64,000 nucleotides of DNA from a virus (lineage: Duplodnaviria > Caudoviricetes). The stretch lies in the IMG/VR virus record IMGVR_UViG_2897081166_000001, positions 17,293-81,292 of that record, one strand, 5' to 3'. The notes beneath the pieces are model-generated. The model worked only from the letters and a program-made list of their open reading frames with translations, was not told the DNA's origin and ran no database searches. Made by a program: the position numbers and the translations under genes. Positions 1 through 64,000 of this stretch are shown in pieces. Each line of letters opens with the position of its first letter. The stretch's first letter is position 1.

Positions 1-322
1 CCGGCTCCTCGTACTCGTCCCAGTCAGTGAAGACCTTCGCGTCCAGGACAGTGACCTCCAGGCCGTCCGGCCAGGCATACGCCTTCCCGAACGGCAGATC
101 CGTGGAAGGCCCGCCATCGCCGCCGGTTCCAGCCCCATCCGCCTCGGAGCAGTGCTCCATCCAGTCCGCCTGATCCAGCGACGTGTCCGAGCAATCCACT
201 TCATGCTCCGGAGCCGACGCTTTCACCGTCGACTTCGGTACGGCCGGCTTGTCGGCGCCCCCGCAGGCCGTGAGCGAGCAGGCGAGCAGAAGAGCTGCCA
301 CGGCAGCAGTGCGGGTACGCAT
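1..322 (-). CDS. Putative lipoprotein (3' end outside window)
   Basis: Translated by hand: MRTRTAAVAALLLACSLTACGG..., lipobox LTAC, G-rich RBS upstream; frame open to window edge. Confidence 0.75.
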   Translation of the reverse strand, partial: MRTRTAAVAALLLACSLTACGGADKPAVPKSTVKASAPEHEVDCSDTSLDQADWMEHCSEADGAGTGGDGGPSTDLPFGKAYAWPDGLEVTVLDAKVFTDWDEYEEP

Positions 323-518
323 CAGATCCCCCAGAGGTGGTTCGGAGGCCCGACCGTAACCACCCGGCCACACCGCAGGGAGCAGCTTGTTCCGGAGGTG
401 ACGGAGTTGTGACCAAACAGCGGGGGAGAGGTGCGGGCAACCTGTCGCATGGTGGGGTGCCGGGCGCCCCAAGTCCGTACACTGAAACCGGCGCGGGGCC
501 AGAACAGCTAGGAGCACC

Positions 519-1064
519 ATGTTCAAGATCCCCGACCGCGTCGCGGACCTCTTCGGTGACGACGCCACCCGAGTCGAGTTCCAGCAGGCACTGCTTGCCG
601 CCGGCCAAATCCAGGGTCACGAGATGAAGTACCTGGAAGACGGGCCCTTCTCCGAAGCCGCCCGCATCACCTACCGACGCCTGAAGGACTTCGACCGGAC
701 CACGCTCCCGGAGGGCCAGCGAGAGCTGGTGGCCGGAGCCAAGGCGCTGTCGCACCGGCTCATCACGTCCGGCTATGCAATCGACAAAGCAGCGAGGGCC
801 GATGAACACGCCGCAGACGACTGGCCGGAGCTCCTCGCCTTCGTTGAGGGGAAGTGTTCAGTGCGAGTAGGGCTCCCAGACCATGACGGCTGGGAGCGCT
901 GCTACACCCACATCATTGGTCGGGCGGAGGCTGCACTAGAGGCGGGCCGCGCGAGCGACGATCGGGACGCCGGGTACGCCGTACTCCGACACTTCGCCTA
1001 CTTCTTCAGCGGAGACGCCGGCTTCGAGCGCCGCTGGTACTTCGAGGTGCCCGAAGCGAGCTGA
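519..1064 (+). CDS. Hypothetical protein (181 aa)
   Basis: AGGAG RBS, globular composition, followed by a hairpin. Confidence 0.75.
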   Translation: MFKIPDRVADLFGDDATRVEFQQALLAAGQIQGHEMKYLEDGPFSEAARITYRRLKDFDRTTLPEGQRELVAGAKALSHRLITSGYAIDKAARADEHAADDWPELLAFVEGKCSVRVGLPDHDGWERCYTHIIGRAEAALEAGRASDDRDAGYAVLRHFAYFFSGDAGFERRWYFEVPEAS

Positions 1065-1075
1065 CCCCCGCGCAC

Positions 1076-1109
1076 CTGCGCCCCGCTCTCATCCGAGGGC
1101 GGGGCGCAG
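1076..1109. terminator. Hairpin between convergent genes
   Basis: ctgcgccccgc ... gcggggcgcag inverted repeat. Confidence 0.65.
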
Positions 1110-1162
1110 TGCTGTGGAGGCGGGGAGACCAGGAGATCCCGTGGCTTCAGTCGGCTTGAGCG

Positions 1163-2044
1163 TCAAGTCTTGGCGTGTTCTTCGCCCGCACCTGCTTCGT
1201 CGCGCAGCTTGACGACTCGTAGGCCAGCAGCTCGGCCGCGCATGCTCTGTCCTGTGTCGTAAGTGAGGAGATGAACGGGGCGGCCGGCGAGCGGCTGGAT
1301 CGCCACGGCTCGGTCGATGATCTCGTCGTCGTTGATCGGTAGCCGTTCATGCCCTGGGGGGTCGAACAGGATCTCGACGGTGACCTTGCCGCGGGGTATG
1401 CCGCCGGAGTCGAGTGGCGCGTAGTCCTCTTCCGCCAGGATGGCGCTGCCGGTGCCTGACGGGAGCAGGCGCTCAAAGACTGCAAGGCTGTACCCGGCAC
1501 GCCAGCGAGTGGTCTTGGACTGCTTGAGCGAGTCCAGCTCGTCGACCACGACCATGGGGACGATGAGATGGATGGGCTCCTCCCGAACGGGAAGTATGCC
1601 GCGAAGGTCCCACTCCTCAAGCCTTACATCGTGCTGGATGTACACAGAGGTGTCCGCCACGACGAAGAGGCCTCGTTGGTTCCAACTGGCTACACGCTCC
1701 TTGAGTGCCTCAAGCGCCGTATCGAAATCGGCAACGCGCTCTTCGAGCTCCAGGTTAACCAGGTCGTTGACGAGCCCTTCTTGGTGGCTGCCTGCCATCC
1801 CACTGCTCGCCCCAGCCAAGAGGGTGTTGTAGCGGCGGGTCAGAACCAGATGATCGATGTCTGAACTGCGGATCTGGTAGCGGAGTTGTCGTGCCGCTGT
1901 TGTAGCCCAGCGCAGGTAGCGGACGAGCCTGTTGTACGCGGAGCCGCTGAACGGGCCTCGGAGGTTGTCGGCCTCGTGCCGCAGGGTGCCGAGGATGGTG
2001 ATCAGGTTGCCGCGGTCAGTGCCGGGCAGTGGTGTCACGAGCAT
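1163..2044 (-). CDS. PIN-domain protein with N-terminal helical extension
   Basis: VVADTSVY, IVPMVVVDELDSLK, NDDEII, LLTYD: acidic PIN active-site pattern. Confidence 0.8.
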   Translation of the reverse strand: MLVTPLPGTDRGNLITILGTLRHEADNLRGPFSGSAYNRLVRYLRWATTAARQLRYQIRSSDIDHLVLTRRYNTLLAGASSGMAGSHQEGLVNDLVNLELEERVADFDTALEALKERVASWNQRGLFVVADTSVYIQHDVRLEEWDLRGILPVREEPIHLIVPMVVVDELDSLKQSKTTRWRAGYSLAVFERLLPSGTGSAILAEEDYAPLDSGGIPRGKVTVEILFDPPGHERLPINDDEIIDRAVAIQPLAGRPVHLLTYDTGQSMRGRAAGLRVVKLRDEAGAGEEHAKT

Positions 2045-2109
2045 GGGCGGATTGTGGCACCCGCAGTGATCTCAGGCACCGCCATTGACGCCAGTGCCCC
2101 TGGACCGAC

Positions 2110-2255
2110 CTCCGAGCCCGTTCATCAATCGGTCGGAACGTGAATCTGAAGCCGATCACGACGCGGGGCCCGTTTAACCAGGAGTCATCGTTCAGGAACC
2201 TGTTCATCTACCTCCCCCGTTCAGATACTCTGAGAACCCGTTAGCTGAACCAAGG
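2110..2255. promoter_or_regulatory. Candidate res site / resolvase promoter
   Basis: AT-richer intergenic DNA with repeated (C)GTT..GAAC half-sites directly upstream of a resolvase. Confidence 0.4.
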
Positions 2256-2264
2256 AGGCGATCT

Positions 2265-2888
2265 ATGGCCCTAGTTGGGCTCGTTCGAGTCAGCACCGAC
2301 AAGCAGAACACCGAACGGCAGCACGATGCCCTCGACCCGATCTGCATCAAGGTCTTCGAGGAAAAGGTCAGCGGCAAGCTCCAGGCCGAGGAGCGACCGG
2401 CCCTGATGGAAGCCATCGACTACATGCGCGACGGCGACATGCTCTGCGTGCAGGAGGTGGACCGCTTCGGCAGGAACCTCCTCGAAGGGCTCATCGTCCT
2501 CAACGACCTCTTCGAGCGCGGTATCCCCGTCAAAGTGCTGGACGGCATCGCCGTCGGAGAGCACAAGGAACGATCCCTCATCCTCGACATCGCCCTCGCC
2601 CTGGCCGAGGACCGCAGGCGCGACATTGCCAGGAAGACCAAGGACGGACTCGCCGCAGCCCGTAAGCGTGGGCGAGTCGGTGGTCGGCGGCCCGTCATGA
2701 CCGAGCCGCTCGTCGTCCAAGCCGTCGCCTTGAGAGACAAGGGGTACAGCCTCAAGCAGATCCAGCCGCACCTCCGGATCGGTGAAGGCAAGAACAAGGG
2801 GAAGAACCCCAGCATCGGAGTGATCTCGCAAGCGCTCCGTGCGCACGACCAGGGCATGACCGCCGCCCCGGCAGGGGGGAGTCAGTGA
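2265..2888 (+). CDS. Serine recombinase (resolvase/invertase family)
   Basis: RVSTDKQ catalytic Ser motif, EEKVSG, DRFGR, GRVGGRRP, C-terminal HTH. Confidence 0.92.
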   Translation: MALVGLVRVSTDKQNTERQHDALDPICIKVFEEKVSGKLQAEERPALMEAIDYMRDGDMLCVQEVDRFGRNLLEGLIVLNDLFERGIPVKVLDGIAVGEHKERSLILDIALALAEDRRRDIARKTKDGLAAARKRGRVGGRRPVMTEPLVVQAVALRDKGYSLKQIQPHLRIGEGKNKGKNPSIGVISQALRAHDQGMTAAPAGGSQ

Positions 2889-3190
2889 CTGTCGAACTGG
2901 GTGCCAGTCGAGTCCACTCGGCTGAGGAACGACAAGTCTCCCTGATCGTGGGACGGAACATTCGTCGACTGCGCAAGGAACGGAAGATGAGCTCGGCAGC
3001 GCTCTCGCGGGAGCTGAGGGGGCGAGGCATCAGGCTTCAGGACTCTCAGATCCGACGGATGGAGACAGGGGCCCTGCACGGGCAGTCAACGCCGGCTGTA
3101 ACCGTTGACCACCTTGTCGCCTTCGCTTGGATACTTGGGGTCTCGACCACGGACCTTCTGACGCCTGTAGATGAGGGCGGGCGCCAGTAG
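2885..3190 (+). CDS. XRE-family HTH protein
   Basis: IRRLRKERKMSSAALSREL..IRRMETG; GTGA overlap with the resolvase. Confidence 0.75.
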   Translation: MTVELGASRVHSAEERQVSLIVGRNIRRLRKERKMSSAALSRELRGRGIRLQDSQIRRMETGALHGQSTPAVTVDHLVAFAWILGVSTTDLLTPVDEGGRQ

Positions 3191-3387
3191 GGCGGCGCGA
3201 GGAGATGATCAACCAATTCCGGTCACACCTCTACCCCTGTGGCTGATTCGGGTGCATCGTTAGTCCCGTGAGACCCCTCCTGCCAGGGCGAGGTTTCCGC
3301 TCTCAGGCCCTGCCCGCGCCCCCCCGTCGCGGGCGGGGCCTGCCGCTCCTCCCGGCTCCCCACGGGAGGCCAAGCGGCTGCCCGCCT

Positions 3388-3555
3388 CTAGGGCTGGGGG
3401 AGTTCTCCGGGCCGGATCGGGACGACCTTCACGTCGGTGGCCCCGGCTGCTTCAAGCTCGGCTTTACGGTGCTCGGCGCTGGGCTTGTCGTAGGCGACGG
3501 TGGAGGCGCGCCCCTTCCCGGTGCTGTCGGTCCCGGTGAGGGCGTAGTTCTGCGT
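3388..3555 (-). pseudogene. Small ORF (TQNYALTGTDSTGKGRASTVAYDKPSAEHRKAELEAAG...) apparently starting at ACG
   Basis: Protein-like codon usage, but ACG where an ATG would be expected. Confidence 0.4.
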
Positions 3556-3649
3556 GGTGGAGGGCTGCGGCCAGGAGGCTGTGGAGTACGAGCCGGCCGC
3601 CTGACCTGCTGTTCGCGCCCTTCCTCGGTCGGTCTGGGGGAGGGCGTTC

Positions 3650-3859
3650 CTATGCCGCTTCGTAGTGGTGTGCCCGGCCGCCGCGCCATTCGACCCAGTC
3701 GGGTTGGTCGAGGAGGTCGTGGGCGTCGGGGAGCCCGGCCCGGCGGAGGAACTCGACGACGTCGCCGTCGGTGTGGGCGAGGCCGACGATCTGCCCTCGG
3801 ATGGTGACTCGCCGGCCGCCGGTGGGGGAGGGGTGGTGGATGACGATGGGCGCGGCCAT
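3650..3859 (-). CDS. Small hypothetical protein (MAAPIVIHHPSPTGGRRV...)
   Basis: C-terminal 69 codons of the tracked ORF; directly downstream of the ligase. Confidence 0.7.
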   Translation of the reverse strand: MAAPIVIHHPSPTGGRRVTIRGQIVGLAHTDGDVVEFLRRAGLPDAHDLLDQPDWVEWRGGRAHHYEAA

Positions 3860-3885
3860 GGTTCCAGGGTGCGCCTGGTCTGGGG

Positions 3886-4755
3886 TTACCGCATGCGGGT
3901 GACGGTGAGGGTGCCGTGCCTGCCGGACCCGGCGAGCACTTCGACGGTCAGGTCCGACTCGATCCGGGTGTACGTCTCCCCGTCGGCCCGGCGTTCTCCG
4001 AGGGTCTCGGCCGCGGTGAGCGCGTCGGCGATTCTGCCGGCGAGTACGGGGTCGAGGCGTGCGGATAGCCGGATGGGGCCGCCTTCGTCGCCTACTGCGA
4101 GTGCGAGCCGGTGGGGTCGGCGCCGGGGGCCGAGGTAGCCGACGACGAGTGCGTCTTCGGTGTCGGCGTGCCTGATCTTCAACCACCCGCGCCGGTTGAT
4201 CGGGTAGGCGGCCGTCCCCTTTTTGGCGACGATTCCTTCGATGCCTTGGTGTTGGAGGCCCTCGTACCAGGCGACAGCGACGGCGCGGTCGTCGGTGGCG
4301 GGTACGGCTTGGATTGGGGGCGGGATGCCGTGGAGCAGGTCTAGGAGCAGTTGCCGCCTCTCCGTGTAGGGGAGTGCGGTGGTCTGTCCTTGCGTGGGGT
4401 GTTCGAGGATGTCCCACACTAGGTAGGAGGCGGGGTGCTGTGCGGCGAGCGCCCTTGCCCGGGTGGTGGTGGACGCGGCCCGTGATTGGGCGGCGGCGAA
4501 GTCGATGCGTCCGTTCTTCCAGATGACGGCTTCCCCGTCGAGGGTGGTCCCGGCTGGTAGCTGCATCCCTGCGACGGCGAGGTCCATCCAGTGGCTGGTG
4601 ACGACCCTGCCCGAGCGCGCGTAAAGGATCACGGTGTCGTCGGTGCGCCTCAGGATCGTCCTGTGCCCGTCGAATTTGGGCTCGTACCACCAGTCCGGCC
4701 CGTGGGGGATTACGGGTACGGCTTGGGCGAGGGCGGGTCGGATGGGGTACTCCAC
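3886..4755 (-). CDS. ATP-dependent DNA ligase (LigC/LigD-like ligase domain only)
   Basis: YEPKFDGHR adenylation motif, LDGE, EGIVAK, WLKIR, C-terminal OB-like region; GTG start inferred. Confidence 0.9.
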   Translation of the reverse strand: MEYPIRPALAQAVPVIPHGPDWWYEPKFDGHRTILRRTDDTVILYARSGRVVTSHWMDLAVAGMQLPAGTTLDGEAVIWKNGRIDFAAAQSRAASTTTRARALAAQHPASYLVWDILEHPTQGQTTALPYTERRQLLLDLLHGIPPPIQAVPATDDRAVAVAWYEGLQHQGIEGIVAKKGTAAYPINRRGWLKIRHADTEDALVVGYLGPRRRPHRLALAVGDEGGPIRLSARLDPVLAGRIADALTAAETLGERRADGETYTRIESDLTVEVLAGSGRHGTLTVTRMR

Positions 4756-4900
4756 GATCCGATCCTGCGCCGGGGTGGTGGGTGGCGCGCGGTGGGCTGC
4801 TCCGGGCGCGGAATCGCCCACCCCGTCCGCGCCTGCCCTGCCACACTGGGTGCGCCCCCGTCGCCTCCCCCGTCGACGGGGGCACCCCGAGGAGGGTGTG

Positions 4901-5068
4901 ATGAGCGAACCGTTGGAAACACAGGGCGGCGTTGACGCTGAATCTCTGCGCATCATGTCTCTCACGTCAGAGGAGGCCTTTGCCGAGGTGATGGCATCGA
5001 AGGAGCCTCCCTGCGCGCTGTGCGAGGAGAGCCACTTCCGGTGCATCGATCACGGAGCGACGTGGTGA
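4901..5068 (+). CDS. Small protein with CxxC...CxxH
   Basis: GGAGG RBS; overlaps the next start. Confidence 0.6.
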   Translation: MSEPLETQGGVDAESLRIMSLTSEEAFAEVMASKEPPCALCEESHFRCIDHGATW

Positions 5069-5277
5069 TCCGCCGCCTGCTGGCCGCCACCCTGCGCCGC
5101 CTCGGTGTCCCGGGCCCGGCTCGCGGCGGGGCGCTCCCGCCGTACCGGCCGCGCCCCGGCGAGATGCTGGCCTGCCTGTCGCCCGGCCGTCAGATCACCG
5201 ACCCCGACGAAGCGGAAGCGCTCGGCATGACCGCTACTGCCCGACGAATGCGTGCGCACCCGAGGAGGACACCGTGA
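5065..5277 (+). CDS. Small hypothetical protein
   Basis: GTGA translational coupling at both ends. Confidence 0.55.
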   Translation: MIRRLLAATLRRLGVPGPARGGALPPYRPRPGEMLACLSPGRQITDPDEAEALGMTATARRMRAHPRRTP

Positions 5278-5426
5278 ACGACTGCGGCATCAGCGAGACG
5301 AACGACCCGCGCGTCCGGGTGCTCTGGGAACGGGAAGCCAAGACCGTGACCCTGCACCTTGTAGTGGAGCCGACACCCGCGCCCCGGATCGCTACGACAC
5401 TGCCGAACTCGCCACGCCGGGGCTGA
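5274..5426 (+). CDS. Small hypothetical protein (50 aa)
   Basis: GGAGGA RBS, GTGA overlap; translated by hand. Confidence 0.45.
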   Translation: MNDCGISETNDPRVRVLWEREAKTVTLHLVVEPTPAPRIATTLPNSPRRG

Positions 5427-5619
5427 TCGAGCCCGGGTTGTCAGTGCCCGGTCGTAGGCTTGTCACATCAACCCCCAGGGCTTCGGCCCGCGAACAAGGG
5501 GATTGCTCACCGCCCCCGCCTGGCTGCTCCCAGGACGGGGGCGGGGCTGCGTCCGGGGGTACCCACGGACCTCAGTGAACACGCAGCTCACGACCATGTT
5601 GTGCAGTTGCGCGACATGG

Positions 5620-5850
5620 TCAGGCGTCCGGCTCCGGGTGCAGCACGATCTTCTTTGCCGCCTGCTCCAGCTTGGCCCGGTCCTGCTTCGGCTCCTGGGC
5701 AGCCTCAGCAGTCACCGCAGCCTGGAACACTGCTGCGGCCTCCATCCACGCCGCCCAGCCCTCCTGCGTGTACACCTCAGCCGTCGCCACCCGCTCAGCC
5801 TCGACAGCAGCACGACACAGATCGATCAGGTTCTCACTCGGATTCGCCAC
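5620..5850 (-). CDS. Small helical hypothetical protein
   Basis: GTG start inferred; Ala/Glu-rich helical sequence. Confidence 0.6.
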   Translation of the reverse strand: MANPSENLIDLCRAAVEAERVATAEVYTQEGWAAWMEAAAVFQAAVTAEAAQEPKQDRAKLEQAAKKIVLHPEPDA

Positions 5851-5902
5851 GGCCGGAAGCCTAAACGGCACCACTGACAACGACCGGTCTGCCATGCTGG
5901 TG

Positions 5903-6085
5903 GCGGCCCGCTCGTCTGCCACCGGGAAACCGTGGCACCCGAGAACCTGTCGGCTCATAGCCGGGCGGGCCGCGTCTGCCGGACCCCCGACCCGCGAGGT
6001 GCCCCACAGGGGGACGTCCACCGAACGGGACAGAGGCCCCGGAGGCGAACGCCTTACGCCCGCCCTCCCCGTGGGGGCGGGCGTT
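5903..6085 (+). ncRNA. Candidate structured ncRNA
   Basis: CATGCT -10-like at 5893, long closing stem, GAAA hairpin, terminal GC hairpin, no credible ORF. Confidence 0.45.
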
Positions 6086-6211
6086 CGTGCGCCGGAAACT
6101 TTGCGGACCTGCGCAAGGTTTTCCTGCTGTTAGGAAAAAGCCAGGTCAGGGCGGTTTTCACGGACCTCCGTAAGAACCTGCCGGATCACTTTCGCAGCAC
6201 CGCGAATGTGA

Positions 6212-6388
6212 TCACGCCGCTTCGGTGACGTCCCCACGCACCGCCGCAGCCCACTCCACCAACAGCTCCTCATACCGGCAGCGGGCCTCCGGCGACACCA
6301 GCCCGCCCGCCGACAGCAGACCCCGGATCTCCTCATTCACCACAGCCAGCGAACGGGCACGCGGCGGCTGGGCAGGAGGAGTTGGCAT
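6212..6388 (-). CDS. Small hypothetical protein (MPTPPAQPPRARSLAVVNEEIRGL...)
   Basis: Translated by hand; divergent from the XRE regulator. Confidence 0.6.
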   Translation of the reverse strand: MPTPPAQPPRARSLAVVNEEIRGLLSAGGLVSPEARCRYEELLVEWAAAVRGDVTEAA

Positions 6389-6486
6389 GCCCGAAGTCTA
6401 CGGGCCAGGTCTGACAACCAGCCCACGAAAAAGACCCTGCCCCATACCCTGACAGTGACGAAGCTGCACAGAGAAGGGGCAAGGCC

Positions 6487-7740
6487 ATGCCAAACGATGC
6501 TACCCCCAACCCACACCCCGACCCCCTGGGATTCGGTCAACGCATGCAGATCCTCCGCACCCGCCGAGGCATGAGCCGGCCCACCGCCGCAGGGCTCCTC
6601 GGCATGTCCCCCTCCTGGGTAAAGCAGCTAGAACGAGGAGAGATCGGCATGCCCAAACTCCCCGTCGTTCTACGCATCGCCGAGCTCCTCCGGGTCCGCG
6701 ACCTGTCCGACCTCACCGGCGACCAGACCGCCCCCGTTGACCTGTTCATTGGCCCCGGCCACCACCGACTCCCCGCCGTCCGGGCCGCGGTCAACACCCT
6801 CACCCTCGGCGCCAGCGGCAGGCAAGCACCGTCGGCGGGCCACCTCGCAGCCCGGCTCGCGAAAGCGTGGGCGGCCCGACACCAAGCCCCGAACCACCGC
6901 GAGGTCATCGGCGAGCTACTGCCCGACCTGATCCGGGACGCCCAACTTGCCGTCCGCCAAGCCGACAGCGCCACCGACCGGCGCGCGGCCCAGGCCGTCC
7001 TCTCAGAGGTGTACTCCCTCTCTCAGTTCTTCATCGCCTACCAGCCCGACAGCGCCCTCTTGTGGCGGGTCGCCGAGCGCGGCATGGTCGCCGCTCAGGA
7101 GTCCGAGGACCCGCATGCCATCGGTGTCGCCGCCTGGCTCGCCGCACAAGCCCATCGGGACACCGGGCCGGCGCACTTTGACGCAGCCGATGACATGACC
7201 CGTGAAGCCCTCGCCTACCTGGAACCGCTCCTCGACGGTGCCGAGGACCGCACCGCCGCGATCACCGGCGCCCTGCAGTTCGAGGCCGGATACACGGCAG
7301 CCCGGCGAGGCGAGAGGGGCACAGCGTGGGGGTGGTGGGACAAAGCCCAGGCCACGGCGGCCCGACTGCCAGCCTCCTACTACCACCCGGTGACCAGCTT
7401 CTCCCGGGCCATCATGGGCGCCCACGCCGTCACCATCGCCGTCGAGCTCCGGGCCGGCGGGGAGTCTGTGCGCCAGGCCGTTGCTGCGGACGCCACCGCG
7501 ATCCCGTCCCGACCGCGGCTTGCGCGGCACCGCATCGAGGAAGCGCGCGCATACCAGCTCGACGGGCAGCAGGAGACCGCCCTTGCCACCCTGGAGCGCG
7601 CCCACCAGGCCGCCCCGGAGACGATCCGGTACAACGGGTACGCCCGCCGCATCGTGCTGGAGGAGACCGAGTCGCGGGTTCCTGCACGCAGGCAGCGAGC
7701 CGCCGTTCTGGCCGAGCAGCTAGGTCTGCTGGCCGCCTGA
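6487..7740 (+). CDS. Large XRE-family transcriptional regulator with helical C-terminal domain
   Basis: N-terminal LRTRRGMSRPTAAGLLGMSPSWVKQLERG HTH. Confidence 0.88.
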   Translation: MPNDATPNPHPDPLGFGQRMQILRTRRGMSRPTAAGLLGMSPSWVKQLERGEIGMPKLPVVLRIAELLRVRDLSDLTGDQTAPVDLFIGPGHHRLPAVRAAVNTLTLGASGRQAPSAGHLAARLAKAWAARHQAPNHREVIGELLPDLIRDAQLAVRQADSATDRRAAQAVLSEVYSLSQFFIAYQPDSALLWRVAERGMVAAQESEDPHAIGVAAWLAAQAHRDTGPAHFDAADDMTREALAYLEPLLDGAEDRTAAITGALQFEAGYTAARRGERGTAWGWWDKAQATAARLPASYYHPVTSFSRAIMGAHAVTIAVELRAGGESVRQAVAADATAIPSRPRLARHRIEEARAYQLDGQQETALATLERAHQAAPETIRYNGYARRIVLEETESRVPARRQRAAVLAEQLGLLAA

Positions 7741-7834
7741 CCGAACTCATAGGCGAGGGGCAGGAATCCTGCCCCTCGTCCGCTGTTCCCGCCCTTACGG
7801 TCGCTACACGAAGCCGATTAAGGAGGGCCGAGCC

Positions 7835-8044
7835 GTGACCACCAGAGCTTTACCACCCATCGCCACCCTGACCGAGGCGCAGCAGCGCGGCTGGGCGTGC
7901 GTCTGGTGCCAGGCCGGGCTCGGTATCGGCCTCGGCGTCGACCTCGGGGAACAGCGGGTCCGGCCGGCCGACGGAGCGGCGTACAGCTGGTTCCCGAGGC
8001 AGTGCCCGGACACGGCTGCCTGTGAGCGGCGGGAGGCGACGTGA
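7835..8044 (+). CDS. Small Cys-containing protein with an in-frame TTA codon
   Basis: AAGGAGG RBS, CVWC..C..C, TTA at codon 6. Confidence 0.7.
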   Translation: MTTRALPPIATLTEAQQRGWACVWCQAGLGIGLGVDLGEQRVRPADGAAYSWFPRQCPDTAACERREAT

Positions 8045-8223
8045 TCTGCGCCCGCTGCGACCAGCCCCTCGGCCAGGCTGCTGCGGTCCGGCTTGACCGG
8101 TCGGACTCCATGTCGGGGGCCCGCCCTGACGAGTGGGCGCATCGGGTCGGGGATCCGGTGTGCCGCCCGTATCCGGCCAAGAGCTCACCGCTCCGGGCTG
8201 CGCTTCGACACCACACCAGGTAA
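8041..8223 (+). CDS. Small CxxC protein
   Basis: GTGA coupling, ICARC. Confidence 0.6.
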   Translation: MICARCDQPLGQAAAVRLDRSDSMSGARPDEWAHRVGDPVCRPYPAKSSPLRAALRHHTR

Positions 8224-8372
8224 GGGATGCCTGCCTTCTGGCCTGGAGTTATACGCGCGGTGACCCTGACGGACGGTTAGGTCATGAGTTGCCGTCAGGC
8301 ACTAGTTTTTCAGTCAAAAGTGAGCAAGGCTCGATAGCGCTGACTGACCCCAGAGTCAGTAGCCGACGCATG

Positions 8373-8990
8373 TCACCGGCTGCGCAACCGAATCAACCAG
8401 CGATCAATGGGGAGGACGAGATCAGCAGTCTCCACCGGAGCGCCGTCCTCACCCAGGCGAGTCCGCACCAGACGAAACGCCAGCATGTCCACCAGCAGGC
8501 CCAGCGCGTGAGCCTGATCGGCGGTCAGCGGCACCGTGCCCACCTCCACCACGTGACTGGTGTGCGGCCTGCGTTGACCACGCCACCACGACGACACGAT
8601 CATCGCCGAATGCCCGCCCGGGTCCAGGCACTCGACTGTCTCGTGATGCAGCATCACACCTGGACGGATGCCGAGCCGGGCGGCGAGCTCCTCGGTCGCT
8701 GGCCGCGGCCGGGTGTCGGTGGTCTCGGTGCTGTACGGCCAGGGCAGGTCGGCGTTCGTGAGGGTGCGCACAGCAGGAGGATGCGCCACCGTGACGTGAC
8801 GCCCCTTCTCTCCGTCGAGAACACCACTCCTGCGGAGCAGGTCGTAGGTGAGGCGCATCGTCTGCTCGTGGACCCGGTACTCGGCGGCCATGGCGCGGCG
8901 GGAGGGCAGCGGCTGGCCGATGGCCCACTCGCCGGCCCGGATGCGGCGGCGAAGGTCGGCGGCGATGCGCCGGTACGCCGCTTCTGGCAT
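8373..8990 (-). CDS. GntR-family regulator (wHTH plus degenerate UTRA-like domain)
   Basis: YRRIAADLRRRIRAGEW..LPSRRAMAAEY. Confidence 0.85.
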   Translation of the reverse strand: MPEAAYRRIAADLRRRIRAGEWAIGQPLPSRRAMAAEYRVHEQTMRLTYDLLRRSGVLDGEKGRHVTVAHPPAVRTLTNADLPWPYSTETTDTRPRPATEELAARLGIRPGVMLHHETVECLDPGGHSAMIVSSWWRGQRRPHTSHVVEVGTVPLTADQAHALGLLVDMLAFRLVRTRLGEDGAPVETADLVLPIDRWLIRLRSR

Positions 8991-9123
8991 CCGAACCTCT
9001 TACGTCGATCAATGATCATCGAGTGAGGTTCGAACCTACGAAGCAGGGCGAGCAGCTGATATATCAGGTGCCCGTAGACGCTTCTGCAGGTGGCGGCTGC
9101 TGGTAGGCGGCGGTGCCCTATAT

Positions 9124-9139
9124 TCGAAAGCGTGTTCGC
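9124..9139. promoter_or_regulatory. LexA (SOS) box-like site
   Basis: TCGAAA-GCGT-GTTCGC versus actinobacterial TCGAAC-N4-GTTCGA (2 mismatches). Confidence 0.5.
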
Positions 9140-9152
9140 TTGGATGCTTGAC

Positions 9153-9257
9153 TGGCGCGAGTAAGCGCCCCATGGCGTGCCGGACCCGGTAACAGGTGGC
9201 CTCCTCGTCGGGTCTCCGGCACAGGTGAGCCCCCTCCGCTGAGTGGAGGGGGCTCAC
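9153..9257 (+). ncRNA. Candidate small RNA divergent from gntR (possibly gntR-DTE-like)
   Basis: GATGCT -10-like, three consecutive hairpins, the last terminator-like. Confidence 0.55.
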
Positions 9258-9326
9258 TGCGATTCTGCATCAGCCGATCACGGGCCCGGGGCCCGCCGGC
9301 CAAAGTGGGGGCGGCCCCACCCATTT

Positions 9327-9652
<326 letters not shown>

Positions 9653-11041
9653 TCAACTTCTCAGAGTCTGCATCGACCGGCACAGGCCCGTAACCCTCAT
9701 CGGGGAGACTCAACGCCTCCTCCCAACTCGACTGGAGCGACTTGGCGATAGCCATCTCCATGCCCAGCGTGGTGTGGGAGTACGTCCCCTCCACACCCTG
9801 CAGAGTGTGACCCATCCGCTCTTCCACCGCCACCCTGGGATGTCCGGCTTCGTCCAGCAGCACTTTCTGGCCGTGCCTCAGGCCGTGGGGCACCATGCCT
9901 TCCACGCCGACCACTGGGCGGATTCCAGGCTGGGCACGTCGGCCGCGGACCTGCGGCTTGGGTGCACGGCCGTCCACCATCGGGCGCCAGGTATCGGAGT
10001 AGAAGTCGCCGCCGATCAGCAGCCGACCACCCTTGGGTGCGGTGAAGACGAACTCGCCCGGCCGCGAACGCACCAGCTCCTGAAGCAACGCGGCCAGGCC
10101 CGGGTTGATGATCAACCCGCGCTCGGAGTCGTACTTCGCCGGCACCAGGGTCGGCTTACCGTCGATGTACTGCGACTGGTACTTGAGCAGGATTCGGGCG
10201 CCGTGCCCTGTGTCCTCCAGTTGCAGCCGATCCTGCGTCAGCCCAGCAAGTTCGCCGATCCGCAGCCCCGTGTAGAAGCTGGTGAGGACAAGGGCGTACA
10301 TGCTGGCCCCGCGCAGGGCCAGCCCGTTGCGGGCGACCAAGAGGGCCTGGTGGGCGTTCGGGTAGACCTTCTCCTCCGTGTTCCGCTTCGACTTGTACTT
10401 CCCGCGGCGGCCGGCCGTCCCGTCTGGGATCGGGTTGTCGGCGCGAAGCTTGGAGGCTACGGCGTCTTGCAGAAGGGTCCGGAAGACGGTCCTGACGCCA
10501 CTGATCGAGTTCTCGGCGTACCCCTGCTTGCTGAGGCTCAGCTCCCACGTCCGGTAGGCAACCGGCGTGATGTCGCGGATCGGGGTCCGCCCCCAGGCAG
10601 GAAGGATGACCGCGCGCAACCGGCTCTTGTAGTCGCGAAGGGAAAGCGGTGAAAGCTCGATGGATTCGATCCAGATGTCCACCCACTCAGCCACGGTGAT
10701 CTTTCCGTCCTGCGGATTGAGGAACACCTTGCGCCGGACATCGACTTCGAGACCGTGAGCGAACTCCTCGGCCGACCTCTCGGTATAGAAAGGCTTACCT
10801 TCGTCATCCCGGGAGACCGAACCCCACTGCCCGTTCGGAAGTTTGTACCGGCCTCGGTAGCGCCATTTTCTTGCACGCTTGTCGTAGGTGCGCTTTTCTG
10901 CGTGGGCCACGATTCATCCTCCGACGTTCCCTGCGGCCCGCACAGCGCATGCGCCGGGATGCCGCAGTCGGTCTACTGCGAGCCTGCTGTACACACGGCT
11001 GCCCTGGCCCTAGGGCCAGGGTGCAGCCTTGCTGTGGAGTG

Positions 11042-11194
11042 CTAGACCGGCCATTTCGTGGCTTCGATCTTCCGCGCCTCGGCCTCGGTGATCAGCGACT
11101 CGTCTATGTACAGAACTACTTTGTTGTGCTGCACGTCTGTCCAGGCGCTGACACCGTGCGGCATTCCTGACACGCGAAGAACCAGGACTCGCAT
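11042..11194 (-). CDS. Small hypothetical protein between repressor and integrase
   Basis: 50 aa, GGGGGA RBS. Confidence 0.5.
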   Translation of the reverse strand: MRVLVLRVSGMPHGVSAWTDVQHNKVVLYIDESLITEAEARKIEATKWPV

Positions 11195-11307
11195 AGGTCC
11201 CCCATACCAATCCGAGCGTGGCCCCCTCGTCGGTATCACACCATCAGATCACATCTTGGAACGGATTGTGGAGGGTTCCGTGGTGCTGAATGAACTTCTT
11301 GGGGCGT

Positions 11308-11808
11308 CTAGTTGGCCGACTCCGAAGAATCGCCGTCGCGGTCGAGGTCCCGTAGCACAGACTGCGCCTTCGCCCAGGCGATGAGATCACGGCGGATCTG
11401 CTCGGGGGACGCGTCCGGAGTCCCCTTCACGACGATGACCATCCGTGAGTCGCCGCTGAGTGGGAGAACTGTGGTGTCCAGGAGAGGACCGTCCGACAGC
11501 TCCTGAATGATCCGCAGCGGTAGACCCGTCTGGTCGCCGGATTGCGGAGACTCGGTGTCCTGGGCGGCGGGGGCTGGTGTGGGTTCGCCGCCGGCGAGTA
11601 CGGCGTCGGCGGACCCTGGTGCCCAACCGAGGGCTGCTTCGACCTTCTTGACTGAGGGGGGCTGGCGCACGCGCGCCTTGCCTGCTTCCAGGTTCTGGAT
11701 GGTTGATTCGCTGACGTCAGCGGCCGTCGCCAGGGCTACTTGTGTCATTCCCTTGGCATCGCGTGCCGCCTCGATGGCGTGCCCCAGTCGGACCCAGTCC
11801 CTACTCAT
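11308..11808 (-). CDS. Immunity repressor (cI-like XRE)
   Basis: ARDAKGMTQVALATAADVSESTIQNLEAG; divergent from cro-like gene; start uncertain (11808 or 11820). Confidence 0.85.
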   Translation of the reverse strand: MSRDWVRLGHAIEAARDAKGMTQVALATAADVSESTIQNLEAGKARVRQPPSVKKVEAALGWAPGSADAVLAGGEPTPAPAAQDTESPQSGDQTGLPLRIIQELSDGPLLDTTVLPLSGDSRMVIVVKGTPDASPEQIRRDLIAWAKAQSVLRDLDRDGDSSESAN

Positions 11809-11840
11809 GGGGCACATCATGCCCGAGGTGCGGGCAACGC

Positions 11841-12030
11841 GCACCCATCGATACCCCCAAATGACCTGTATCAATCGGTGCGCCGGGCTCACTTTTGTTG
11901 CCTGCCTGTGCGCCCGTTCGCGGTCGCGTGCGCCCCCGTGGCACCTAGTGCACCCAAAGAAGGCCGCCTAACACCCAATGAATCCTGGGCTACGCCTTGC
12001 GAACACCCATCGAAGGGCCTAAGTTGGGTG
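11841..12030. promoter_or_regulatory. Genetic switch region with CACCCAWNGA repeats
   Basis: Copies at 11842, 11951, 11972, 12004 and an inverted half-site at 12024. Confidence 0.6.
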
Positions 12031-12032
12031 TC

Positions 12033-12248
12033 GTGACACCGAACGGAGCCGCAATCAGGTCCTTCCGAGAGAAGTGCGGACTGAGCCTGAGACGGCTCGC
12101 GCACCTCATCGATCGCGACCCCGGCTATGTCTCCCGCATAGAGGCAGAGCAACGGGGAGCGGCGGAGGACACCCTTCGCCAAATCGCTGCGGTGCTGCAA
12201 GTGCCCGTTGCAGCCATCACAAGGGAGAAGCCCCGTGACCAGGAATGA
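12033..12248 (+). CDS. Cro-like HTH protein
   Basis: FREKCGLSLRRLAHLIDRDPGYVSRIE; first gene of the early operon. Confidence 0.85.
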   Translation: MTPNGAAIRSFREKCGLSLRRLAHLIDRDPGYVSRIEAEQRGAAEDTLRQIAAVLQVPVAAITREKPRDQE

Positions 12249-12597
12249 CCTGGCGCTCGCCCCCACCGAGGGGGCCGTCATGGAAGTGCCGGCGGAAGCG
12301 TCGGACGTAGAAGCCCCCACGCCGCCGCCCGTTGTGGACGGTGCGCTCATCCTCCGGTTGGCCGAGGCGATCGAGACGCTGGCCGCCCTGTCGAAGATCC
12401 AGGACCCGGAGCTCAAGGTGCTCACGCCGGCGGAGGCCGGTAGGGCGCTTGGCAAGACGGAGAACTGGGTGAAGGAGGCGATCCAGGACCGTCGGATCCC
12501 GTTCACCTATGTCGGTAAGTCGCCGCGGCTGTTGCCCCGCCACATTCGGTGGGTGTTGGAGAGCGGCGAGTTGATGCCCCACTCCCAGGCTGCCTGA
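12235..12597 (+). CDS. Excisionase-like (MerR/HTH_17) DNA-binding protein
   Basis: VLTPAEAGRALGKTENWVKEAI..RIPFTYVG. Confidence 0.75.
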   Translation: MTRNDLALAPTEGAVMEVPAEASDVEAPTPPPVVDGALILRLAEAIETLAALSKIQDPELKVLTPAEAGRALGKTENWVKEAIQDRRIPFTYVGKSPRLLPRHIRWVLESGELMPHSQAA

Positions 12598-12684
12598 CGG
12601 CAGCAAGTGAGGCCGCCCCGAAACGCCAGCCCCGAGGCGACCTCTGATCCACCCGCAATCCTCCGCGAACAGAGAGGTGGACCG

Positions 12685-13485
12685 ATGTCCATCCAACCAT
12701 CGACAGCCCCCGATGACACCACCGACGACTTCTGGGCCAAGGAACGTGCGGCCGACGCCGCGAACCGTGGCCACCAGGCTGACCCGTCCGCGTGCGGTAC
12801 CTGCCAGGCCAACGTGAAGGCTGGGAACCAGGTCGAGCACGACGAATGCGCCCAGCGCGCCACGCTCCTGCACGCCCCCGACCACCCCAGCTACGAGCTG
12901 CTCGCGGGCGTCTCCATGGAGGAGAACGCGAAGCTCCCGGCCCGCTTCCACATCCCCGTCTTCGATGACTGCGGCGTGCCGAACGCCTGGCTGTGCGCGG
13001 TCTGCCAGGAGGACGGCGTGGTCAGCAAGTGGCCGTGCGCGGTGGCTGTGGAGCAGGGCACGAAGGTCTTCACGCCGAGCCACGAGGCGGAGACCGAGTC
13101 TCGGCGGCAGGCCGCTCGCATCGTGCAACTGGAGACCGCGCTGGCCGCCGCCGGCCGTTCGCTGTCGTCGTTCATCTTCGACGCGGACGACCCGGGTGTC
13201 GATGCGCTGGGTGCCCAGTGGTTGTACTGGCAGGCGATGCCGCTGGTAGACGACCCGTTCGGGCCGCGCGCGTTCCGCTCCAGTGTCTTCTCCGAGGCGT
13301 CGAAGGCGGCCGAGGCGCTGGACACGGGTGAGCCGGGGGATCGGGAGCGGCCTCAGTCGTACCTCGATGGCTACTCGGATGGCGTCCAGGACGTGGCCGA
13401 GCGGCTGGAGAAGCTGGCCGACCAGGCGGCCGAGGGCGACGAGCCGTCCTCCGCCCCGTCGCAGCGTGAGGCAGGTGCCCTGTGA
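12685..13485 (+). CDS. Hypothetical phage protein with Cys motifs
   Basis: GAGGTG RBS; member of the coupled early operon. Confidence 0.75.
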   Translation: MSIQPSTAPDDTTDDFWAKERAADAANRGHQADPSACGTCQANVKAGNQVEHDECAQRATLLHAPDHPSYELLAGVSMEENAKLPARFHIPVFDDCGVPNAWLCAVCQEDGVVSKWPCAVAVEQGTKVFTPSHEAETESRRQAARIVQLETALAAAGRSLSSFIFDADDPGVDALGAQWLYWQAMPLVDDPFGPRAFRSSVFSEASKAAEALDTGEPGDRERPQSYLDGYSDGVQDVAERLEKLADQAAEGDEPSSAPSQREAGAL

Positions 13486-13745
13486 GCGCCGCCGACTTGT
13501 CCCGTGTGGACGTTCCGCTTGCCGTGCTGATCGCCCGGGTGGACGCGCTGGCCGCCGAGAAGCGGGCCGACATGGCCGCCGGGCTGCTGGCCGAGGACCG
13601 CCACCAGTACGACCCCACCGACGCCCTGTTCGCGCAGCTGCCGTGCCCGCACCCGGAACTGTGCTCCACCGGAGCCGACTACCCCGGCTTCGACGCCTGG
13701 ATCACCCACCAGCAAACCCTCAACGCAGCCCGGAGGACCCGATGA
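13482..13745 (+). CDS. Hypothetical phage protein
   Basis: Start/stop overlaps on both sides. Confidence 0.7.
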   Translation: MSAADLSRVDVPLAVLIARVDALAAEKRADMAAGLLAEDRHQYDPTDALFAQLPCPHPELCSTGADYPGFDAWITHQQTLNAARRTR

Positions 13746-14032
13746 GCATCACCACCACTGGCCGGTCCGTGTTCAAGGCCGAGTCGCTGGCCGACGCCGT
13801 CGAGTACGCCAAGGGGCAGCTCGCCATCGCGGACAACGTCAACTACGGGGACCCGGGGGCTGTCGCCTACTCGCAGGGCGGTCTCGCCGCAACCCTCCGC
13901 CGCGTCCTGTGGGCGCTCGGCGAAGAGGAGGACTTCCGGGACCGGGCGGCCGAGGTGCCGAACGAGGTCGCCGCCGAGGACGGGGTGCGCAGCATCGGCA
14001 TCCCCTTCCAGCGGAAGCAGGTGGCCGCATGA
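13742..14032 (+). CDS. Hypothetical phage protein
   Basis: GGAGGA RBS, ATGA overlap. Confidence 0.7.
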   Translation: MSITTTGRSVFKAESLADAVEYAKGQLAIADNVNYGDPGAVAYSQGGLAATLRRVLWALGEEEDFRDRAAEVPNEVAAEDGVRSIGIPFQRKQVAA

Positions 14033-14424
14033 GCACCTACCTCCACGACGGCGTCACCTTCGACCTGACCGTCCCCTACGCCGACGTCACCGGCAGCGAA
14101 TGGATGTGGACCGGCAGCTGGGCTGAGGGTGAGCCGCTCATGCGGCAGCGGTCGGACCGGGGCGACTGCCAGACCCCGCTCACCTTCACCGACCTGTACC
14201 AGACGCACGGCCCGCTCATCCCGATCAGCCCCCGCCCGTCCACCGACCAGTACCGGGCCGCGATCGACCCCGACTACGCGGCCACCGTCGCCGCCGGGTA
14301 CGTCGACGGCCGCATCGTCGCCGCTGTTGCCCCGCAGTTGACCCCGCACCACCTGCCGGCCGCCCCGGTGCACTACGGGTGGCGGGCGTTCCTCACCACG
14401 ATCAAGGGGGAGCGCCGTGGCTGA
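14029..14424 (+). CDS. Hypothetical phage protein (resembles phiSA1p31-related proteins, from memory)
   Basis: YLHDGVTFDL..DVTGSEWMWTG..GPL. Confidence 0.65.
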   Translation: MSTYLHDGVTFDLTVPYADVTGSEWMWTGSWAEGEPLMRQRSDRGDCQTPLTFTDLYQTHGPLIPISPRPSTDQYRAAIDPDYAATVAAGYVDGRIVAAVAPQLTPHHLPAAPVHYGWRAFLTTIKGERRG

Positions 14425-14707
14425 CCTGATGGTGCAGATCGACGGCGAGACGGTCCCGCTCGCGGACTGCTTCTGGGCGCGCACCAACCGGGTTGGGTGC
14501 GCGGTCGGCTCGGTCCTTCCGGTCTCCGGCGACGACGTGATCGCCACCCCGCAGCAGGCGCAGCGGGAGTGGTCGACGACGAAGCGGCAGCAGGCCGCGG
14601 ACGACAAGCACGGCATGCAGCACCTCCTCCTCACCTCGAAGCAGTGGGAGGCGCAGGCCAAGCCGTGCTTCCTCGGCCGCTGCAACCACCGGCTGACCGT
14701 CGGATGA
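14417..14707 (+). CDS. Hypothetical phage protein
   Basis: GGGGGAG RBS, coupled. Confidence 0.65.
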   Translation: MADLMVQIDGETVPLADCFWARTNRVGCAVGSVLPVSGDDVIATPQQAQREWSTTKRQQAADDKHGMQHLLLTSKQWEAQAKPCFLGRCNHRLTVG

Positions 14708-14796
14708 GCTACCTGATCACCGCCACCGTCATCGGCGTTGTGTTCTGCCTGATGGCGGTGGCCCCCAGCCTCTGGACCCGGAAGGGCAAGCCATGA
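14704..14796 (+). CDS. 30-aa single-TM peptide
   Basis: ATGA overlaps at both ends; hydrophobic stretch plus basic tail. Confidence 0.5.
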   Translation: MSYLITATVIGVVFCLMAVAPSLWTRKGKP

Positions 14797-15248
14797 GCCT
14801 CACTCTCGGCATACGCCGCCCCCGCAAGCACCGCGCCGTCGACAAGGTCGGCCGGCTCCTCGAAGAGAACCACCGTCTGCTGACCCAGCTGGTCGGGGCC
14901 CGCGACCACATCGCCGTCCAGGAGCGGCAGTTGGCCGACGTCCGGGCCAAGCGGGCGGAGGCCGAGCAGGTCGTCGTGTGCCTCGACGCCGACCTGGATG
15001 AACGGACCGGCGAGCTGGAGCAGGCCCAGGCGGAGATCCGCCGGCTGCACGCCCAGCTCGCCCCGTACCTGGCGGCGGACGCCAACGCGAACGCGATCAC
15101 CGTCCCGCCGGCCGAGCGGGACACCACGGCGGTCGAGGACCAGGCGACCGCCCCGATCAAGGTCACCACCCTGTGGGCCGCCCACGGCATCGGCCCCGTG
15201 GTCCGCACCGAGGGCAGCACGGACCCGGCGCACCTACCCGCCGCATGA
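14793..15248 (+). CDS. Coiled-coil phage protein
   Basis: Heptad-like central region. Confidence 0.7.
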   Translation: MSLTLGIRRPRKHRAVDKVGRLLEENHRLLTQLVGARDHIAVQERQLADVRAKRAEAEQVVVCLDADLDERTGELEQAQAEIRRLHAQLAPYLAADANANAITVPPAERDTTAVEDQATAPIKVTTLWAAHGIGPVVRTEGSTDPAHLPAA

Positions 15249-15356
15249 GCCCACCGGGCGGGCGGTGACCACACCACCCTCCCGCCCGGTGCACCAGAAC
15301 ACCCCGCGAGGAGAAGTCGCGGGGCGTCCACCACCAGCATCCCAGAGAAGGACGCC

Positions 15357-16412
15357 ATGACCCAGACCGTCACCATCAACGCCCACCAGCTCGGCCGCCT
15401 CATCGACAAGGTCCGCTCCCACGTCGGCAACGAGTACACCGAGATCCTGCACGGCATCCGCTTCGACGCCGACGCCACTCACCTGCACGCGGTCGCCTCC
15501 GACCGGTTCACCGTTGCCGCGGCCCGCTACCGGCTCAACACCGACCAGCAGGCCCAGGAGCCTTGGGCGCGCACGATCCCCGCTGACTGGCTGAAGCCCC
15601 TTCGCGAGTGGGCCAGCGCCCACGGTGGCGGCGACACCATCACGATCAGCCTCGCGCCCGGGTTCGTCGGCTTCGCGACGGAGCACACCAACATGCGCAT
15701 CCCGGTCACGGACGACCAGGAGTTCCCGAACTGGCGGTCCCTGCTGACCGGTATCGCCGCCAACATCCCCGCGAAGTTCGCGTTCCCGGCCGTTGACTCC
15801 CGGATGCTGGCCCGCTGGGCTGACACCGATGACGTCCTTCGCGTCCACATCACCACCGACCTGACAGCTCTGATGGTGTTCGGCGAAGACTTCGTCGGCG
15901 CTCAGATGCCGAAGCGATACAACGGTGTCAGCCCTTCCGGCGAGTCGACGTTTGAGGACGCTCTCGCTCAGTGGCCGACGCTCGATGGCAACCCCGAGGC
16001 GCTCGCCGATCTGGCGACGGGAATGCCCGCCGAGAACGCGCCCCACTGGGAGGCGACCTCCAGCATCTCCGACATGGTGGAGAGCCTCCTCCAGCAGACG
16101 TTGCGTTCCATGAGTGACCTCATGGGCGCGCCGAGCGATGATCCGGGAGCGGTCGCGTCCTACGCCACGGCCGGGGTGAACGCCTGGTCCGCCTACCGGT
16201 TCCTGGCCGCCCTGCACCAGGCCGACCCGCGGCTTGCCGCCCAGACCGTCGCGACGCTGGCTGAGGAGCTCAACGCGGGCGACTTCAGCGAGATGGCGTG
16301 GGAGATCGCCGAGAAGGCCGGCCACGACCCGCAGAAGTGGTCTGACAACTACGAGGCCCACCTCAAGCAGCTCGCTGAGAAGCGGGCCGCCGAGGCCGCA
16401 CAGACCACCTGA
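15357..16412 (+). CDS. Beta-clamp-like N-terminal domain fused to an unknown helical domain
   Basis: ILHGIRF..LHAVASDRF, EFPNWRSLL, VDSRMLA, AQMP resemble DnaN domain motifs. Confidence 0.65.
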   Translation: MTQTVTINAHQLGRLIDKVRSHVGNEYTEILHGIRFDADATHLHAVASDRFTVAAARYRLNTDQQAQEPWARTIPADWLKPLREWASAHGGGDTITISLAPGFVGFATEHTNMRIPVTDDQEFPNWRSLLTGIAANIPAKFAFPAVDSRMLARWADTDDVLRVHITTDLTALMVFGEDFVGAQMPKRYNGVSPSGESTFEDALAQWPTLDGNPEALADLATGMPAENAPHWEATSSISDMVESLLQQTLRSMSDLMGAPSDDPGAVASYATAGVNAWSAYRFLAALHQADPRLAAQTVATLAEELNAGDFSEMAWEIAEKAGHDPQKWSDNYEAHLKQLAEKRAAEAAQTT

Positions 16413-16503
16413 CCAGCAGACGTTCGAGCCCTCCGCTCCGCCTGCCCGCTGCGGGCCGCCAACCCCCCTGGCGGCCCGCAGCAACCCCGAACTGGAGAAC
16501 CAC

Positions 16504-16614
16504 ATGAGCCCCATCGAATGCGCCCGCTGCCAGGGCACCGCAGGCCCGTTCGCCAAGCGCCCCGAAGGCCCCGTCTGCGAAGACTGCCTCAACGAACAGG
16601 ACAACCAGCGATGA
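16504..16614 (+). CDS. Tiny CxxC-CxxC zinc-finger protein
   Basis: CARC...CEDC, GGAG RBS. Confidence 0.55.
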   Translation: MSPIECARCQGTAGPFAKRPEGPVCEDCLNEQDNQR

Positions 16615-17480
16615 CCACCACCCTCGAACCCCCGGTCACCGCACCCGTCGTCATCGACGACATGTCCGCCGAGGCGTACCACGCCGACCGGAACAGCATC
16701 TCGTCCACTGGCCTCCGGAAGATCCTCGCCCCCGGGTGCCCCGCCCAGCTCCGCTACGACCTCGACCACCCGCAGGCCCCGAAGAAGGAGTTCGACCTCG
16801 GCCACGCCGCACACCTCATGGTGCTCGGGGAAGGCCCGGAGCTCGACGTCCTGGACTTCGACAACTACCTCACCAAGGCCGCCAAGACGGCCCGCGACGA
16901 AGCCCGCCACATGGGGGCCGTCCCGCTCCTGCGCCACGAGTACGAGCAGATCGAAGCCATGGCCGCGGCGATCCGCCAGCACCCGCTCGCCGGCCCGCTG
17001 TTCACCCCCGGGACGGGCGTCGCCGAACAGTCGATCTTCTGGACCGACCCGGCGACCGGTGTCCGCTGCCGGATCCGCCCCGACTGGCTGAAGCAACTCC
17101 CCGGCCTGACCCTGTGCGTCGACTACAAGACGATCAAGTCGGCCGACCCGGACACCGTCTCCAAGGCCATCCGGGACCACGCCTACCACCAGCAGGACGC
17201 CCTCTACACCGACGGCATCTGGGCCGCACTCGCCCCGCAGGACGTCCGCTTCGTCTTCGTCTTCCAGTCCAAGACCGCCCCGTACCTGATCACGGTGCGC
17301 GAACTCGCCGACCAAGACCGGGACATCGGCAGGGCCCGCAACGAACGCGCCCTCCGCACCTACGCCGACTGCATGGCCACCGGCGTGTGGCCCGACTGGA
17401 CCGGGCCCGTCACCGACATCCCCACCATCTCGATGCCCACCTGGGCGGTCCTTAACGAAACCGAGGAGTACCTCCGATGA
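16611..17480 (+). CDS. RecE/ExoVIII-like PD-(D/E)XK exonuclease
   Basis: YHAD..ISSTGL, GHAAH, CRIRPDWL, VDYKT, YHQQDALY. Confidence 0.88.
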   Translation: MTTTLEPPVTAPVVIDDMSAEAYHADRNSISSTGLRKILAPGCPAQLRYDLDHPQAPKKEFDLGHAAHLMVLGEGPELDVLDFDNYLTKAAKTARDEARHMGAVPLLRHEYEQIEAMAAAIRQHPLAGPLFTPGTGVAEQSIFWTDPATGVRCRIRPDWLKQLPGLTLCVDYKTIKSADPDTVSKAIRDHAYHQQDALYTDGIWAALAPQDVRFVFVFQSKTAPYLITVRELADQDRDIGRARNERALRTYADCMATGVWPDWTGPVTDIPTISMPTWAVLNETEEYLR

Positions 17481-18238
17481 CCAACGAACTCGCCACCCGC
17501 GACGAGCAGAACGCCGTCGCCACACCGCAGCCCACCAACGAGCTCATGAACTGGGTCGAGTCCGCCCGCCAGGCCAACCTCGTCGCCCAGTCCCTCGCCG
17601 GAACCAGCTTCGCCGGCGCCTACCGCGGCAAGCCCGACGAGATCACCGCCGCGATCCTCACCGGCCAGGAACTCGGCCTCCAGCCCATGACCGCCCTGAA
17701 GTCCATCGACGTCATCCAGGGACAGCCCGCCCTCCGCGCCCACGCCATGCGCGCCATCGTCCAGCGGCAGGGCCACGACATCGAGCTCGTCGAGTCCGAC
17801 GACACCCACTGCATCATGCGCGGCCGGCGTAAGGGCGCTGAGAACTGGCAGTCCGTGACCTGGGACATTCCGCGAGTGCAGCGGATGGGGCTCCTCGGCA
17901 AGGACCAGTGGAAGAAGCAGCCGAAGACGATGCTCGTCGCCCGCGCCACCGGGGAACTGTGCCGTCTGATCGCGTCGGACGCCCTTCACGGGTTGCCGTA
18001 TGCGGCCGAGGAAGTCGACGGCTACGTCCACGGCGAAGTCGCCCCGGCCAAGGCGCCGCTCAGTGTCGCCGCCCTCACCTCGGCCCCGGCCCCCGCGCCC
18101 GAGCCGGCCCCGACCGCCGAGGAAACCCACCAGATCACCCGGGACGACCAGCCCCCGGCTGACGGGATCTGGGACACGGAGGCCGCCGAGGACTCCGTCG
18201 ACTGGCCCGACGTTGCCCAGCCCGGCTCCGCCGCCTAG
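17477..18238 (+). CDS. RecT-like single-strand annealing protein
   Basis: GQELGLQPMTALKSIDVIQGQP, WKKQPKTML.AR; follows the RecE-like gene. Confidence 0.7.
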   Translation: MTNELATRDEQNAVATPQPTNELMNWVESARQANLVAQSLAGTSFAGAYRGKPDEITAAILTGQELGLQPMTALKSIDVIQGQPALRAHAMRAIVQRQGHDIELVESDDTHCIMRGRRKGAENWQSVTWDIPRVQRMGLLGKDQWKKQPKTMLVARATGELCRLIASDALHGLPYAAEEVDGYVHGEVAPAKAPLSVAALTSAPAPAPEPAPTAEETHQITRDDQPPADGIWDTEAAEDSVDWPDVAQPGSAA

Positions 18239-18250
18239 CTCACCCGCTCA

Positions 18251-18287
18251 CCGGGGTCCCGCCCGCCGCTAACAGGCGGGACCCCGG
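18251..18287 (+). terminator. Hairpin after recombination genes
   Basis: ccggggtcccgcc / ggcgggaccccgg. Confidence 0.6.
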
Positions 18288-18308
18288 CATCACAAGGAGA
18301 CCACGAAC

Positions 18309-19019
18309 ATGACCGTCAACCACAGGGCCGAGGCCGAGAAGCACCTCGCCAACGCTGCCCGCCACCTCACCGAGCACCCCGGCGACATGCGGATCGCCGA
18401 AGTGGCCGCCGCCATCGGCCAGGGACACGCCGCACTCGCCGGGAGCCAGGACCCGGTCCGAGAGCAGCTCGCCACCCTCCTCGAACGGTGGGAGGAAGTC
18501 GCCGACAGCTACAAGCCCAGCGAGAGCGGGCACGACGACCTGGAGGAGCGGTACCGCAACTACCGGTACGTGCAGCTCCGCGCAATCCGCAACCTGCGGC
18601 AGGTACTCGACACGGGCACGATGCCGTGCGAGCTGGCCACCGACGAGGAGAAGCGTCGCGGCGACTGCGGGCAGGCCCACGCCGCCGGGGAGTTCACCGA
18701 GCGCGACCCGTGGGCGACTTCGAACCCGGAAGGCGGCACGACCGCCCGCCGCACGCAGGCACTCAAGGCTGATCAGTCGGCGTGGCTGATGCTCGGCCGC
18801 GCCATCCGCAGGGAGCGCGAGGCCCAGCAGCTGAGCCGCCGCGCACTCTCCGAGCGTGCAGAGGTCTCCGAGAAGGCGATCCAGACCGCCGAGGAAGGCC
18901 GTGTCCCGGCGAGCCGCTGGCCGCAGTCCCTGAACCGCATCACGAACGCCCTCCGCATGGGGACGGGAGCTGCCGAGGACATCGTCCTCAGCTCCCTCCC
19001 GGAGAACCCCCCGTTCTAG
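18309..19019 (+). CDS. Mosaic protein with C-terminal XRE HTH
   Basis: LGRAIRREREAQQLSRRALSERAEVSEKAIQTAEEG. Confidence 0.75.
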   Translation: MTVNHRAEAEKHLANAARHLTEHPGDMRIAEVAAAIGQGHAALAGSQDPVREQLATLLERWEEVADSYKPSESGHDDLEERYRNYRYVQLRAIRNLRQVLDTGTMPCELATDEEKRRGDCGQAHAAGEFTERDPWATSNPEGGTTARRTQALKADQSAWLMLGRAIRREREAQQLSRRALSERAEVSEKAIQTAEEGRVPASRWPQSLNRITNALRMGTGAAEDIVLSSLPENPPF

Positions 19020-19089
19020 CCCACCCGCACTTCGGGGCAGCCCCGTACCCGACATACGGGGCTGCCCCACCCGAACAGGAGACCACGCC

Positions 19090-19485
19090 ATGCGAGCACT
19101 GACCATCAGACAGCCCTGGGCCGGGGCGATCGTCCACCAGACGAAGCGCGTCGAGAACCGCACCTGGAAACTTCCCGCCGCCCACCACGGGGCCCGCATC
19201 CTCATCCACGCCGGAGCCCAGCCCGACAAGACCGCCGAGGTGAACGGCCCGAACCTCGACGTGTACTCCGCGATCATCGGCGTCGCCACGATCACCGGCT
19301 GCCACTGGTCCAGCGAATGGCAGTGCTGCGGCTACTGGGCATTCGAGAACACCTACCACTGGACCCTCAGCGACGTCATCGCGCTCCCCGAGCCGGTCCC
19401 CGCGAAGGGCGCCCTCGGGTTCTGGACGCCCAGCGACGACATCGTCAACGCCGCCCTCCGGCAGGACACGGCGGTGGCCCGGTGA
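19090..19485 (+). CDS. ASCH-domain protein
   Basis: ALTIRQPWA..KRVENRTW, ILIHAG, KGALGFW. Confidence 0.88.
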   Translation: MRALTIRQPWAGAIVHQTKRVENRTWKLPAAHHGARILIHAGAQPDKTAEVNGPNLDVYSAIIGVATITGCHWSSEWQCCGYWAFENTYHWTLSDVIALPEPVPAKGALGFWTPSDDIVNAALRQDTAVAR

Positions 19486-20186
19486 CCTGGCACCTCGGCC
19501 GCCTGGCCGGCTTCGATATCGAGTCGACGGGCACCAACCCCGAAACCGCCCGCATCGTCACCGCCTGCATCGTCCAACTCGGTGGCCAGCAGCCCACCGT
19601 GGCCGCGAACTGGCTGACCGACGTCGACGGCGAAGAGATCCCCGAGCAGGCCGCCGCGGTCCACGGCATCGCCACCGACAAGGCCCGCACCGAGGGCGCC
19701 CCGCTGAAGGAAGCCGTCGCGGAAATCCTCGCCGGACTGACCCAAGTCATCCTCGCCGGGATCCCGGTCGTGGCCATGAACGCCCGCTACGACATCACCC
19801 TCCTCGACCGAGAAGCCCACCGGTTCGGCCTCGACCCGCTGCCCGCCGGCCCGGTCATCGACCCGTTCGTCATCGACAAGCAGGTCGACCGGTACCGGCC
19901 GGGGAAGCGCACTCTGACCGCGCTGTGCGAGCACTACGAGGTGCGCCTCGACGGTGCGCACAGTGCGGACGCGGACGCGGTCGCCGCGTGCCGGGTTGCT
20001 TGGCGGCAGGCCACCCGGTACCCGCAGCTCGCCGCCATGACCCTCGACGAGCTTCACACCGCACAGGTCGCGTGGGCCGCCGAGCAGGCCGCGAGCCTCC
20101 AGGAGTACTTCCGGAAGAAGGACCCGGCCGTCGTCGTCGAAGGCGCCTGGCCGCTCATCCCCAGGCAGAGGGGGACGAACTCATGA
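19482..20186 (+). CDS. DEDDh 3'-5' exonuclease (DnaQ-like)
   Basis: FDIESTG, NARYD, AHSADAD. Confidence 0.9.
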   Translation: MTWHLGRLAGFDIESTGTNPETARIVTACIVQLGGQQPTVAANWLTDVDGEEIPEQAAAVHGIATDKARTEGAPLKEAVAEILAGLTQVILAGIPVVAMNARYDITLLDREAHRFGLDPLPAGPVIDPFVIDKQVDRYRPGKRTLTALCEHYEVRLDGAHSADADAVAACRVAWRQATRYPQLAAMTLDELHTAQVAWAAEQAASLQEYFRKKDPAVVVEGAWPLIPRQRGTNS

Positions 20187-20584
20187 CCGCGATCGAGTCG
20201 ACGCTCCTCGTCTGGTACTGCCAGTCGTGCAAGAAGTCCTGCAAGACGCAGCCCCGCTCCGAGACCGCTTGCAAGTGCACCAACCCGGTCCGCGGCATGC
20301 GACCAACCCGGATCACGCAGGTTCACACCCCGAAGCCGCGCCCGCTCCACGCGCTCTCCGACGAAGAGGCCCGCCTCCGGAACCTCGCCCGAAAGAAGCA
20401 ACGGGTCCGCGTCACCTACGAAGCCGAGGTGTCCGAAGCCTGGCTCTCCACCGGCATGAACGGGGTCAAGCACATCCACTTCGTGGTCACCACCGCCGAC
20501 GGACGACGCCACATCGTCAACCCCGAACTGCCCGGCGTACACGTCGAGGCAGCACCTCCCGACGCTGAAGGGAACGCCTCATGA
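20183..20584 (+). CDS. Hypothetical protein with N-terminal Cys cluster
   Basis: Coupled; WYCQSC..CKC. Confidence 0.65.
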   Translation: MTAIESTLLVWYCQSCKKSCKTQPRSETACKCTNPVRGMRPTRITQVHTPKPRPLHALSDEEARLRNLARKKQRVRVTYEAEVSEAWLSTGMNGVKHIHFVVTTADGRRHIVNPELPGVHVEAAPPDAEGNAS

Positions 20585-20907
20585 CCTCTACCGTGCAGCC
20601 TGCCCTCGACGGCACCGTTCCGCCCGAGTCCGCCGACTACGAGACGTGGCTGGCCGTCGTCTGGCCCGTCTTCATAGCCGCCGCGGCAACCGGCCGCACC
20701 TTCACCTGCTACTCGGTGGCCGACGCCGCGAAGCTCCCCAACCCGCCCAGCCCGCAGGCGCACTGGGGACGCCTCATGACCCTCCTCCGCGACGAGGGCT
20801 ACATCCGCACCGCCGGATGGGCCTGCTCCGACCGGCCCACCACCCACCACAGCGGAGTCCGCACCTGGAAGGGCACCGCCGCAGCACGACGGGAGGCAGC
20901 CGCATGA
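20581..20907 (+). CDS. Hypothetical wHTH-like protein
   Basis: Coupled ATGA. Confidence 0.7.
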   Translation: MTSTVQPALDGTVPPESADYETWLAVVWPVFIAAAATGRTFTCYSVADAAKLPNPPSPQAHWGRLMTLLRDEGYIRTAGWACSDRPTTHHSGVRTWKGTAAARREAAA

Positions 20908-21245
20908 GCGACCTCGACACCCTCCTCGCCGCCGGCCAAGCGCTCGCCGCGGTCCACACGGCTGTCGGCCAGGCCATCACCGCCGCCCTCTACTACGGGC
21001 CGGGCGTCCTCGTCACCGCCGCGGCCGTCGCCGCCTGGCGCACCGGGCAGTGGACGGTCCGCCGCCACGACCAGTGGCTCCACGACCGGGCCGACCGGCG
21101 CGCGTACACCGCCCGCGCGTTCCGGCTCTGCCGCGTCGCCGACAGTGCCGACGCCGTCATGGCCATCCCCGCCGACGACCTCAACCGCTACCTCGACAAC
21201 AAGCTCGCAGCCACCCCAGACCTCGCCCCGGAGGAGGGCCGATGA
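20904..21245 (+). CDS. Hypothetical membrane-associated protein
   Basis: Coupled; hydrophobic segment. Confidence 0.6.
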   Translation: MSDLDTLLAAGQALAAVHTAVGQAITAALYYGPGVLVTAAAVAAWRTGQWTVRRHDQWLHDRADRRAYTARAFRLCRVADSADAVMAIPADDLNRYLDNKLAATPDLAPEEGR

Positions 21246-22219
21246 CCACCGCAACCCGCCGCAGCCGCCCCCTCGCCCCTCACGGCACCTACTCCCGAGC
21301 CAACGGCCAGCACGGCATCCGACCGCCCTGCCCTTGCGAGCCCTGCCGCACCACCCGAAACCGAGTGAAGAAGCAACAGCGACTCAACCGGCACCGCGGC
21401 ATTCCGCCGCTCGTCGACGCCGCGCCCGCAGCGAAGCGCCTCCACGAACTCCACGAGAAGTCCGGGTGGGACGACATCGCCCGCGCGGCAGGAACGTCCG
21501 GCGCTCACCTCCGCCAGATCGCCTTCGGCCGGCTCCCGCAGATCTCCCCGAAGACCCAAGCGAAGATCATGGCGATTCGCCCGGCCACAACCGGCGGACA
21601 GTACATCGACTCCACCGGCACAGTCCGCCGCGTGCGGGCGCTCATCGCCCTCGGCTACACCCTCATCGAGATCGCCGAAGCGGCCACCGTGGCCGTGGCC
21701 CGCGTCCAGACCCTCGCGGCCGGCTACCCCTCGCTCCGCCGGACCGTCGCGAACCGGATCGCGAACGCCTACCGGGAACTGTCGGAGACGCCGGGCACCA
21801 ACACCAGGGCGAAGAACCGAGCCATCGCCAACAGGTGGGCGCCGCCCGCAGCCTGGGACGACGACACCATCGACGACCCCGCGGCCATCCCTGACTGGAC
21901 CGGGCACTGCGGGACCGACCGCGGGTGGTGGACCCACCGGCAGCAGAACATCCCCATGTGCGACGCGTGCGACCAGGCGCACACCCAGTGGAAGCACGAC
22001 CACCAGCACCTGCCCCGCACCGAGCTCATGGCCAGCCTCAACGCCTCCCGGGCCGCCGCATCGCAGCGCGGTGAAGCCATCGCCCACGACGGGCGCGAAC
22101 TGCTCGCCCAGGGCCACACCCCGGAGCAGGCGGCGGCCCGGCTCGGCATCAGCGCCGACTACCTCCACCAAGAACTCCGCCGCCACCCCCTCGACGAGCG
22201 GCAGGAAATGGCGGCATGA
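21242..22219 (+). CDS. Multi-HTH phage DNA-binding protein
   Basis: HGT..CPCEPC, RRVRALIALGY, WAPPAAWDDDTIDDP, C-terminal HTH. Confidence 0.8.
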   Translation: MTTATRRSRPLAPHGTYSRANGQHGIRPPCPCEPCRTTRNRVKKQQRLNRHRGIPPLVDAAPAAKRLHELHEKSGWDDIARAAGTSGAHLRQIAFGRLPQISPKTQAKIMAIRPATTGGQYIDSTGTVRRVRALIALGYTLIEIAEAATVAVARVQTLAAGYPSLRRTVANRIANAYRELSETPGTNTRAKNRAIANRWAPPAAWDDDTIDDPAAIPDWTGHCGTDRGWWTHRQQNIPMCDACDQAHTQWKHDHQHLPRTELMASLNASRAAASQRGEAIAHDGRELLAQGHTPEQAAARLGISADYLHQELRRHPLDERQEMAA

Positions 22220-22443
22220 GCGACCTCGACACGTCATGGCACGAAGAAGGCATCTGCGCCACCACGGATCCGGAGCTGTTCTTCCCGGAGTCCGGGGCAC
22301 CCCTGGCCGCCATCAAGGTCTGCCTCGGCTGCCCGGTCCGGCGCCGCTGCCTGGAGCACGCGCTCACCGCACCCGAAGACCACGGCATCTGGGGCGGCAC
22401 CACCCGCAACCAGCGCCGACGCATGAACCAGCAGGCGGCATGA
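22216..22443 (+). CDS. whiB: WhiB-family transcription factor
   Basis: C..DPELFF..CxxCPV..C..GIWGG. Confidence 0.93.
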   Translation: MSDLDTSWHEEGICATTDPELFFPESGAPLAAIKVCLGCPVRRRCLEHALTAPEDHGIWGGTTRNQRRRMNQQAA

Positions 22444-22523
22444 CAAGGGCGGGCCACCACACGTGGCCCGCCCACACGCACAACAACCCCGCCACGGCGG
22501 GGGAGGGAGGAGAGGACGTGACG

Positions 22524-22787
22524 TCAGTCCGAGTCGGGGCCGAGCTTGTCGAGCCGGCGCTGAGCGGCGCTCTTACGGGTCTTCGAAGCGTCCGGGGCGA
22601 TCTTCGAAACCCACTCCCGGGTGAAGCCGGTCAGCTTCGCCATCTCGGACGGGCCCAGACCAGCCGCTCGCCCCTTCACCAGCAGCTCTTTGAGCTCCAG
22701 GTCGGCGCGCAGGAACACCCGCTCGGCCTCCGTGCGCCGGCGGGCTGCGTTCTGAATCTCCGTGTCGAGGGCGTCCATGTCGCTCAT
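22524..22787 (-). CDS. Small helix plus HTH repressor-like protein (paralog 1)
   Basis: LKELLVKGRAAGLGPSEMAKLTGFTREWVSKI. Confidence 0.75.
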   Translation of the reverse strand: MSDMDALDTEIQNAARRRTEAERVFLRADLELKELLVKGRAAGLGPSEMAKLTGFTREWVSKIAPDASKTRKSAAQRRLDKLGPDSD

Positions 22788-23009
22788 GGTGACACACCGC
22801 AACGCGAACGCGCTACGTGGCCGCGCCTTGTGGTCGCGAACTGTGAACGCTATTCTCATTCTCGTGGCCGTGATTCTGGCATCTCAATTACGCCCCCAAA
22901 TAGCGCTCCTGCGCGGCTAATTGCCGACGCCTCAATGCCTACACGCAATGCCGAGCGGGATCCCGAGCCGCACACCACCCGAATACCTCTTCACCTGGGA
23001 AGGGCTCTG

Positions 23010-24605
23010 ATGTACCGAAACGACGGCGACGCACTCACGGTCATGGACTGGTTCTGCGGCGCAGGCGGCTCCAGCCAGGGCGCCCACTCCGTCCCCGGCG
23101 TGCGCGTCACCCGCGCCGCAAACCACTGGGCGAAGGCCATCGACTCCCACGAGGCGAACTTCCCCGAGGCCAGCCACTACCGCGGCGACATCCGCACCGC
23201 CCCCGTCTGGGACTGGCCCGTCACCGACATCTTCTGGGCCTCCCCGGAGTGCACCAACTGGTCCGTGGCGAAGGGCAAGCGCCGCAACTTCGACACCGCC
23301 ATGCAGGGCAGCCTCCTCGACCTCCTCGCCGACCAGAACGAGGAGGAACCGGCCGACGCGGAGGAGGAGTCCCGGGCCCTGATGGAGGAAGTGCCGCTGT
23401 ACCTCCGTGGCGTCCAGGAGCGCGGCGGGCTCGTCAAGGCCGGTGTCGTAGAGAACGTCACCGACGTCCGGGCCTGGGACCAGTGGGACCGGTGGATCGG
23501 CGAGCTCCACAAGATGGGCTACCTCACCCGCATCATCGCCCTGAACTCGATGCACGCGAACCCGCGGTCCGTGCACGCCGCACCCCAGTCCCGCGACCGG
23601 CTCTACGTCGGCTACTGGCACAAGTCGCTGGGCCGCACCCCCGACTGGGACAAGTGGCTGCGCCCCCGCGCCTGGTGCTCCGGGTGCGACACCTGGGTGC
23701 AGGCCATGCAGGTCTTCAAGACCCCCGGCCGCGACATGGGCCGCTACCGCACCCAGTACGTCTACCGCTGCCCCTCCACCACCTGCCGCAACCAGATCGT
23801 CGAACCCGAAGCGCTTCCCGCCGCCGCCGCGATCGACTGGTCCATCCCCGGGCAGCGCATCGGCGACCGGGCCAAGCCCCTCGCCGACAAGACGCTCGCC
23901 CGCATCCAGGCCGGGCTCAGGAAGTTCTCCCAGCCCGTCCCGATGATGGTCCCGGCCGGCGGCACCTGGAGAGACTCGGCCGTCAGCGTCGGCGAACCCA
24001 TGGGCGCCCGCACCACCCGGGAGAACGACGGCCTCATGGTCCCGCCGCTCCTCGTCCCCGTCGAGGGCCGCGACGGCAAGGAAGCCCGCTCCGTCAACGA
24101 CCCGCTGCGCACCATGACCACCCGCAACGAGACCGGGCTCGCCTGGCTCCCGTTCATCGCCGAACTCCGCGGCGGCGGCTCCATCGCCCGGTCCGTCACC
24201 GACGCCCTCGCCACCGTCACCGCCTCCGGGAACCACCACGGGCTCGTCACCCCGGAGAACGTCACCTGGAACGACCTCCTCGTCCCCTACTACACCAACG
24301 GCACCGCCCGCACCGTCCGCGAACCCATCGGCGCCCTCTCCACCCGCGACCGGTACGCCCTTGTCCGAGGCGACGTCGACATCAACGACGTCCGCTTCCG
24401 AATGCTAGAGCCCCACGAGATCGGGCGAGCCATGAGCTTCGCCGACGACTACATCGTCCTCGGCTCCAAGCGCGACAAGGTCCGCCAGTACGGCAACGCC
24501 GTCACCCCCAACGCCGCCGAGATCATCCTCTGCGCCCTCGTCGAAGCCGTCACCGGCGACGAACTGGAGCGGTACGCCGAACCCCAGCTGGCCGCCGCCG
24601 CGTGA
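23010..24605 (+). CDS. DNA cytosine-C5 methyltransferase
   Basis: DWFCGAGG, ASPEC, ENV, QSRDR, QYGNAV. Confidence 0.92.
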   Translation: MYRNDGDALTVMDWFCGAGGSSQGAHSVPGVRVTRAANHWAKAIDSHEANFPEASHYRGDIRTAPVWDWPVTDIFWASPECTNWSVAKGKRRNFDTAMQGSLLDLLADQNEEEPADAEEESRALMEEVPLYLRGVQERGGLVKAGVVENVTDVRAWDQWDRWIGELHKMGYLTRIIALNSMHANPRSVHAAPQSRDRLYVGYWHKSLGRTPDWDKWLRPRAWCSGCDTWVQAMQVFKTPGRDMGRYRTQYVYRCPSTTCRNQIVEPEALPAAAAIDWSIPGQRIGDRAKPLADKTLARIQAGLRKFSQPVPMMVPAGGTWRDSAVSVGEPMGARTTRENDGLMVPPLLVPVEGRDGKEARSVNDPLRTMTTRNETGLAWLPFIAELRGGGSIARSVTDALATVTASGNHHGLVTPENVTWNDLLVPYYTNGTARTVREPIGALSTRDRYALVRGDVDINDVRFRMLEPHEIGRAMSFADDYIVLGSKRDKVRQYGNAVTPNAAEIILCALVEAVTGDELERYAEPQLAAAA

Positions 24606-24700
24606 CGCCCCGCCCGGACCCCGCCCCCACCTGACCCAACCGCGGGCCCCACACCGCCCCCGCCCGTACCTATCCGCACCGCCAGGAAGAAGACGACCCC

Positions 24701-25801
24701 ATGGCACGTGGCCACGGCCGGATCCTCACCAGCATCTGGGAGGACACCGACTTCACGGAACTCGACGAGAGCGAACAGCGCCTCTACCTGTTCCTGATCT
24801 CCCAGCCGAACCTCAACCACGCCGGCCTGCTCGACCTCACGCTCCGGCGCTGGTCCCGCAAGGCCCGGGGTCTGTCCGTCGGCGAGTTGGAGAAGCGCAT
24901 CCACGCCCTGGAGCAGGCGCGATTCATCGTCGTGGACGACGACACCGAAGAGCTCCTCATCCGCTCGTTCATCCGCAACGACGGCGTATGGAAGCAGCCG
25001 AAGGTCATGGGCGCCGCAGTGTCCGGGGCCCTGGAGATCTCGTCAAAGCGGCTCCAGCAGGCGCTGCTCGCCGAGATGGACCGCATCCCTCTCGACGAGC
25101 TCAGCGACGAGCCGACGAAGGTGCGGGCCGGCGGCGAGGGGCCGTCGATCCGCAGGCAGGTCCAGAACCACATCGAAGACCTTCGCCGGGCCTTCGGCAC
25201 CCCCACCCCGGACCCCACGGGAAGGGGATCCGTAACCCCCTCCGCACCCCCCTCGGGAACCCCCTCCGATACCCCTGCCGAAGGGGGTCCGAAAGGCTCT
25301 ACGCGCGGGCGCGCGCCCGCATCACGCGCGCATTCCCCTGCCCCTGCCCCTACCCCTACCACCAACCCCGTAGAAGACGTGTGGGCTGAGGAGCCCTCGG
25401 AGACCGAGCCCACCGAGGGGCCTGAGGTCTCCGACGCGGCAGAGCCGGTCGGCGCGACGATCACCCAGATTCGCCCCGACGTCGAGCAGGCCTGCTCGCT
25501 GCTCGCCGAACTCATGGAAGCCAACGGCTGCCGACGGCCGACCGTCACCAAGGAGTGGCGGGACGCCGCCCGCCTCCTCATGGACAAAGACGGCGTCGCC
25601 CTCGCCGATGTCCTCGGAGCCATCCGCTGGTCCCAGGCCGACCAGTTCTGGCGCTCCAACATCCTCTCGATGCCGAAGCTCCGCAAGCAGTACGACGCCC
25701 TGCGCCTCCGCGCCCAGCGCGACCGCGGCCGGTCCGGCCCGCAGACCGCCCCCCGCCACTCCACCGAGGAAGAGATCGCCAATGACAGCAAGTTCGGGTG
25801 A
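24701..25801 (+). CDS. Replication initiator (lambda O-like organisation)
   Basis: N-terminal wHTH-like region, Pro-rich linker with iterons, C-terminal FWRSNILSMPKLRKQYD; upstream of loader and helicase. Confidence 0.75.
   Translation: MARGHGRILTSIWEDTDFTELDESEQRLYLFLISQPNLNHAGLLDLTLRRWSRKARGLSVGELEKRIHALEQARFIVVDDDTEELLIRSFIRNDGVWKQPKVMGAAVSGALEISSKRLQQALLAEMDRIPLDELSDEPTKVRAGGEGPSIRRQVQNHIEDLRRAFGTPTPDPTGRGSVTPSAPPSGTPSDTPAEGGPKGSTRGRAPASRAHSPAPAPTPTTNPVEDVWAEEPSETEPTEGPEVSDAAEPVGATITQIRPDVEQACSLLAELMEANGCRRPTVTKEWRDAARLLMDKDGVALADVLGAIRWSQADQFWRSNILSMPKLRKQYDALRLRAQRDRGRSGPQTAPRHSTEEEIANDSKFG
25234..25292. repeat. 12-bp iteron-like repeats, candidate origin
   Basis: AACCCCCTCCGC, ACCCCCCTCGGG, AACCCCCTCCGA, TACCCCTGCCGA with inverted partial copies on the flanks. 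Confidence 0.55.
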
Positions 25802-26408
25802 CGAAACCCCCATGAACTCCTGGCTCAACGAGCGCCGCACCCAGGCCCTCGCCGCATTCGACGACCAGATCCCGCTCCTCTACCGCCGCCGCATCTACCT
25901 CAACGACCACGTCGCCCAGTGGGCCGACCAGACCGAGGAGGCACCCACCAGCCTGTTCCTCTGGGGGCCGTTGGGTGTCGGAAAGACCCACAACGCGTGG
26001 CAGGCCACCCGCCGTTGGGTCGGCCAGCGATTCGCCGGCAACTACCGCGGCACCCCCATCGTCCAGACTTGGCGGTCCACCGCCCTGTTCGACGCCCTGC
26101 GGCCCGACGACAACGGGGGCAGCCCCAAGCGGCTCATGAAGCAGCTCCAGACCGCGGACCTGCTGTACATCGACGACGTGGCCGCCGCCCGGGTCTCCCC
26201 GACCGGGTGGACCCAGGAACGGCTCTACGAAATCTTCGACGAGCGGTACATCAACCGGCTTCCGATCCTGATCACCAGCGATGTGAAGCCCAGCCAGATC
26301 AGCCACATCGTGGGGGAGCGGGTCACCTCCCGGTCCGCGGAAATCTTCCGGGGCGGGGTCGTCCACCTCTCGGGTGCCGACCGGCGGCAGGGTGGTGAAG
26401 CCGCGTGA
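25782..26408 (+). CDS. DnaC/IstB-like ATPase (helicase loader)
   Basis: GPLGVGKT, LLYIDD, ERVTSR, GADRR; start may be 25812. Confidence 0.85.
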   Translation: MTASSGDETPMNSWLNERRTQALAAFDDQIPLLYRRRIYLNDHVAQWADQTEEAPTSLFLWGPLGVGKTHNAWQATRRWVGQRFAGNYRGTPIVQTWRSTALFDALRPDDNGGSPKRLMKQLQTADLLYIDDVAAARVSPTGWTQERLYEIFDERYINRLPILITSDVKPSQISHIVGERVTSRSAEIFRGGVVHLSGADRRQGGEAA

Positions 26409-26806
26409 GCGCCCAGCCCACCCGCATCCAGCGTCGCCGCACGAAGGGCTGGCGTGCTCCCGAGGGGGCCGCCTACGTCGGACGTGGCACGGCGTTCGGG
26501 AACCCATGGGCCGTCGTGCAGACGACCAGCGGCACCGGATGGGCAGTGCAGTGGGCAGGACACGCCAACCAGCACCGCCCCCTCGGCCTCGCCAGTTTCG
26601 TCCCGGCGGACGACCAGCGCGACGCCCACACCCTCGCCGTCGAGCTGTACGAGATGTGGGTCCACGCCCACCCGCAGCTCCTCGAACGCGCCCGACGCGA
26701 CCTCGCAGGCCGGGACCTCATGTGCTGGTGCGCCGACACCCTGCCCTGCCACATCGACCCCCTGCTCGCCATCGCCAACCAGCCACACCAGGAGACCAGC
26801 GCATGA
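26405..26806 (+). CDS. DUF4326-like protein
   Basis: RIQRRRTKGWR, YVGRGTAFGNP, LAGRDLMCWC, CH. Confidence 0.85.
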   Translation: MSAQPTRIQRRRTKGWRAPEGAAYVGRGTAFGNPWAVVQTTSGTGWAVQWAGHANQHRPLGLASFVPADDQRDAHTLAVELYEMWVHAHPQLLERARRDLAGRDLMCWCADTLPCHIDPLLAIANQPHQETSA

Positions 26807-28176
26807 CCACCAGCATGTGGGACACCCCCATCGACGACCCGACCACCCTGCCCAGCACCCCCGCCGACTTCGAAGCCGAGAAGATCCTCGTCGCCACCGC
26901 CATGGCCCGCCCCACCACCGTCGACGAACTCGCCGCCACCGGCTTCGACCCCGCCGACATCGTCGACGACCGCTACCGGTGGGTGTGGTACGCCGTCGAA
27001 GAACTCGCCACCACCTTCCAGGCCGGCGAAATCCGCTACATCCCCATCGCCCGACAGCTTCAGGCATGGCGCGCCGACGGCCGCATCCTCAGCATCCCCT
27101 TCACCGAAGACCAGCTTCGCGACCTGTACAACCACGCCCAGCCCGGATCCGAGAGCTACTTCGCCGACCGCATCACCCGGCAAGCCATCGCGGCCCGCAT
27201 GGTCGCCCACGGCCACGCCTCCATCCTCCGCGGCAACTCCCCGGCCTTCGACCCCGACCAAGACGTCGCCGCGGCGCAGGCCGAACTCGACGGCGTCATC
27301 CGCGCCACCACCGGCACCGAAACCACCCTCGTCGGCGACCTCCTCGCCGGCGTCTTCGAACGAGCCACCACCCCACCCACCAACGACGACAAGATCCCCA
27401 CCGGGTTCATCGACCTCGACGGGCTCCTCTGCGGCGGATGGGCCCCCGGCCAGATGGTTGTCGTCGGCGCCCGACCCGCCATGGGCAAAACCACCTTCGG
27501 CCTCGGCCTTGCAAGGGCCGCCGCCATCACCCACAACATCCCCACCCTGTTCGAATCCCTCGAAATGGGTGAAGCCGAACTCGGCAACAGCATCGTCTCC
27601 GCCGAAGCCCGCGTCGCCCTCCACCACATCAAGCAAGGCGTCGTCGGCGAAGACGCCGACGGCACCCGCCGCATGGCCACCCGAGCCCCGGCCATCAAAG
27701 CCGCCCCGCTCCACATCAGCGACGAAGCGAACCTGTCCATGGCCACCCTCCGCGGCCGGGTCCGCAACCTCGTCCGCACCGAAGGGCTCCGGCTCGTCGT
27801 CGTCGACTACCTGCAGCTCATGCAGGCGCCCCGGGCCGAGTCCCGGCAGGTCGCCGTCTCGGAGATGTCCCGGCAGCTGAAGCTCCTCGCGAAGGAGTTC
27901 CAGATCACAGTGATCGTCCTCGCCCAGCTCAACCGCGGACCCGAGCAGCGCACCGAGAAGAAGCCCATGGTGTCGGACCTGCGGGAGTCCGGGGCGATCG
28001 AGCAGGACGCCGACATCGTGATCCTGCTCCACCGCGAAGACGCCTACGAGAAGGAATCCCCCCGGGCCGGTGAAGCCGACCTCATTGTGGGCAAGCACCG
28101 CGGGGGACCCACGGCAACGATCACCACCGCGTTCCAGGGCCACTACGCCCGCTTCGTCGACATGGCCCAGACCTGA
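26803..28176 (+). CDS. dnaB: Replicative DNA helicase
   Basis: GARPAMGKT, VVDYLQL, AQLNR, DLRESGAIEQDAD. Confidence 0.95.
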   Translation: MTTSMWDTPIDDPTTLPSTPADFEAEKILVATAMARPTTVDELAATGFDPADIVDDRYRWVWYAVEELATTFQAGEIRYIPIARQLQAWRADGRILSIPFTEDQLRDLYNHAQPGSESYFADRITRQAIAARMVAHGHASILRGNSPAFDPDQDVAAAQAELDGVIRATTGTETTLVGDLLAGVFERATTPPTNDDKIPTGFIDLDGLLCGGWAPGQMVVVGARPAMGKTTFGLGLARAAAITHNIPTLFESLEMGEAELGNSIVSAEARVALHHIKQGVVGEDADGTRRMATRAPAIKAAPLHISDEANLSMATLRGRVRNLVRTEGLRLVVVDYLQLMQAPRAESRQVAVSEMSRQLKLLAKEFQITVIVLAQLNRGPEQRTEKKPMVSDLRESGAIEQDADIVILLHREDAYEKESPRAGEADLIVGKHRGGPTATITTAFQGHYARFVDMAQT

Positions 28177-28412
28177 TGTGGGAGCCGACCGTCGACGACA
28201 TCGTCGCCGCCCGCGAACAAGGCGACCTCAAAGCCCTGTTACTCCTCGCCGCCGGCATCGCCCCCACTGCGCCCAAACAGCGCCAAGCCGAACCCGAGCA
28301 GCCCTGCTTCCACATCCGCCGCCCCGGCGCCTGGCCCTGCGGCACCGCCCCAACCGGCCCCACCCCGAAACCCTGCACCGACTGCCAGCCGCCAGAAAGG
28401 ACCAGCACATGA
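28176..28412 (+). CDS. Small protein with an in-frame TTA codon
   Basis: TGATG coupling to dnaB; TTA at 28239. Confidence 0.65.
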   Translation: MWEPTVDDIVAAREQGDLKALLLLAAGIAPTAPKQRQAEPEQPCFHIRRPGAWPCGTAPTGPTPKPCTDCQPPERTST

Positions 28413-28789
28413 GCCCCCGCCGCAAGCCCCCCGTCAACGTCCACTACCGCGCCGGCGGCTGGACGCTGCCCGACTACAGCGACCTCGCCGACTGCACCCC
28501 CAACTACCAGCGTGGCCTGAACGGCGAGCCGGCCTGCACCGGCACCGTCGTGTGGAAGGTCGTCGAGGAACAGGGGCTGATCCAGACGTTCCGCTTCTAC
28601 TGCGACGCCGACCTTCCCGCCCAGGTCCGGCCGCAGGTCGACAACTGCCCCAACTGTCCGCGCCAGTGCGTCCAGCCAGCCGCCGAGTACCGCGGTGACG
28701 TCGAGGTCAGCCACCTGTACCGCTGCCCGGCCTGTGGCGTGACGTGGTCGACGAACCGGGACCTGCGGGCGTATGGGGAGGCGGCGTGA
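28409..28789 (+). CDS. Zinc-ribbon protein
   Basis: CPNC...YRCPAC. Confidence 0.65.
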   Translation: MSPRRKPPVNVHYRAGGWTLPDYSDLADCTPNYQRGLNGEPACTGTVVWKVVEEQGLIQTFRFYCDADLPAQVRPQVDNCPNCPRQCVQPAAEYRGDVEVSHLYRCPACGVTWSTNRDLRAYGEAA

Positions 28790-29025
28790 CGGCCAACCCG
28801 CGGGGGACCGGTCGTCGGTTGGGGCGCGGGCGCGACCCGGCAGTACCCCCTTCGCGGGACAAAAACCGGCCTCTCGCAGCCGAACAGGCTTCCGGTGCCC
28901 CGGAGTCCCAGCGGGGCGGAGAACGCCAGGGAGGCACCCAGCGGGCCGATCCGACCCCAGAACCCATCCCCGGGCAGACCGAACTGCCCCTCACCTACCG
29001 ACAAGTGACCCTTTGGAGCCTCTGA
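28786..29025 (+). CDS. Hypothetical protein
   Basis: Coupled at both ends. Confidence 0.5.
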   Translation: MTANPRGTGRRLGRGRDPAVPPSRDKNRPLAAEQASGAPESQRGGERQGGTQRADPTPEPIPGQTELPLTYRQVTLWSL

Positions 29026-29987
29026 TGGATCTACTTCGAAACGCCGTGGATTTGTTCTCCGGCCCGCGGGGCTGGACGGAGGGCATGCGCGCTCTCGGTA
29101 TCAGCGACATCGGCCTGGAGGTCTGCCGGTGGGCGTGCGCAACCGCCATGGCGGCGGGGCACGCGACCGTGCAGTGCGACGTCACCACCGCTGACCCAGC
29201 CCTGTACGCCGACATGCCGGGCCTGATCGCGTCTCCGCCGTGCCGCCCGTGGTCCCCGGGCGGCCTCCGCCAGGGCCTGGCGGACCGGGAGTTGGTGGCC
29301 GCGGCGATCGACGACCTGGCCGCCGGCCGCGACCCCCGGGCGACTCTCCGCGCCCTGTGCGCGAACCCCGAGAGCATGCTCGCCGCCGAGCCGATGCGGT
29401 GGCTGTACCTGCTGCGCCCGGAGTGGGTGTGCATGGAGCAGGTGCCCGCGGTCCTCCCGTTGTGGCAGCAGTACGCCCGGCATCTGGCCGGATGGGGGTA
29501 CAGCGTGTGGACCGGGGTGGTGGACGCGGGCCGGCATGGGGTGCCGCAGACGCGGCGCCGGGCGGTGTTCATCGCGTCCCGGGTGCGGGACGTGGGCCCC
29601 CCGGTGGCCACGCACGCCGCGGCCCCGGCCATGCGTGACGTGGTCCCCGGTGTCGCCGCGGACACGGTGCTGGTGTCCCGCCGGGACTCGGTGGCCCGCC
29701 TTGCCGCACACGGGCCGCGCCGCAACCGGGCCGGGGCCGAGCCCGCCCCGACGGTCACCGGTGAGGTGTGGCGGTGGAAGTGGGACGACCACGGTGCCGT
29801 CCGCCCCGTCACCGCCTCCGAGGCCGGGCAGTTGCAGACGTTCCCCGCCGACTACCCGTGGCAGGGCCCGAAAACCCGGGTCGCCCGGCAGGTCGGGGAC
29901 GCCGTGCCGCCGGCTCTCGCCACCGCGGTCGTCGCTGTGGCCACCGGGGCTACCGCCCCCGCGCAGCCTCACCTCACCGCCGCATGA
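29025..29987 (+). CDS. Second DNA cytosine-C5 methyltransferase
   Basis: DLFSGPRG, ASPPC, MEQV, GVPQTRRR, QVGDAVPP. Confidence 0.88.
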   Translation: MDLLRNAVDLFSGPRGWTEGMRALGISDIGLEVCRWACATAMAAGHATVQCDVTTADPALYADMPGLIASPPCRPWSPGGLRQGLADRELVAAAIDDLAAGRDPRATLRALCANPESMLAAEPMRWLYLLRPEWVCMEQVPAVLPLWQQYARHLAGWGYSVWTGVVDAGRHGVPQTRRRAVFIASRVRDVGPPVATHAAAPAMRDVVPGVAADTVLVSRRDSVARLAAHGPRRNRAGAEPAPTVTGEVWRWKWDDHGAVRPVTASEAGQLQTFPADYPWQGPKTRVARQVGDAVPPALATAVVAVATGATAPAQPHLTAA

Positions 29988-30066
29988 CCCACGCAGTACC
30001 GGCTGCCCCCGTTGGACCCGGGGGCAGCCGGCCCGCCCACCGTACCTGCACTCACCTGGAGCCCTG

Positions 30067-31170
30067 ATGCCCACCTCGCCCACCCCCGCCGACTTGACCG
30101 AGGAGCAGCGCGACGCCCGCCGCACCCGGGCCCGCGACCTCATCGAGGAACGGCTCACCGACACGTGGCCCGCGTGGCGGCGCCCCGGCCGGAAGCCGAA
30201 CCTGCCGCTCGCCGCCGACATCGCCCTCGACGCCCTCGGAGACCTCGCGGCCGAGATCCTCGTCGACGGCACGATGATGCGCGCCCTCACCATCCGCGAC
30301 GGCGTCGCCACCCTCGAACTCGCCGAGGCCACCGAGATGGTGCGGATCTTCGCCGCCGGGATGCGCGGCGCCCTCGACGGAGCGACGAACTACGTCGAGA
30401 TGGAGATGACCGACGGGTCGACCGGTGAGGGGTTCACCGTCACCGTCCGCCGCCGGGAGCGCCCGACGCCGCACGAACTTCGGCAGCAGGCTGAGGCGCG
30501 TGTCGAGAGGCTGACGGCCGAGCTTGCGGTGGCCCGGCAGCTCCTCGGCACCAACGTGGCCGAGGGCGCGGCGGACGACGCCGCCGCCGCGTTGGGCGAC
30601 GGAGCGGTGCGCTGCCCGCTGTGCCCCAGCCCGCTGATGCTGCACACCCCGAGCGGGGCCCGCGCGCACTTCGCCCACGTGCACCCCGAGCAGCAGATCA
30701 GCGGCCATCAGGGTCCGTGGCCGGTGCTGGCCGACGCCGCCCCGCCCGCGCCTGCCGACCGGGCCGTGCTACCGAACGTCCGCCCCCACACCCTCACCGC
30801 CATCGCCTGCCACCTGGACGCCCGGTCCGTCGCGATCCTGCGGCCCGAGAGCGAGACCTACGCCGAGTGGCAGGCCGTGTCTGCCTTCCTCCGCGCGCTA
30901 GCCGCCGACGCTGCCGCCGGGGTGCAGCCGCCCACCAGCGAGGCACGCTGCTCGTATCGGCTGGAGCACCGCCGCCCCGGCGAGACGACCTGGCAGCGGA
31001 ACACCCCCGGCATCGGGGCGAACTGGTCCTGGCAGTCCCGGGAGAAGGCAGCCCAGCGACTGGCCGAGGCCCGCGACCGGTGGCCGGACTTCGAGCACCG
31101 GCTGATCGAGACAACGACCACCGTCACCGAGCAGCCCGCTGCCCCTGCCGCACCCGAGGAGCAGCGGTGA
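30067..31170 (+). CDS. Mosaic hypothetical protein with a C2H2-like motif
   Basis: CPLC...HFAHVH; GGAG RBS. Confidence 0.7.
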   Translation: MPTSPTPADLTEEQRDARRTRARDLIEERLTDTWPAWRRPGRKPNLPLAADIALDALGDLAAEILVDGTMMRALTIRDGVATLELAEATEMVRIFAAGMRGALDGATNYVEMEMTDGSTGEGFTVTVRRRERPTPHELRQQAEARVERLTAELAVARQLLGTNVAEGAADDAAAALGDGAVRCPLCPSPLMLHTPSGARAHFAHVHPEQQISGHQGPWPVLADAAPPAPADRAVLPNVRPHTLTAIACHLDARSVAILRPESETYAEWQAVSAFLRALAADAAAGVQPPTSEARCSYRLEHRRPGETTWQRNTPGIGANWSWQSREKAAQRLAEARDRWPDFEHRLIETTTTVTEQPAAPAAPEEQR

Positions 31171-31397
31171 CCGCCCCCTGCGTTGTCCGCGTCGCCCCGG
31201 CCCTCCGCCCGCTGGAACACCTACTCGTCAGCGGACGCCACCTCCGCGCCGCCCGCCGGTGGCCGTGGGCGTGGTGGTGCGCCACCTGCGACACCGCCTA
31301 CGGAGCCGCGAAGACCGAAGCCGAAGCCACCGCAGCCGCCGACGCGCACGCCACCGCCGCCCGCACCCGAGCGCCCGAGGAGCCCACCCCGTGCTGA
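31167..31397 (+). CDS. Small hypothetical protein
   Basis: GTGA coupling, WWCATC. Confidence 0.55.
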   Translation: MTAPCVVRVAPALRPLEHLLVSGRHLRAARRWPWAWWCATCDTAYGAAKTEAEATAAADAHATAARTRAPEEPTPC

Positions 31398-31516
31398 GCG
31401 CGATCCTGCACCGCCTCCGACACCACCACCGGTCCGACCGGGCCCGCCGCCGGAAGCCCGTCTGCCGCTGCGGCCGGGCCCACCCCGGGCCGCGACGCTA
31501 CTGCCGCACCCGCTGA
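31391..31516 (+). CDS. Small basic protein
   Basis: GAGGAG RBS. Confidence 0.4.
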   Translation: MLSAILHRLRHHHRSDRARRRKPVCRCGRAHPGPRRYCRTR

Positions 31517-31582
31517 CCCCCACCCCTGCTGTGTGGCCGCCCCACCACAGGCGGCCACACCACACCCCGGAAGGACCACACC

Positions 31583-31855
31583 ATGACCAACGCCGCGTAC
31601 CGAACCCTCGTGGAGCAGCGCTCCATGGCCCTCGACTACCTCGAAGCCCCCGACACCGACATCCCCGACCACACCCGGCGCACGCTCCTCGGCCTCCTCG
31701 ACGACGGACGCCTCAACGGACCCCGCTGCGGCAAGACCACCGCCGCCAACGGCACCGAGCACCCGCCCTGCGCACGGCCTGCTGGACACCCCGAGGCGTA
31801 CTGCCGGGACGCCGACCGCACGGTGTACTTCATCGCCACCGAGGGGGCCCGGTGA
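31583..31855 (+). CDS. Hypothetical protein (C..C..GH..Y motif)
   Basis: GAAGGA RBS. Confidence 0.65.
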   Translation: MTNAAYRTLVEQRSMALDYLEAPDTDIPDHTRRTLLGLLDDGRLNGPRCGKTTAANGTEHPPCARPAGHPEAYCRDADRTVYFIATEGAR

Positions 31856-32160
31856 CCACCCAGCCCGAGCGCCTACCCACCGACATCGTCGAAGCCCGCC
31901 TCAACCACCTCATCGACCGAGCCCGACGCGGCGCACTCCTACCCGACGAGGCCGACCGGTTCACCACCGACCTCCGCGACCTCGTCCGCCGTCTGGAGGA
32001 CGAGGAAGACGCCAGCCGTCGGCTCCTCGTCCAGCGGCAGGAGATGGCCGCAGAACGGTACGCGTGGCAGGAGCGTGGCGACCGCGCCGAGGCCCGTGTC
32101 CGCGAGCTGGAGGCCGAGAACGCCCGCCTGACCGCCGAGCGGCGCGCAGCCACCACCTGA
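31852..32160 (+). CDS. Coiled-coil hypothetical protein
   Basis: GTGA coupling, AEARVRELEAE. Confidence 0.65.
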   Translation: MTTQPERLPTDIVEARLNHLIDRARRGALLPDEADRFTTDLRDLVRRLEDEEDASRRLLVQRQEMAAERYAWQERGDRAEARVRELEAENARLTAERRAATT

Positions 32161-32183
32161 CCCCGCCAACCAGAGGAGCCCGC

Positions 32184-32387
32184 ATGATCACCCGCCTCGC
32201 CGGCCGTCTTGCCACGGCCCTCACCCGGTACGCCCACCGGCACGGCACCCACCACTACCTGTCGACCGGCTGCTTGCACGGGGAGCACGGGTACTGCCAA
32301 GGGAAGACCGGGCGGGCGGGGGCGAAGAAGCCGGCCGAGTGCAAGTTCTGCGGGGCCGGCTGCACCTGCCCATGCCACCACAACTGA
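32184..32387 (+). CDS. Small Cys/His-rich protein
   Basis: HYLSTGCLHGEHGYC..CKFCGAGCTCPCH. Confidence 0.75.
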   Translation: MITRLAGRLATALTRYAHRHGTHHYLSTGCLHGEHGYCQGKTGRAGAKKPAECKFCGAGCTCPCHHN

Positions 32388-32401
32388 CTCCGGACACACC
32401 G

Positions 32402-32436
32402 CAGCCCCCACCCAGACGGGTGGGGGCTGTCGTTTT
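32402..32436 (+). terminator. Terminator at the end of the early operon
   Basis: cagcccccaccc / gggtgggggctg followed by T-run. Confidence 0.75.
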
Positions 32437-32484
32437 TCCCGAACCGTCCACGCACCGTGTGGGCGTGTGCCATGCTGGGGCTCT

Positions 32485-32629
32485 GCCCGCGAGAGCGGGC
32501 TGTGTCACCCTTCTCTGCACAAGCGGAGGTGGTCCGAGTCTTTCTGGACAATGGGTGGCAGGAGTGCTTCCTTCTCCGCGTGAGCGGAGCACAGCATGAA
32601 GGCCCCCGCCCGCTTGGGTGGGGGCCTTC
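32485..32629 (+). ncRNA. Candidate structured ncRNA
   Basis: CATGCT -10-like, two GNRA hairpins, a three-way junction, terminator hairpin. Confidence 0.55.
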
Positions 32630-32630
32630 G

Positions 32631-32852
32631 TCATGCCCGGTTGGTGCGGCGTCCAGGTTGCCGGTCGGCGGCGACAGCGCGGACCTCTTCGGCATGCCAC
32701 AGGGCGACGATGCGCCCACTGTCCGGGTGGCGGCCTTCGCCGGCGCGTTTGATGCCTCGCCGGGAGAGGAGGCCGCTGGCGCTCTTCAGCTTGATTCCGA
32801 GGTGGTCGGCGGCTTCCTGGGTGGTCCAGAGTTCGGGGGTAGGGTCGGGCAC
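32631..32852 (-). CDS. Small HTH DNA-binding protein
   Basis: LWTTQEAADHLGIKLKSASGLLSRRG; GAAGGAG RBS. Confidence 0.75.
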   Translation of the reverse strand: MPDPTPELWTTQEAADHLGIKLKSASGLLSRRGIKRAGEGRHPDSGRIVALWHAEEVRAVAADRQPGRRTNRA

Positions 32853-32926
32853 GCGCGGGCTCCTTCCGTGCCAGTACGGCCCGCCACCGGGGTGCATCCG
32901 GTGGCGGGCCGCTGCTGTGTTCGGGG

Positions 32927-33256
32927 TCAGGTGAGGTCGGCGAGGACCTTGGCTTCGATCTCGGGCAGGCGGTTCAGGACGATCTCCGCGGACTGGTTCA
33001 GGTAGCTCTCCAGGTCCTCCTTCTCGACCTGGTCGATGTTCTCCGTGTACGAGATCCCGCGCTCGCGGATCTCCCAGGCGCAGCCGTCCGGGAGTAGCTT
33101 GTCGAACTCCTCGACCTGGGCGTCGACCAGGGCGTCGACCAGGGCCTTCTCCTGCTTGGGGGTGAGCTCGCCGTTGTTGATGGTGCAGAGCCAGCTCTCG
33201 ACGATGCGGCTGTGGTCGAAGGCCCAGTCGAGGTTGGTGTAGGGGGTGTTGCTCAT
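32927..33256 (-). CDS. Acidic hypothetical protein
   Basis: AAGGAG RBS, clean codon usage. Confidence 0.75.
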   Translation of the reverse strand: MSNTPYTNLDWAFDHSRIVESWLCTINNGELTPKQEKALVDALVDAQVEEFDKLLPDGCAWEIRERGISYTENIDQVEKEDLESYLNQSAEIVLNRLPEIEAKVLADLT

Positions 33257-33307
33257 GGTGGAGGCTCCTTCTCCGTGCCGTGGGCGGGTGCCCTTGGTGA
33301 TGACCTA

Positions 33308-33331
33308 ACCTTGCAGTACGTACTGCAAGGT
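33308..33331. promoter_or_regulatory. Perfect 24-bp palindrome, candidate operator
   Basis: ACCTTGCAGTACGTACTGCAAGGT. Confidence 0.6.
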
Positions 33332-33390
33332 GGTCAAGGGGTGTCACCCGAAAGAGTGAGAACCCACCAGGCCGGCGAGATCTCCCACGC

Positions 33391-33594
33391 TCACTCCGAC
33401 GGCAACCGCAGAGCCACATCCGCAGCCCAGACACCAGCATCCAGGCCCTCCGGGCTGTCGTCGGCGAAGTGCTGCAACAACCGGACCGCCTTCCGATGGT
33501 CACCTTGGAGGAGGCGCGGGGCTGTCGAGTACGAGCCGGTAGGGGAGTCCATGACCGACACAACGGCCAGGGCGAGGGGCAGGACACGCCCCAC
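33391..33594 (-). CDS. Small hypothetical protein
   Basis: Directly downstream of the ATPase-like gene; start uncertain. Confidence 0.45.
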   Translation of the reverse strand: MGRVLPLALAVVSVMDSPTGSYSTAPRLLQGDHRKAVRLLQHFADDSPEGLDAGVWAADVALRLPSE

Positions 33595-34065
33595 CTACAG
33601 GTCCAGCACCGCCCACACCCGTCGCCCGTCCTCCGCAGTGTCCGTCCCGCACGACACCGCGCCCAACCCGGCCAGCTCTGGCAATACTGCCTCGTCCGCG
33701 ACCGCGAGACCCGGCCGGTGCGACAGGGCCACGATCAGCGCCTGCCGGTTCTGGTCCGCAAGGTGCACGGACACCCGCCGGCCACCGTCCGCGACCGCAG
33801 TCCGCACCAGCAGCTCCGTCAGCCCTGCCGCCGCCACGTCGGCCTCCCGGTACCCCCACTCGTGCAGCCGGCCCAGCACATGCCCCGAAGCCTTCTTCGG
33901 CGACCAGGCGGCAGCCTCCAGGGTCCAGTTGGCGCTGCGCCGGTTCCGCACCTGCATCCGCGCCCGCGCCGTACCTGCAAGGCCCGTCTCCGGGCGCGGC
34001 GGCGAGATCGGCCGCTTCGGAGGCGGTGGAGTCTTCGGCGGGTAGTCCGGAGTGTGATCCAGCAC
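33595..34065 (-). CDS. Degenerate RsbW/HATPase_c-like protein
   Basis: LHEWGY..LTELLVRTAV, CGTDTAEDGRRVWAVL. Confidence 0.65.
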   Translation of the reverse strand: MLDHTPDYPPKTPPPPKRPISPPRPETGLAGTARARMQVRNRRSANWTLEAAAWSPKKASGHVLGRLHEWGYREADVAAAGLTELLVRTAVADGGRRVSVHLADQNRQALIVALSHRPGLAVADEAVLPELAGLGAVSCGTDTAEDGRRVWAVLDL

Positions 34066-34156
34066 GGTCGGCTCCCAGCATCGACGGACACCCATCGTAA
34101 AGCCGCGCTCACCGCCCGGGGTCGAAACCGCATCGCTTGGTTGTCGTTCACACGAC

Positions 34157-34369
34157 ATGACCGTTGACTCCCGCGACCTCCAGATTGCCGTCCTTCGACT
34201 CTTCCTGCGAGACGCCGTCCGCTACCTCAGCTTCGCAGCCGGCCGCGAAGTCGCAGACGACCCCGACTGGGCCCAGCAAGTCATGGACCGGGTCAGCGGC
34301 ATAGAAGAAGTTCTCAACCTCACCGGGCCCGGGCCGGAAACAGAGCCTCGCCCGGACGGCGAAGCGTAG
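34157..34369 (+). CDS. Small hypothetical protein
   Basis: Protein-like 70-aa ORF, no clear RBS. Confidence 0.55.
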   Translation: MTVDSRDLQIAVLRLFLRDAVRYLSFAAGREVADDPDWAQQVMDRVSGIEEVLNLTGPGPETEPRPDGEA

Positions 34370-34473
34370 AGCAGCAACCCCGAAGCCCCCTCAGAACCGC
34401 ATGGCTGGGTGACACCGCTGGCACAGCGCAGCCCCCGCCGGCGAACCAGGCGGGGGCTGCGGCGCGGGCGCGG

Positions 34474-34881
34474 TCAGCGGGGGAGCGCCTCGTCGAGGTA
34501 CTCCTGCACGGGCCCGAACAGCCCATACGGCACGTACTCCGGGATGTCGCCGTGTCCGATCCACGCCACCGCGGCGATCTCCTCCGCGTCCCCGACGATC
34601 GCGTCACCGGAGATCAGCTCGCACGCCACATACGTCATCGGCACCCCCGTCTGCGGGTGCACCCGGTCACCGAGGACCCGGACGGCCTTCACCTCCAGGC
34701 CCACCTCCTCCGCCGTCTCCCGCACCGCCGCCTGCTCCGGGGACTCCCCGGCCTCGATGCCGCCGCCGGGGAACGCCCACAGCAGCCTCCCCTCCCGCTG
34801 CTGCCGCCGGATCATCAACACCTTGCCGCCGTCGACGATGATCGCCGTGGAGACGGGGGGCTGCACACTCTGCTCGGTCAC
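34474..34881 (-). CDS. NUDIX hydrolase
   Basis: FPGGGIEAGESPEQAAVRETAEEVGL: canonical Nudix box. Confidence 0.93.
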   Translation of the reverse strand: MTEQSVQPPVSTAIIVDGGKVLMIRRQQREGRLLWAFPGGGIEAGESPEQAAVRETAEEVGLEVKAVRVLGDRVHPQTGVPMTYVACELISGDAIVGDAEEIAAVAWIGHGDIPEYVPYGLFGPVQEYLDEALPR

Positions 34882-35516
34882 GCTGCCTCCAGGGCACTCA
34901 GGATCGGCGGGAAGATGTTCTCGGCGGGGATGAAACGGGTCAGGTTGGCGAGCGGCACCCAGGCGACGTCCATGTTCTCGACCGCGTCCAGGTTGGTGGC
35001 CTCGCCGGCGAGATAGTCGCAGAGCACGTAGCTGGCCAGCACTCCGGTTTTTGGGTGGACCCGGGTGCCGAGTTCCTCGCGGACTGCGACGTGCACCCCG
35101 GTCTCCGCGTGGGTTTCCTGCACCGCCACCGCGGCGGCGGCGGCGCCCGGCTTGCACATCCCGGCCGGAAACTGCCAGGTGAGCGCATCGTCGCCGCGCC
35201 GGCACACCAGGAGCACCTCGGTTCCGCGCAGCACCACGGCGATAGCGACCCGCAACGCCTGAGCCTCAGCCGGGGCAGATTCCTCGGGCGGGCGGGACAG
35301 AAGGGTGAAACGTCTACGCACGTGCTCGTTGGCCCTCTCGTAGGTGGTGTCGAGGGCCTGCTGCATCTCGGTGCGCGGCACGATCTCCGGGTTCCTGTGC
35401 CAGCCGGCGACCGTGCGAACCGCGACCCCGAGCTTCGCGGCGAAGCCCTCGTTCGTCATGCGGAGCGCGGCCTGCAAGGCGCAGGCGGTGCGGCCGGTCC
35501 ACGTGGTGACGTTCAC
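34878..35516 (-). CDS. XRE HTH-NUDIX fusion with a degenerate Nudix box
   Basis: LRMTNEGFAAKLGVAVRTVAGW; FPAGMCKPGAAAAAVAVQETHAETGV. Confidence 0.88.
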   Translation of the reverse strand: MNVTTWTGRTACALQAALRMTNEGFAAKLGVAVRTVAGWHRNPEIVPRTEMQQALDTTYERANEHVRRRFTLLSRPPEESAPAEAQALRVAIAVVLRGTEVLLVCRRGDDALTWQFPAGMCKPGAAAAAVAVQETHAETGVHVAVREELGTRVHPKTGVLASYVLCDYLAGEATNLDAVENMDVAWVPLANLTRFIPAENIFPPILSALEAA

Positions 35517-35549
35517 TATCCGGCTCCCCGGGTCGTGGCGCTGCGGTTC

Positions 35550-35611
35550 TGCATCACTGCTGCACTGCTACTGCACTAGGGGCCGATCCGGTGCACTGCC
35601 ACCGCACTGGC
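35550..35611. repeat. TGCACTGC-like tandem repeats upstream of HTH-NUDIX
   Basis: Five imperfect copies. Confidence 0.6.
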
Positions 35612-35680
35612 GGTTCATGTTCCGGTAAGCCGGCCGCCGGTTGACTTGAGGGCATGACAGGGACTCCTCCCGATCGGAGC

Positions 35681-35908
35681 TCAGGCCTTTCGCTGCCGGT
35701 CGATCTCGTCGGCGATCTTCCGCGCCCACTCCCGGCTGTAGGGGGTGTGCTCCGCGATCGACGTCAACGGCACGCCGGCGGCGCGCGCGTCGGCGACGAG
35801 CTCGTCGAGCTGGCGGCGCGTCTTCTCGTGCGCCGAGCTGGCTCGGTCAAGCCGTCGCAGCCACGGCTGCCGTTCCTTCTCGTCGAGCCTCGCGGGCGTA
35901 CCTGTCAT
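35681..35908 (-). CDS. Small helix plus HTH repressor-like protein (paralog 2), divergent from the transfer operon
   Basis: LDELVADARAAGVPLTSIAEHTPYSREWARKI. Confidence 0.75.
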   Translation of the reverse strand: MTGTPARLDEKERQPWLRRLDRASSAHEKTRRQLDELVADARAAGVPLTSIAEHTPYSREWARKIADEIDRQRKA

Positions 35909-35932
35909 GTCCGGAATGGTCTCACGTTCTAC

Positions 35933-36031
35933 CGCCAACTGAATAGGCGCTCGCCGTCGAACTCTTAGTGCCAACTTAGTTGCACTCCCTGCTCTCGCTG
36001 TGCCACTATCGAAGTGCCAAGAAAGTTGGCA
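35933..36031. promoter_or_regulatory. Three GCCAAC-N3-GTTGGC-like operators
   Basis: CGCCAACTGAATAGGCG (35933), GTGCCAACTTAGTTGCAC (35968), GTGCCAAGAAAGTTGGCA (36014). Confidence 0.65.
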
Positions 36032-36058
36032 GTCACTCTCCGGAGGGAAGACCCCGCC

Positions 36059-36238
36059 ATGCCCAAGCTCGCCAGCGCGAACCGCAGCACCAACGACTAC
36101 CCGATGTCGCAGGCGGACGTCGACGCCCACCGGGAGTCGACCTACTACCGCCGCCCGGCCCAGGTCTCCCAGGACTCTCCGATTCCGCCCGCGGATCCGG
36201 CTGCTCGCCGCCGGTTCATTGCGCAGCGGCAGTGGTGA
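36059..36238 (+). CDS. Small hypothetical protein
   Basis: GGAGG RBS; first gene of the operon. Confidence 0.6.
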   Translation: MPKLASANRSTNDYPMSQADVDAHRESTYYRRPAQVSQDSPIPPADPAARRRFIAQRQW

Positions 36239-36244
36239 CCGGCC

Positions 36245-36382
36245 GTGTTCGGGTCTGCTGACCTGTGCCCCGCTGACCGTGACCTTCGTCTCCGCCTGGA
36301 CCGCATCAAGCGGGACGCGGAGGACGCCGAGGCCGCCCGGTTGAAGCGCGAGGCCGCCGAGAAGGCGCGCACCACCCACTGA
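36245..36382 (+). CDS. Small coiled-coil peptide
   Basis: Translated by hand, 45 aa. Confidence 0.4.
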   Translation: MFGSADLCPADRDLRLRLDRIKRDAEDAEAARLKREAAEKARTTH

Positions 36383-36476
36383 CCGCCGCTCCTGCCCGGT
36401 GTCACCCCCCGTCCCGGGCGGGAGCGGCTTCCCACCCCGCTTTTTCACCCCACCACCCAAACCGAAGGGCACTCCC

Positions 36477-36779
36477 ATGTCTCCGTTCGTTTCCTCCGTG
36501 ACCAGCCTCCTCTCCGCCGACCTCGCCACGGTGTCCGCCGAGATCCACAACCTGCGGGCGGCGCTCCTCACCTCCGACGTGCAGGTCACGTGGGAGGAGG
36601 CGGAGGGCCTGACGCCGGGGGAGATCGTCACCCGGTACGTGGCGGCCCGCGGTGACCACGGCACCCAGCACTGGCTGCGGGGCCTGGCCGCCGAGCACGA
36701 CGCCGGGCAGCCGTTCGGGCCGCGGCTCGTGGACGAGCTCGACCAGCTCGACGGGCCCACCGAGATGGCCGCCGCCTGA
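36477..36779 (+). CDS. Hypothetical protein
   Basis: GAAGGG RBS, typical codon usage. Confidence 0.65.
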   Translation: MSPFVSSVTSLLSADLATVSAEIHNLRAALLTSDVQVTWEEAEGLTPGEIVTRYVAARGDHGTQHWLRGLAAEHDAGQPFGPRLVDELDQLDGPTEMAAA

Positions 36780-36868
36780 CCCCCGGCCTGCCCTGTCGCC
36801 CCCAACCCAGGGTTGGTGGCGGCGGAGTGGCCCGGATTCACCCGGACCCGAACTCCAGGAGAGACACC

Positions 36869-37033
36869 ATGGCCCGCAAGATCACCGAGTCCTTCATTCC
36901 CTGTGCCCCCCGCCCCCGGTTCACCGTCGAGGGCGCCCACCCGTGGGACCACCACTCCACCCGGGAGGACGCCGAGAAGCAGGCCGCCGAACTCGACGCA
37001 AAGGACGCCGCCGAGGCGGAGAGGCAGCGTTGA
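36869..37033 (+). CDS. Small hypothetical protein
   Basis: AGGAG RBS, TGATG coupling. Confidence 0.6.
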   Translation: MARKITESFIPCAPRPRFTVEGAHPWDHHSTREDAEKQAAELDAKDAAEAERQR

Positions 37034-37413
37034 TGCCCGCCGTCACGATCGTGTCGTTCGGGTTCCTGCACGGTGACCCGCCGCCCGCACACCTGGTCGT
37101 TGACCTGAGGCAGCACTTCCGGGACCCGCACGTGTCCCCTGAGCTGCGGTACATGACCGCCCTGGACGAGCCGGTACAGCAGGCGGTGCTCGGCACCCCC
37201 GGCATCACCGGGCTCGTCGAGGCGGTCGCCGCGGCGGTGGACGCGTTCACCGCGGGCCCCAGCGCCGGGCCGGTGACTGTGGCCGATGGGTGTGCGGGCG
37301 GCCGACACAGGGCCCCCGTTTTCGCCCAGGCCCTTGCCGACCAGCTCACCGCCGCCGGGCACACCGTCACCGTTCAGCACCGCGACCTGCACCGACCCGT
37401 CGTCAACCGATAG
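37033..37413 (+). CDS. Stand-alone RapZ C-terminal-like domain
   Basis: IVSFGFLHG, DLR.HFRDPH, GCAGGRHR. Confidence 0.82.
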   Translation: MPAVTIVSFGFLHGDPPPAHLVVDLRQHFRDPHVSPELRYMTALDEPVQQAVLGTPGITGLVEAVAAAVDAFTAGPSAGPVTVADGCAGGRHRAPVFAQALADQLTAAGHTVTVQHRDLHRPVVNR

Positions 37414-37427
37414 AGGAGAACGAACCC

Positions 37428-37631
37428 ATGAGCGACCAGCCCACCGCGCAGACCGTCGGCACCCACGCCCTGGCCAAGGCCGTTGAGTACGCCGACAAGG
37501 CCCACGCCCACACCGTCAGCGCCTACGGGGAGCGGGCGTTCAACGAGGCGAAGGTCGCCGAGAACATCCGCTTCGCCCAGCTCTACGCCGACATCGCCAA
37601 GGCCGCCGGCCTCCTCGCGAACAACACCTGA
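37428..37631 (+). CDS. Small hypothetical protein
   Basis: GAGGAG RBS. Confidence 0.65.
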   Translation: MSDQPTAQTVGTHALAKAVEYADKAHAHTVSAYGERAFNEAKVAENIRFAQLYADIAKAAGLLANNT

Positions 37632-37651
37632 CCAGGAAGGACACCGCCCCC

Positions 37652-39007
37652 GTGACGACCAGCCCGCCCCAGGTGAACGGCCACCGCAGCCGGATCCCCG
37701 TGATCACGGACTGGCAGACGCTCCTAGCGCCTGCCGAGGAGCCGGCCGTCACCACCACCCCCGAACCCGACCCGGTCGCCCCTGCGGTCGACCTCGTGGC
37801 CCAGGCGAAGGCTGACGCGATCCGCACCAAGGCCTACGCCGACGCCGAAGAGCAGCGCATCCGCGCCGAGGCCGAGGCCAAGGCCGCCGAGCTCAAGGCT
37901 GCCGAGGAAGCCCGGAAGCTGAAGCTCGCCAACGACAAAGCCGCAGCCCGCGCCCTTGAGGAGCAGGCCGCGCGGGACGCCCGGATCGCCGAGTCCGAGC
38001 GGAAGCGGGCCGAGGCCGAGCGCGGCCAGCAGGAAGACGAGCGCGCCCACCAGGAGCAGCAGCAGACCGCCGCCGCTGCCGAGGCCGACGTTGCCAAGGC
38101 GGCCAAGACGTGGCGCAGGTACGCGATCTTCTTCTACACCGTCTGCGCGGTCGTCGCCCTGCCGGTCCAGATCGCCGCGTTCTGGGACCGCGACGCACCC
38201 TGGCTCGTCATCGCCCCGCTCATGCTCGAAGGCGCCGCCCTGGTCGTCACCAAGGGTGCCGCTGCAGCCGTCGCCGCCGGGCGCCCGCACTGGCACTACC
38301 GCACCGTCGCCTGGGCGTTCGCGTTCATCGCCGCCGGGATCAACCTCAAGCACGGGCTCGACGCTTTCGACCCCGCCACCGCGATCGGCACCGCGTTCGC
38401 CTCACTCGCCGGCCCCGGAGTGTGGGACCTCCACGAGCACGGTCGGATCCGCCGACGTGATGGTGTGCCCACCCGGCGGGAGCGGCGCGCGGCCAAGAAG
38501 ACGGCCGAGCGGGAAGCCGCCGAGCAGACCCAGGCGCGCCTGGTCGAAGCCGAGCGGCAGGCCCACCTGGAGAACGCCGCACGGAACGCCGCCGAACGCC
38601 TGGACGCCGACCGCAAGCAGATGTTCCCGAGAGTCCACGAGCACGCCCTGAAGCTCGCTGCGGACCTCGGCGAGACGGCCATCACCCCGGCCATTTGGAA
38701 GCAGGCGAAGCTCGACGTCGACGGTGCGCTGCCGGGGGAGTCCGACGAGATCCTCCGCATGCGGAACACGGCTGCGGCGAAGGTCGAAGCGGCCCGCCTC
38801 AACAAGCCCGTCAGCACCCTCAGCAAGACCACGAACGCGCAGCGTGCCGCCCATCTCCCCCCTGCCTCCACCAAGCCCCGCCCGAAGCCGATTCCGCCCC
38901 GCCGCACCCGCGGCGACAGCACCCCGTTTCACCCCGCCGCGAAGCGTCTCGCAGCCGACACCGCACGCCGCTCCATGACTGTCCGAATCAACGCCGAGGA
39001 GAACTGA
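37652..39007 (+). CDS. Spd-like membrane protein (coiled coil plus about 4 TM helices)
   Basis: Hydrophobic block flanked by charged coiled coils; upstream of traA/traB. Confidence 0.7.
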   Translation: MTTSPPQVNGHRSRIPVITDWQTLLAPAEEPAVTTTPEPDPVAPAVDLVAQAKADAIRTKAYADAEEQRIRAEAEAKAAELKAAEEARKLKLANDKAAARALEEQAARDARIAESERKRAEAERGQQEDERAHQEQQQTAAAAEADVAKAAKTWRRYAIFFYTVCAVVALPVQIAAFWDRDAPWLVIAPLMLEGAALVVTKGAAAAVAAGRPHWHYRTVAWAFAFIAAGINLKHGLDAFDPATAIGTAFASLAGPGVWDLHEHGRIRRRDGVPTRRERRAAKKTAEREAAEQTQARLVEAERQAHLENAARNAAERLDADRKQMFPRVHEHALKLAADLGETAITPAIWKQAKLDVDGALPGESDEILRMRNTAAAKVEAARLNKPVSTLSKTTNAQRAAHLPPASTKPRPKPIPPRRTRGDSTPFHPAAKRLAADTARRSMTVRINAEEN

Positions 39008-39591
39008 TGAACACCCCCTCCGAGCAGGTCCGCAACTTCGCCCAGCATCAGGCAGACCAGCCCTTCACTGCCCCGCCCCGACCCCGCACCGCCCCCTCGA
39101 ACGACGTCCACCCGGGCGGCGTGAACAACTCGACGAACCGCACCGGAGGCGCGTTCGCCCCGTCCCTCGGCCTCTCCGTCAACAAGACCACCGTCGTCAA
39201 CGGCGCCTCCGGCGGAACCCGTGGCCCGGGACGTGGTGCCGGCGGGAAGGTCCCCGGGTCCGACTTCATGTCCAACGAGGACATCCGCGCGTTCTGCGAG
39301 TACCTGCGGAAGGACTCCCGGAACCGGGCCACCGAGCGGGCCATGGACGCCGACCACCTCGAAGCCGTCCTCCGCACCATCCCCGACGCCAGCGGCAACC
39401 TCCACGGATCCCGCGCCCGCGCCCGACGGGTGTCCCGCTGGCTGAGGAAGGTTGCCGCCGCCGAGAAGGCCATCCAGAAGTACTCGGCGATGGTGTACGG
39501 CACGTTCGAGCGGGAGTACGAGTCCGACCTGCGGAAGGTCGGCAAGGGCCGCCACCAGCCCCCGCGCGCCACCAAGTTCGGCTGGCGCTAA
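39007..39591 (+). CDS. traA: Plasmid transfer protein TraA-like
   Basis: FMSNEDIRAFCE..RARARRVSRWL resembles Streptomyces plasmid TraA from memory; position before traB. Confidence 0.65.
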   Translation: MNTPSEQVRNFAQHQADQPFTAPPRPRTAPSNDVHPGGVNNSTNRTGGAFAPSLGLSVNKTTVVNGASGGTRGPGRGAGGKVPGSDFMSNEDIRAFCEYLRKDSRNRATERAMDADHLEAVLRTIPDASGNLHGSRARARRVSRWLRKVAAAEKAIQKYSAMVYGTFEREYESDLRKVGKGRHQPPRATKFGWR

Positions 39592-39623
39592 CCCCCCGAC
39601 CACCACCTCCCCTGGAGCCCACT

Positions 39624-39848
39624 GTGAAGCAGACCTGGACCGCCACCACGATCGCCGAAGCCATCAACATCCTCGACGCCGCGACGAAGCAGCTCGAAGC
39701 GCAGGCCCTGGCCCTGGAACCCGGCGGCTTCCACGAGCGCAAGGAAGCCGAACGCCAGACCCCCATCCACCTCGCCATCGAGTTCGACCTCACCGACCTC
39801 ATCCGGCGGATCACCGACAAGCACCAGGCCCGAGCCCTTAACGGCTGA
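39624..39848 (+). CDS. Small hypothetical protein
   Basis: GGAG RBS; between traA and traB. Confidence 0.6.
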   Translation: MKQTWTATTIAEAINILDAATKQLEAQALALEPGGFHERKEAERQTPIHLAIEFDLTDLIRRITDKHQARALNG

Positions 39849-39876
39849 CCACCCCACCTGATCAGGAGCTATCCCC

Positions 39877-41880
39877 GTGGCTGACAGCCAGAAGGCCGAC
39901 CTGTGGAAGGCCATCAAGCACCCCCGCATGAGGCCCTGGCTGACAGTCGCCGCCGAGGTCCCCGCCACCTTCGCCTCCCACCACTATTGGGGCGACTCCG
40001 TACCCGCCGCGATCGGCCTCACCGTCGCCGCAGGAGTACTCACCGCCGCAACATGGTGGGCAGGCGAGGGGACACGGCCCGGCCGGCGTATCCACGCCAC
40101 CCTGTCCACCGGCCTCGGCACCTCCTACCTCGTCGTCGGCACCGCCGTCGGCCCGTTCGACCCGGCGCTCGCCTCCACCCTCGTCATCGGCGGCGCCGTC
40201 GCCGCCGGGTCGTGGAACATCCGCCAAGCCCTCCGCGTCAACGTCGACCCGCAGAAGGAAGGCGGCAACGCCGAGACCGGTGTCCTCGTCAAGGCCATTG
40301 GTGACGCCAAGGTCGCCCTCCGCGGCAAGCCGAAGGTCGAACCCAACAAGGTCACCGTGCCCCTCCAACTGGCCGCCGGGCAGGTTACCTCCGACGACCT
40401 CGGCAACCGCATCAAGCACATCGCCGGCGAACTCGGTGTCTCCCCGACCAGCATCCGCGTCATCCCCGACCCCGACGACGCCGCCCGCGCCACCCTCGTC
40501 GTCGTCCCCAAGGACGAACTCAAAACCAGCACCATCTGGCCCGGCCCGTCCAACCCCGGCGGCAGCATCACCGACCCGATCGCCATCGGGATCTACGAGG
40601 ACGGCGAAGTGGCGGTGCTGTGGTTCCCCTTCGACTCCCAGTCCAGGCGGAACGCCACGCACTTCCTGGCCGCCGGGATGAACGGCTCCGCCAAGTCCAC
40701 CGGCATCAGCGTCGCCATGGCGGAAGTGCTGACCAAGCCCGACGCCATCGTCTGGGCGGTCGACCCCTCCAAGGGGCAGCAGACGTTCGCCCCGTTCCTG
40801 CCGTACCTCGACTGGGTCGAGATGACCGAAGCCGGGGGTAACGAGATGATTGACGCCCTGCCGCAGGTCATCACCGCCCGCGCGAACGAGCTCGGCCGCC
40901 ACGGCTTCAAGAACTGGACTCCGCAGGCCCACGATCAGCTCGGCATGCCGTACATGATCGTGTGGATCGAGGAAGCGGCCAAGTTCTTCCGCAACGGCAC
41001 CGAAATGGAAGGCCTCGTCATGGAGGCCCGGTCCGCCGGGATCAGCGTCATCATCAGCCTCCAACGCCCCTCCGCCACCAGCATGCCCACCGACGTCCGC
41101 GAGCAGCTCGGCGGCGTCCTCTGCTTCGGCGTCAAAGGCTCCACCACCGCCGACATGGCCCTCCCCGACGACGTCCGCGACGCCGGCGCCCGCCCCGAAG
41201 CCTGGGAAAACCGCAAACCCGGCTACGCCTACCTCGTCGCCCCCGGCGTCGACGAAGACCGCTACGCCACCCCCCTGCGCACCTACCTCATCGACGACGA
41301 CCAGATCACCGGGGCCCTCGCCATCCTGCCCCGCACCCCCATCGACCCCGTCACCGCCGCAGCAGCCGGTGACGCCTACGCCAACCGCACCCGATACGAC
41401 GCTGACACCCCGCTGACCAGCGGTGACAGCCCACGACAGGAGACCGTCACCATGACCAAGGACGACGCCCAGGCCGCCGAGAAGGCGCTACTGGAGAAGC
41501 AAGTCGACCGCGAGATCGACGCCATGGTCGGCGACGACCCCGACAACGACGGGTTCGTACCCGACGTCGACGCCGACCAGGAGATCGCCCCGGTGAGCGA
41601 AGTGTGGTCGTTCGGGCAGGCCCAAGCCCCCGTCGAGGAGAAAACGCCGGAGGCCGGCATGGACGCGCTGATGGTGATGCTCGCCGAGTTCCGGGCGGAA
41701 GAGCGGGAGTTCATCGGCCCGAAAGACTTCGGCCCGTTCGGGAAGGGGCAGCGCATCGGAAGGTCCCGTTCCTGGGTGTCAATGGCTCTCGGGGACCTGT
41801 CAGATGCCGGGATTCACCTCCAGGAGACGGAGCAGGCGGGGGTCTATCGGCTGCTGTACCCGGAGCTGGCGGAGGTCTAG
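39877..41880 (+). CDS. traB: TraB conjugative dsDNA translocase (FtsK/SpoIIIE family)
   Basis: N-terminal TM helices, Walker A variant GMNGSAKS, VDPSKG, Walker B IVWIEE, ARSAGIS..QRP, C-terminal wHTH. Confidence 0.9.
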   Translation: MADSQKADLWKAIKHPRMRPWLTVAAEVPATFASHHYWGDSVPAAIGLTVAAGVLTAATWWAGEGTRPGRRIHATLSTGLGTSYLVVGTAVGPFDPALASTLVIGGAVAAGSWNIRQALRVNVDPQKEGGNAETGVLVKAIGDAKVALRGKPKVEPNKVTVPLQLAAGQVTSDDLGNRIKHIAGELGVSPTSIRVIPDPDDAARATLVVVPKDELKTSTIWPGPSNPGGSITDPIAIGIYEDGEVAVLWFPFDSQSRRNATHFLAAGMNGSAKSTGISVAMAEVLTKPDAIVWAVDPSKGQQTFAPFLPYLDWVEMTEAGGNEMIDALPQVITARANELGRHGFKNWTPQAHDQLGMPYMIVWIEEAAKFFRNGTEMEGLVMEARSAGISVIISLQRPSATSMPTDVREQLGGVLCFGVKGSTTADMALPDDVRDAGARPEAWENRKPGYAYLVAPGVDEDRYATPLRTYLIDDDQITGALAILPRTPIDPVTAAAAGDAYANRTRYDADTPLTSGDSPRQETVTMTKDDAQAAEKALLEKQVDREIDAMVGDDPDNDGFVPDVDADQEIAPVSEVWSFGQAQAPVEEKTPEAGMDALMVMLAEFRAEEREFIGPKDFGPFGKGQRIGRSRSWVSMALGDLSDAGIHLQETEQAGVYRLLYPELAEV

Positions 41881-41886
41881 GGGGCG

Positions 41887-42057
41887 GGGGTGTCAGCGCT
41901 GACACCCCTCCTGACCTGCGGTGACATCAGATTCACACCAGATTTTCTTGATCAGCTGTCAAGACGGGTGTGAATCAGGGGTGTCACCGCCCCTGGCGGC
42001 TCGATCTCTATAGGTCATGCGCGTGCGCGCGCGTGACTGACGGCGGACTGACATCAC
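41887..42057. repeat. clt-like TGACA(C/T)C repeat cluster
   Basis: About 6-8 direct and inverted copies right after the traB stop, including palindrome GGGGTGTCAGCGCTGACACCCC. Confidence 0.6.
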
Positions 42058-42087
42058 CGGATTTCCAACCAACCCAAAAGCTAGGAA

Positions 42088-42927
42088 ATGGTTCAAATGG
42101 TGCAACTCTTTGGTCTGTCGTCGGGCGTGCCGCGATGCGTTGCCGCGACGAGCGAGAGCCCCTGCCGTGAAGCTGCCGCCATCGCCACTCCGGTGGCGCT
42201 GTGCGAGACACACCGGCTGAGGATCGCGCTCGACCTCACCCCAGAGGTGCTTGGCCGCGCCTTGGTACGCCGAGCCACTCCTCCCGCCCCAGGCAGGCCG
42301 GCACCGCGGAGCATGGCGAGCATTGCCACCTCAGCCCAGCCGGCAGAGTTCATCGGAGGCATAGCGGCCGGGCGGCATGCACCCGTTGTCTACTTTCTGC
42401 TGAACGGCAGTCGAGTAAAGATCGGCTACACCCGGTCCTTGGTCACGCGCCTTCGAGCGCTTGCCCTTGGAGAATCGGCGGTTGTCCTGCTTCTCAGCGG
42501 CGGTCGACAACTTGAGAGCGCCCTGCATGCAGAGTTCGCGGCGACCAGGGTCAAGGGCACCGAGTGGTTCGAGATCACCGCGCCGCTCCTGCGCTACATC
42601 GGCGGCAGGCTTGCGCGCCCCGCCGTCGCCATCCAGCCGGACCTGGACCTGGATCGGGACGAGCCCCGTGAGCCGCAGGACGTACCGGCGCGGCCCCGCA
42701 TGTCCGAAGCGCGCCAGGCGTTGCTGAGCCTCGTGAAGCAGGCCAAGGCAGAGGGGTGGGACCACATAGGGCCCCGTCACGTCTGGGGGCAGCATCGGCA
42801 CACCCTGCGCCGGAGCCGACCGTGGGTGAGCGCTGAACTTGCACGACTAGCTGATGAAGGCGTTCTTTGCCGCACAGACGAAGCAGGCGTCTACACCTTC
42901 CGCGACGACGATTTGGAGACAGCATGA
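42088..42927 (+). CDS. GIY-YIG (T5orf172/MUG113-like) nuclease with a TraB-like C-terminal wHTH
   Basis: VVYFL..VKIGYT..R..E..LH..F..EWF; C-terminal RSRPWVS..L..L..G..AGVY. Confidence 0.82.
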   Translation: MVQMVQLFGLSSGVPRCVAATSESPCREAAAIATPVALCETHRLRIALDLTPEVLGRALVRRATPPAPGRPAPRSMASIATSAQPAEFIGGIAAGRHAPVVYFLLNGSRVKIGYTRSLVTRLRALALGESAVVLLLSGGRQLESALHAEFAATRVKGTEWFEITAPLLRYIGGRLARPAVAIQPDLDLDRDEPREPQDVPARPRMSEARQALLSLVKQAKAEGWDHIGPRHVWGQHRHTLRRSRPWVSAELARLADEGVLCRTDEAGVYTFRDDDLETA

Positions 42928-43355
42928 AAAGCCCCGAAACGGACGGAGGTCGGGCCAAGGTACTTGCTGCAGCACTCCGCACCTGGACCACCGTCGACAA
43001 CGACCCCGAACCCCCTGTCGCACGCCTGGAAATCCGCTACCCACCCCACTGGGCGTTCACCTCCACCAACCCCATCACCGCAAGGCAACAGAAGCGGCTC
43101 CTCGCGTTCCTCCGTGACGACCTCGCCGAGAACCGGCCCGGATACTCCACCCCTGAACGCGCCGCCGCGATCATCCACGGGCTCATCACCGAACACGCCG
43201 CCGCCGGCCGCACCCGCATCACCACCGCGGACCTCGCCGAAGCCGCACCCCGGATCGGCCGGTCCCGTACCTGGATCGCCGCCCACGTCACCGACCTCAT
43301 CGACGGCGGTGTGCTTCGCGAGACAAGACGCCCCGACACCTTCCGCATCAACTAG
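42924..43355 (+). CDS. Protein with a TraB-like C-terminal wHTH
   Basis: RIGRSRTWIAAHVTDLIDGGVLRET; ATGA coupling. Confidence 0.75.
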   Translation: MKSPETDGGRAKVLAAALRTWTTVDNDPEPPVARLEIRYPPHWAFTSTNPITARQQKRLLAFLRDDLAENRPGYSTPERAAAIIHGLITEHAAAGRTRITTADLAEAAPRIGRSRTWIAAHVTDLIDGGVLRETRRPDTFRIN

Positions 43356-43364
43356 GAGACCACC

Positions 43365-43847
43365 GTGCAGCTGCCCGAGCAGCCCGTTGCCGGGCAGCCC
43401 GATCCCACCGACCGCGCCGAAGTCCGCAAGCTCGCCCACGCCGTCGAGACCGTCCTCCTGGAGGAAATGGCCACCTACCACCGCGACACCACCCCGCTCC
43501 CCGCGGTGGGTGCTGCACCGCCTGTGCCGCAGCCAGGTCAGCCCCCGATGTCGCAGTGGGCGACCGACGCCAGCGGGGTCCTCAAGGCTGTGTCCGTGGC
43601 GTCCCTGCCGATCGGCGGGGCCCTGTGGATCGTCGGCCAGGTCGACCCGCTGACCTTGGGCATCATCCTCGGCTCGCCGGCCGCTGTTGCCTTGGCTGTG
43701 GCCCGACTCGTCGCGAAGGTCAAGGACGCCAACCAGGCTGTACCGCAGCCGGTCACCAACCACTTCCACGGCACCGTCCACCACGACGAGCGCATCGTCA
43801 CCAGCACCACCCGCGGCCTCATCGCGAACAACCGGAACCGAAACTGA
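43365..43847 (+). CDS. Membrane protein (2 TM, Spd-like context)
   Basis: AGGAG RBS, hydrophobic pair. Confidence 0.7.
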   Translation: MQLPEQPVAGQPDPTDRAEVRKLAHAVETVLLEEMATYHRDTTPLPAVGAAPPVPQPGQPPMSQWATDASGVLKAVSVASLPIGGALWIVGQVDPLTLGIILGSPAAVALAVARLVAKVKDANQAVPQPVTNHFHGTVHHDERIVTSTTRGLIANNRNRN

Positions 43848-43925
43848 CCCAATCTGATCACTTCGCCCACCAGGCGACCCACCCGCAGATAACCTCCGAA
43901 CGCACACACCATCCCTGGGGGGACC

Positions 43926-44438
43926 ATGAGTACCGAAACACCGCCGCCAGCCGAACCACCCGCTGCTCCCGAAGCGCCGCCCATGCCCGCCGAACCCCCG
44001 GCCGCGGCACCGAAGAAGCGGCCCTCACCGCTCCTCGCCGGAATCCTCGGCCTGGCCGTAGGCGCCGGCGCGGTCGGTGCAACCTGGGCGATCACCGCAA
44101 ACCAGGAGCCGCCCGCACCAGCCACGTTCACCCTCACCGGCGCCTTCGCCCTGACCGAGGGCGCAACCAGAGACGGCGACGGTTGCATCGGCACCGAGGG
44201 CTACGACGACATCGCTGAAGGAACGTCCGTCACCGTGTACGACGGGGCTGGGAAAGTGGCCGCCACTGGGAATCTCGGCAAGTCCAAGTACGCGGCGGGT
44301 GCCTGCGCTTTCGAGGTCAGCGTTCCGGACGTACCCAAGGGGGAGAAGTTCTACCAGGTCGAGGTGTCCCACCGTGGGAAGGTTCAGCTGTCCGGAGAGG
44401 AAGCTGAAGCCGGAGAGATGTCCGTGACGCTCGGCTGA
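43926..44438 (+). CDS. Single-TM protein with an extracytoplasmic two-Cys domain
   Basis: Pro-rich N-terminus, TM, C.G..GYDDI..C.F..FYQVEVSHRG. Confidence 0.8.
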   Translation: MSTETPPPAEPPAAPEAPPMPAEPPAAAPKKRPSPLLAGILGLAVGAGAVGATWAITANQEPPAPATFTLTGAFALTEGATRDGDGCIGTEGYDDIAEGTSVTVYDGAGKVAATGNLGKSKYAAGACAFEVSVPDVPKGEKFYQVEVSHRGKVQLSGEEAEAGEMSVTLG

Positions 44439-44442
44439 GGGT

Positions 44443-44625
44443 TCACCGCACGACAAGGCCCCGGACTGTTTGGTCCGGGGCCTTTCGCGTAGCGCGGGCG
44501 ATCCATGCCCCGCCGAGCCGGTCGGTGGGCGGCAGGGTCACCTCGACGTGCAGCAGCCGGCGCAGGTCGTCCAGCGCCTGCTGGCATTCCTGCTGGGTGC
44601 GGCCGTGGACCGTGAACCTCGCCAT
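44443..44625 (-). CDS. Small hypothetical protein
   Basis: 60 aa; runs through a hairpin at 44455-44484. Confidence 0.5.
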   Translation of the reverse strand: MARFTVHGRTQQECQQALDDLRRLLHVEVTLPPTDRLGGAWIARATRKAPDQTVRGLVVR

Positions 44626-44723
44626 GGGGGCATTCTGCCGGGGGAGTGTCGGCGGTGGGGTGGAAACCGGCTACGAGGACCCGTTCGCCGATACCCTGAC
44701 CCTGTCGACACCAAGGGGGGCTC

Positions 44724-45188
44724 GTGGACTACAGAGTGCGTTGCTACGTCCCAGGGAAACCGCCCCGCGAGTGGCACTACCCCACACGTCTCCAGGCAGA
44801 GAAGCAACGCGACGGCATCCTCCGAACCGCCCGCCAAGAGGGCGCCCCTGTCGCCGTCATCCTCCGGCCCCCGAGCGGCAAGTCGGAACGAACAGCCGTC
44901 GAGGCCGGCCCACCCCGGTTTCAGCTCTCCCCGTCGATCGTCGCGAGACGCGAGGCAGGGGCGGTAGCGCAACGCCAACAACAGCGGGAAGCCGAACAAG
45001 CCGCAGCAGCCGCCGCGGCTGCTGCGCCGCCACCCGAGCCGACCATTCCCGGGTGGCAGATCGCCTTGTTCTTCCTGATGGCGTTGATCGGGGCCATGCC
45101 GCGACGCAGCCACCGCGGTACGGCGCACATCTTCTCGGGCAGGACGTGGGGGAGCGGCGGGGGCGGCGACTTCGGCGGCGACCTGTAG
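44724..45188 (+). CDS. Hypothetical protein with C-terminal TM
   Basis: AAGGGGGG RBS. Confidence 0.6.
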   Translation: MDYRVRCYVPGKPPREWHYPTRLQAEKQRDGILRTARQEGAPVAVILRPPSGKSERTAVEAGPPRFQLSPSIVARREAGAVAQRQQQREAEQAAAAAAAAAPPPEPTIPGWQIALFFLMALIGAMPRRSHRGTAHIFSGRTWGSGGGGDFGGDL

Positions 45189-45228
45189 TCGAGGTCGCCG
45201 CACTGGCACGGGCCGCAGTGACAGTCGG

Positions 45229-45525
45229 CTAGTCGTGCGGGTAGTCGTTGTGCTCGAGGTAGGGGGCGGCGAGGAGCCGCAGCTGGTACTCGGCAGTCCG
45301 GCCAGCCGCCCCGCCCGCGCCCAGGTGCGGGATCACGGTGTCCTCCAGCAGTGTCAGGTGCACCTCCGCGGTGGCAACGGAGAACCGGGCGTGCTTCGCG
45401 GCGTCCTCGGGGTCGACACCGAACCGTTCGGGATCCTGGGTCACTGTGCCGCTCGCGAACCGGGCCTTCTCCAACTCCTCGGCGAACCGGGTGCGGAGGA
45501 AGGCCACCAGCCGGTCGTTGATCAT
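45229..45525 (-). CDS. DUF6221-like protein
   Basis: LVAFLRTRFAEE..LRLLAAPYLEHNDY. Confidence 0.65.
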   Translation of the reverse strand: MINDRLVAFLRTRFAEELEKARFASGTVTQDPERFGVDPEDAAKHARFSVATAEVHLTLLEDTVIPHLGAGGAAGRTAEYQLRLLAAPYLEHNDYPHD

Positions 45526-45941
45526 GGCGTCCACTCCGGGAGGTAGTCCTGGTGATCGGCGTACACGGCTGCTTCGGCCAGCAGTACACGTCGCAGAACC
45601 TGATACTCGACCTTGGCTTCTTGGTAGCCAGTGGTGTCCGCGTTCCGCATCGCCTGGTCCATCCGATCTGCCGCGCTCTCGTACAGGTCGACGAGCTGAC
45701 GCTTCGCTTTCACCTCTCTCAGCGCGCGTGCGGGATCTTGAAGCGCAACGTGCTCCATCTCGGCAGTGTTGAGCCCGCATTCCTCGGTCAGATGGATGGT
45801 TCCCAGGTCGATGAACGCTCCGTCGGCTGTGGTGCTGAACCTCCATTCGGGGGTCGCCCATGAAGCCGCAGAAGGTGCCGTAGCCGTTCGCTCGTCATCG
45901 TCCAGTCGCGCAGTTACGAACGATGGCAAGAGGCCGCTCAT
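45522..45941 (-). CDS. DUF6221-like protein
   Basis: FVTARLDDDE..DPARALREVKAKR..YADHQDYLPEW. Confidence 0.75.
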   Translation of the reverse strand: MSGLLPSFVTARLDDDERTATAPSAASWATPEWRFSTTADGAFIDLGTIHLTEECGLNTAEMEHVALQDPARALREVKAKRQLVDLYESAADRMDQAMRNADTTGYQEAKVEYQVLRRVLLAEAAVYADHQDYLPEWTP

Positions 45942-46228
45942 GCGGGCTCCTCGCTCTGGGCTTTGCGGAGCCGTTCGGCCCGCTCCTTGTAGCGGTCATC
46001 TGCTTCGATGCCAGCTTCCCTTGCCATCTTCCTCACGTGAGCCCCGGTCCAACCGGACTTCTTGGCGACCTCGGTGGGCTTGTGGGTTCCGGCCCGGAGG
46101 GCGGCGAGGACGAGTTCCTTGAGTTCGTCGCTGGACTTCTTGAGCCGGTCTGCGTCGCGGAGTCGGCGTGTGCCGGCTGCGGCGATGTCCTCCAAGGTCG
46201 GGGACTCGGGGGGTGGGGTCGGATTCAT
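45938..46228 (-). CDS. Small helix plus HTH repressor-like protein (paralog 3)
   Basis: LKELVLAALRAGTHKPTEVAKKSGWTGAHVRKM. Confidence 0.75.
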   Translation of the reverse strand: MNPTPPPESPTLEDIAAAGTRRLRDADRLKKSSDELKELVLAALRAGTHKPTEVAKKSGWTGAHVRKMAREAGIEADDRYKERAERLRKAQSEEPA

Positions 46229-46358
46229 GGCACCAATCTATCGCAACCCACTTGCGGTGGCCATGCCTCAGGCGTACTGTCTGAGTCATCGTCAGCGCAA
46301 CACATGATCGCTAGTGAGGCGCGATGGCGGAACGACAGGAACCACCCGAGGGGGACCC

Positions 46359-46739
46359 GTGAACATCAGCCGCCGTATCGCCCGCATCCACCAGGCCGCC
46401 CGCCACATGGCGAAGGACCTCCGCTACCGGTGCCTCTCCGGCCTCATCGCCGCCGCCATCGACGCCGGCACTCTCATCCGCACCGGCGACATGCTGGAGC
46501 GGCTCGGCGCCGACGACCTCAAGGACGGGTACAAGTCCTGGTACGGCCGCCACGTCAAGAAGGCGTACATCGCCGCGAACGGCCACCCGCCGGTCATGGT
46601 GTGGGCGCAGCACCGCACCACCGGCCGGTGGATCCACGTCGCCGCCTACAGCCCCCTCGACCGGGCCCTGTTCGTCGCCCTCGCCTCGTACAAGCAGACC
46701 CGGCACCTGGTCGCCTCCGACTTCGCGGAGTGCGCCTAG
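46359..46739 (+). CDS. Hypothetical protein
   Basis: GAGGGGG RBS; divergent from paralog 3. Confidence 0.7.
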   Translation: MNISRRIARIHQAARHMAKDLRYRCLSGLIAAAIDAGTLIRTGDMLERLGADDLKDGYKSWYGRHVKKAYIAANGHPPVMVWAQHRTTGRWIHVAAYSPLDRALFVALASYKQTRHLVASDFAECA

Positions 46740-46775
46740 ACCAACTTCACGGCGCAACAGACGAGAGGGGTTTCG

Positions 46776-46931
46776 ATGTCCGCCGCCATCCAGCAGCAGA
46801 TCGACGCCCAGGCCGCCGCCGACCGCATCCGCGCCTACGAGGACCGGGACCTGCCGGACCTCGCCTACGACGACGGCTACGACATCAGCGACCTCGGCTG
46901 GGACGACACCAACCCGGAAGGACCCCGATGA
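46776..46931 (+). CDS. Small acidic protein
   Basis: GAGGGG RBS; translated by hand. Confidence 0.55.
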   Translation: MSAAIQQQIDAQAAADRIRAYEDRDLPDLAYDDGYDISDLGWDDTNPEGPR

Positions 46932-47362
46932 CTGACACCCCGATGACCCCGGACGCCGCCCTGGCCCGTCTCCGCCAGTACGGGGAGCGCACCTCGACCT
47001 GGTCGACCGCCACGCACAACGACGGCACGGAGAAGGCCCTGCATCAAATCGCGGTGAGCCTCGCCGGAGAGGTCGACCGGCTGCGTGGGGAACTGTCCGA
47101 CGCAACAGCCGAGATGGCGGAGAACGCCCGGGCCATGAACGCCCTCCGCCGCCACCGCGACACCGCCGAGGCGCGTGTCCGCGAGCTGGAGGCGAGGGCC
47201 ATGCGGCGGGTCCACCCGGTGACGGCGTGCGGGGCGTGCGGGGACCTGCCCGAGAAGTGGTGCCCGGACTGCGCAGCCTGCAAGGCAGGCTGCTTCGGAG
47301 GGCACGACGGGAACTCGTGCACCCACCCCAACACGTCCTGGAACACGGGGCCCACCCCATGA
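46928..47362 (+). CDS. Coiled-coil protein with a Cys-rich C-terminus
   Basis: ATGA coupling; CGAC..WCPDCAAC..C. Confidence 0.7.
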   Translation: MTDTPMTPDAALARLRQYGERTSTWSTATHNDGTEKALHQIAVSLAGEVDRLRGELSDATAEMAENARAMNALRRHRDTAEARVRELEARAMRRVHPVTACGACGDLPEKWCPDCAACKAGCFGGHDGNSCTHPNTSWNTGPTP

Positions 47363-47472
47363 CCCCGCCGCCGGCTCCGGCCACGTTGCCGCCGTGGGAG
47401 GACACCGCACGCGAAGTAGCCCAGGCTGACGACCGGTACTGGGACGCTCAATACGAACGAGACGAGGACTGA
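47359..47472 (+). CDS. Micro-protein
   Basis: ATGA coupling. Confidence 0.45.
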   Translation: MTPPPAPATLPPWEDTAREVAQADDRYWDAQYERDED

Positions 47473-47474
47473 CC

Positions 47475-47576
47475 ATGTGGACCTGCGAGAACTGCGGTAC
47501 CGAGAACCAGCGGCACGACGAGCACTGCCAGAACTGCGACACCTGGCGCAGCGAGCAGGAAGACGACGAGGAGTAG
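47475..47576 (+). CDS. 33-aa stand-alone RanBP2-type zinc finger
   Basis: MWTCENCGTENQRHDEHCQNCDTW matches W-x-C-x2-C-x3-N-x6-C-x2-C; GAGGA RBS. Confidence 0.7.
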   Translation: MWTCENCGTENQRHDEHCQNCDTWRSEQEDDEE

Positions 47577-47580
47577 ACCG

Positions 47581-47796
47581 ATGAACCCCATGCCCGCCGA
47601 GACGTTCACCGCAGCCGCGACCCGGGCCCGCGAGATCGGCGACCCGCTGCACACGGCTATGGCTGACCTCCTCGACATCTACGCCAGCCGGTTCGCCACC
47701 TGGCGTGGCCCGCACGTCTCCAACGAGTTGGCGGCGGGCCTCGCCATGGCCCACGCCGTCAACGACACCAAAGACCAGCAGGGCGACGAGGAGTAG
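47581..47796 (+). CDS. Small hypothetical protein flanked by 21-bp direct repeats
   Basis: GAGGAG RBS lies within the repeat. Confidence 0.7.
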   Translation: MNPMPAETFTAAATRAREIGDPLHTAMADLLDIYASRFATWRGPHVSNELAAGLAMAHAVNDTKDQQGDEE

Positions 47797-47800
47797 ACCG

Positions 47801-48097
47801 ATGAGCATCCGACTCGCAGACCTGGACATCCGGTGGACCGGCACCGACGACACCACCCCCGACGGGCACGTCCTCGCTCTCGGCACCGACAGTGCCGGCC
47901 TCCTCCGGCTCTGCCTGTACGCCGGGGACACCCCGGCCGACGACCAGTTCCGGGGCTCGCTCCTGCTTCCGTCGGACGGGCACCGGAAGTCTTTCCTGCC
48001 GACCCGAACGACTGCCTACGGGCCGGGCGGCGCGTGGGTCACCAGCGGCGGGGACCAGACCAGCATGCTCGCCCGACTCGCCAACCAGCCGACCTGA
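47801..48097 (+). CDS. Hypothetical protein
   Basis: GAGGAG RBS. Confidence 0.7.
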   Translation: MSIRLADLDIRWTGTDDTTPDGHVLALGTDSAGLLRLCLYAGDTPADDQFRGSLLLPSDGHRKSFLPTRTTAYGPGGAWVTSGGDQTSMLARLANQPT

Positions 48098-48153
48098 CCG
48101 CCCTTGGGCTGCTGTGTACGGCACGGCGGCCCACACCCCGAAGGAGAACCGAG

Positions 48154-48447
48154 ATGCCCGGATCCCCCCTGGATGCTGCGGTGGCGTACTTCGAGAACCA
48201 GTACGTGAACCAGTTCTTCGGTCACGAGGTCGCCGCCAAACTGCGTGCACTCGCTACTGAGGCACCCGCCCCTGCCGACCGAACCATGCTGACCGAGATC
48301 GAGCGGCAGCTCCTCACCTTCGCGCTGGAACTGGCCGAAGAGGAGATCCACGCCCGCAGTCTGGAAATCCCCGACAAGGACCGAGCCGCGCTCACCTCGC
48401 TCCGCCGCCTCGCCGACGACACCACCACCCAGGAGCCCCCGCGATGA
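48154..48447 (+). CDS. Hypothetical protein
   Basis: AAGGAG RBS. Confidence 0.65.
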   Translation: MPGSPLDAAVAYFENQYVNQFFGHEVAAKLRALATEAPAPADRTMLTEIERQLLTFALELAEEEIHARSLEIPDKDRAALTSLRRLADDTTTQEPPR

Positions 48448-48713
48448 TCCAGCCCGGACAGACCTACTACTCCCTCGACGGAAACCACAGCAGCGGCGGG
48501 CCACGGCGAATCCGCATCACCAGCGCCCCTATCGGCGCCGCCGACATCGACGGCATGCGGAAGGTCCAGGTCGTCACCATCACCCGAGACGGCCGCGAGA
48601 TCCGCCCCCGCTGGATGCGAGCCGACCAACTCCACACCACACCCACCACCCGCGACGGGGCACCCCGCCGCACTGGATACGTCCTGGAGGACATGTCACG
48701 GCCGGCCCGGTGA
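48444..48713 (+). CDS. Hypothetical protein
   Basis: ATGA coupling; followed by a hairpin near 48722-48747. Confidence 0.7.
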   Translation: MIQPGQTYYSLDGNHSSGGPRRIRITSAPIGAADIDGMRKVQVVTITRDGREIRPRWMRADQLHTTPTTRDGAPRRTGYVLEDMSRPAR

Positions 48714-48869
48714 CGAGGAAAGGCCCCGTCCGGTAAGGTCGGGGCCAGGCGGTCATCTTCAGGATGGGTCCGGTTCGTCACCGGAACCGCCACTGTGCGG
48801 AAGATCCCGGTGCAAGTCCGGGCCAGCCAACGTTCGCGTCGGCTCGTAGCTCAAGTAGAGCGTCCGCTC

Positions 48870-49742
48870 CTAACGAACCGCATCCCGGCCACCCCGCAGC
48901 TCTGCAGGCGTCATGGCCAAGTCGCGATAGTACGTCAGCGCGTGGCCCTGAAGCCGCTGCACCACCCGGTCCAGGTCGGGGCCAGTCAATCCGTGACCAG
49001 CCGGCGCGGCATTGAACCGCCTCCGGCCCACCACCGTCGCATCACGGTAGTCGCGAGCGATGACCTCCGCCCACTGGGCGCGAGTAAGGGCGCCCCGGAC
49101 CCGCCCGTTGATCTCATAGGCCGACTCCTTCGTCACCGCCAGAGTGGCCATGATCTCGGGCCAACCCAGCGTCGGCGGCATGTCGACCTTCGTGTACGTG
49201 AAAGGCCGCCCTGCGAGGCTCTCCCATCGCGCCACCGCTGCGGGCGACAGACGGTTCCACCGGTTGACCAGCTTCTTGTTGACCTTTCCGGCTCCGTGCA
49301 TCATCGCGTTACGCCACGTCAAGCAGAAGCCCAGTAGCTCATCTGCGACGGTCTCAGCCTTGCCGAAACGCAACGTCTCATGGAGTGCTGGCACCGACCA
49401 GCCCCCCGGAGCTGACTGCTTCGTGATCAAGGGCGGGAAACGCTGGCACTCAACGATCGTGCCCACACACAGTTCGATGTGTAGTGCCATGACTTGAGGG
49501 ATGGCGAGAATCGCCATGTCAGCCGCCGCAGAGCCGAAGATCTTTGCCGCGTCGACGGCCGTGATGTCGAGACGCTCCGTCTGGGGCACCGCGTTCAGTA
49601 GCGTGCTCGCCCTGATCTTGGGGTCTGGGGCCTGGTTCATATCCTGCTGGATGTGATGCGCCCCTACCGACAGGGCCAGGATGCTGTTGTTCGACCGCTT
49701 CTGCATCGCCTGCCACGTCCGAAACGCGCTGTACTGAATCAA
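48870..49742 (-). CDS. Moron with a HEPN-like RxxxxH motif
   Basis: WRNAMMHGAGKV; atypical codon usage; start uncertain (frame open to 49910). Confidence 0.6.
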   Translation of the reverse strand: MIQYSAFRTWQAMQKRSNNSILALSVGAHHIQQDMNQAPDPKIRASTLLNAVPQTERLDITAVDAAKIFGSAAADMAILAIPQVMALHIELCVGTIVECQRFPPLITKQSAPGGWSVPALHETLRFGKAETVADELLGFCLTWRNAMMHGAGKVNKKLVNRWNRLSPAAVARWESLAGRPFTYTKVDMPPTLGWPEIMATLAVTKESAYEINGRVRGALTRAQWAEVIARDYRDATVVGRRRFNAAPAGHGLTGPDLDRVVQRLQGHALTYYRDLAMTPAELRGGRDAVR

Positions 49743-49881
49743 GTCGCCCCCTGCCACTCGGTGTTGGCACAGCTTAGTGCGCTCCGGGCCACGACCTCCC
49801 CGCTCTGAACCGTCAGGCAAGCCCGAGGCGTTGTGCGGGGGCGGTCGGCGGGAACACTCCAGGGAGACCAAGGAGGTGACC

Positions 49882-50049
49882 ATGCCAGGCCGACGACACA
49901 CCGGATTCAAGAGCCGGGCCCAATGGCGCTACTTCTTCGCCAACCCCAAACTCCGCCGCTACGCCCGATCCAAAGCCCACGCCACCAAGGGCGGAAAGAT
50001 CACCCGCTACCGGCGGCTCCCCGCCCGCAAGGGCATCCGCCGCCGCTAA
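49882..50049 (+). CDS. Small highly basic protein (55 aa)
   Basis: Perfect AAGGAGGTG RBS; Arg/Lys-rich, no acidic residues. Confidence 0.7.
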   Translation: MPGRRHTGFKSRAQWRYFFANPKLRRYARSKAHATKGGKITRYRRLPARKGIRRR

Positions 50050-51740
50050 GCCGCCACCCCAGGCCGCGAGCCCCCGCCCACCGGCTCCTCCTCATCCGGA
50101 TCCTCGGACTGGCCCTCGTCGAAGCCCGGCTCGACCCCATCGTCCGGCTGCTCCTCGCCCGGGCCCTCGGTGCGCGCGCTGAACGGGTCCCCGGCCGGAG
50201 TCTGCGTCTTGTCGTCCCTGATGCGCCGCACCTCCGCCAACACCTCCGCGTCATCCCAGGCCGGCTCCCGCATCTTCACCTTCATGAACGTGCTGATCGC
50301 CCCCGCCGCGTCCAGCAGCGACAAGGTGCGCGCCGTTGCCTCCGGGTCCGGCTGCACCGCCTGCGGCCACGACGCGGTCAACTCCACCGCCGGGTCCACA
50401 CCCTTCGCCCCGCAGTGCCTCACGTCGACCTGCATCAGCGTCGTCAGGTGCTCCAGCAGTGCTGGCCGCTGATACAAGATCTTCAGCCCTCGGGTGGTCA
50501 GGCTCTCCTCCTTGCGGGCCGCGACCTCCGTCGCCGTCACCGCAACCGACCCCTCCTCCCCATACGACTGGGCCGAGTAGCCAGCCGACGCCAAGATCTG
50601 CCGGCGCAGAGCCTTCGCGGTCCGCTCGTGATCCTCCACCCGGATCGCGAACTGCACCTCAGTGATCGAATCCTTGAGCGACGACTCGCTGCCCAGGAAC
50701 CCGGACACCGACACGAGCAGCTCCCTGTCCAAGTCGAACGAGGAACCACCGCCCGGCCCGCTGGTGTCGAGCATCTCCTGCGGCACCACCACCCGGGCCT
50801 TACCCAGGCGCAGATCACGCATCCACGACGACCAGGTCTCGTCGAGCCCGTCCATCATCGGCTCGATGCCCGCATAGTCGGAGCGTCCCAGCGGGGCGGT
50901 GTCCGGCACCCCGTCCCAGATTCTGTTGGGCAGCACGTTCGGCATGTGCGTGATCAGCAGCCGGTCAACGCCCGTCGCCTGCCGGCCGTGGGAGTCGGTG
51001 CGGCTCGCCAGGAACTCGGTCTCGTGGTGGTCGCTGAACTCCATCAGCATGCCGAGGGTGCCGACATCGCCCCTGTACACCCCGTACTCGATCAGCCCCG
51101 GGGTGTGGTACTCCAACAGCCGCCACACACCCCCGCCGTCATCCAGCGGCTCCAACTCCCGCCACACCGTCGCCGCGGCAAGCATGCCCCAACGCCACTC
51201 CGGGACCACCGCGTTCGCCTGGATCACATCCGACCACGGGCGAGGGCGCAGCGAGGTGTCCCACACAGCCCGCAGGTACACGTTCGACAAGCCGGCGGCC
51301 AACTCGGCCGCCTCCCGCATCTTCGCGTGGCCCCGGTCGTCGAGGTACCGGCCGATCTGCGCCTGCGTCGACGCGGCCGTCGCACTGTCCGTCGAATCCA
51401 GATCGACAGTCACCTGCGGCACCTCGGCCCACAGGAGGTTCGCGGACATTTCCGCAATGTCCCCGCCGATCGGGACGTGCAGCTTCGCCGCCTGCTGGCC
51501 TGGTGACGGGTCCTGCCCCCAGAACATGCGCAGCTCATCACCGCCCACCGCCCGCCTCCGGTCCACGTCGAAGTACGCGCGCGCCGTCCCGTTCCGGGTG
51601 TAGGCGGCCGTGCCCCCGTACACCTGTGCCAGATGCCCGGTGTCCCCGGCGTACCAGGCCCGCCACATGTCCATGTCGGCATGCGGGATCTCCAGCTTCG
51701 GCGGGGGCCACGGGGTGTTCCCGGACGGAGGCAGCGGCAT
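50046..51740 (-). CDS. Portal protein (SPP1/A118-like)
   Basis: KLHVP, LGRSDY, LDETWSSWMRDLRLGK, TATEV; directly follows terminase. Confidence 0.9.
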   Translation of the reverse strand: MPLPPSGNTPWPPPKLEIPHADMDMWRAWYAGDTGHLAQVYGGTAAYTRNGTARAYFDVDRRRAVGGDELRMFWGQDPSPGQQAAKLHVPIGGDIAEMSANLLWAEVPQVTVDLDSTDSATAASTQAQIGRYLDDRGHAKMREAAELAAGLSNVYLRAVWDTSLRPRPWSDVIQANAVVPEWRWGMLAAATVWRELEPLDDGGGVWRLLEYHTPGLIEYGVYRGDVGTLGMLMEFSDHHETEFLASRTDSHGRQATGVDRLLITHMPNVLPNRIWDGVPDTAPLGRSDYAGIEPMMDGLDETWSSWMRDLRLGKARVVVPQEMLDTSGPGGGSSFDLDRELLVSVSGFLGSESSLKDSITEVQFAIRVEDHERTAKALRRQILASAGYSAQSYGEEGSVAVTATEVAARKEESLTTRGLKILYQRPALLEHLTTLMQVDVRHCGAKGVDPAVELTASWPQAVQPDPEATARTLSLLDAAGAISTFMKVKMREPAWDDAEVLAEVRRIRDDKTQTPAGDPFSARTEGPGEEQPDDGVEPGFDEGQSEDPDEEEPVGGGSRPGVAA

Positions 51741-51755
51741 GACAGATCCTTTCGA

Positions 51756-53006
51756 TCAGGCGGCCAAGGCAAGCTGGCGCTGCCACAAGGCACGAGTAGT
51801 GAAGATCGCGTAGCGGAGGGCGTCGACACCATGGTCGGCAACCTTGATGGGCTTGTCCTCACCCTTCTCGGCAGCCTTGTCATCCCAGGCGTAGCCCGGC
51901 ATCTCGCCGATCAGCGCCTTGCAGGAGGAGTGGACGACGAGCTTGCCCGCAGAGAGAAGGCTCGACATGGTGCGGATGCCATCCAGCACTGCGTTGTTCG
52001 CCGGGGTCGGGGTGAGCCTGTCGCGCCGCAACTGGGCAGAGAACGAAGCCGCCGAAGGGTCCACCGTCACGAACTGAGGGCGGACCGGGCCAATGCCGGC
52101 GACGTTCGACAGCCAACCCCGCATGCGCTCCGAATACTCAATGTCCGTGAGCTGGCGCCGCTGCTGGCGGCCGTCGTACCGCCACTCGGAAGCCGCGTAC
52201 AGTCGGCGGTCCCGGCCAAGGCCGAGGAGGGTGGCGTGGAACGGGTTGGTCTGGCCATAGTCCACGCCAACGCTGATCCACTTGGCGATCTCGGGCAGCG
52301 TGTTGACGACGTGCTTCTCCTCATCCCACATGTCGAAGATCGAACCTTCGGCAGCGATCCACTCTCCGAGGACGAAGCGGCGGTACCAGAGGCCCACGAA
52401 CTCATTCTTGATCGAGTTCTTGTAGTCGTCGCCCAGGGACGGGTTGTCGTCCAGCACGTAGTGCCAGTACCGGATGCCCAACTCGTCACGGCGGTCGATG
52501 AAGTCCCGCTTTAGCCAGTGGGCCGGCGACCCGGGATTGGTGGAGGCAAAGAGCTTCGCCCCCGGCACGCTCATGCGCCCCAGCAACTGTGTCCAGAACT
52601 CTTGCGGTACGAGCGTCGCCTCGTCGACGAGGGCACCCGCACAGGTCATGCCTCGCAGGCGCTCCTCCGCCCTGCTGTCATTCGCCCCGATGACCCGGAC
52701 CTGCCGACCCAGGATGGTCGCGGTCGGCGCACCCCGCGTGTAGTGCACGTGCTGCGCCAGCGGGCCGAAGAGGTTCGGGTCCTGGAGAGGAATGAAGACG
52801 TTCGACGCCGCGGTGTTGGTGGTCTTCGCGATGACCGCGAGCTCCCCACCGGAGGGTGCCGTTGCCACATACATGATCCACCGCAGCAGCGTGGAGATAG
52901 TTTTGCCAGCACGGATTGACCCGGAAGCGATGTTGATTCGTGCGTTGCTGTTCGCGACGAAGTCCAACTGCTTCCGGGACATCCCGAGATCGGTGGCGCT
53001 CAGCAC
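51756..53006 (-). CDS. terL: Terminase large subunit (PBSX-like)
   Basis: GSIRAGKT, VDEAT, STNPGSPAHW, GVDYG, DHGVDALRY; GTG start inferred. Confidence 0.93.
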   Translation of the reverse strand: MLSATDLGMSRKQLDFVANSNARINIASGSIRAGKTISTLLRWIMYVATAPSGGELAVIAKTTNTAASNVFIPLQDPNLFGPLAQHVHYTRGAPTATILGRQVRVIGANDSRAEERLRGMTCAGALVDEATLVPQEFWTQLLGRMSVPGAKLFASTNPGSPAHWLKRDFIDRRDELGIRYWHYVLDDNPSLGDDYKNSIKNEFVGLWYRRFVLGEWIAAEGSIFDMWDEEKHVVNTLPEIAKWISVGVDYGQTNPFHATLLGLGRDRRLYAASEWRYDGRQQRRQLTDIEYSERMRGWLSNVAGIGPVRPQFVTVDPSAASFSAQLRRDRLTPTPANNAVLDGIRTMSSLLSAGKLVVHSSCKALIGEMPGYAWDDKAAEKGEDKPIKVADHGVDALRYAIFTTRALWQRQLALAA

Positions 53007-53875
53007 AGCAGGCCCAGCAGAAGGCGGAACCGCGTTCCGCATCGAGCGTGCTTGGTCAGGTTGCAGTGACTGCACGCCATGGCCAAGTTCCACCAGTGGT
53101 CCGTGCCGCCCTTGCTGAGAGGGAACTGGTGGTCAACCTGCATCGCAGCGGTACGGCCCCCGCAGTACGCGCAGGGGTCAGTCGCGATCGCTGCTCGATA
53201 GGCGGTCGATATAGCCTTATCGATTTTGGTCATGCCTCGCGCTGCTTGGTACCTGCGTCGCGCAGTCTTTGCCTTGAACGGAATCGGGTCGTCCTGGTAG
53301 TCCTGGCGCTGCCGATGCAACCGACACAGGCCGCGGTACTGAGCGTGCTTGCTGCACCCGTCGGCAGCGCATTCCCCGCCTTTGGCAGTCTTCAGAGGCT
53401 GCTCGATGGGTGTGCCCGTCAGAACGCGGCGTCGATGAAAGTGGCACATACCGACCGCCCCGTAGGGGCGCTCGCAACCCTCGACCGCGCACGGTCGATT
53501 GACCCTCCGGGACCGGACGACGTGGGGGTCGCCGTGCTGACGCCAGCGCTCGTAGTGCTTCGTGCACCAACCGCGCTTGCGGGAGGGCTCGTCGCAATCT
53601 TCGATCGCGCACGCTTGGCCAAGGTTCGCGATCTTGAGGGGGGCCGCCATGGAGAGGCCGTTGCGCTGCCGCTGCCAGTGAAGCGAGCAGAGCCCTTTGC
53701 CTGCAACGCTGCGCTCGCAATCCTCTGCGGTACAGGTGAGGCCAGCCCGTTCCTGCCGCAACGGTCCAGCGGTCAGAGGGATGCCCTTCCTCTGTCGATA
53801 GAGGTGGGTGTCGCAGAGCCCGTGGCCCTTGTGCGGTCGTTCGCATTCGGGCACGTCGCAGGTACGCTTGGTCAT
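53000..53875 (-). CDS. HNH endonuclease with tandem C-x4-C...C-x2-H zinc-finger repeats
   Basis: Five CxxxxC..GxCxxH repeats, then CAYCG..VDHQFPLSKGG..NLAMACSHCN. Confidence 0.88.
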   Translation of the reverse strand: MTKRTCDVPECERPHKGHGLCDTHLYRQRKGIPLTAGPLRQERAGLTCTAEDCERSVAGKGLCSLHWQRQRNGLSMAAPLKIANLGQACAIEDCDEPSRKRGWCTKHYERWRQHGDPHVVRSRRVNRPCAVEGCERPYGAVGMCHFHRRRVLTGTPIEQPLKTAKGGECAADGCSKHAQYRGLCRLHRQRQDYQDDPIPFKAKTARRRYQAARGMTKIDKAISTAYRAAIATDPCAYCGGRTAAMQVDHQFPLSKGGTDHWWNLAMACSHCNLTKHARCGTRFRLLLGLLC

Positions 53876-54000
53876 GTCGGCACTCCTCGTAAGTGTCGGC
53901 CGCGCCCCCGGACGGTTGCACCCGTCGCGGGGGTCCTGTATGTAGTTTGACCTGCCAATTCTACCAATTTCGCGCCGTGTTGGGGTGATCGTCAGCCTTG

Positions 54001-54549
54001 TCACAGCTCGACCTCGGAAGGCGTTTCGGTGCCTTCGTTGACGATGGCGCTGATGCCCTGTGCGAGCTTCCCGAGCATCGACTTGGCCTCGTCGGCGCCG
54101 CCGGTGGCCTGCTCCGGGGGTGCGAGCTTGAGGCTGCGGTCGATGGCGGCGCCAGCAGCCATGATGAGGATGCGCCGTTCGGCGTGGGGGGCTTCGGTGA
54201 AGGTCTCGGAGTTGAAGTTGTTCTCCTTGCCGCCGAAGGCGTACACGGTGGTCGGCTCGTGGATCTTCTGGAGCGACTCCTCGGCAATGTCTGTCAGCTT
54301 CTCGGCGAGGAGGGATCGGCGTTCGGCGAGGTCGGCGACGCGCGCCGCTGTCGCTGCCTGGATCGCCGTCCGGTCGAAGGTGAGGCCGAGGTGTTCTGCG
54401 GTGCGGGATACGCAGCCCGTGGCTATGCCCATCTCGCGGGCGATGACGTTGCGGCCCTTCCCTTCGGCGTGGAGCTCTCGTAGCTGGTCCCACCGGTCGC
54501 GTGCCATCGTCCCGCGGGGCTTCGGGGCCTCCTGCTTGTTGTCGGCCAT
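54001..54549 (-). CDS. Terminase small subunit-like HTH protein
   Basis: LRELHAEGKGRNVIAREMG HTH; position upstream of terL. Confidence 0.7.
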   Translation of the reverse strand: MADNKQEAPKPRGTMARDRWDQLRELHAEGKGRNVIAREMGIATGCVSRTAEHLGLTFDRTAIQAATAARVADLAERRSLLAEKLTDIAEESLQKIHEPTTVYAFGGKENNFNSETFTEAPHAERRILIMAAGAAIDRSLKLAPPEQATGGADEAKSMLGKLAQGISAIVNEGTETPSEVEL

Positions 54550-55418
54550 CAGGCCCTCCGTTCGGTTCGTGCGGCCCGGCGCAGCAGGGCGGGCAGTGGT
54601 GTGCCGTCGACGGGCCAGGTGGGGGAGTAGGGGATGGTCCAGCACCGACAGGACGGGTGCAGCGGCGGGCCTAGCGGAGCGGTGGCGAAGACGGTGCGCT
54701 GCGGGTCGAGACTGAGTGCGGCAGGGAACCGGCGGCCGGCAACGACGCTGCGCCCTGCGTAGGCGCCGCAGGCGGGGCAGGCCCCGGGTTCGGCGACCCA
54801 GAGGAGCCGGATGGTGGGTCCGATGGCGCGGGCGACTGCGGTGGCGGCGTGTGCGGCAGCGCTGGTGACGGCGACTGCGGCGTGGCGGGCGATGCGGGTG
54901 ACGGCGCGCCGGGCTCGGTTGAACACCCCTGTGACGCCTGCGAATCCGAGGGCCGTGACGCTTGCCGCGGTGAGGAGCGCGAGGGCTCGGTGGTGCTCGT
55001 TTTCGACTGCTGCGGGTACGACGTCGGCTGCGGTGGCGGCTTCGGGGCCGATGGTGGGCTGGACCGGTGGGGTGGGTGTGCCGCTCATGGCGGCGGCGAG
55101 CGCGGCAGCCTGCCGGGCGCTGAGCTGTGCGGCGTGGAACGCGGCGATGCGGATGGTGTCTGCGGCGAGTTTGCCCTTGCCGCGGAATGCGTCGGTGAGC
55201 GCCTGCTTGATGGCCGTGATGAGCCGGTCCAGGGCGGTGGGCGACGGGAGTGCCTGCCGGTCGGTGGCGTGGAGCCACTGCCGTGTGGCGGTCCTCTGCG
55301 CGTCGGCGAGTGCGCGGGCGAGCGGGGCTGCGGCGTCGTGGGCGGCCTGTTGCTCGGTGCGGCGTAGTGCGGCGGGGAGTTGCCGCGCGGTGTCGGCTAT
55401 GCGGTTGCTGCTGACCAT
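54549..55418 (-). CDS. Head morphogenesis protein (MuF/SPP1 gp7-like)
   Basis: WVAEPGACPAC..PPLHPSCRC. Confidence 0.8.
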   Translation of the reverse strand: MVSSNRIADTARQLPAALRRTEQQAAHDAAAPLARALADAQRTATRQWLHATDRQALPSPTALDRLITAIKQALTDAFRGKGKLAADTIRIAAFHAAQLSARQAAALAAAMSGTPTPPVQPTIGPEAATAADVVPAAVENEHHRALALLTAASVTALGFAGVTGVFNRARRAVTRIARHAAVAVTSAAAHAATAVARAIGPTIRLLWVAEPGACPACGAYAGRSVVAGRRFPAALSLDPQRTVFATAPLGPPLHPSCRCWTIPYSPTWPVDGTPLPALLRRAARTERRA

Positions 55419-55574
55419 CCCTCACCACCCCCTTGATCCTTGGAATCTAAGGACATCTTGCGCTATGACCTTTGATTGTGCAGCATTGTGGTGGGTTCAG
55501 GGTTAACATCTGGGCTAACACGCCAGCGGACAAGGCGCCGCCAACGCGTGCAGGCCGCCCAAGGAGGCACCGAG
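55419..55574. promoter_or_regulatory. Divergent late promoter region
   Basis: AT-richer gap between divergent structural operons; TCCTTGGAATCTAAGGA inverted repeat. Confidence 0.5.
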
Positions 55575-56372
55575 ATGACGACCCCCGCCCCCGCAGCACC
55601 CGAGGGAACCACGGCAGACCCCGGCACCCAGCCGGCCACCCCGCCCAACCCCCCGGCCGCACCAGCCGCACCGGCCCAGCCAGAGCCGGCCGCACCCACC
55701 ACCCCCTCCGAGCCGGTCACCGAACCGAAGCCCAGCGAACCCAAGGCCAAGGCGCCCAAGTTCGAAGGCGACTTCGACCCCGCCCGGTTCGAAAAGCTCG
55801 TCGAGAACCTCCGCGGCGACGTCGCAGCCGAGAAGGCCAAGCGCGAAGCCCTGGAACAGAAGGCCAAGGACGACCAGGACACCCTCATGAAGCGGGTGGC
55901 CAAGGCGTTCGGCCTGGAGACCGACGAGGCCAAGCCGCCCACCCCCGAAGAGCTCGCCCAGCAGCTGGAAGAGGCGCAGACCCGGACCAAGGCGTCCGAC
56001 GATCGCGCCCGCCAGCGAGAGGTCGAACTCGCCGTCTACAAGACGGCGTCCAGGCATGGCGGCGACCCCGACGCACTGCTCGACTCACGCACCTTCGCCA
56101 ACGCCATCTCGAAGCTCGACCCGACCGCGGCCGACTTCGACGACCAGGTCGGCAAGGCAGTGAAGACGGCAGTCGACAGCAACTCCAAGCTCGCGGCCAA
56201 GGCGCCGGGGAAGGAGCCGGAGCCCACCCCCGCAGGTGGCGCACCGATGGACGGGGCCGGTGGGAGCAAGAAGCAGCTGGGCGAGGCGGATCTAGCTCGC
56301 ATGACTCCCAAGCAGATCAACCAGGCCATGGCCGAAGGGCGGTTCGACCGCTACCTGGGCAGGGCCGGATAA
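55575..56372 (+). CDS. Capsid scaffolding protein
   Basis: AAGGAGG RBS, Pro-rich N-terminus, coiled coil, ALLDSR; upstream of capsid. Confidence 0.8.
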   Translation: MTTPAPAAPEGTTADPGTQPATPPNPPAAPAAPAQPEPAAPTTPSEPVTEPKPSEPKAKAPKFEGDFDPARFEKLVENLRGDVAAEKAKREALEQKAKDDQDTLMKRVAKAFGLETDEAKPPTPEELAQQLEEAQTRTKASDDRARQREVELAVYKTASRHGGDPDALLDSRTFANAISKLDPTAADFDDQVGKAVKTAVDSNSKLAAKAPGKEPEPTPAGGAPMDGAGGSKKQLGEADLARMTPKQINQAMAEGRFDRYLGRAG

Positions 56373-56381
56373 GGACCCACC

Positions 56382-57242
56382 ATGTCGGTCGCGCTGTTCA
56401 AGCCCCAGATCTGGTCTGCCCAGATCCTGGCCGGTCTGGACGAGGCACTCGTCTACGCGCAGCCCCAGATCGTCAACCGCGACTACGAGGGTGAGATCAC
56501 CTCGCAGGGCCAGTCGGTGCGCATCGTCACCATTGGCGACCCGTCGATCTTCCCGTACAAGTCCGGCGACACGATCAACTACGAGGACATCGACACCGCC
56601 GGGCTGGACCTGCCCATCGACCAGGGCGACGCGTTCGCGTTCAAGCTCGACGACGTCGACAAGGCGCAGGTCTCCCTCAACCCGATGGCGAAGACCACCC
56701 AGCGCGCAGCCAGGAAGCTCGCCGCCCAGGCCGACCGGTACGTCGCCTCCCTGTACACCGGGGTCGCCCCGTCGAACGTCGTCGGCTCTTCCGGCTCCCC
56801 GGTCAACATCGTGTCCAATCCGAAGGACGCCTGGGACAAGGTCCTCATCCCGCTCCGCACCAAGCTGAACAGGGCGAACGTCCCCGGCATGGACCGGTAC
56901 GTCGTCGTATCCCCGGAGTTCACCGGGGCGCTCCTCCAGGACGACCGGTTCGTCCGCGTCGACGCCTCCGGCAGCGAACAGGGCCTCCGCAACGGCATCG
57001 TCGGCCGCGCCGCCGGCTTCGACGTCCTGGAGTCCAACGTCACCCCGAACCCGTCGTCGGACACTCAGGTCATCCAGGCCGGTTACCCCGGTGCCCTCAC
57101 CTTCGTGGACCAGATCCTGGAGACCGAGGCGCTGCGACTGGAGTCGACGATCGCCGACGCCGTCCGTGGCCTGCACGTGTACGGCGCGAAGCTCATCAGG
57201 CCCGAGGGCATCGCCGTCGCCTACGTCGACCCGTCCGCCTGA
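56382..57242 (+). CDS. Major capsid protein
   Basis: FKPQIWSA, NRDYEGEI..GQSVRI, RGLHVYGAK. Confidence 0.92.
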   Translation: MSVALFKPQIWSAQILAGLDEALVYAQPQIVNRDYEGEITSQGQSVRIVTIGDPSIFPYKSGDTINYEDIDTAGLDLPIDQGDAFAFKLDDVDKAQVSLNPMAKTTQRAARKLAAQADRYVASLYTGVAPSNVVGSSGSPVNIVSNPKDAWDKVLIPLRTKLNRANVPGMDRYVVVSPEFTGALLQDDRFVRVDASGSEQGLRNGIVGRAAGFDVLESNVTPNPSSDTQVIQAGYPGALTFVDQILETEALRLESTIADAVRGLHVYGAKLIRPEGIAVAYVDPSA

Positions 57243-57279
57243 TCCTCCCCCAACCGTCGGCGTTCTCTCTGGAGGAATC

Positions 57280-57654
57280 ATGCCGCGCACTGCTCTCACC
57301 CCGACCAACCTCGGCGTCACCGACGTCGCCGACCCGACCGGCACCACGATCGACTCGACGCTCGTGACGAACGGCGTCGTCATCAACACCGCCGACCCGT
57401 CCCGCACCGTGCTCCGCGTCGCGAACTCGGCCGGCTCCGCGAAGAAGGTCACCGTCCGCGCCGGCGGCAAGGACGGCCCGGCCTGGATGCGCACCCAGGG
57501 CGACACCGAGGTATCCGTCGGCGCCTCCGGCACCCGGTGGATCGGCCCGTTCTCCGAGGCCCGCCACCTCCAGCACGGCGGGAAGCTGAACATCGACTTC
57601 GAGTCCGGGTTCACCGGCACCGTCACCGCGTTCAAGCTCGCCCGGAGCCTGTGA
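57280..57654 (+). CDS. Virion structural protein (possible decoration)
   Basis: Beta-rich; immediately after capsid. Confidence 0.65.
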   Translation: MPRTALTPTNLGVTDVADPTGTTIDSTLVTNGVVINTADPSRTVLRVANSAGSAKKVTVRAGGKDGPAWMRTQGDTEVSVGASGTRWIGPFSEARHLQHGGKLNIDFESGFTGTVTAFKLARSL

Positions 57655-58337
57655 TGACAGCCCGCGAGTACGTTGGCGCGGGTGGCATGCGGGTCCTGCT
57701 CGACGAGCCGCTCGACCCGATGATGGCCGCCCAGGTGGCCCGGGGTGAACTGCGCCTGACGGAGGACGGTGACCCGCTGCTCGACCCGGACCAGACGGTG
57801 CTGCCGCAGGTCATCCAGCACGGTGCGGACGCCCCCGCTGCCACCCGTGTCGGGAAGAACGTGCACGGGGCCGCGGAGAAGCCGGAGCCGGGTGACCACA
57901 CCGGGGCGTGGGCCACCTACGCGGTACGCCTTGGGCTCCTCGCGACGAAGGCATCCACCATGTCCCGCCAGCAGCTGGTGGAGTGGGTCGACGCCGTCGA
58001 GGAGACGGACACGGGTGTCGTCGGTGACGCGGGCGAAGGCGCTCGCGGCCCGGAGCACGCGAGTGTCGACGGCCGCCCCAGCGAGGCGCGCGGCGACGCG
58101 CATCCTAAGTCGGAGCCCCGGACCTCCGAGGCGCCGACCGGCGGCGACGGTCCGGCGGCGGACCTGCCGAAGAAGCCTGCGGCGAACGCGAAGGTCGACA
58201 CCTGGCGGGAGTACGCCATCGCCCTGGGCATGGACCCGGATGAGGCGAAGGACGCCACCAAGTCCGACTGCCAGGACTACGCCCAGGTCGTCGAGGACGC
58301 CCGCGAGGACAGTGCCCAGACCGAGGGCCAGGAGTAG
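57654..58337 (+). CDS. Hypothetical virion-operon protein with duplicated W..YA..LG motif
   Basis: AWATYAVRLG and TWREYAIALG. Confidence 0.7.
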   Translation: MTAREYVGAGGMRVLLDEPLDPMMAAQVARGELRLTEDGDPLLDPDQTVLPQVIQHGADAPAATRVGKNVHGAAEKPEPGDHTGAWATYAVRLGLLATKASTMSRQQLVEWVDAVEETDTGVVGDAGEGARGPEHASVDGRPSEARGDAHPKSEPRTSEAPTGGDGPAADLPKKPAANAKVDTWREYAIALGMDPDEAKDATKSDCQDYAQVVEDAREDSAQTEGQE

Positions 58338-58340
58338 CCG

Positions 58341-58712
58341 GTGCCCTACGCGACCGTCCCCGACCTTGCCGCGTGGCTGGCCCCCGAGCCGGCTCCGCCG
58401 AACGCTGTGCGCCTGCTGACTCTGGCGTCGCAGCGGATCGACCGCGCCCTTCTGGGGGCGTGGTACGACCGCGACGACGTGGAAGTCGTGGAGGTGTTGC
58501 GGCAGGCGACGGTCCAGCAGGTGCATTGGATGCTGGAGCGGGGTGACGAGACTGAGGCCCAGTCGGACCTTCAGTCGATGTCGACGGGGATCAGGTCGTT
58601 CTCGAAGCGGGCGCTGCGGGACGGCGAGCAGCCGCAGAAGCTTGCCGCGTCGGTGAGTGACCTGCTGATGGGCTGCGGCCTGTTCCGTTTCGACCCGTTG
58701 GTGGTGGGCTGA
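58341..58712 (+). CDS. Head-tail adaptor
   Basis: YATVPDL..LLTLASQRID; synteny. Confidence 0.75.
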   Translation: MPYATVPDLAAWLAPEPAPPNAVRLLTLASQRIDRALLGAWYDRDDVEVVEVLRQATVQQVHWMLERGDETEAQSDLQSMSTGIRSFSKRALRDGEQPQKLAASVSDLLMGCGLFRFDPLVVG

Positions 58713-59050
58713 TGCCGGGCCACATCGGACGCCAGACGATCGTCCTGGTCGATGCACCGCTGGTCGCCGGGGACTACAACACCACCGTGCGGGACTGGGC
58801 TCACGCCACCCGAACCCCGGTGTACGGGTGCACCGTCGACTACTCGTCGTCCACGGAGTCGACGGAAGCCAAGGACCAGACGGTCACCGCAGCCCAACTG
58901 TCCATGCCTCGCCGCGCGCCATGGGTGTCGGAGTGGCAGCGCGTCGAGTGGGACGGCCGTACCTGGGAGGTTGACGGAGTCCCGCTGGATGTGCAGGAGG
59001 CCGGTCCGCTGTCGGGGCAGACAGTGCGGCTGCTGGAGGTGGCCGGATGA
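58712..59050 (+). CDS. Head-tail stopper/closure protein
   Basis: RVEWDGRTWEVDG; synteny. Confidence 0.75.
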   Translation: MPGHIGRQTIVLVDAPLVAGDYNTTVRDWAHATRTPVYGCTVDYSSSTESTEAKDQTVTAAQLSMPRRAPWVSEWQRVEWDGRTWEVDGVPLDVQEAGPLSGQTVRLLEVAG

Positions 59051-59382
59051 ACGACATCCGTATCGACCTCGACGAGGACGCCATTGCCGACCTGGTCCAC
59101 GACCCGGCGGTCCGGGCCGACATGGTGGCCCGTGCGGACGCGGTGGTCGCTGCGGCGAAGCTGTCCGCCCCGGTCGATACCGGCCTGTACCGGGACACCA
59201 TCCACCGCGTCGACCTTTCCGACCCGGACACGGGGGCGGTGCATGTGGATGCCCCGGTCCACTACGCGGTCTACGTGGAGTACGGCACCCGGCAGACCGA
59301 CCGCAACGGCCGCCGCATTCATCTGCCTCAGCACGTGCTGGGCACCGCTCTCGACGCCGCAGGAGGCAACCACCATGTCTGA
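59047..59382 (+). CDS. HK97 gp10-like neck protein
   Basis: APVDTG..YAVYVEYGT. Confidence 0.8.
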   Translation: MNDIRIDLDEDAIADLVHDPAVRADMVARADAVVAAAKLSAPVDTGLYRDTIHRVDLSDPDTGAVHVDAPVHYAVYVEYGTRQTDRNGRRIHLPQHVLGTALDAAGGNHHV

Positions 59383-59581
59383 CACCGTGAAGATGCGCCT
59401 GACGTTCTGGCGTGGCGACAAGAAGCCTGGCGACACCGTCGATGTCCCCGCCGACGAGGTCCACCGCTGGAAGGGCTTCGCCGAAGCCGTCGACGACAAG
59501 AAGGCCGACGACGCCGCCAAGACCGCCGGGGAGAAGAACCCGACGACCGGCAACGTGCCGCAGAAGGCCGCAGGCAAGTAG
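59375..59581 (+). CDS. Small hypothetical protein
   Basis: AGGAGG RBS. Confidence 0.65.
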   Translation: MSDTVKMRLTFWRGDKKPGDTVDVPADEVHRWKGFAEAVDDKKADDAAKTAGEKNPTTGNVPQKAAGK

Positions 59582-59583
59582 CC

Positions 59584-60015
59584 ATGGCCACCCCGCTGGT
59601 CCTCCCTGACGGCAAGAAGGTCGCCATCGACCTTCTCAGCCTCGCCATGCCCGGTGCCCATGTGACATCGAAGCTCCCCGAGGGCAAGGCGCTCAACGCC
59701 GCGCTCCCGGCGGTCAGGGTCCTGAGGATCGGCGGCACCAGCACCACGCGCGGCTGGTCCGACCCGGCCACCACCGACCGCCCAAGGCTCTCCATCGACT
59801 GCTACGCCGCCGACGAGGGCGCAGCCATGCGCCTCGCCCTCCGGGTGTGCGCCGAGTGGGAGCTGCTCCCCGGCAGGTCCACGGAGGACGGCGTCGTCAG
59901 CGCCATCTCGCAGGAGACCGGCCCGCAAGACCGACCCGAAGAGCCCAACACCGGCATCAGCCGTGTCGGCATGATCCTGGGGATGAGCGTCCGCCCACCC
60001 CTCCCGACCAGCTAG
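59584..60015 (+). CDS. Tail terminator
   Basis: VRVLRIGG..DRPRLSIDCYA; synteny. Confidence 0.75.
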   Translation: MATPLVLPDGKKVAIDLLSLAMPGAHVTSKLPEGKALNAALPAVRVLRIGGTSTTRGWSDPATTDRPRLSIDCYAADEGAAMRLALRVCAEWELLPGRSTEDGVVSAISQETGPQDRPEEPNTGISRVGMILGMSVRPPLPTS

Positions 60016-60025
60016 GAGGCCCGTC

Positions 60026-60616
60026 GTGGGCGACTCTGCGAACATCATCGTCGGTACGGCGGGCAAGGCCTACGCCGCCCCCGTCGGCTCCACGTTCCCC
60101 CTCGGCCCCGAACTCGCGTGGGGCACCGACTTCGTCGACATGGGCTTCATCACCCCGGACGGCCTGGAAGAGGCTCTGGCGGAGGAGCGCACCCAGCTCG
60201 ACGCCTGGGGCGAAGACGCCCCCGTCGTCGACCTCGCGAAGAAGCGCACCCAGACGTTCAAGTTGGTCTTCCGGGAGACCACCGCCCAGCTGCTGGCCCT
60301 GTACTACCAGGTGCAGATGTCGAAGATGACGAGCACCCCGGCAGTCACCGGGCCGCCGGCGAAGAAGCAGTTCATCAGCTTCGGGTCCGGCAGCACGCAG
60401 GACACGGTGGAGATCGCCCTCGGCCTCGACGTCATCTACGGCGGCAAGCGCCACCGCATCATGATCGCCCGCTGCGGCGTGTCCGACCGTGGCGCCCGCA
60501 AGCACTCGGCGGAGGACTCCAGCAACTACGAGCTGACCTTCACCGCGCTCAGCGCCCCGGGTGGCGCCCAGTCCGTCCAGCACATGATCACCGACGTGGC
60601 GCTCCCCGAGGACTAG
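60026..60616 (+). CDS. Major tail protein
   Basis: YAAPVG..DMGFITPDG..AWG..YELTFTA. Confidence 0.85.
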   Translation: MGDSANIIVGTAGKAYAAPVGSTFPLGPELAWGTDFVDMGFITPDGLEEALAEERTQLDAWGEDAPVVDLAKKRTQTFKLVFRETTAQLLALYYQVQMSKMTSTPAVTGPPAKKQFISFGSGSTQDTVEIALGLDVIYGGKRHRIMIARCGVSDRGARKHSAEDSSNYELTFTALSAPGGAQSVQHMITDVALPED

Positions 60617-60719
60617 CCCCCTGACTGGTGGTCCGTCGCGCTCCAACCCTGGGCGGGGGCGGCACGACGGACCACCTGCAAGCCCCCGCCTGCCCCTGCC
60701 CAAGTAAGGAACCCACACC

Positions 60720-61145
60720 ATGTCCAAGCCCAACCGCAAGGTCATCCGGCTACAGCAGCGGCGCGCCCAGCAGTCCCAGGCAGGAGGCATCAAGCACGTC
60801 GACGTCGTCTACGAAGTCCCCGGCGACGAACCCGGCACCGTCCGCGAGAAGATCTGCTCCTTCCTCACCCAGGACTACTGGCCCGTCAAGGTCGTCCGAG
60901 CCACCCAGGGCGACGGAAACGCCGAGCAGCTTGACGCGCTCCGCAAGGTCGCCAGCCCGCCCGAGAACTTCGACGAACTGATCGACATCGCCGAGCTGAC
61001 GTTCGCCGAACTCAAGGACCTCATCGACGACATCCAGCAGGAAGCCGGTACCGACGAGGGGGAAGGCTCCGGCTCCTCCAGCTCCTCGACGAGCACGCAG
61101 GAGCCGTCCGCGCCGACCTCCAGCGGTACTACGGCCGCCGCCTAG
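60720..61145 (+). CDS. Tail assembly chaperone (gpG-like)
   Basis: Between major tail and tape measure; contains GGGGGAA slippery site. Confidence 0.8.
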   Translation: MSKPNRKVIRLQQRRAQQSQAGGIKHVDVVYEVPGDEPGTVREKICSFLTQDYWPVKVVRATQGDGNAEQLDALRKVASPPENFDELIDIAELTFAELKDLIDDIQQEAGTDEGEGSGSSSSSTSTQEPSAPTSSGTTAAA

Positions 61146-61555
61146 AGGAGTTCTGGGCCATGTCCTGGGGGGAGGGGTCCATGAACTGGGCCGAACTCCG
61201 GGACCTGGTCGAGCACCTACCGGAGGACTCCGCGACGAAGGCCGCCACCGCCGGGGACTTGGACGGGCGGCGGTGGACGCAGAACACCTACCTGCAAGCC
61301 GCCATCTACAACGCCCTCCTCCTCATGATCCGGGTCCTGTGGGCTGCCCACCTCAAAGGCGACCCGCCGGACATGCCGCCGGTTGAGTCCCCGGCCACAG
61401 CGGTGGATGAGCGGCAAGCCGAACTCGAAGCGGCCGGGGTCGCGTACAGCGAGGCAGTCCTCAACCAGTTCTCACCCGGCACCACCCAGGCCGATCAAGC
61501 GGAGATCGACCACTGGGCCAGCAAACTCCGCGAACTCGAAACCGCAGCACCATAA
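61058..61555 (+). CDS. -1 frameshift extension of the tail assembly chaperone (gpGT-like)
   Basis: -1 frame from G GGG GAA is open: GRLRLLQLLDEHAGAVRADLQRYYG... joining ORF 61160..61555. Confidence 0.8.
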   Translation, partial: GGRLRLLQLLDEHAGAVRADLQRYYGRRLEEFWAMSWGEGSMNWAELRDLVEHLPEDSATKAATAGDLDGRRWTQNTYLQAAIYNALLLMIRVLWAAHLKGDPPDMPPVESPATAVDERQAELEAAGVAYSEAVLNQFSPGTTQADQAEIDHWASKLRELETAAP

Positions 61556-61569
61556 GAGGGGAGGGCAGC

Positions 61570-64000
61570 ATGGCCGAGCCGACACTCGTCGGATCCACCC
61601 GGGTCTCCGTCATCCCGGACACATCCAGCTTCGGCGACCGGCTCCGTGTCGAGCTGCCCTCCGCGATCCGCCAGCCCGCCAAGCTCGCCGGCGAAGTCGC
61701 TGGTGACCAGATCCTCAACGGGATCCGCCGGAAACTCGCCGCCGCCACCCCCACCGTGCGGGTCGGTGTCGACCTCCTGACGACGGTGGCCGAAGCCAAG
61801 CTCACCAAGCTCACCAAGGCGCGCACCCTCAAGGTGACCGCCGAGCTCGACGACAAAGCCGCCACCACCGCCCTGACCCGCCTCACCCGCGACCGCACCG
61901 TCAAAGTCCGGGCCGAGCTCGACGACACCGCCGCCCGCACCTCACTCGGCAAGCTCACCGACCAGCGGACCGTCAAAGTCACCGCACAGCTCGACGACAC
62001 CGCGGCCAGGGCGGCGCTCGGGAAGCTGACTGCAGACCGCACCGTCAAGCTCACCGCCCGCGTCGACAGCACCGCAGCCGAGCTGGCGTTGGGGAAGCTG
62101 ACCCGGGACAGTGCCGTCGACATCACCGTCTCCGCGAAGATCAACGACGCGGCGTACAAGCGAGTTGAGCGGGCCCTCGACAAGCTGGCCGCCGACCGGT
62201 TTGTCCAGCTCCGGGCCACCCTCGACACTAGGGTCGCCGCGAACGAGTTGCGCGGTCTCACTCAGCGGCAGCGTGTCCGTATCGGTGTCGACGTCGACAC
62301 CAGGGTTGCTGCCGACGACATCAACAACTTGACCCGTCGGCGTACCGTCCGAGTCGCTGCCCGAGCCGACACTGCTGCTGCGAACACGGCACTCAACCAC
62401 GTCGCCCGCGACCGCACCGTCCAGATTCGCACCAGACTGTTCGGGCTCGCCGGAATCACCTCCGCCCTCGGGTCCTTCGGCGGGAGCGGCGGCAGCGCAT
62501 CCGCCCAAGCAGGCATCCTCTCCGGGCGCATAGCGAAGATTGCCACCGCCGCGCTCCTCGCCACACCGCAGCTCTCCGCGATGGGCTCCGCGATCGGGCA
62601 GCTCGGGCCGCTCGCCGCCGTCGCCGCACCCGGCATCCTCACCCTGGCCACCGCATTCGGTGCGATCAAGCTCGGCACCTCCGGGGTCGGCGACGCCATC
62701 AAGGCCGCTTTCGCCCCGGCCCCCGCCGAAGCGAAAGCGGCGGTCACTGCGACCCGGCAGGTCGAAACCGCGCAACGCTCCCTCGCCAACGCGCAGCGCG
62801 GTGTCGCGGACGCCGAACGCAACCTGTCCCAAGCCCAACGAGCCGCCCGCCAAGCCCAAGCCGACCTGTCCGCCGCCCGACGGCAGGCCACCCGCGACCT
62901 GGAAGACATGAACCAGAGGCTCCGCCAAGGGGCCCTGGACCAAAAGCAGGCCGCGCTCGATGTCGAGCAAGCCGAACTCGACCTGGCAAAAACCCGCTCC
63001 GACCCCACCTCCACCCAGCTTCAGATCCAGCAGGCCAACCTCGCACTGGAGCGGGCACGGGCGGCAGCAGAGGAGCAGTCGAGGCAGCAGAAACGCCTCC
63101 AGGTCGACACGGCCGCAGCGAACAAGGCTGGGGTCGCCGGCTCCGACGTGGTGGTGCAGGCGCAGGAACGGATCCGGGCGGCGAACGAACAGGTCGCCGA
63201 GCAGCAGCGCGGCCTGGCCGACGCCCACCGGGCAGTCGCCGACGCCACCAGGGCTGTTGCCGACGCACAGCAGAGCGCAGCCACACAGACCACCAAGCTC
63301 GACACCGCCATCTCGAAGCTCAGCCCGAACGCGCGCGGCTTCGTCCGCATCCTCAAGGAGATGGCCCCTGCCTGGCGGGCGATGAAACTGGACGTCCAGG
63401 ACAGCCTGTTCGACGGGCTCGGCGCCCGCCTCCAGGCTGTCGGCGCCCGCATCCTGCCCACCGTCCGAGCGGGGCTCGTCGGGGCTGCCAGCGAGCTCGG
63501 CGCGATGGGGAAGAACGCGCTCACCGCCGTCGGCAACCTGGAGAAGTCCGGGCAGCTCAAGAGCACGTTCGATGTCATCCGCAACGGGCTCGGCAACATC
63601 AACAAGATTCCCGGCCAGATCGTCACCGGCCTGTCCCAGCTCACCATCGCCGCAGGGCCCGCCTGGGACCGCATCACGGGCGGCGCCGGCGAAGCCATGG
63701 ACCGAGCCATGGACAAGCTCGCCAAGGGCCTGGAGAACGGGCGCCTCGAAGAGGCCATCAACACCGCCCTCGACGTAGCCGTGGCCTTCGGGGGAGTCCT
63801 GGCGGACTTGGGCGGCATCATCAAGAACGTCTTCGGGGCGGCGGCCGACGGGGGCGGCGACTTCTTCGCCGTCATCGGGCAGGCACTGGCAGAGATCCGC
63901 CGGGTCACCGCACTGCCGGAGATTCAGGCGGCACTCAAGGCGATCTTCGGGGCTGTGCAGGCCATCGCCGGACTCATCGCCGGAACACTCGGTGCGGTCC
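61570..64000 (+). CDS. Tape measure protein (3' end outside window)
   Basis: Translated by hand from MAEPTLVGSTRVSVIPD; Ala-rich, 24-aa repeats, synteny. Confidence 0.9.
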   Translation, partial: MAEPTLVGSTRVSVIPDTSSFGDRLRVELPSAIRQPAKLAGEVAGDQILNGIRRKLAAATPTVRVGVDLLTTVAEAKLTKLTKARTLKVTAELDDKAATTALTRLTRDRTVKVRAELDDTAARTSLGKLTDQRTVKVTAQLDDTAARAALGKLTADRTVKLTARVDSTAAELALGKLTRDSAVDITVSAKINDAAYKRVERALDKLAADRFVQLRATLDTRVAANELRGLTQRQRVRIGVDVDTRVAADDINNLTRRRTVRVAARADTAAANTALNHVARDRTVQIRTRLFGLAGITSALGSFGGSGGSASAQAGILSGRIAKIATAALLATPQLSAMGSAIGQLGPLAAVAAPGILTLATAFGAIKLGTSGVGDAIKAAFAPAPAEAKAAVTATRQVETAQRSLANAQRGVADAERNLSQAQRAARQAQADLSAARRQATRDLEDMNQRLRQGALDQKQAALDVEQAELDLAKTRSDPTSTQLQIQQANLALERARAAAEEQSRQQKRLQVDTAAANKAGVAGSDVVVQAQERIRAANEQVAEQQRGLADAHRAVADATRAVADAQQSAATQTTKLDTAISKLSPNARGFVRILKEMAPAWRAMKLDVQDSLFDGLGARLQAVGARILPTVRAGLVGAASELGAMGKNALTAVGNLEKSGQLKSTFDVIRNGLGNINKIPGQIVTGLSQLTIAAGPAWDRITGGAGEAMDRAMDKLAKGLENGRLEEAINTALDVAVAFGGVLADLGGIIKNVFGAAADGGGDFFAVIGQALAEIRRVTALPEIQAALKAIFGAVQAIAGLIAGTLGAV

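What the first reader, a model, noticed from the sequence alone, without database searches (positions are those of the whole stretch)
39877..43355. TraB, a GIY-YIG nuclease and a third protein share one winged-helix domain around a clt-like locus
Seen: three consecutive proteins end in the same domain. TraB: FIGPKDF..RIGRSRSWVSMALGDLSDAG..ETEQAGVY. Nuclease 42088-42927: HIGPRHV..RRSRPWVSAELARLADEG..RTDEAGVY. ORF 42924-43355: ITTADL..RIGRSRTWIAAHVTDLIDGG..ETRRPDTF. A TGACAYC repeat cluster sits between the first two genes. Known: the C-terminal wHTH of Streptomyces TraB recognises short clt repeats, and TraB moves dsDNA with no known relaxase. Inference: a clt-directed nuclease and a clt-binding decoy or regulator could process the substrate, gate transfer, or attack competing elements. 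I do not recall this trio being described.
Basis: partly seen in the sequence, partly recalled or inferred. Interest (0 to 1): 0.9.

Follow-up and report, generated by a model that had tools for sequence, protein, structure and literature searches.

The report
Mobile nuclease borrowing TraB's DNA reader
In a Streptomyces phage-plasmid, the DNA-transfer motor TraB, a sporadically present cutting enzyme and a small conserved protein all carry the same DNA-reading domain around the transfer-site repeats; the cutter looks like a selfish, movable gene aimed at that site rather than a part of the transfer machine.

Summary
Observation confirmed. TraB (39877-41880), ORF2 (42088-42927) and ORF3 (42924-43355) all end in a TraB-type winged helix: ORF2 matches the TraB HMM at E 3e-14 and ORF3 at E 1.7e-9. 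Five TGACAYC copies lie in 167 bp after traB, against 0.05 expected. TGACACC is the experimentally bound clt repeat of pWTY27.

The element is a tailed phage-plasmid of the pCQ3/pCQ4 kind.

ORF3 follows traB plus repeats in 10 of 10 related elements. It has 72 database clusters, and every source name given is 'hypothetical protein'.

ORF2 is a T5orf172/MUG113 (GIY-YIG clan) nuclease. It is present at this site in only 2 of those 10 elements and is frameshifted in one. It has low GC3 and was inserted exactly before the ORF3 start. Its winged helix groups with a foreign TraB (pRL1 type), not the resident one.

Best reading: ORF2 is a homing-endonuclease-like cassette aimed at clt repeats, analogous to ICP1 Odn. 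ORF3 is a conserved soluble repeat-binding accessory. No cleavage or binding was tested.

This scan reached the same reading before on other DNA. New variant of a known kind.

The parts
39877..41880 (+). traB, an FtsK-like dsDNA translocase of 667 aa
   Evidence: NF041214 plasmid_TraB at 830 bits, above the 800 cut-off. phrog_24831 at E 1.2e-90. GC3 0.90.
41632..41877 (+). C-terminal winged helix of TraB (the clt-reading domain)
   Evidence: My wHTH HMM matches residues 591-671 of the open frame.
41781..41841 (+). Stretch of the traB 3' end where the window shares states with the other nuclease carrier (Met instead of Gly in the helix; QETEQ instead of SETD-x)
   Evidence: Site patterns. Last ~100 nt: 13 sites where window = L011 and differs from L009, against 11 of the opposite pattern. 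Preceding 400 nt: 6 against 54. Fisher p = 4e-5.
41881..42087 (.). clt-like intergenic region. TGACAYC copies lie at 41889(-), 41900(+), 41922(+), 41980(-) and 42049(+), plus 41775(-) inside traB. A perfect palindrome lies at 41887-41908.
   Evidence: A homologous repeat-rich spacer follows traB in all relatives. The motif equals the pWTY27 clt repeat DC1.
41930..41976 (.). Inverted repeat GATTCACACC / GGTGTGAATC. It is found only in the two nuclease-carrying elements, where nuclease-free relatives have TTCTGACAC / GTGTCAGAA.
   Evidence: (I9) and alignment A2. TTCACAC counts are 1+1 in the window and in L011, and 0 in all seven nuclease-free spacers counted.
42003..42037 (+). Core GATCTCTATAGGTCATGCGCGTGCGCGCGCGTGAC, conserved in all relatives. 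Possibly a promoter or operator, or part of clt.
   Evidence: Invariant columns in alignment A2. Similar strings occur in L015, L039 and L040. Function was not tested, and the sigma-70 scan found nothing.
42088..42927 (+). ORF2, a chimeric nuclease of 279 aa (likely start 42097, giving 276 aa)
   Evidence: GC3 0.74. It is an insertion relative to L009, L010, L012, L013 and pCQ4.
42136..42216 (+). N-terminal Cys17/Cys27/Cys40/His43 motif of ORF2, a putative zinc finger
   Evidence: Conserved in 7 of 8 rows of alignment A3. The model confidence here is below 50, so the fold is unknown. Zn-finger DNA-binding modules are typical of T5orf172 homing nucleases (section 23 of PMC10448857).
42391..42594 (+). 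T5orf172/MUG113 (GIY-YIG clan) nuclease domain of ORF2
   Evidence: PF13455 at E 1.2e-8 and PF10544 at E 2.3e-6. Invariant residues are Y102, K111-I112-G113, R121, E143, H147 and E159-W160-F161. pLDDT over this stretch runs from the 60s to 90, mostly above 80.
42655..42900 (+). TraB-type winged helix of ORF2
   Evidence: NF041214 positions 552-632, E 3e-14. Winged-helix fold, Z 7.4-9.7. On the tree it is sister to the pRL1 TraB, not to the resident TraB.
42924..43355 (+). ORF3, a 143-aa stand-alone TraB-type winged-helix protein. Its start overlaps the ORF2 stop (ATGA).
   Evidence: NF041214 positions 564-632, E 1.7e-9. It lies directly downstream of traB plus repeats in 10 of 10 related elements. 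It has 72 clusters, every source name given being 'hypothetical protein', and no Pfam domain.
43143..43349 (+). Winged helix of ORF3
   Evidence: The model shows H77-93, H101-105, H108-111, H115-127 and two strands.
43365..43847 (+). ORF4, a small hydrophobic protein conserved after ORF3 (context; Spd-like by position only)
   Evidence: phrog_19266 at E 7e-57. Homologues follow ORF3 in L009-L013 and lie near nuclease homologues in L002, L018 and L020.

Best explanation
The locus has three layers.

(1) TraB and the TGACAYC cluster behind it are the transfer motor and its cis site (clt) of a Streptomyces phage-plasmid.

(2) ORF3 is a conserved, soluble protein whose winged helix descends from the resident TraB lineage. 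Its promoter region lies inside the repeat field. It most likely binds the same repeats, either as a regulator of the downstream operon or as an accessory or gatekeeper of TraB loading.

(3) ORF2 is not part of that machine. It is a free-standing, homing-endonuclease-like gene. It joins a T5orf172/GIY-YIG-clan nuclease with a family-typical N-terminal Cys/His module to a winged helix captured from a foreign, pRL1-like TraB whose own clt also consists of CTGACACC repeats.

Proposed mechanism for ORF2:
- The captured domain anchors the nuclease on clt repeats of related elements that lack the gene.
- The nuclease cuts nearby.
- Recombinational repair from the carrier copies in the nuclease gene, together with its variant spacer and the last codons of traB.
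- Carriers tolerate the nuclease because their own repeats are altered.

Shown: the domain homologies, the strict linkage of ORF3, the sporadic presence and exact insertion point of ORF2, the foreign origin of its winged helix, and the sequence mosaic.

Inferred: DNA binding to TGACACC, cleavage, homing and self-immunity.
For: Domains:
- The TraB HMM hits all three proteins.
- Pfam T5orf172/MUG113 matches ORF2.
- ORF2's C-terminal domain has a winged-helix fold.

clt:
- Five TGACAYC copies lie in 167 bp, against 0.05 expected.
- TGACAC counts in the spacer after traB of nuclease-free relatives are 8, 9, 8, 8, 5, 2, 4, 9 and 12, against a window background of 0.33 per kb.
- pWTY27 TraA binds four TGACACC repeats in a clt needed for transfer.

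ORF3:
- It is adjacent to traB in 10 of 10 elements.
- It was found in 3 of 401 sampled Streptomyces genomes, each time next to traB.
- Its winged helices form one clade (100/100) that attaches to the resident TraB clade.

ORF2 as a mobile cassette:
- It is present at this site in 2 of 10 elements and split by a frameshift in L011/L014.
- A third copy, P0003, is N-terminally truncated.
- Its GC3 is 0.74, against 0.90 for traB.
- The insertion lies exactly between the last repeat and the ORF3 start.
- The window is 90-99% identical to nuclease-free L009 across most of traB (71-83% in one mosaic stretch) and 93-95% across ORF3, but only 59-66% in the spacer.
- Carrier-specific states extend into the last ~100 nt of traB (Fisher p = 4e-5).
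- Family members sit at other positions in other elements and carry other C-termini.
- 18 of 152 family proteins screened (147 of the top 150 representatives plus P0001-P0005) carry a TraB-type winged helix. At least 2 gains or losses are forced on the tree.

Targeting:
- ORF2's winged helices form a clade (98/96) that is sister to the pRL1 TraB (90/79). The spacer after pRL1 traB has four CTGACACC.
- Carriers have fewer TGACAC copies, 3 and 1. In L011 the copies carry single changes: TAACAC, GTGTTA and TGGCAC.

Precedent: ICP1 Odn is a T5orf172 nuclease with a RepA_N domain captured from its satellite. It cuts the satellite origin at the iterons, and the iterons mutate to escape (passages). 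Domain shuffling is also reported in T5orf172 homing genes.
Against: - No cleavage, binding or homing was tested.
- Only two carriers could be examined in context. They differ by 33% in protein and about 35% in the spacer, so 'repeat erosion' rests on n = 2. The Mann-Whitney test gives p = 0.04 and the rows are related.
- Nuclease-free pCQ4 also has only 2 TGACAC copies.
- The window keeps 6 TGACA cores and a perfect GGTGTCAGCGCTGACACC palindrome, so self-immunity is unexplained if TGACAC alone were the target.
- In the last 100 nt of traB the site pattern is mixed (13 against 11), not a clean tract. TraB is mosaic elsewhere for unrelated reasons, at columns 601-900.
- The RSRxW core of the helix is shared by TraBs of many lineages, so a shared domain does not prove a shared DNA word.
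- The nuclease fold itself was not confirmed structurally. Foldseek found no match at E <= 0.001, and the VIA list was filled by the winged helix.
- ORF3's role is inferred from position and ancestry only. Its N-terminal 70 residues match nothing.
Confidence: 0.55

Rival explanations
1. ORF2 is mainly a weapon between mobile elements, like Odn, and not a homing gene. It destroys incoming or co-resident TraB elements whose clt carries TGACACC repeats (exclusion or competition). Its spread is only a side effect.
For: - It has the same architecture logic as Odn.
- Its winged helix comes from a foreign TraB lineage.
- TGACACC-type clt occurs in several distinct plasmid lineages that would all be targets: pWTY27, pRL1, and pCQ4, L015, G076 and G284.
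- Streptomyces strains carry 5-10 conjugative elements each (passage in PMC9513070).
Against: - A useful weapon should be kept, yet 1 of 2 carriers seen in context is frameshifted and another copy is truncated.
- It sits exactly beside a clt of the targeted type, with co-varying flanks, as homing genes do.
- The two readings are not exclusive.
Confidence: 0.22
2. ORF2 is a domesticated, non-cutting DNA-binding protein, like PLE CapR. Together with ORF3 it represses or tunes the operon downstream of clt, or traB itself.
For: - Domestication of T5orf172 homing genes into repressors is reported (title and abstract of PMC8096241 in the listing; mention in section 23 of PMC10448857).
- ORF2 overlaps the ORF3 start and lies behind the conserved core 42003-42037.
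Against: - The residues expected for catalysis (Tyr102, Arg121, His147, Glu159) are invariant in 8 of 8 family members aligned.
- The gene is sporadic and decaying, not fixed.
- Relatives manage without it.
Confidence: 0.07
3. ORF2 is a working part of DNA transfer or of phage packaging. It nicks or linearises the element at clt for TraB, or makes ends for the terminase.
For: - It is adjacent to traB and clt.
- A homologue lies two genes upstream of a terminase gene in plasmid NZ_CP109172.
- Another homologue lies just upstream of traB in L015.
Against: - It is absent at this site from 8 of 10 related elements whose TraB is intact in all but L013 (two frames) and the two contig-cut G076/G284 loci; TraB identity to the window is 91-93% in L009-L013, 73% in pCQ4 and 69% in L015.
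- The fusion was found in 1 of 401 sampled genomes.
- TraB of pSVH1 moves unprocessed double-stranded DNA (passages).
- The terminase here is 8.8 kb away on the other strand.
Confidence: 0.05

Closest known systems
Odn (Gp88) of Vibrio phage ICP1, the origin-directed nuclease (Barth et al. 2021, PMC8263062; passages read)
   Same: A T5orf172 nuclease domain of a homing-gene family is joined to a DNA-binding domain copied from the protein that reads another mobile element's essential repeated cis site. Escape occurs through changes in the repeats and in the reader domain.
   Different: - The captured domain here is a C-terminal TraB/FtsK-gamma-type winged helix, not an N-terminal RepA_N.
- The presumed target is a transfer site (clt), not a replication origin.
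- The gene sits next to a site of the targeted kind in its own element.
- The host is an actinomycete phage-plasmid.
- No activity was tested here.
T5orf172 homing endonuclease genes of phages (Barth, Dunham and Seed 2023, PMC10448857; abstract and section 23 read)
   Same: - Sporadic genes lying between conserved genes.
- Modular DNA-binding parts, including Zn fingers.
- Domain swapping.
- Location at boundaries of recombination.
   Different: Those carry CapR, DUF723 or DUF4397 Zn-finger arrays. A TraB-type winged helix is not among the domains named in the section I read. The supplements are closed and may list more.
TraB-clt systems of Streptomyces plasmids: pSVH1, and pWTY27 TraA with its TGACACC repeats (PMC4447253 passages; PMC3583192 abstract and passages)
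   Same: - The translocase has a C-terminal DNA-reading domain.
- A repeat field starts at or just after the end of the tra gene.
- The 7-bp word is the same as in pWTY27.
   Different: No second or third protein with the same reading domain is mentioned in the passages I read. The element here is also a tailed phage.
Free-standing GIY-YIG homing endonucleases such as I-TevI, I-BmoI and the T4 Seg proteins (recalled; I-BmoI abstracts seen in the listing)
   Same: A nuclease domain is tethered to a separate DNA-binding domain. These genes show presence/absence between relatives and co-conversion of flanks.
   Different: The nuclease subfamily differs (T5orf172/MUG113), and the binding domain is borrowed from a conjugation motor.
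'Short TraB' of 139 aa noted by Choufa et al. 2022 (PMC9513070; passage read)
   Same: These are small proteins detected with TraB profiles in Streptomyces mobile elements.
   Different: Those sit with an ATP/GTP-binding protein and ParM and were set aside as truncated TraB. I did not see their sequences, so their relation to ORF3 is unknown.

Membership tests
TraB (NCBIfam NF041214, plasmid transfer protein TraB) | Full-length match above the curated cut-off | tested here: met
   TraB scores 830 bits against the 800 cut-off, over profile positions 2-638. ORF2 (52 bits) and ORF3 (37 bits) match only positions 552-632 and 564-632. They share the domain but are not TraB.
T5orf172 / MUG113 (Pfam GIY-YIG clan) | Domain match above the gathering score | tested here: met
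   PF13455 scores 35.9 bits (cut-off 22.3). PF10544 scores 28.5 bits (cut-off 20).
T5orf172 / MUG113 (Pfam GIY-YIG clan) | Catalytic residues (Tyr, Arg, His, metal-binding Glu) present | tested here: inconclusive
   Y102, R121, H147 and E159 are invariant in 8 of 8 rows of A3. Their equivalence to the catalytic residues of solved enzymes is my reading of the motif, not an alignment to a solved structure. The PDB profile search found 0 hits.
T5orf172 / MUG113 (Pfam GIY-YIG clan) | Nuclease activity | not testable with these tools
   Needs a cleavage assay.
Free-standing homing endonuclease gene | Sporadic presence at one site among close relatives, with a precise insertion | tested here: met
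   Present in 2 of 10 related elements. The junction lies exactly at the ORF3 start codon.
Free-standing homing endonuclease gene | Co-conversion of flanking sequence with the gene | tested here: inconclusive
   The spacer is 59-66% identical, against 90-99% over most of the flanks. Carrier-specific states occur in the last 100 nt of traB (13:11 against 6:54, p = 4e-5). Only two carriers were available and the tract is mixed.
Free-standing homing endonuclease gene | Cleavage of the gene-less allele and super-Mendelian inheritance | not testable with these tools
   Needs crosses and cleavage assays.
[quoted passage not shown] | Cluster of short repeats at or next to the 3' end of the tra gene | tested here: met
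   The word is the same as the pWTY27 DC1 repeat.
[quoted passage not shown] | Required in cis for transfer and bound by the Tra protein | not testable with these tools
   Needs mating assays and EMSA.
Odn-like chimeric nuclease | T5orf172 nuclease fused to a domain homologous to another element's cis-site reader | tested here: met
   The tree places the domain with a foreign TraB.
Odn-like chimeric nuclease | Cleavage depends on the repeats read by the donor protein | not testable with these tools
   Needs an in vitro assay with and without the repeats.
Winged-helix fold (TraB / FtsK-gamma type) | Three-helix bundle plus a beta wing in the predicted structure | tested here: met
   ORF2 residues 201-279: Z 7.4-9.7, 62-83 residues aligned, rmsd mostly 1.9-4.1 Å (up to 5.6), to many winged-helix domains. 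FtsK gamma itself is not among the 50 rows shown.

The most novel reading that the evidence does not exclude
A three-way conflict over one DNA address.

- clt-directed nucleases that steal TraB's reading domain force TraB's recognition helix and the clt repeats to change together. Here that would be the Gly-to-Met and SETD-to-QETEQ changes, together with altered repeats, in nuclease carriers.
- The conserved stand-alone winged-helix protein ORF3 would be a dedicated clt-occupying factor.
- ORF3 would shield the site from such nucleases, or switch a phage-plasmid between TraB export and capsid packaging.

That would make the clt an arms-race hotspot comparable to the PLE origin.
Probability: 0.15. 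Interest if true: 0.85.

Novelty: new variant of a known kind. Interest (0 to 1): 0.62.

Why it matters
How Streptomyces TraB systems choose and protect their DNA is known only for TraB and its repeats. Two further proteins use the same reading domain at the same site.

One is a family of at least 72 sequence clusters that always follows traB in pCQ3/pCQ4-like phage-plasmids and has no assigned function. It is an obvious knockout and EMSA target.

The other extends the Odn principle to a new phylum, a new captured domain and a new kind of target (a conjugative transfer site). In that principle, a selfish nuclease acquires the address domain of another element's essential cis-site reader.

If cleavage is confirmed, it gives:
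- a natural example of programmable targeting by domain capture;
- a possible cause of clt and TraB specificity divergence;
- a tool to cut plasmids at clt.

Tried and rejected
Scans of viral contigs with P0002 and P0004 found nothing. Equal contig lengths suggest that P0002 and P0016, and P0003 and P0035, share a contig, but I could not read the DNA.
- Structural confirmation of the nuclease fold. Foldseek on the whole ORF2 model gave no match at E <= 0.001. The VIA wide list was filled by the winged helix. The PDB profile search gave 0 hits.
- ORF3's N-terminal domain. There was no Pfam, PHROG (beyond the winged helix) or PADLOC hit, and Foldseek gave only weak winged-helix regulator matches.
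- Defence-system membership. PADLOC gave only a 14-bit hit for ORF2. Rejected.
- Small terminase role for ORF3. Rejected because the large terminase is 8.4 kb away on the other strand, and in pCQ4 another small ORF directly precedes the terminase.
- Phage collection. Only nuclease-domain hits in Gordonia phages, none with the winged helix.
- Plasmid collection. ORF3 is found only in pCQ3 and pCQ4. The fusion is not found.
- The sigma-70 promoter scan of 41700-43500 found nothing.
- Papers on pCQ3/pCQ4: none relevant found. Vogelmann et al. 2011 is not in the library. I cite it only through passages of other papers.
- Supplements of all papers are closed. Those of PMC10448857 and PMC9513070 may list domains or short TraB sequences that bear on novelty.

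Full report
**What is there.** The window is 64 kb of an 81-kb virus record. Its GC content is about 0.69. The record carries:
- a tyrosine integrase, a GntR regulator, a DnaB helicase and a NUDIX protein;
- a large terminase, a portal and a major capsid protein;
- a full TraB, at 830 bits on NF041214 against a cut-off of 800.

Its traB is 80.6% identical in DNA to that of the circular plasmids pCQ3 and pCQ4, which also carry terminase genes. The setting is therefore a Streptomyces phage-plasmid with a TraB conjugation module.

- The TraB profile matches ORF2 residues 190-271 (E 3e-14) and ORF3 residues 74-142 (E 1.7e-9), both on its last 70-80 positions.
- BLASTP supports this, with E values of 2e-7 and 6e-8.
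- The AlphaFold model of ORF2 has a confident C-terminal domain at 201-279. It aligns to many winged-helix domains at Z 7.4-9.7.
- ORF2 residues 102-169 match Pfam MUG113 and T5orf172 above their gathering scores. [quoted passage not shown]
- Five TGACAYC copies lie in 167 bp behind traB, where 0.05 are expected. No shuffle of 300 came near that.
- The likely start of ORF2 is 42097, not 42088.
- A conserved Cys/Cys/Cys/His motif supports the long form over the 204-aa form found in the database.

**The repeats are a credible clt.** In pWTY27, a 175-bp clt that starts inside the tra gene is required for transfer. It contains four TGACACC repeats that are protected by the Tra protein (abstract and passages of PMC3583192). 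The same word fills the spacer after traB in every relative I read. TGACAC counts are:

| Element | TGACAC copies |
|---|---|
| L009, L010, L012, L013 | 8-9 |
| L015 | 5 |
| pRL1 | 4 |
| G284 (L040) | 9 |
| G076 (L039) | 12 |
| pCQ4 | 2 (5 TGACA cores) |

The background in the window is 0.33 per kb.

**ORF3 is a fixed partner of TraB.**
- An ORF3 homologue with the TraB-type winged helix starts about 160-270 bp after traB in 10 of 10 elements: the window, L009, L010, L011/L014, L012, L013, pCQ4, L015, G076 and G284.
- It is not present after the distant pRL1 traB.
- In 401 sampled Streptomyces genomes it was found in 3, each time beside traB.
- Among 72,556 plasmid records it occurs only in pCQ3 and pCQ4.
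- The large protein database holds 72 clusters. Every source name given is 'hypothetical protein', and none has a Pfam domain.
- On a tree of 34 winged-helix domains, the ORF3 domains form one clade (100/100) that joins the resident TraB clade.
- The N-terminal 70 residues (a helix, two strands, a helix) match nothing.

I infer a soluble protein that reads the same repeats. Its start is preceded by a strongly conserved core (42003-42037) flanked by repeats, so a regulator or gatekeeper at clt is the most economical reading. That is inference only.

**ORF2 is a visitor.**
- Among the ten elements it is present at this site only in the window and in L011/L014. There it is split into two frames.
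- A third copy in the database (P0003) lacks its N-terminal half.
- Its GC3 is 0.74, against 0.90 for traB and 0.88-0.89 for ORF4.
- The alignment of spacers shows the insertion exactly between the last repeat and the ORF3 start codon. It replaces ORF3's ribosome-binding region.
- The window is 90-99% identical to nuclease-free L009 across most of traB (71-83% in one mosaic stretch, columns 601-900) and 93-95% across ORF3. In the spacer it is only 59-66% identical to every relative.
- In the last ~100 nt of traB, the window shares 13 states with the other carrier against L009, and 11 the other way. In the 400 nt before that the counts are 6 and 54 (Fisher p = 4e-5).
- The carrier-specific states include a Gly-to-Met change in the presumed recognition helix and QETEQ in place of SETD-x in the wing.

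This is what co-conversion with a homing gene would leave. However, the tract is mixed, there are only two carriers, and TraB is mosaic elsewhere too.

**The nuclease family is modular.**
- Homologues occur in Streptomyces and Nocardiopsis genomes, plasmids and soil metagenomes. They sit at other positions: upstream of traB in L015, beside ORF4 homologues in L002 and L020 (and 5 kb from one in L018), and near FtsK-like genes in L008, L019 and L050.
- None of the 24 nuclease ORFs I could check in those loci has a TraB-type winged helix.
- In the exhaustive search, 1637 representatives match at E <= 0.001. I screened 152 family proteins, made up of 147 of the 150 best representatives plus P0001-P0005; 18 of them carry a TraB-type winged helix by my HMM.
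- On a poorly resolved tree of the nuclease domain, this trait needs 6 changes, at least 2 of them forced by supported branches.
- The fusion was seen in 1 of 401 sampled genomes.

**Where the ORF2 winged helix came from.** The ORF2-type domains of the window, L011, P0002, P0003 and P0004 form a clade (98/96). That clade is sister to the TraB of the linear plasmid pRL1 (90/79), not to the resident TraB clade. P0005 falls elsewhere. The spacer after pRL1 traB holds four CTGACACC. The donor lineage therefore most likely read the same word as the resident TraB, which makes clt repeats the likely address of ORF2.

The carriers have fewer intact words, 3 and 1 TGACAC. In L011 the words carry single changes. 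Both carriers share GATTCACACC / GGTGTGAATC where the others have TTCTGACAC / GTGTCAGAA. This fits self-protection. It rests on two related cases, though, and the window keeps an intact palindromic pair of words.

**Comparison with what is known.**
- The closest case is Odn of phage ICP1. It is a T5orf172 nuclease, related to the phage's homing genes, whose N-terminal domain is 42% identical to the RepA_N domain of its satellite PLE. It cuts the satellite origin only if the iterons are present, and iteron changes give escape (passages).
- Barth et al. 2023 describe T5orf172 homing genes with shuffled Zn-finger DNA-binding modules (abstract and section 23).
- Here the captured domain, the target type and the host group are different, so I class it as a new variant of a known kind.
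- I found no paper holding TraB + GIY-YIG + Streptomyces, or T5orf172 + Streptomyces. The TraB papers I read in passages do not mention a second protein with the TraB reading domain.
- Choufa et al. 2022 note 139-aa 'short TraB' proteins in another gene context.
- Earlier notes of this scan reached the same Odn-like reading on other genomes. I saw them after forming mine, and they are not independent evidence.

**Verdict.** The under-appreciated part is ORF3, a conserved stand-alone TraB-type reader of unknown role. Nothing about binding or cutting has been shown.

Noticed in passing
window 42003-42037: A 35-bp core, GATCTCTATAGGTCATGCGCGTGCGCGCGCGTGAC, sits in the middle of the repeat field. 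It is almost invariant in all relatives, including pCQ4, L015 and G076, while the repeats around it vary. It may be a promoter or operator for ORF3, or a separate cis site.
   Followed up: partly
window 39877-41880, alignment columns 601-900 of traB: The traB gene is mosaic among close relatives. In this stretch the window matches L011 and L012 (91-96%) but only 71-85% with L009, L010 and L013. This is independent of the nuclease.
   Followed up: partly
L013:5814-8427: In this related viral contig, both traB and the ORF3 homologue are read in two frames. They may be frameshifted or carry sequencing errors.
   Followed up: no
window 43365-43847 and L002, L018, L020: ORF4 (phrog_19266, E 7e-57) is a small hydrophobic protein. 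Homologues lie next to nuclease-family genes in L002 and L020, and about 5 kb from one in L018, in otherwise different elements. This suggests a second preferred neighbourhood of the nuclease family.
   Followed up: no
L015:9929-10756: In Streptomyces olivoverticillatus, a nuclease-family homologue without a TraB-type winged helix lies directly upstream of traB. The ORF3 homologue is in its usual place downstream.
   Followed up: partly
P0142 (151 aa): A 151-aa protein whose C-terminal 70 residues resemble the ORF2-type winged helix (48% identity), with no nuclease-domain match listed. It is possibly a remnant or another stand-alone reader.
   Followed up: no
window 8373-10910, 26374-28176, 34878-35516, 50046-53093, 55476-57242: Element backbone: a GntR regulator and tyrosine integrase, a DnaB-like helicase, a NUDIX protein, a portal and large terminase on the minus strand, and a scaffold-like protein and major capsid protein.
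   Followed up: partly
window 37652-39007: A 451-aa protein upstream of traB has a coiled-coil-like, charged N-terminal half and a weak DUF2637 match (21.6 bits, just under the cut-off). It is 79% identical in L014. A DUF2637 protein also precedes the FtsK-like genes in plasmid NZ_CP109172.
   Followed up: no
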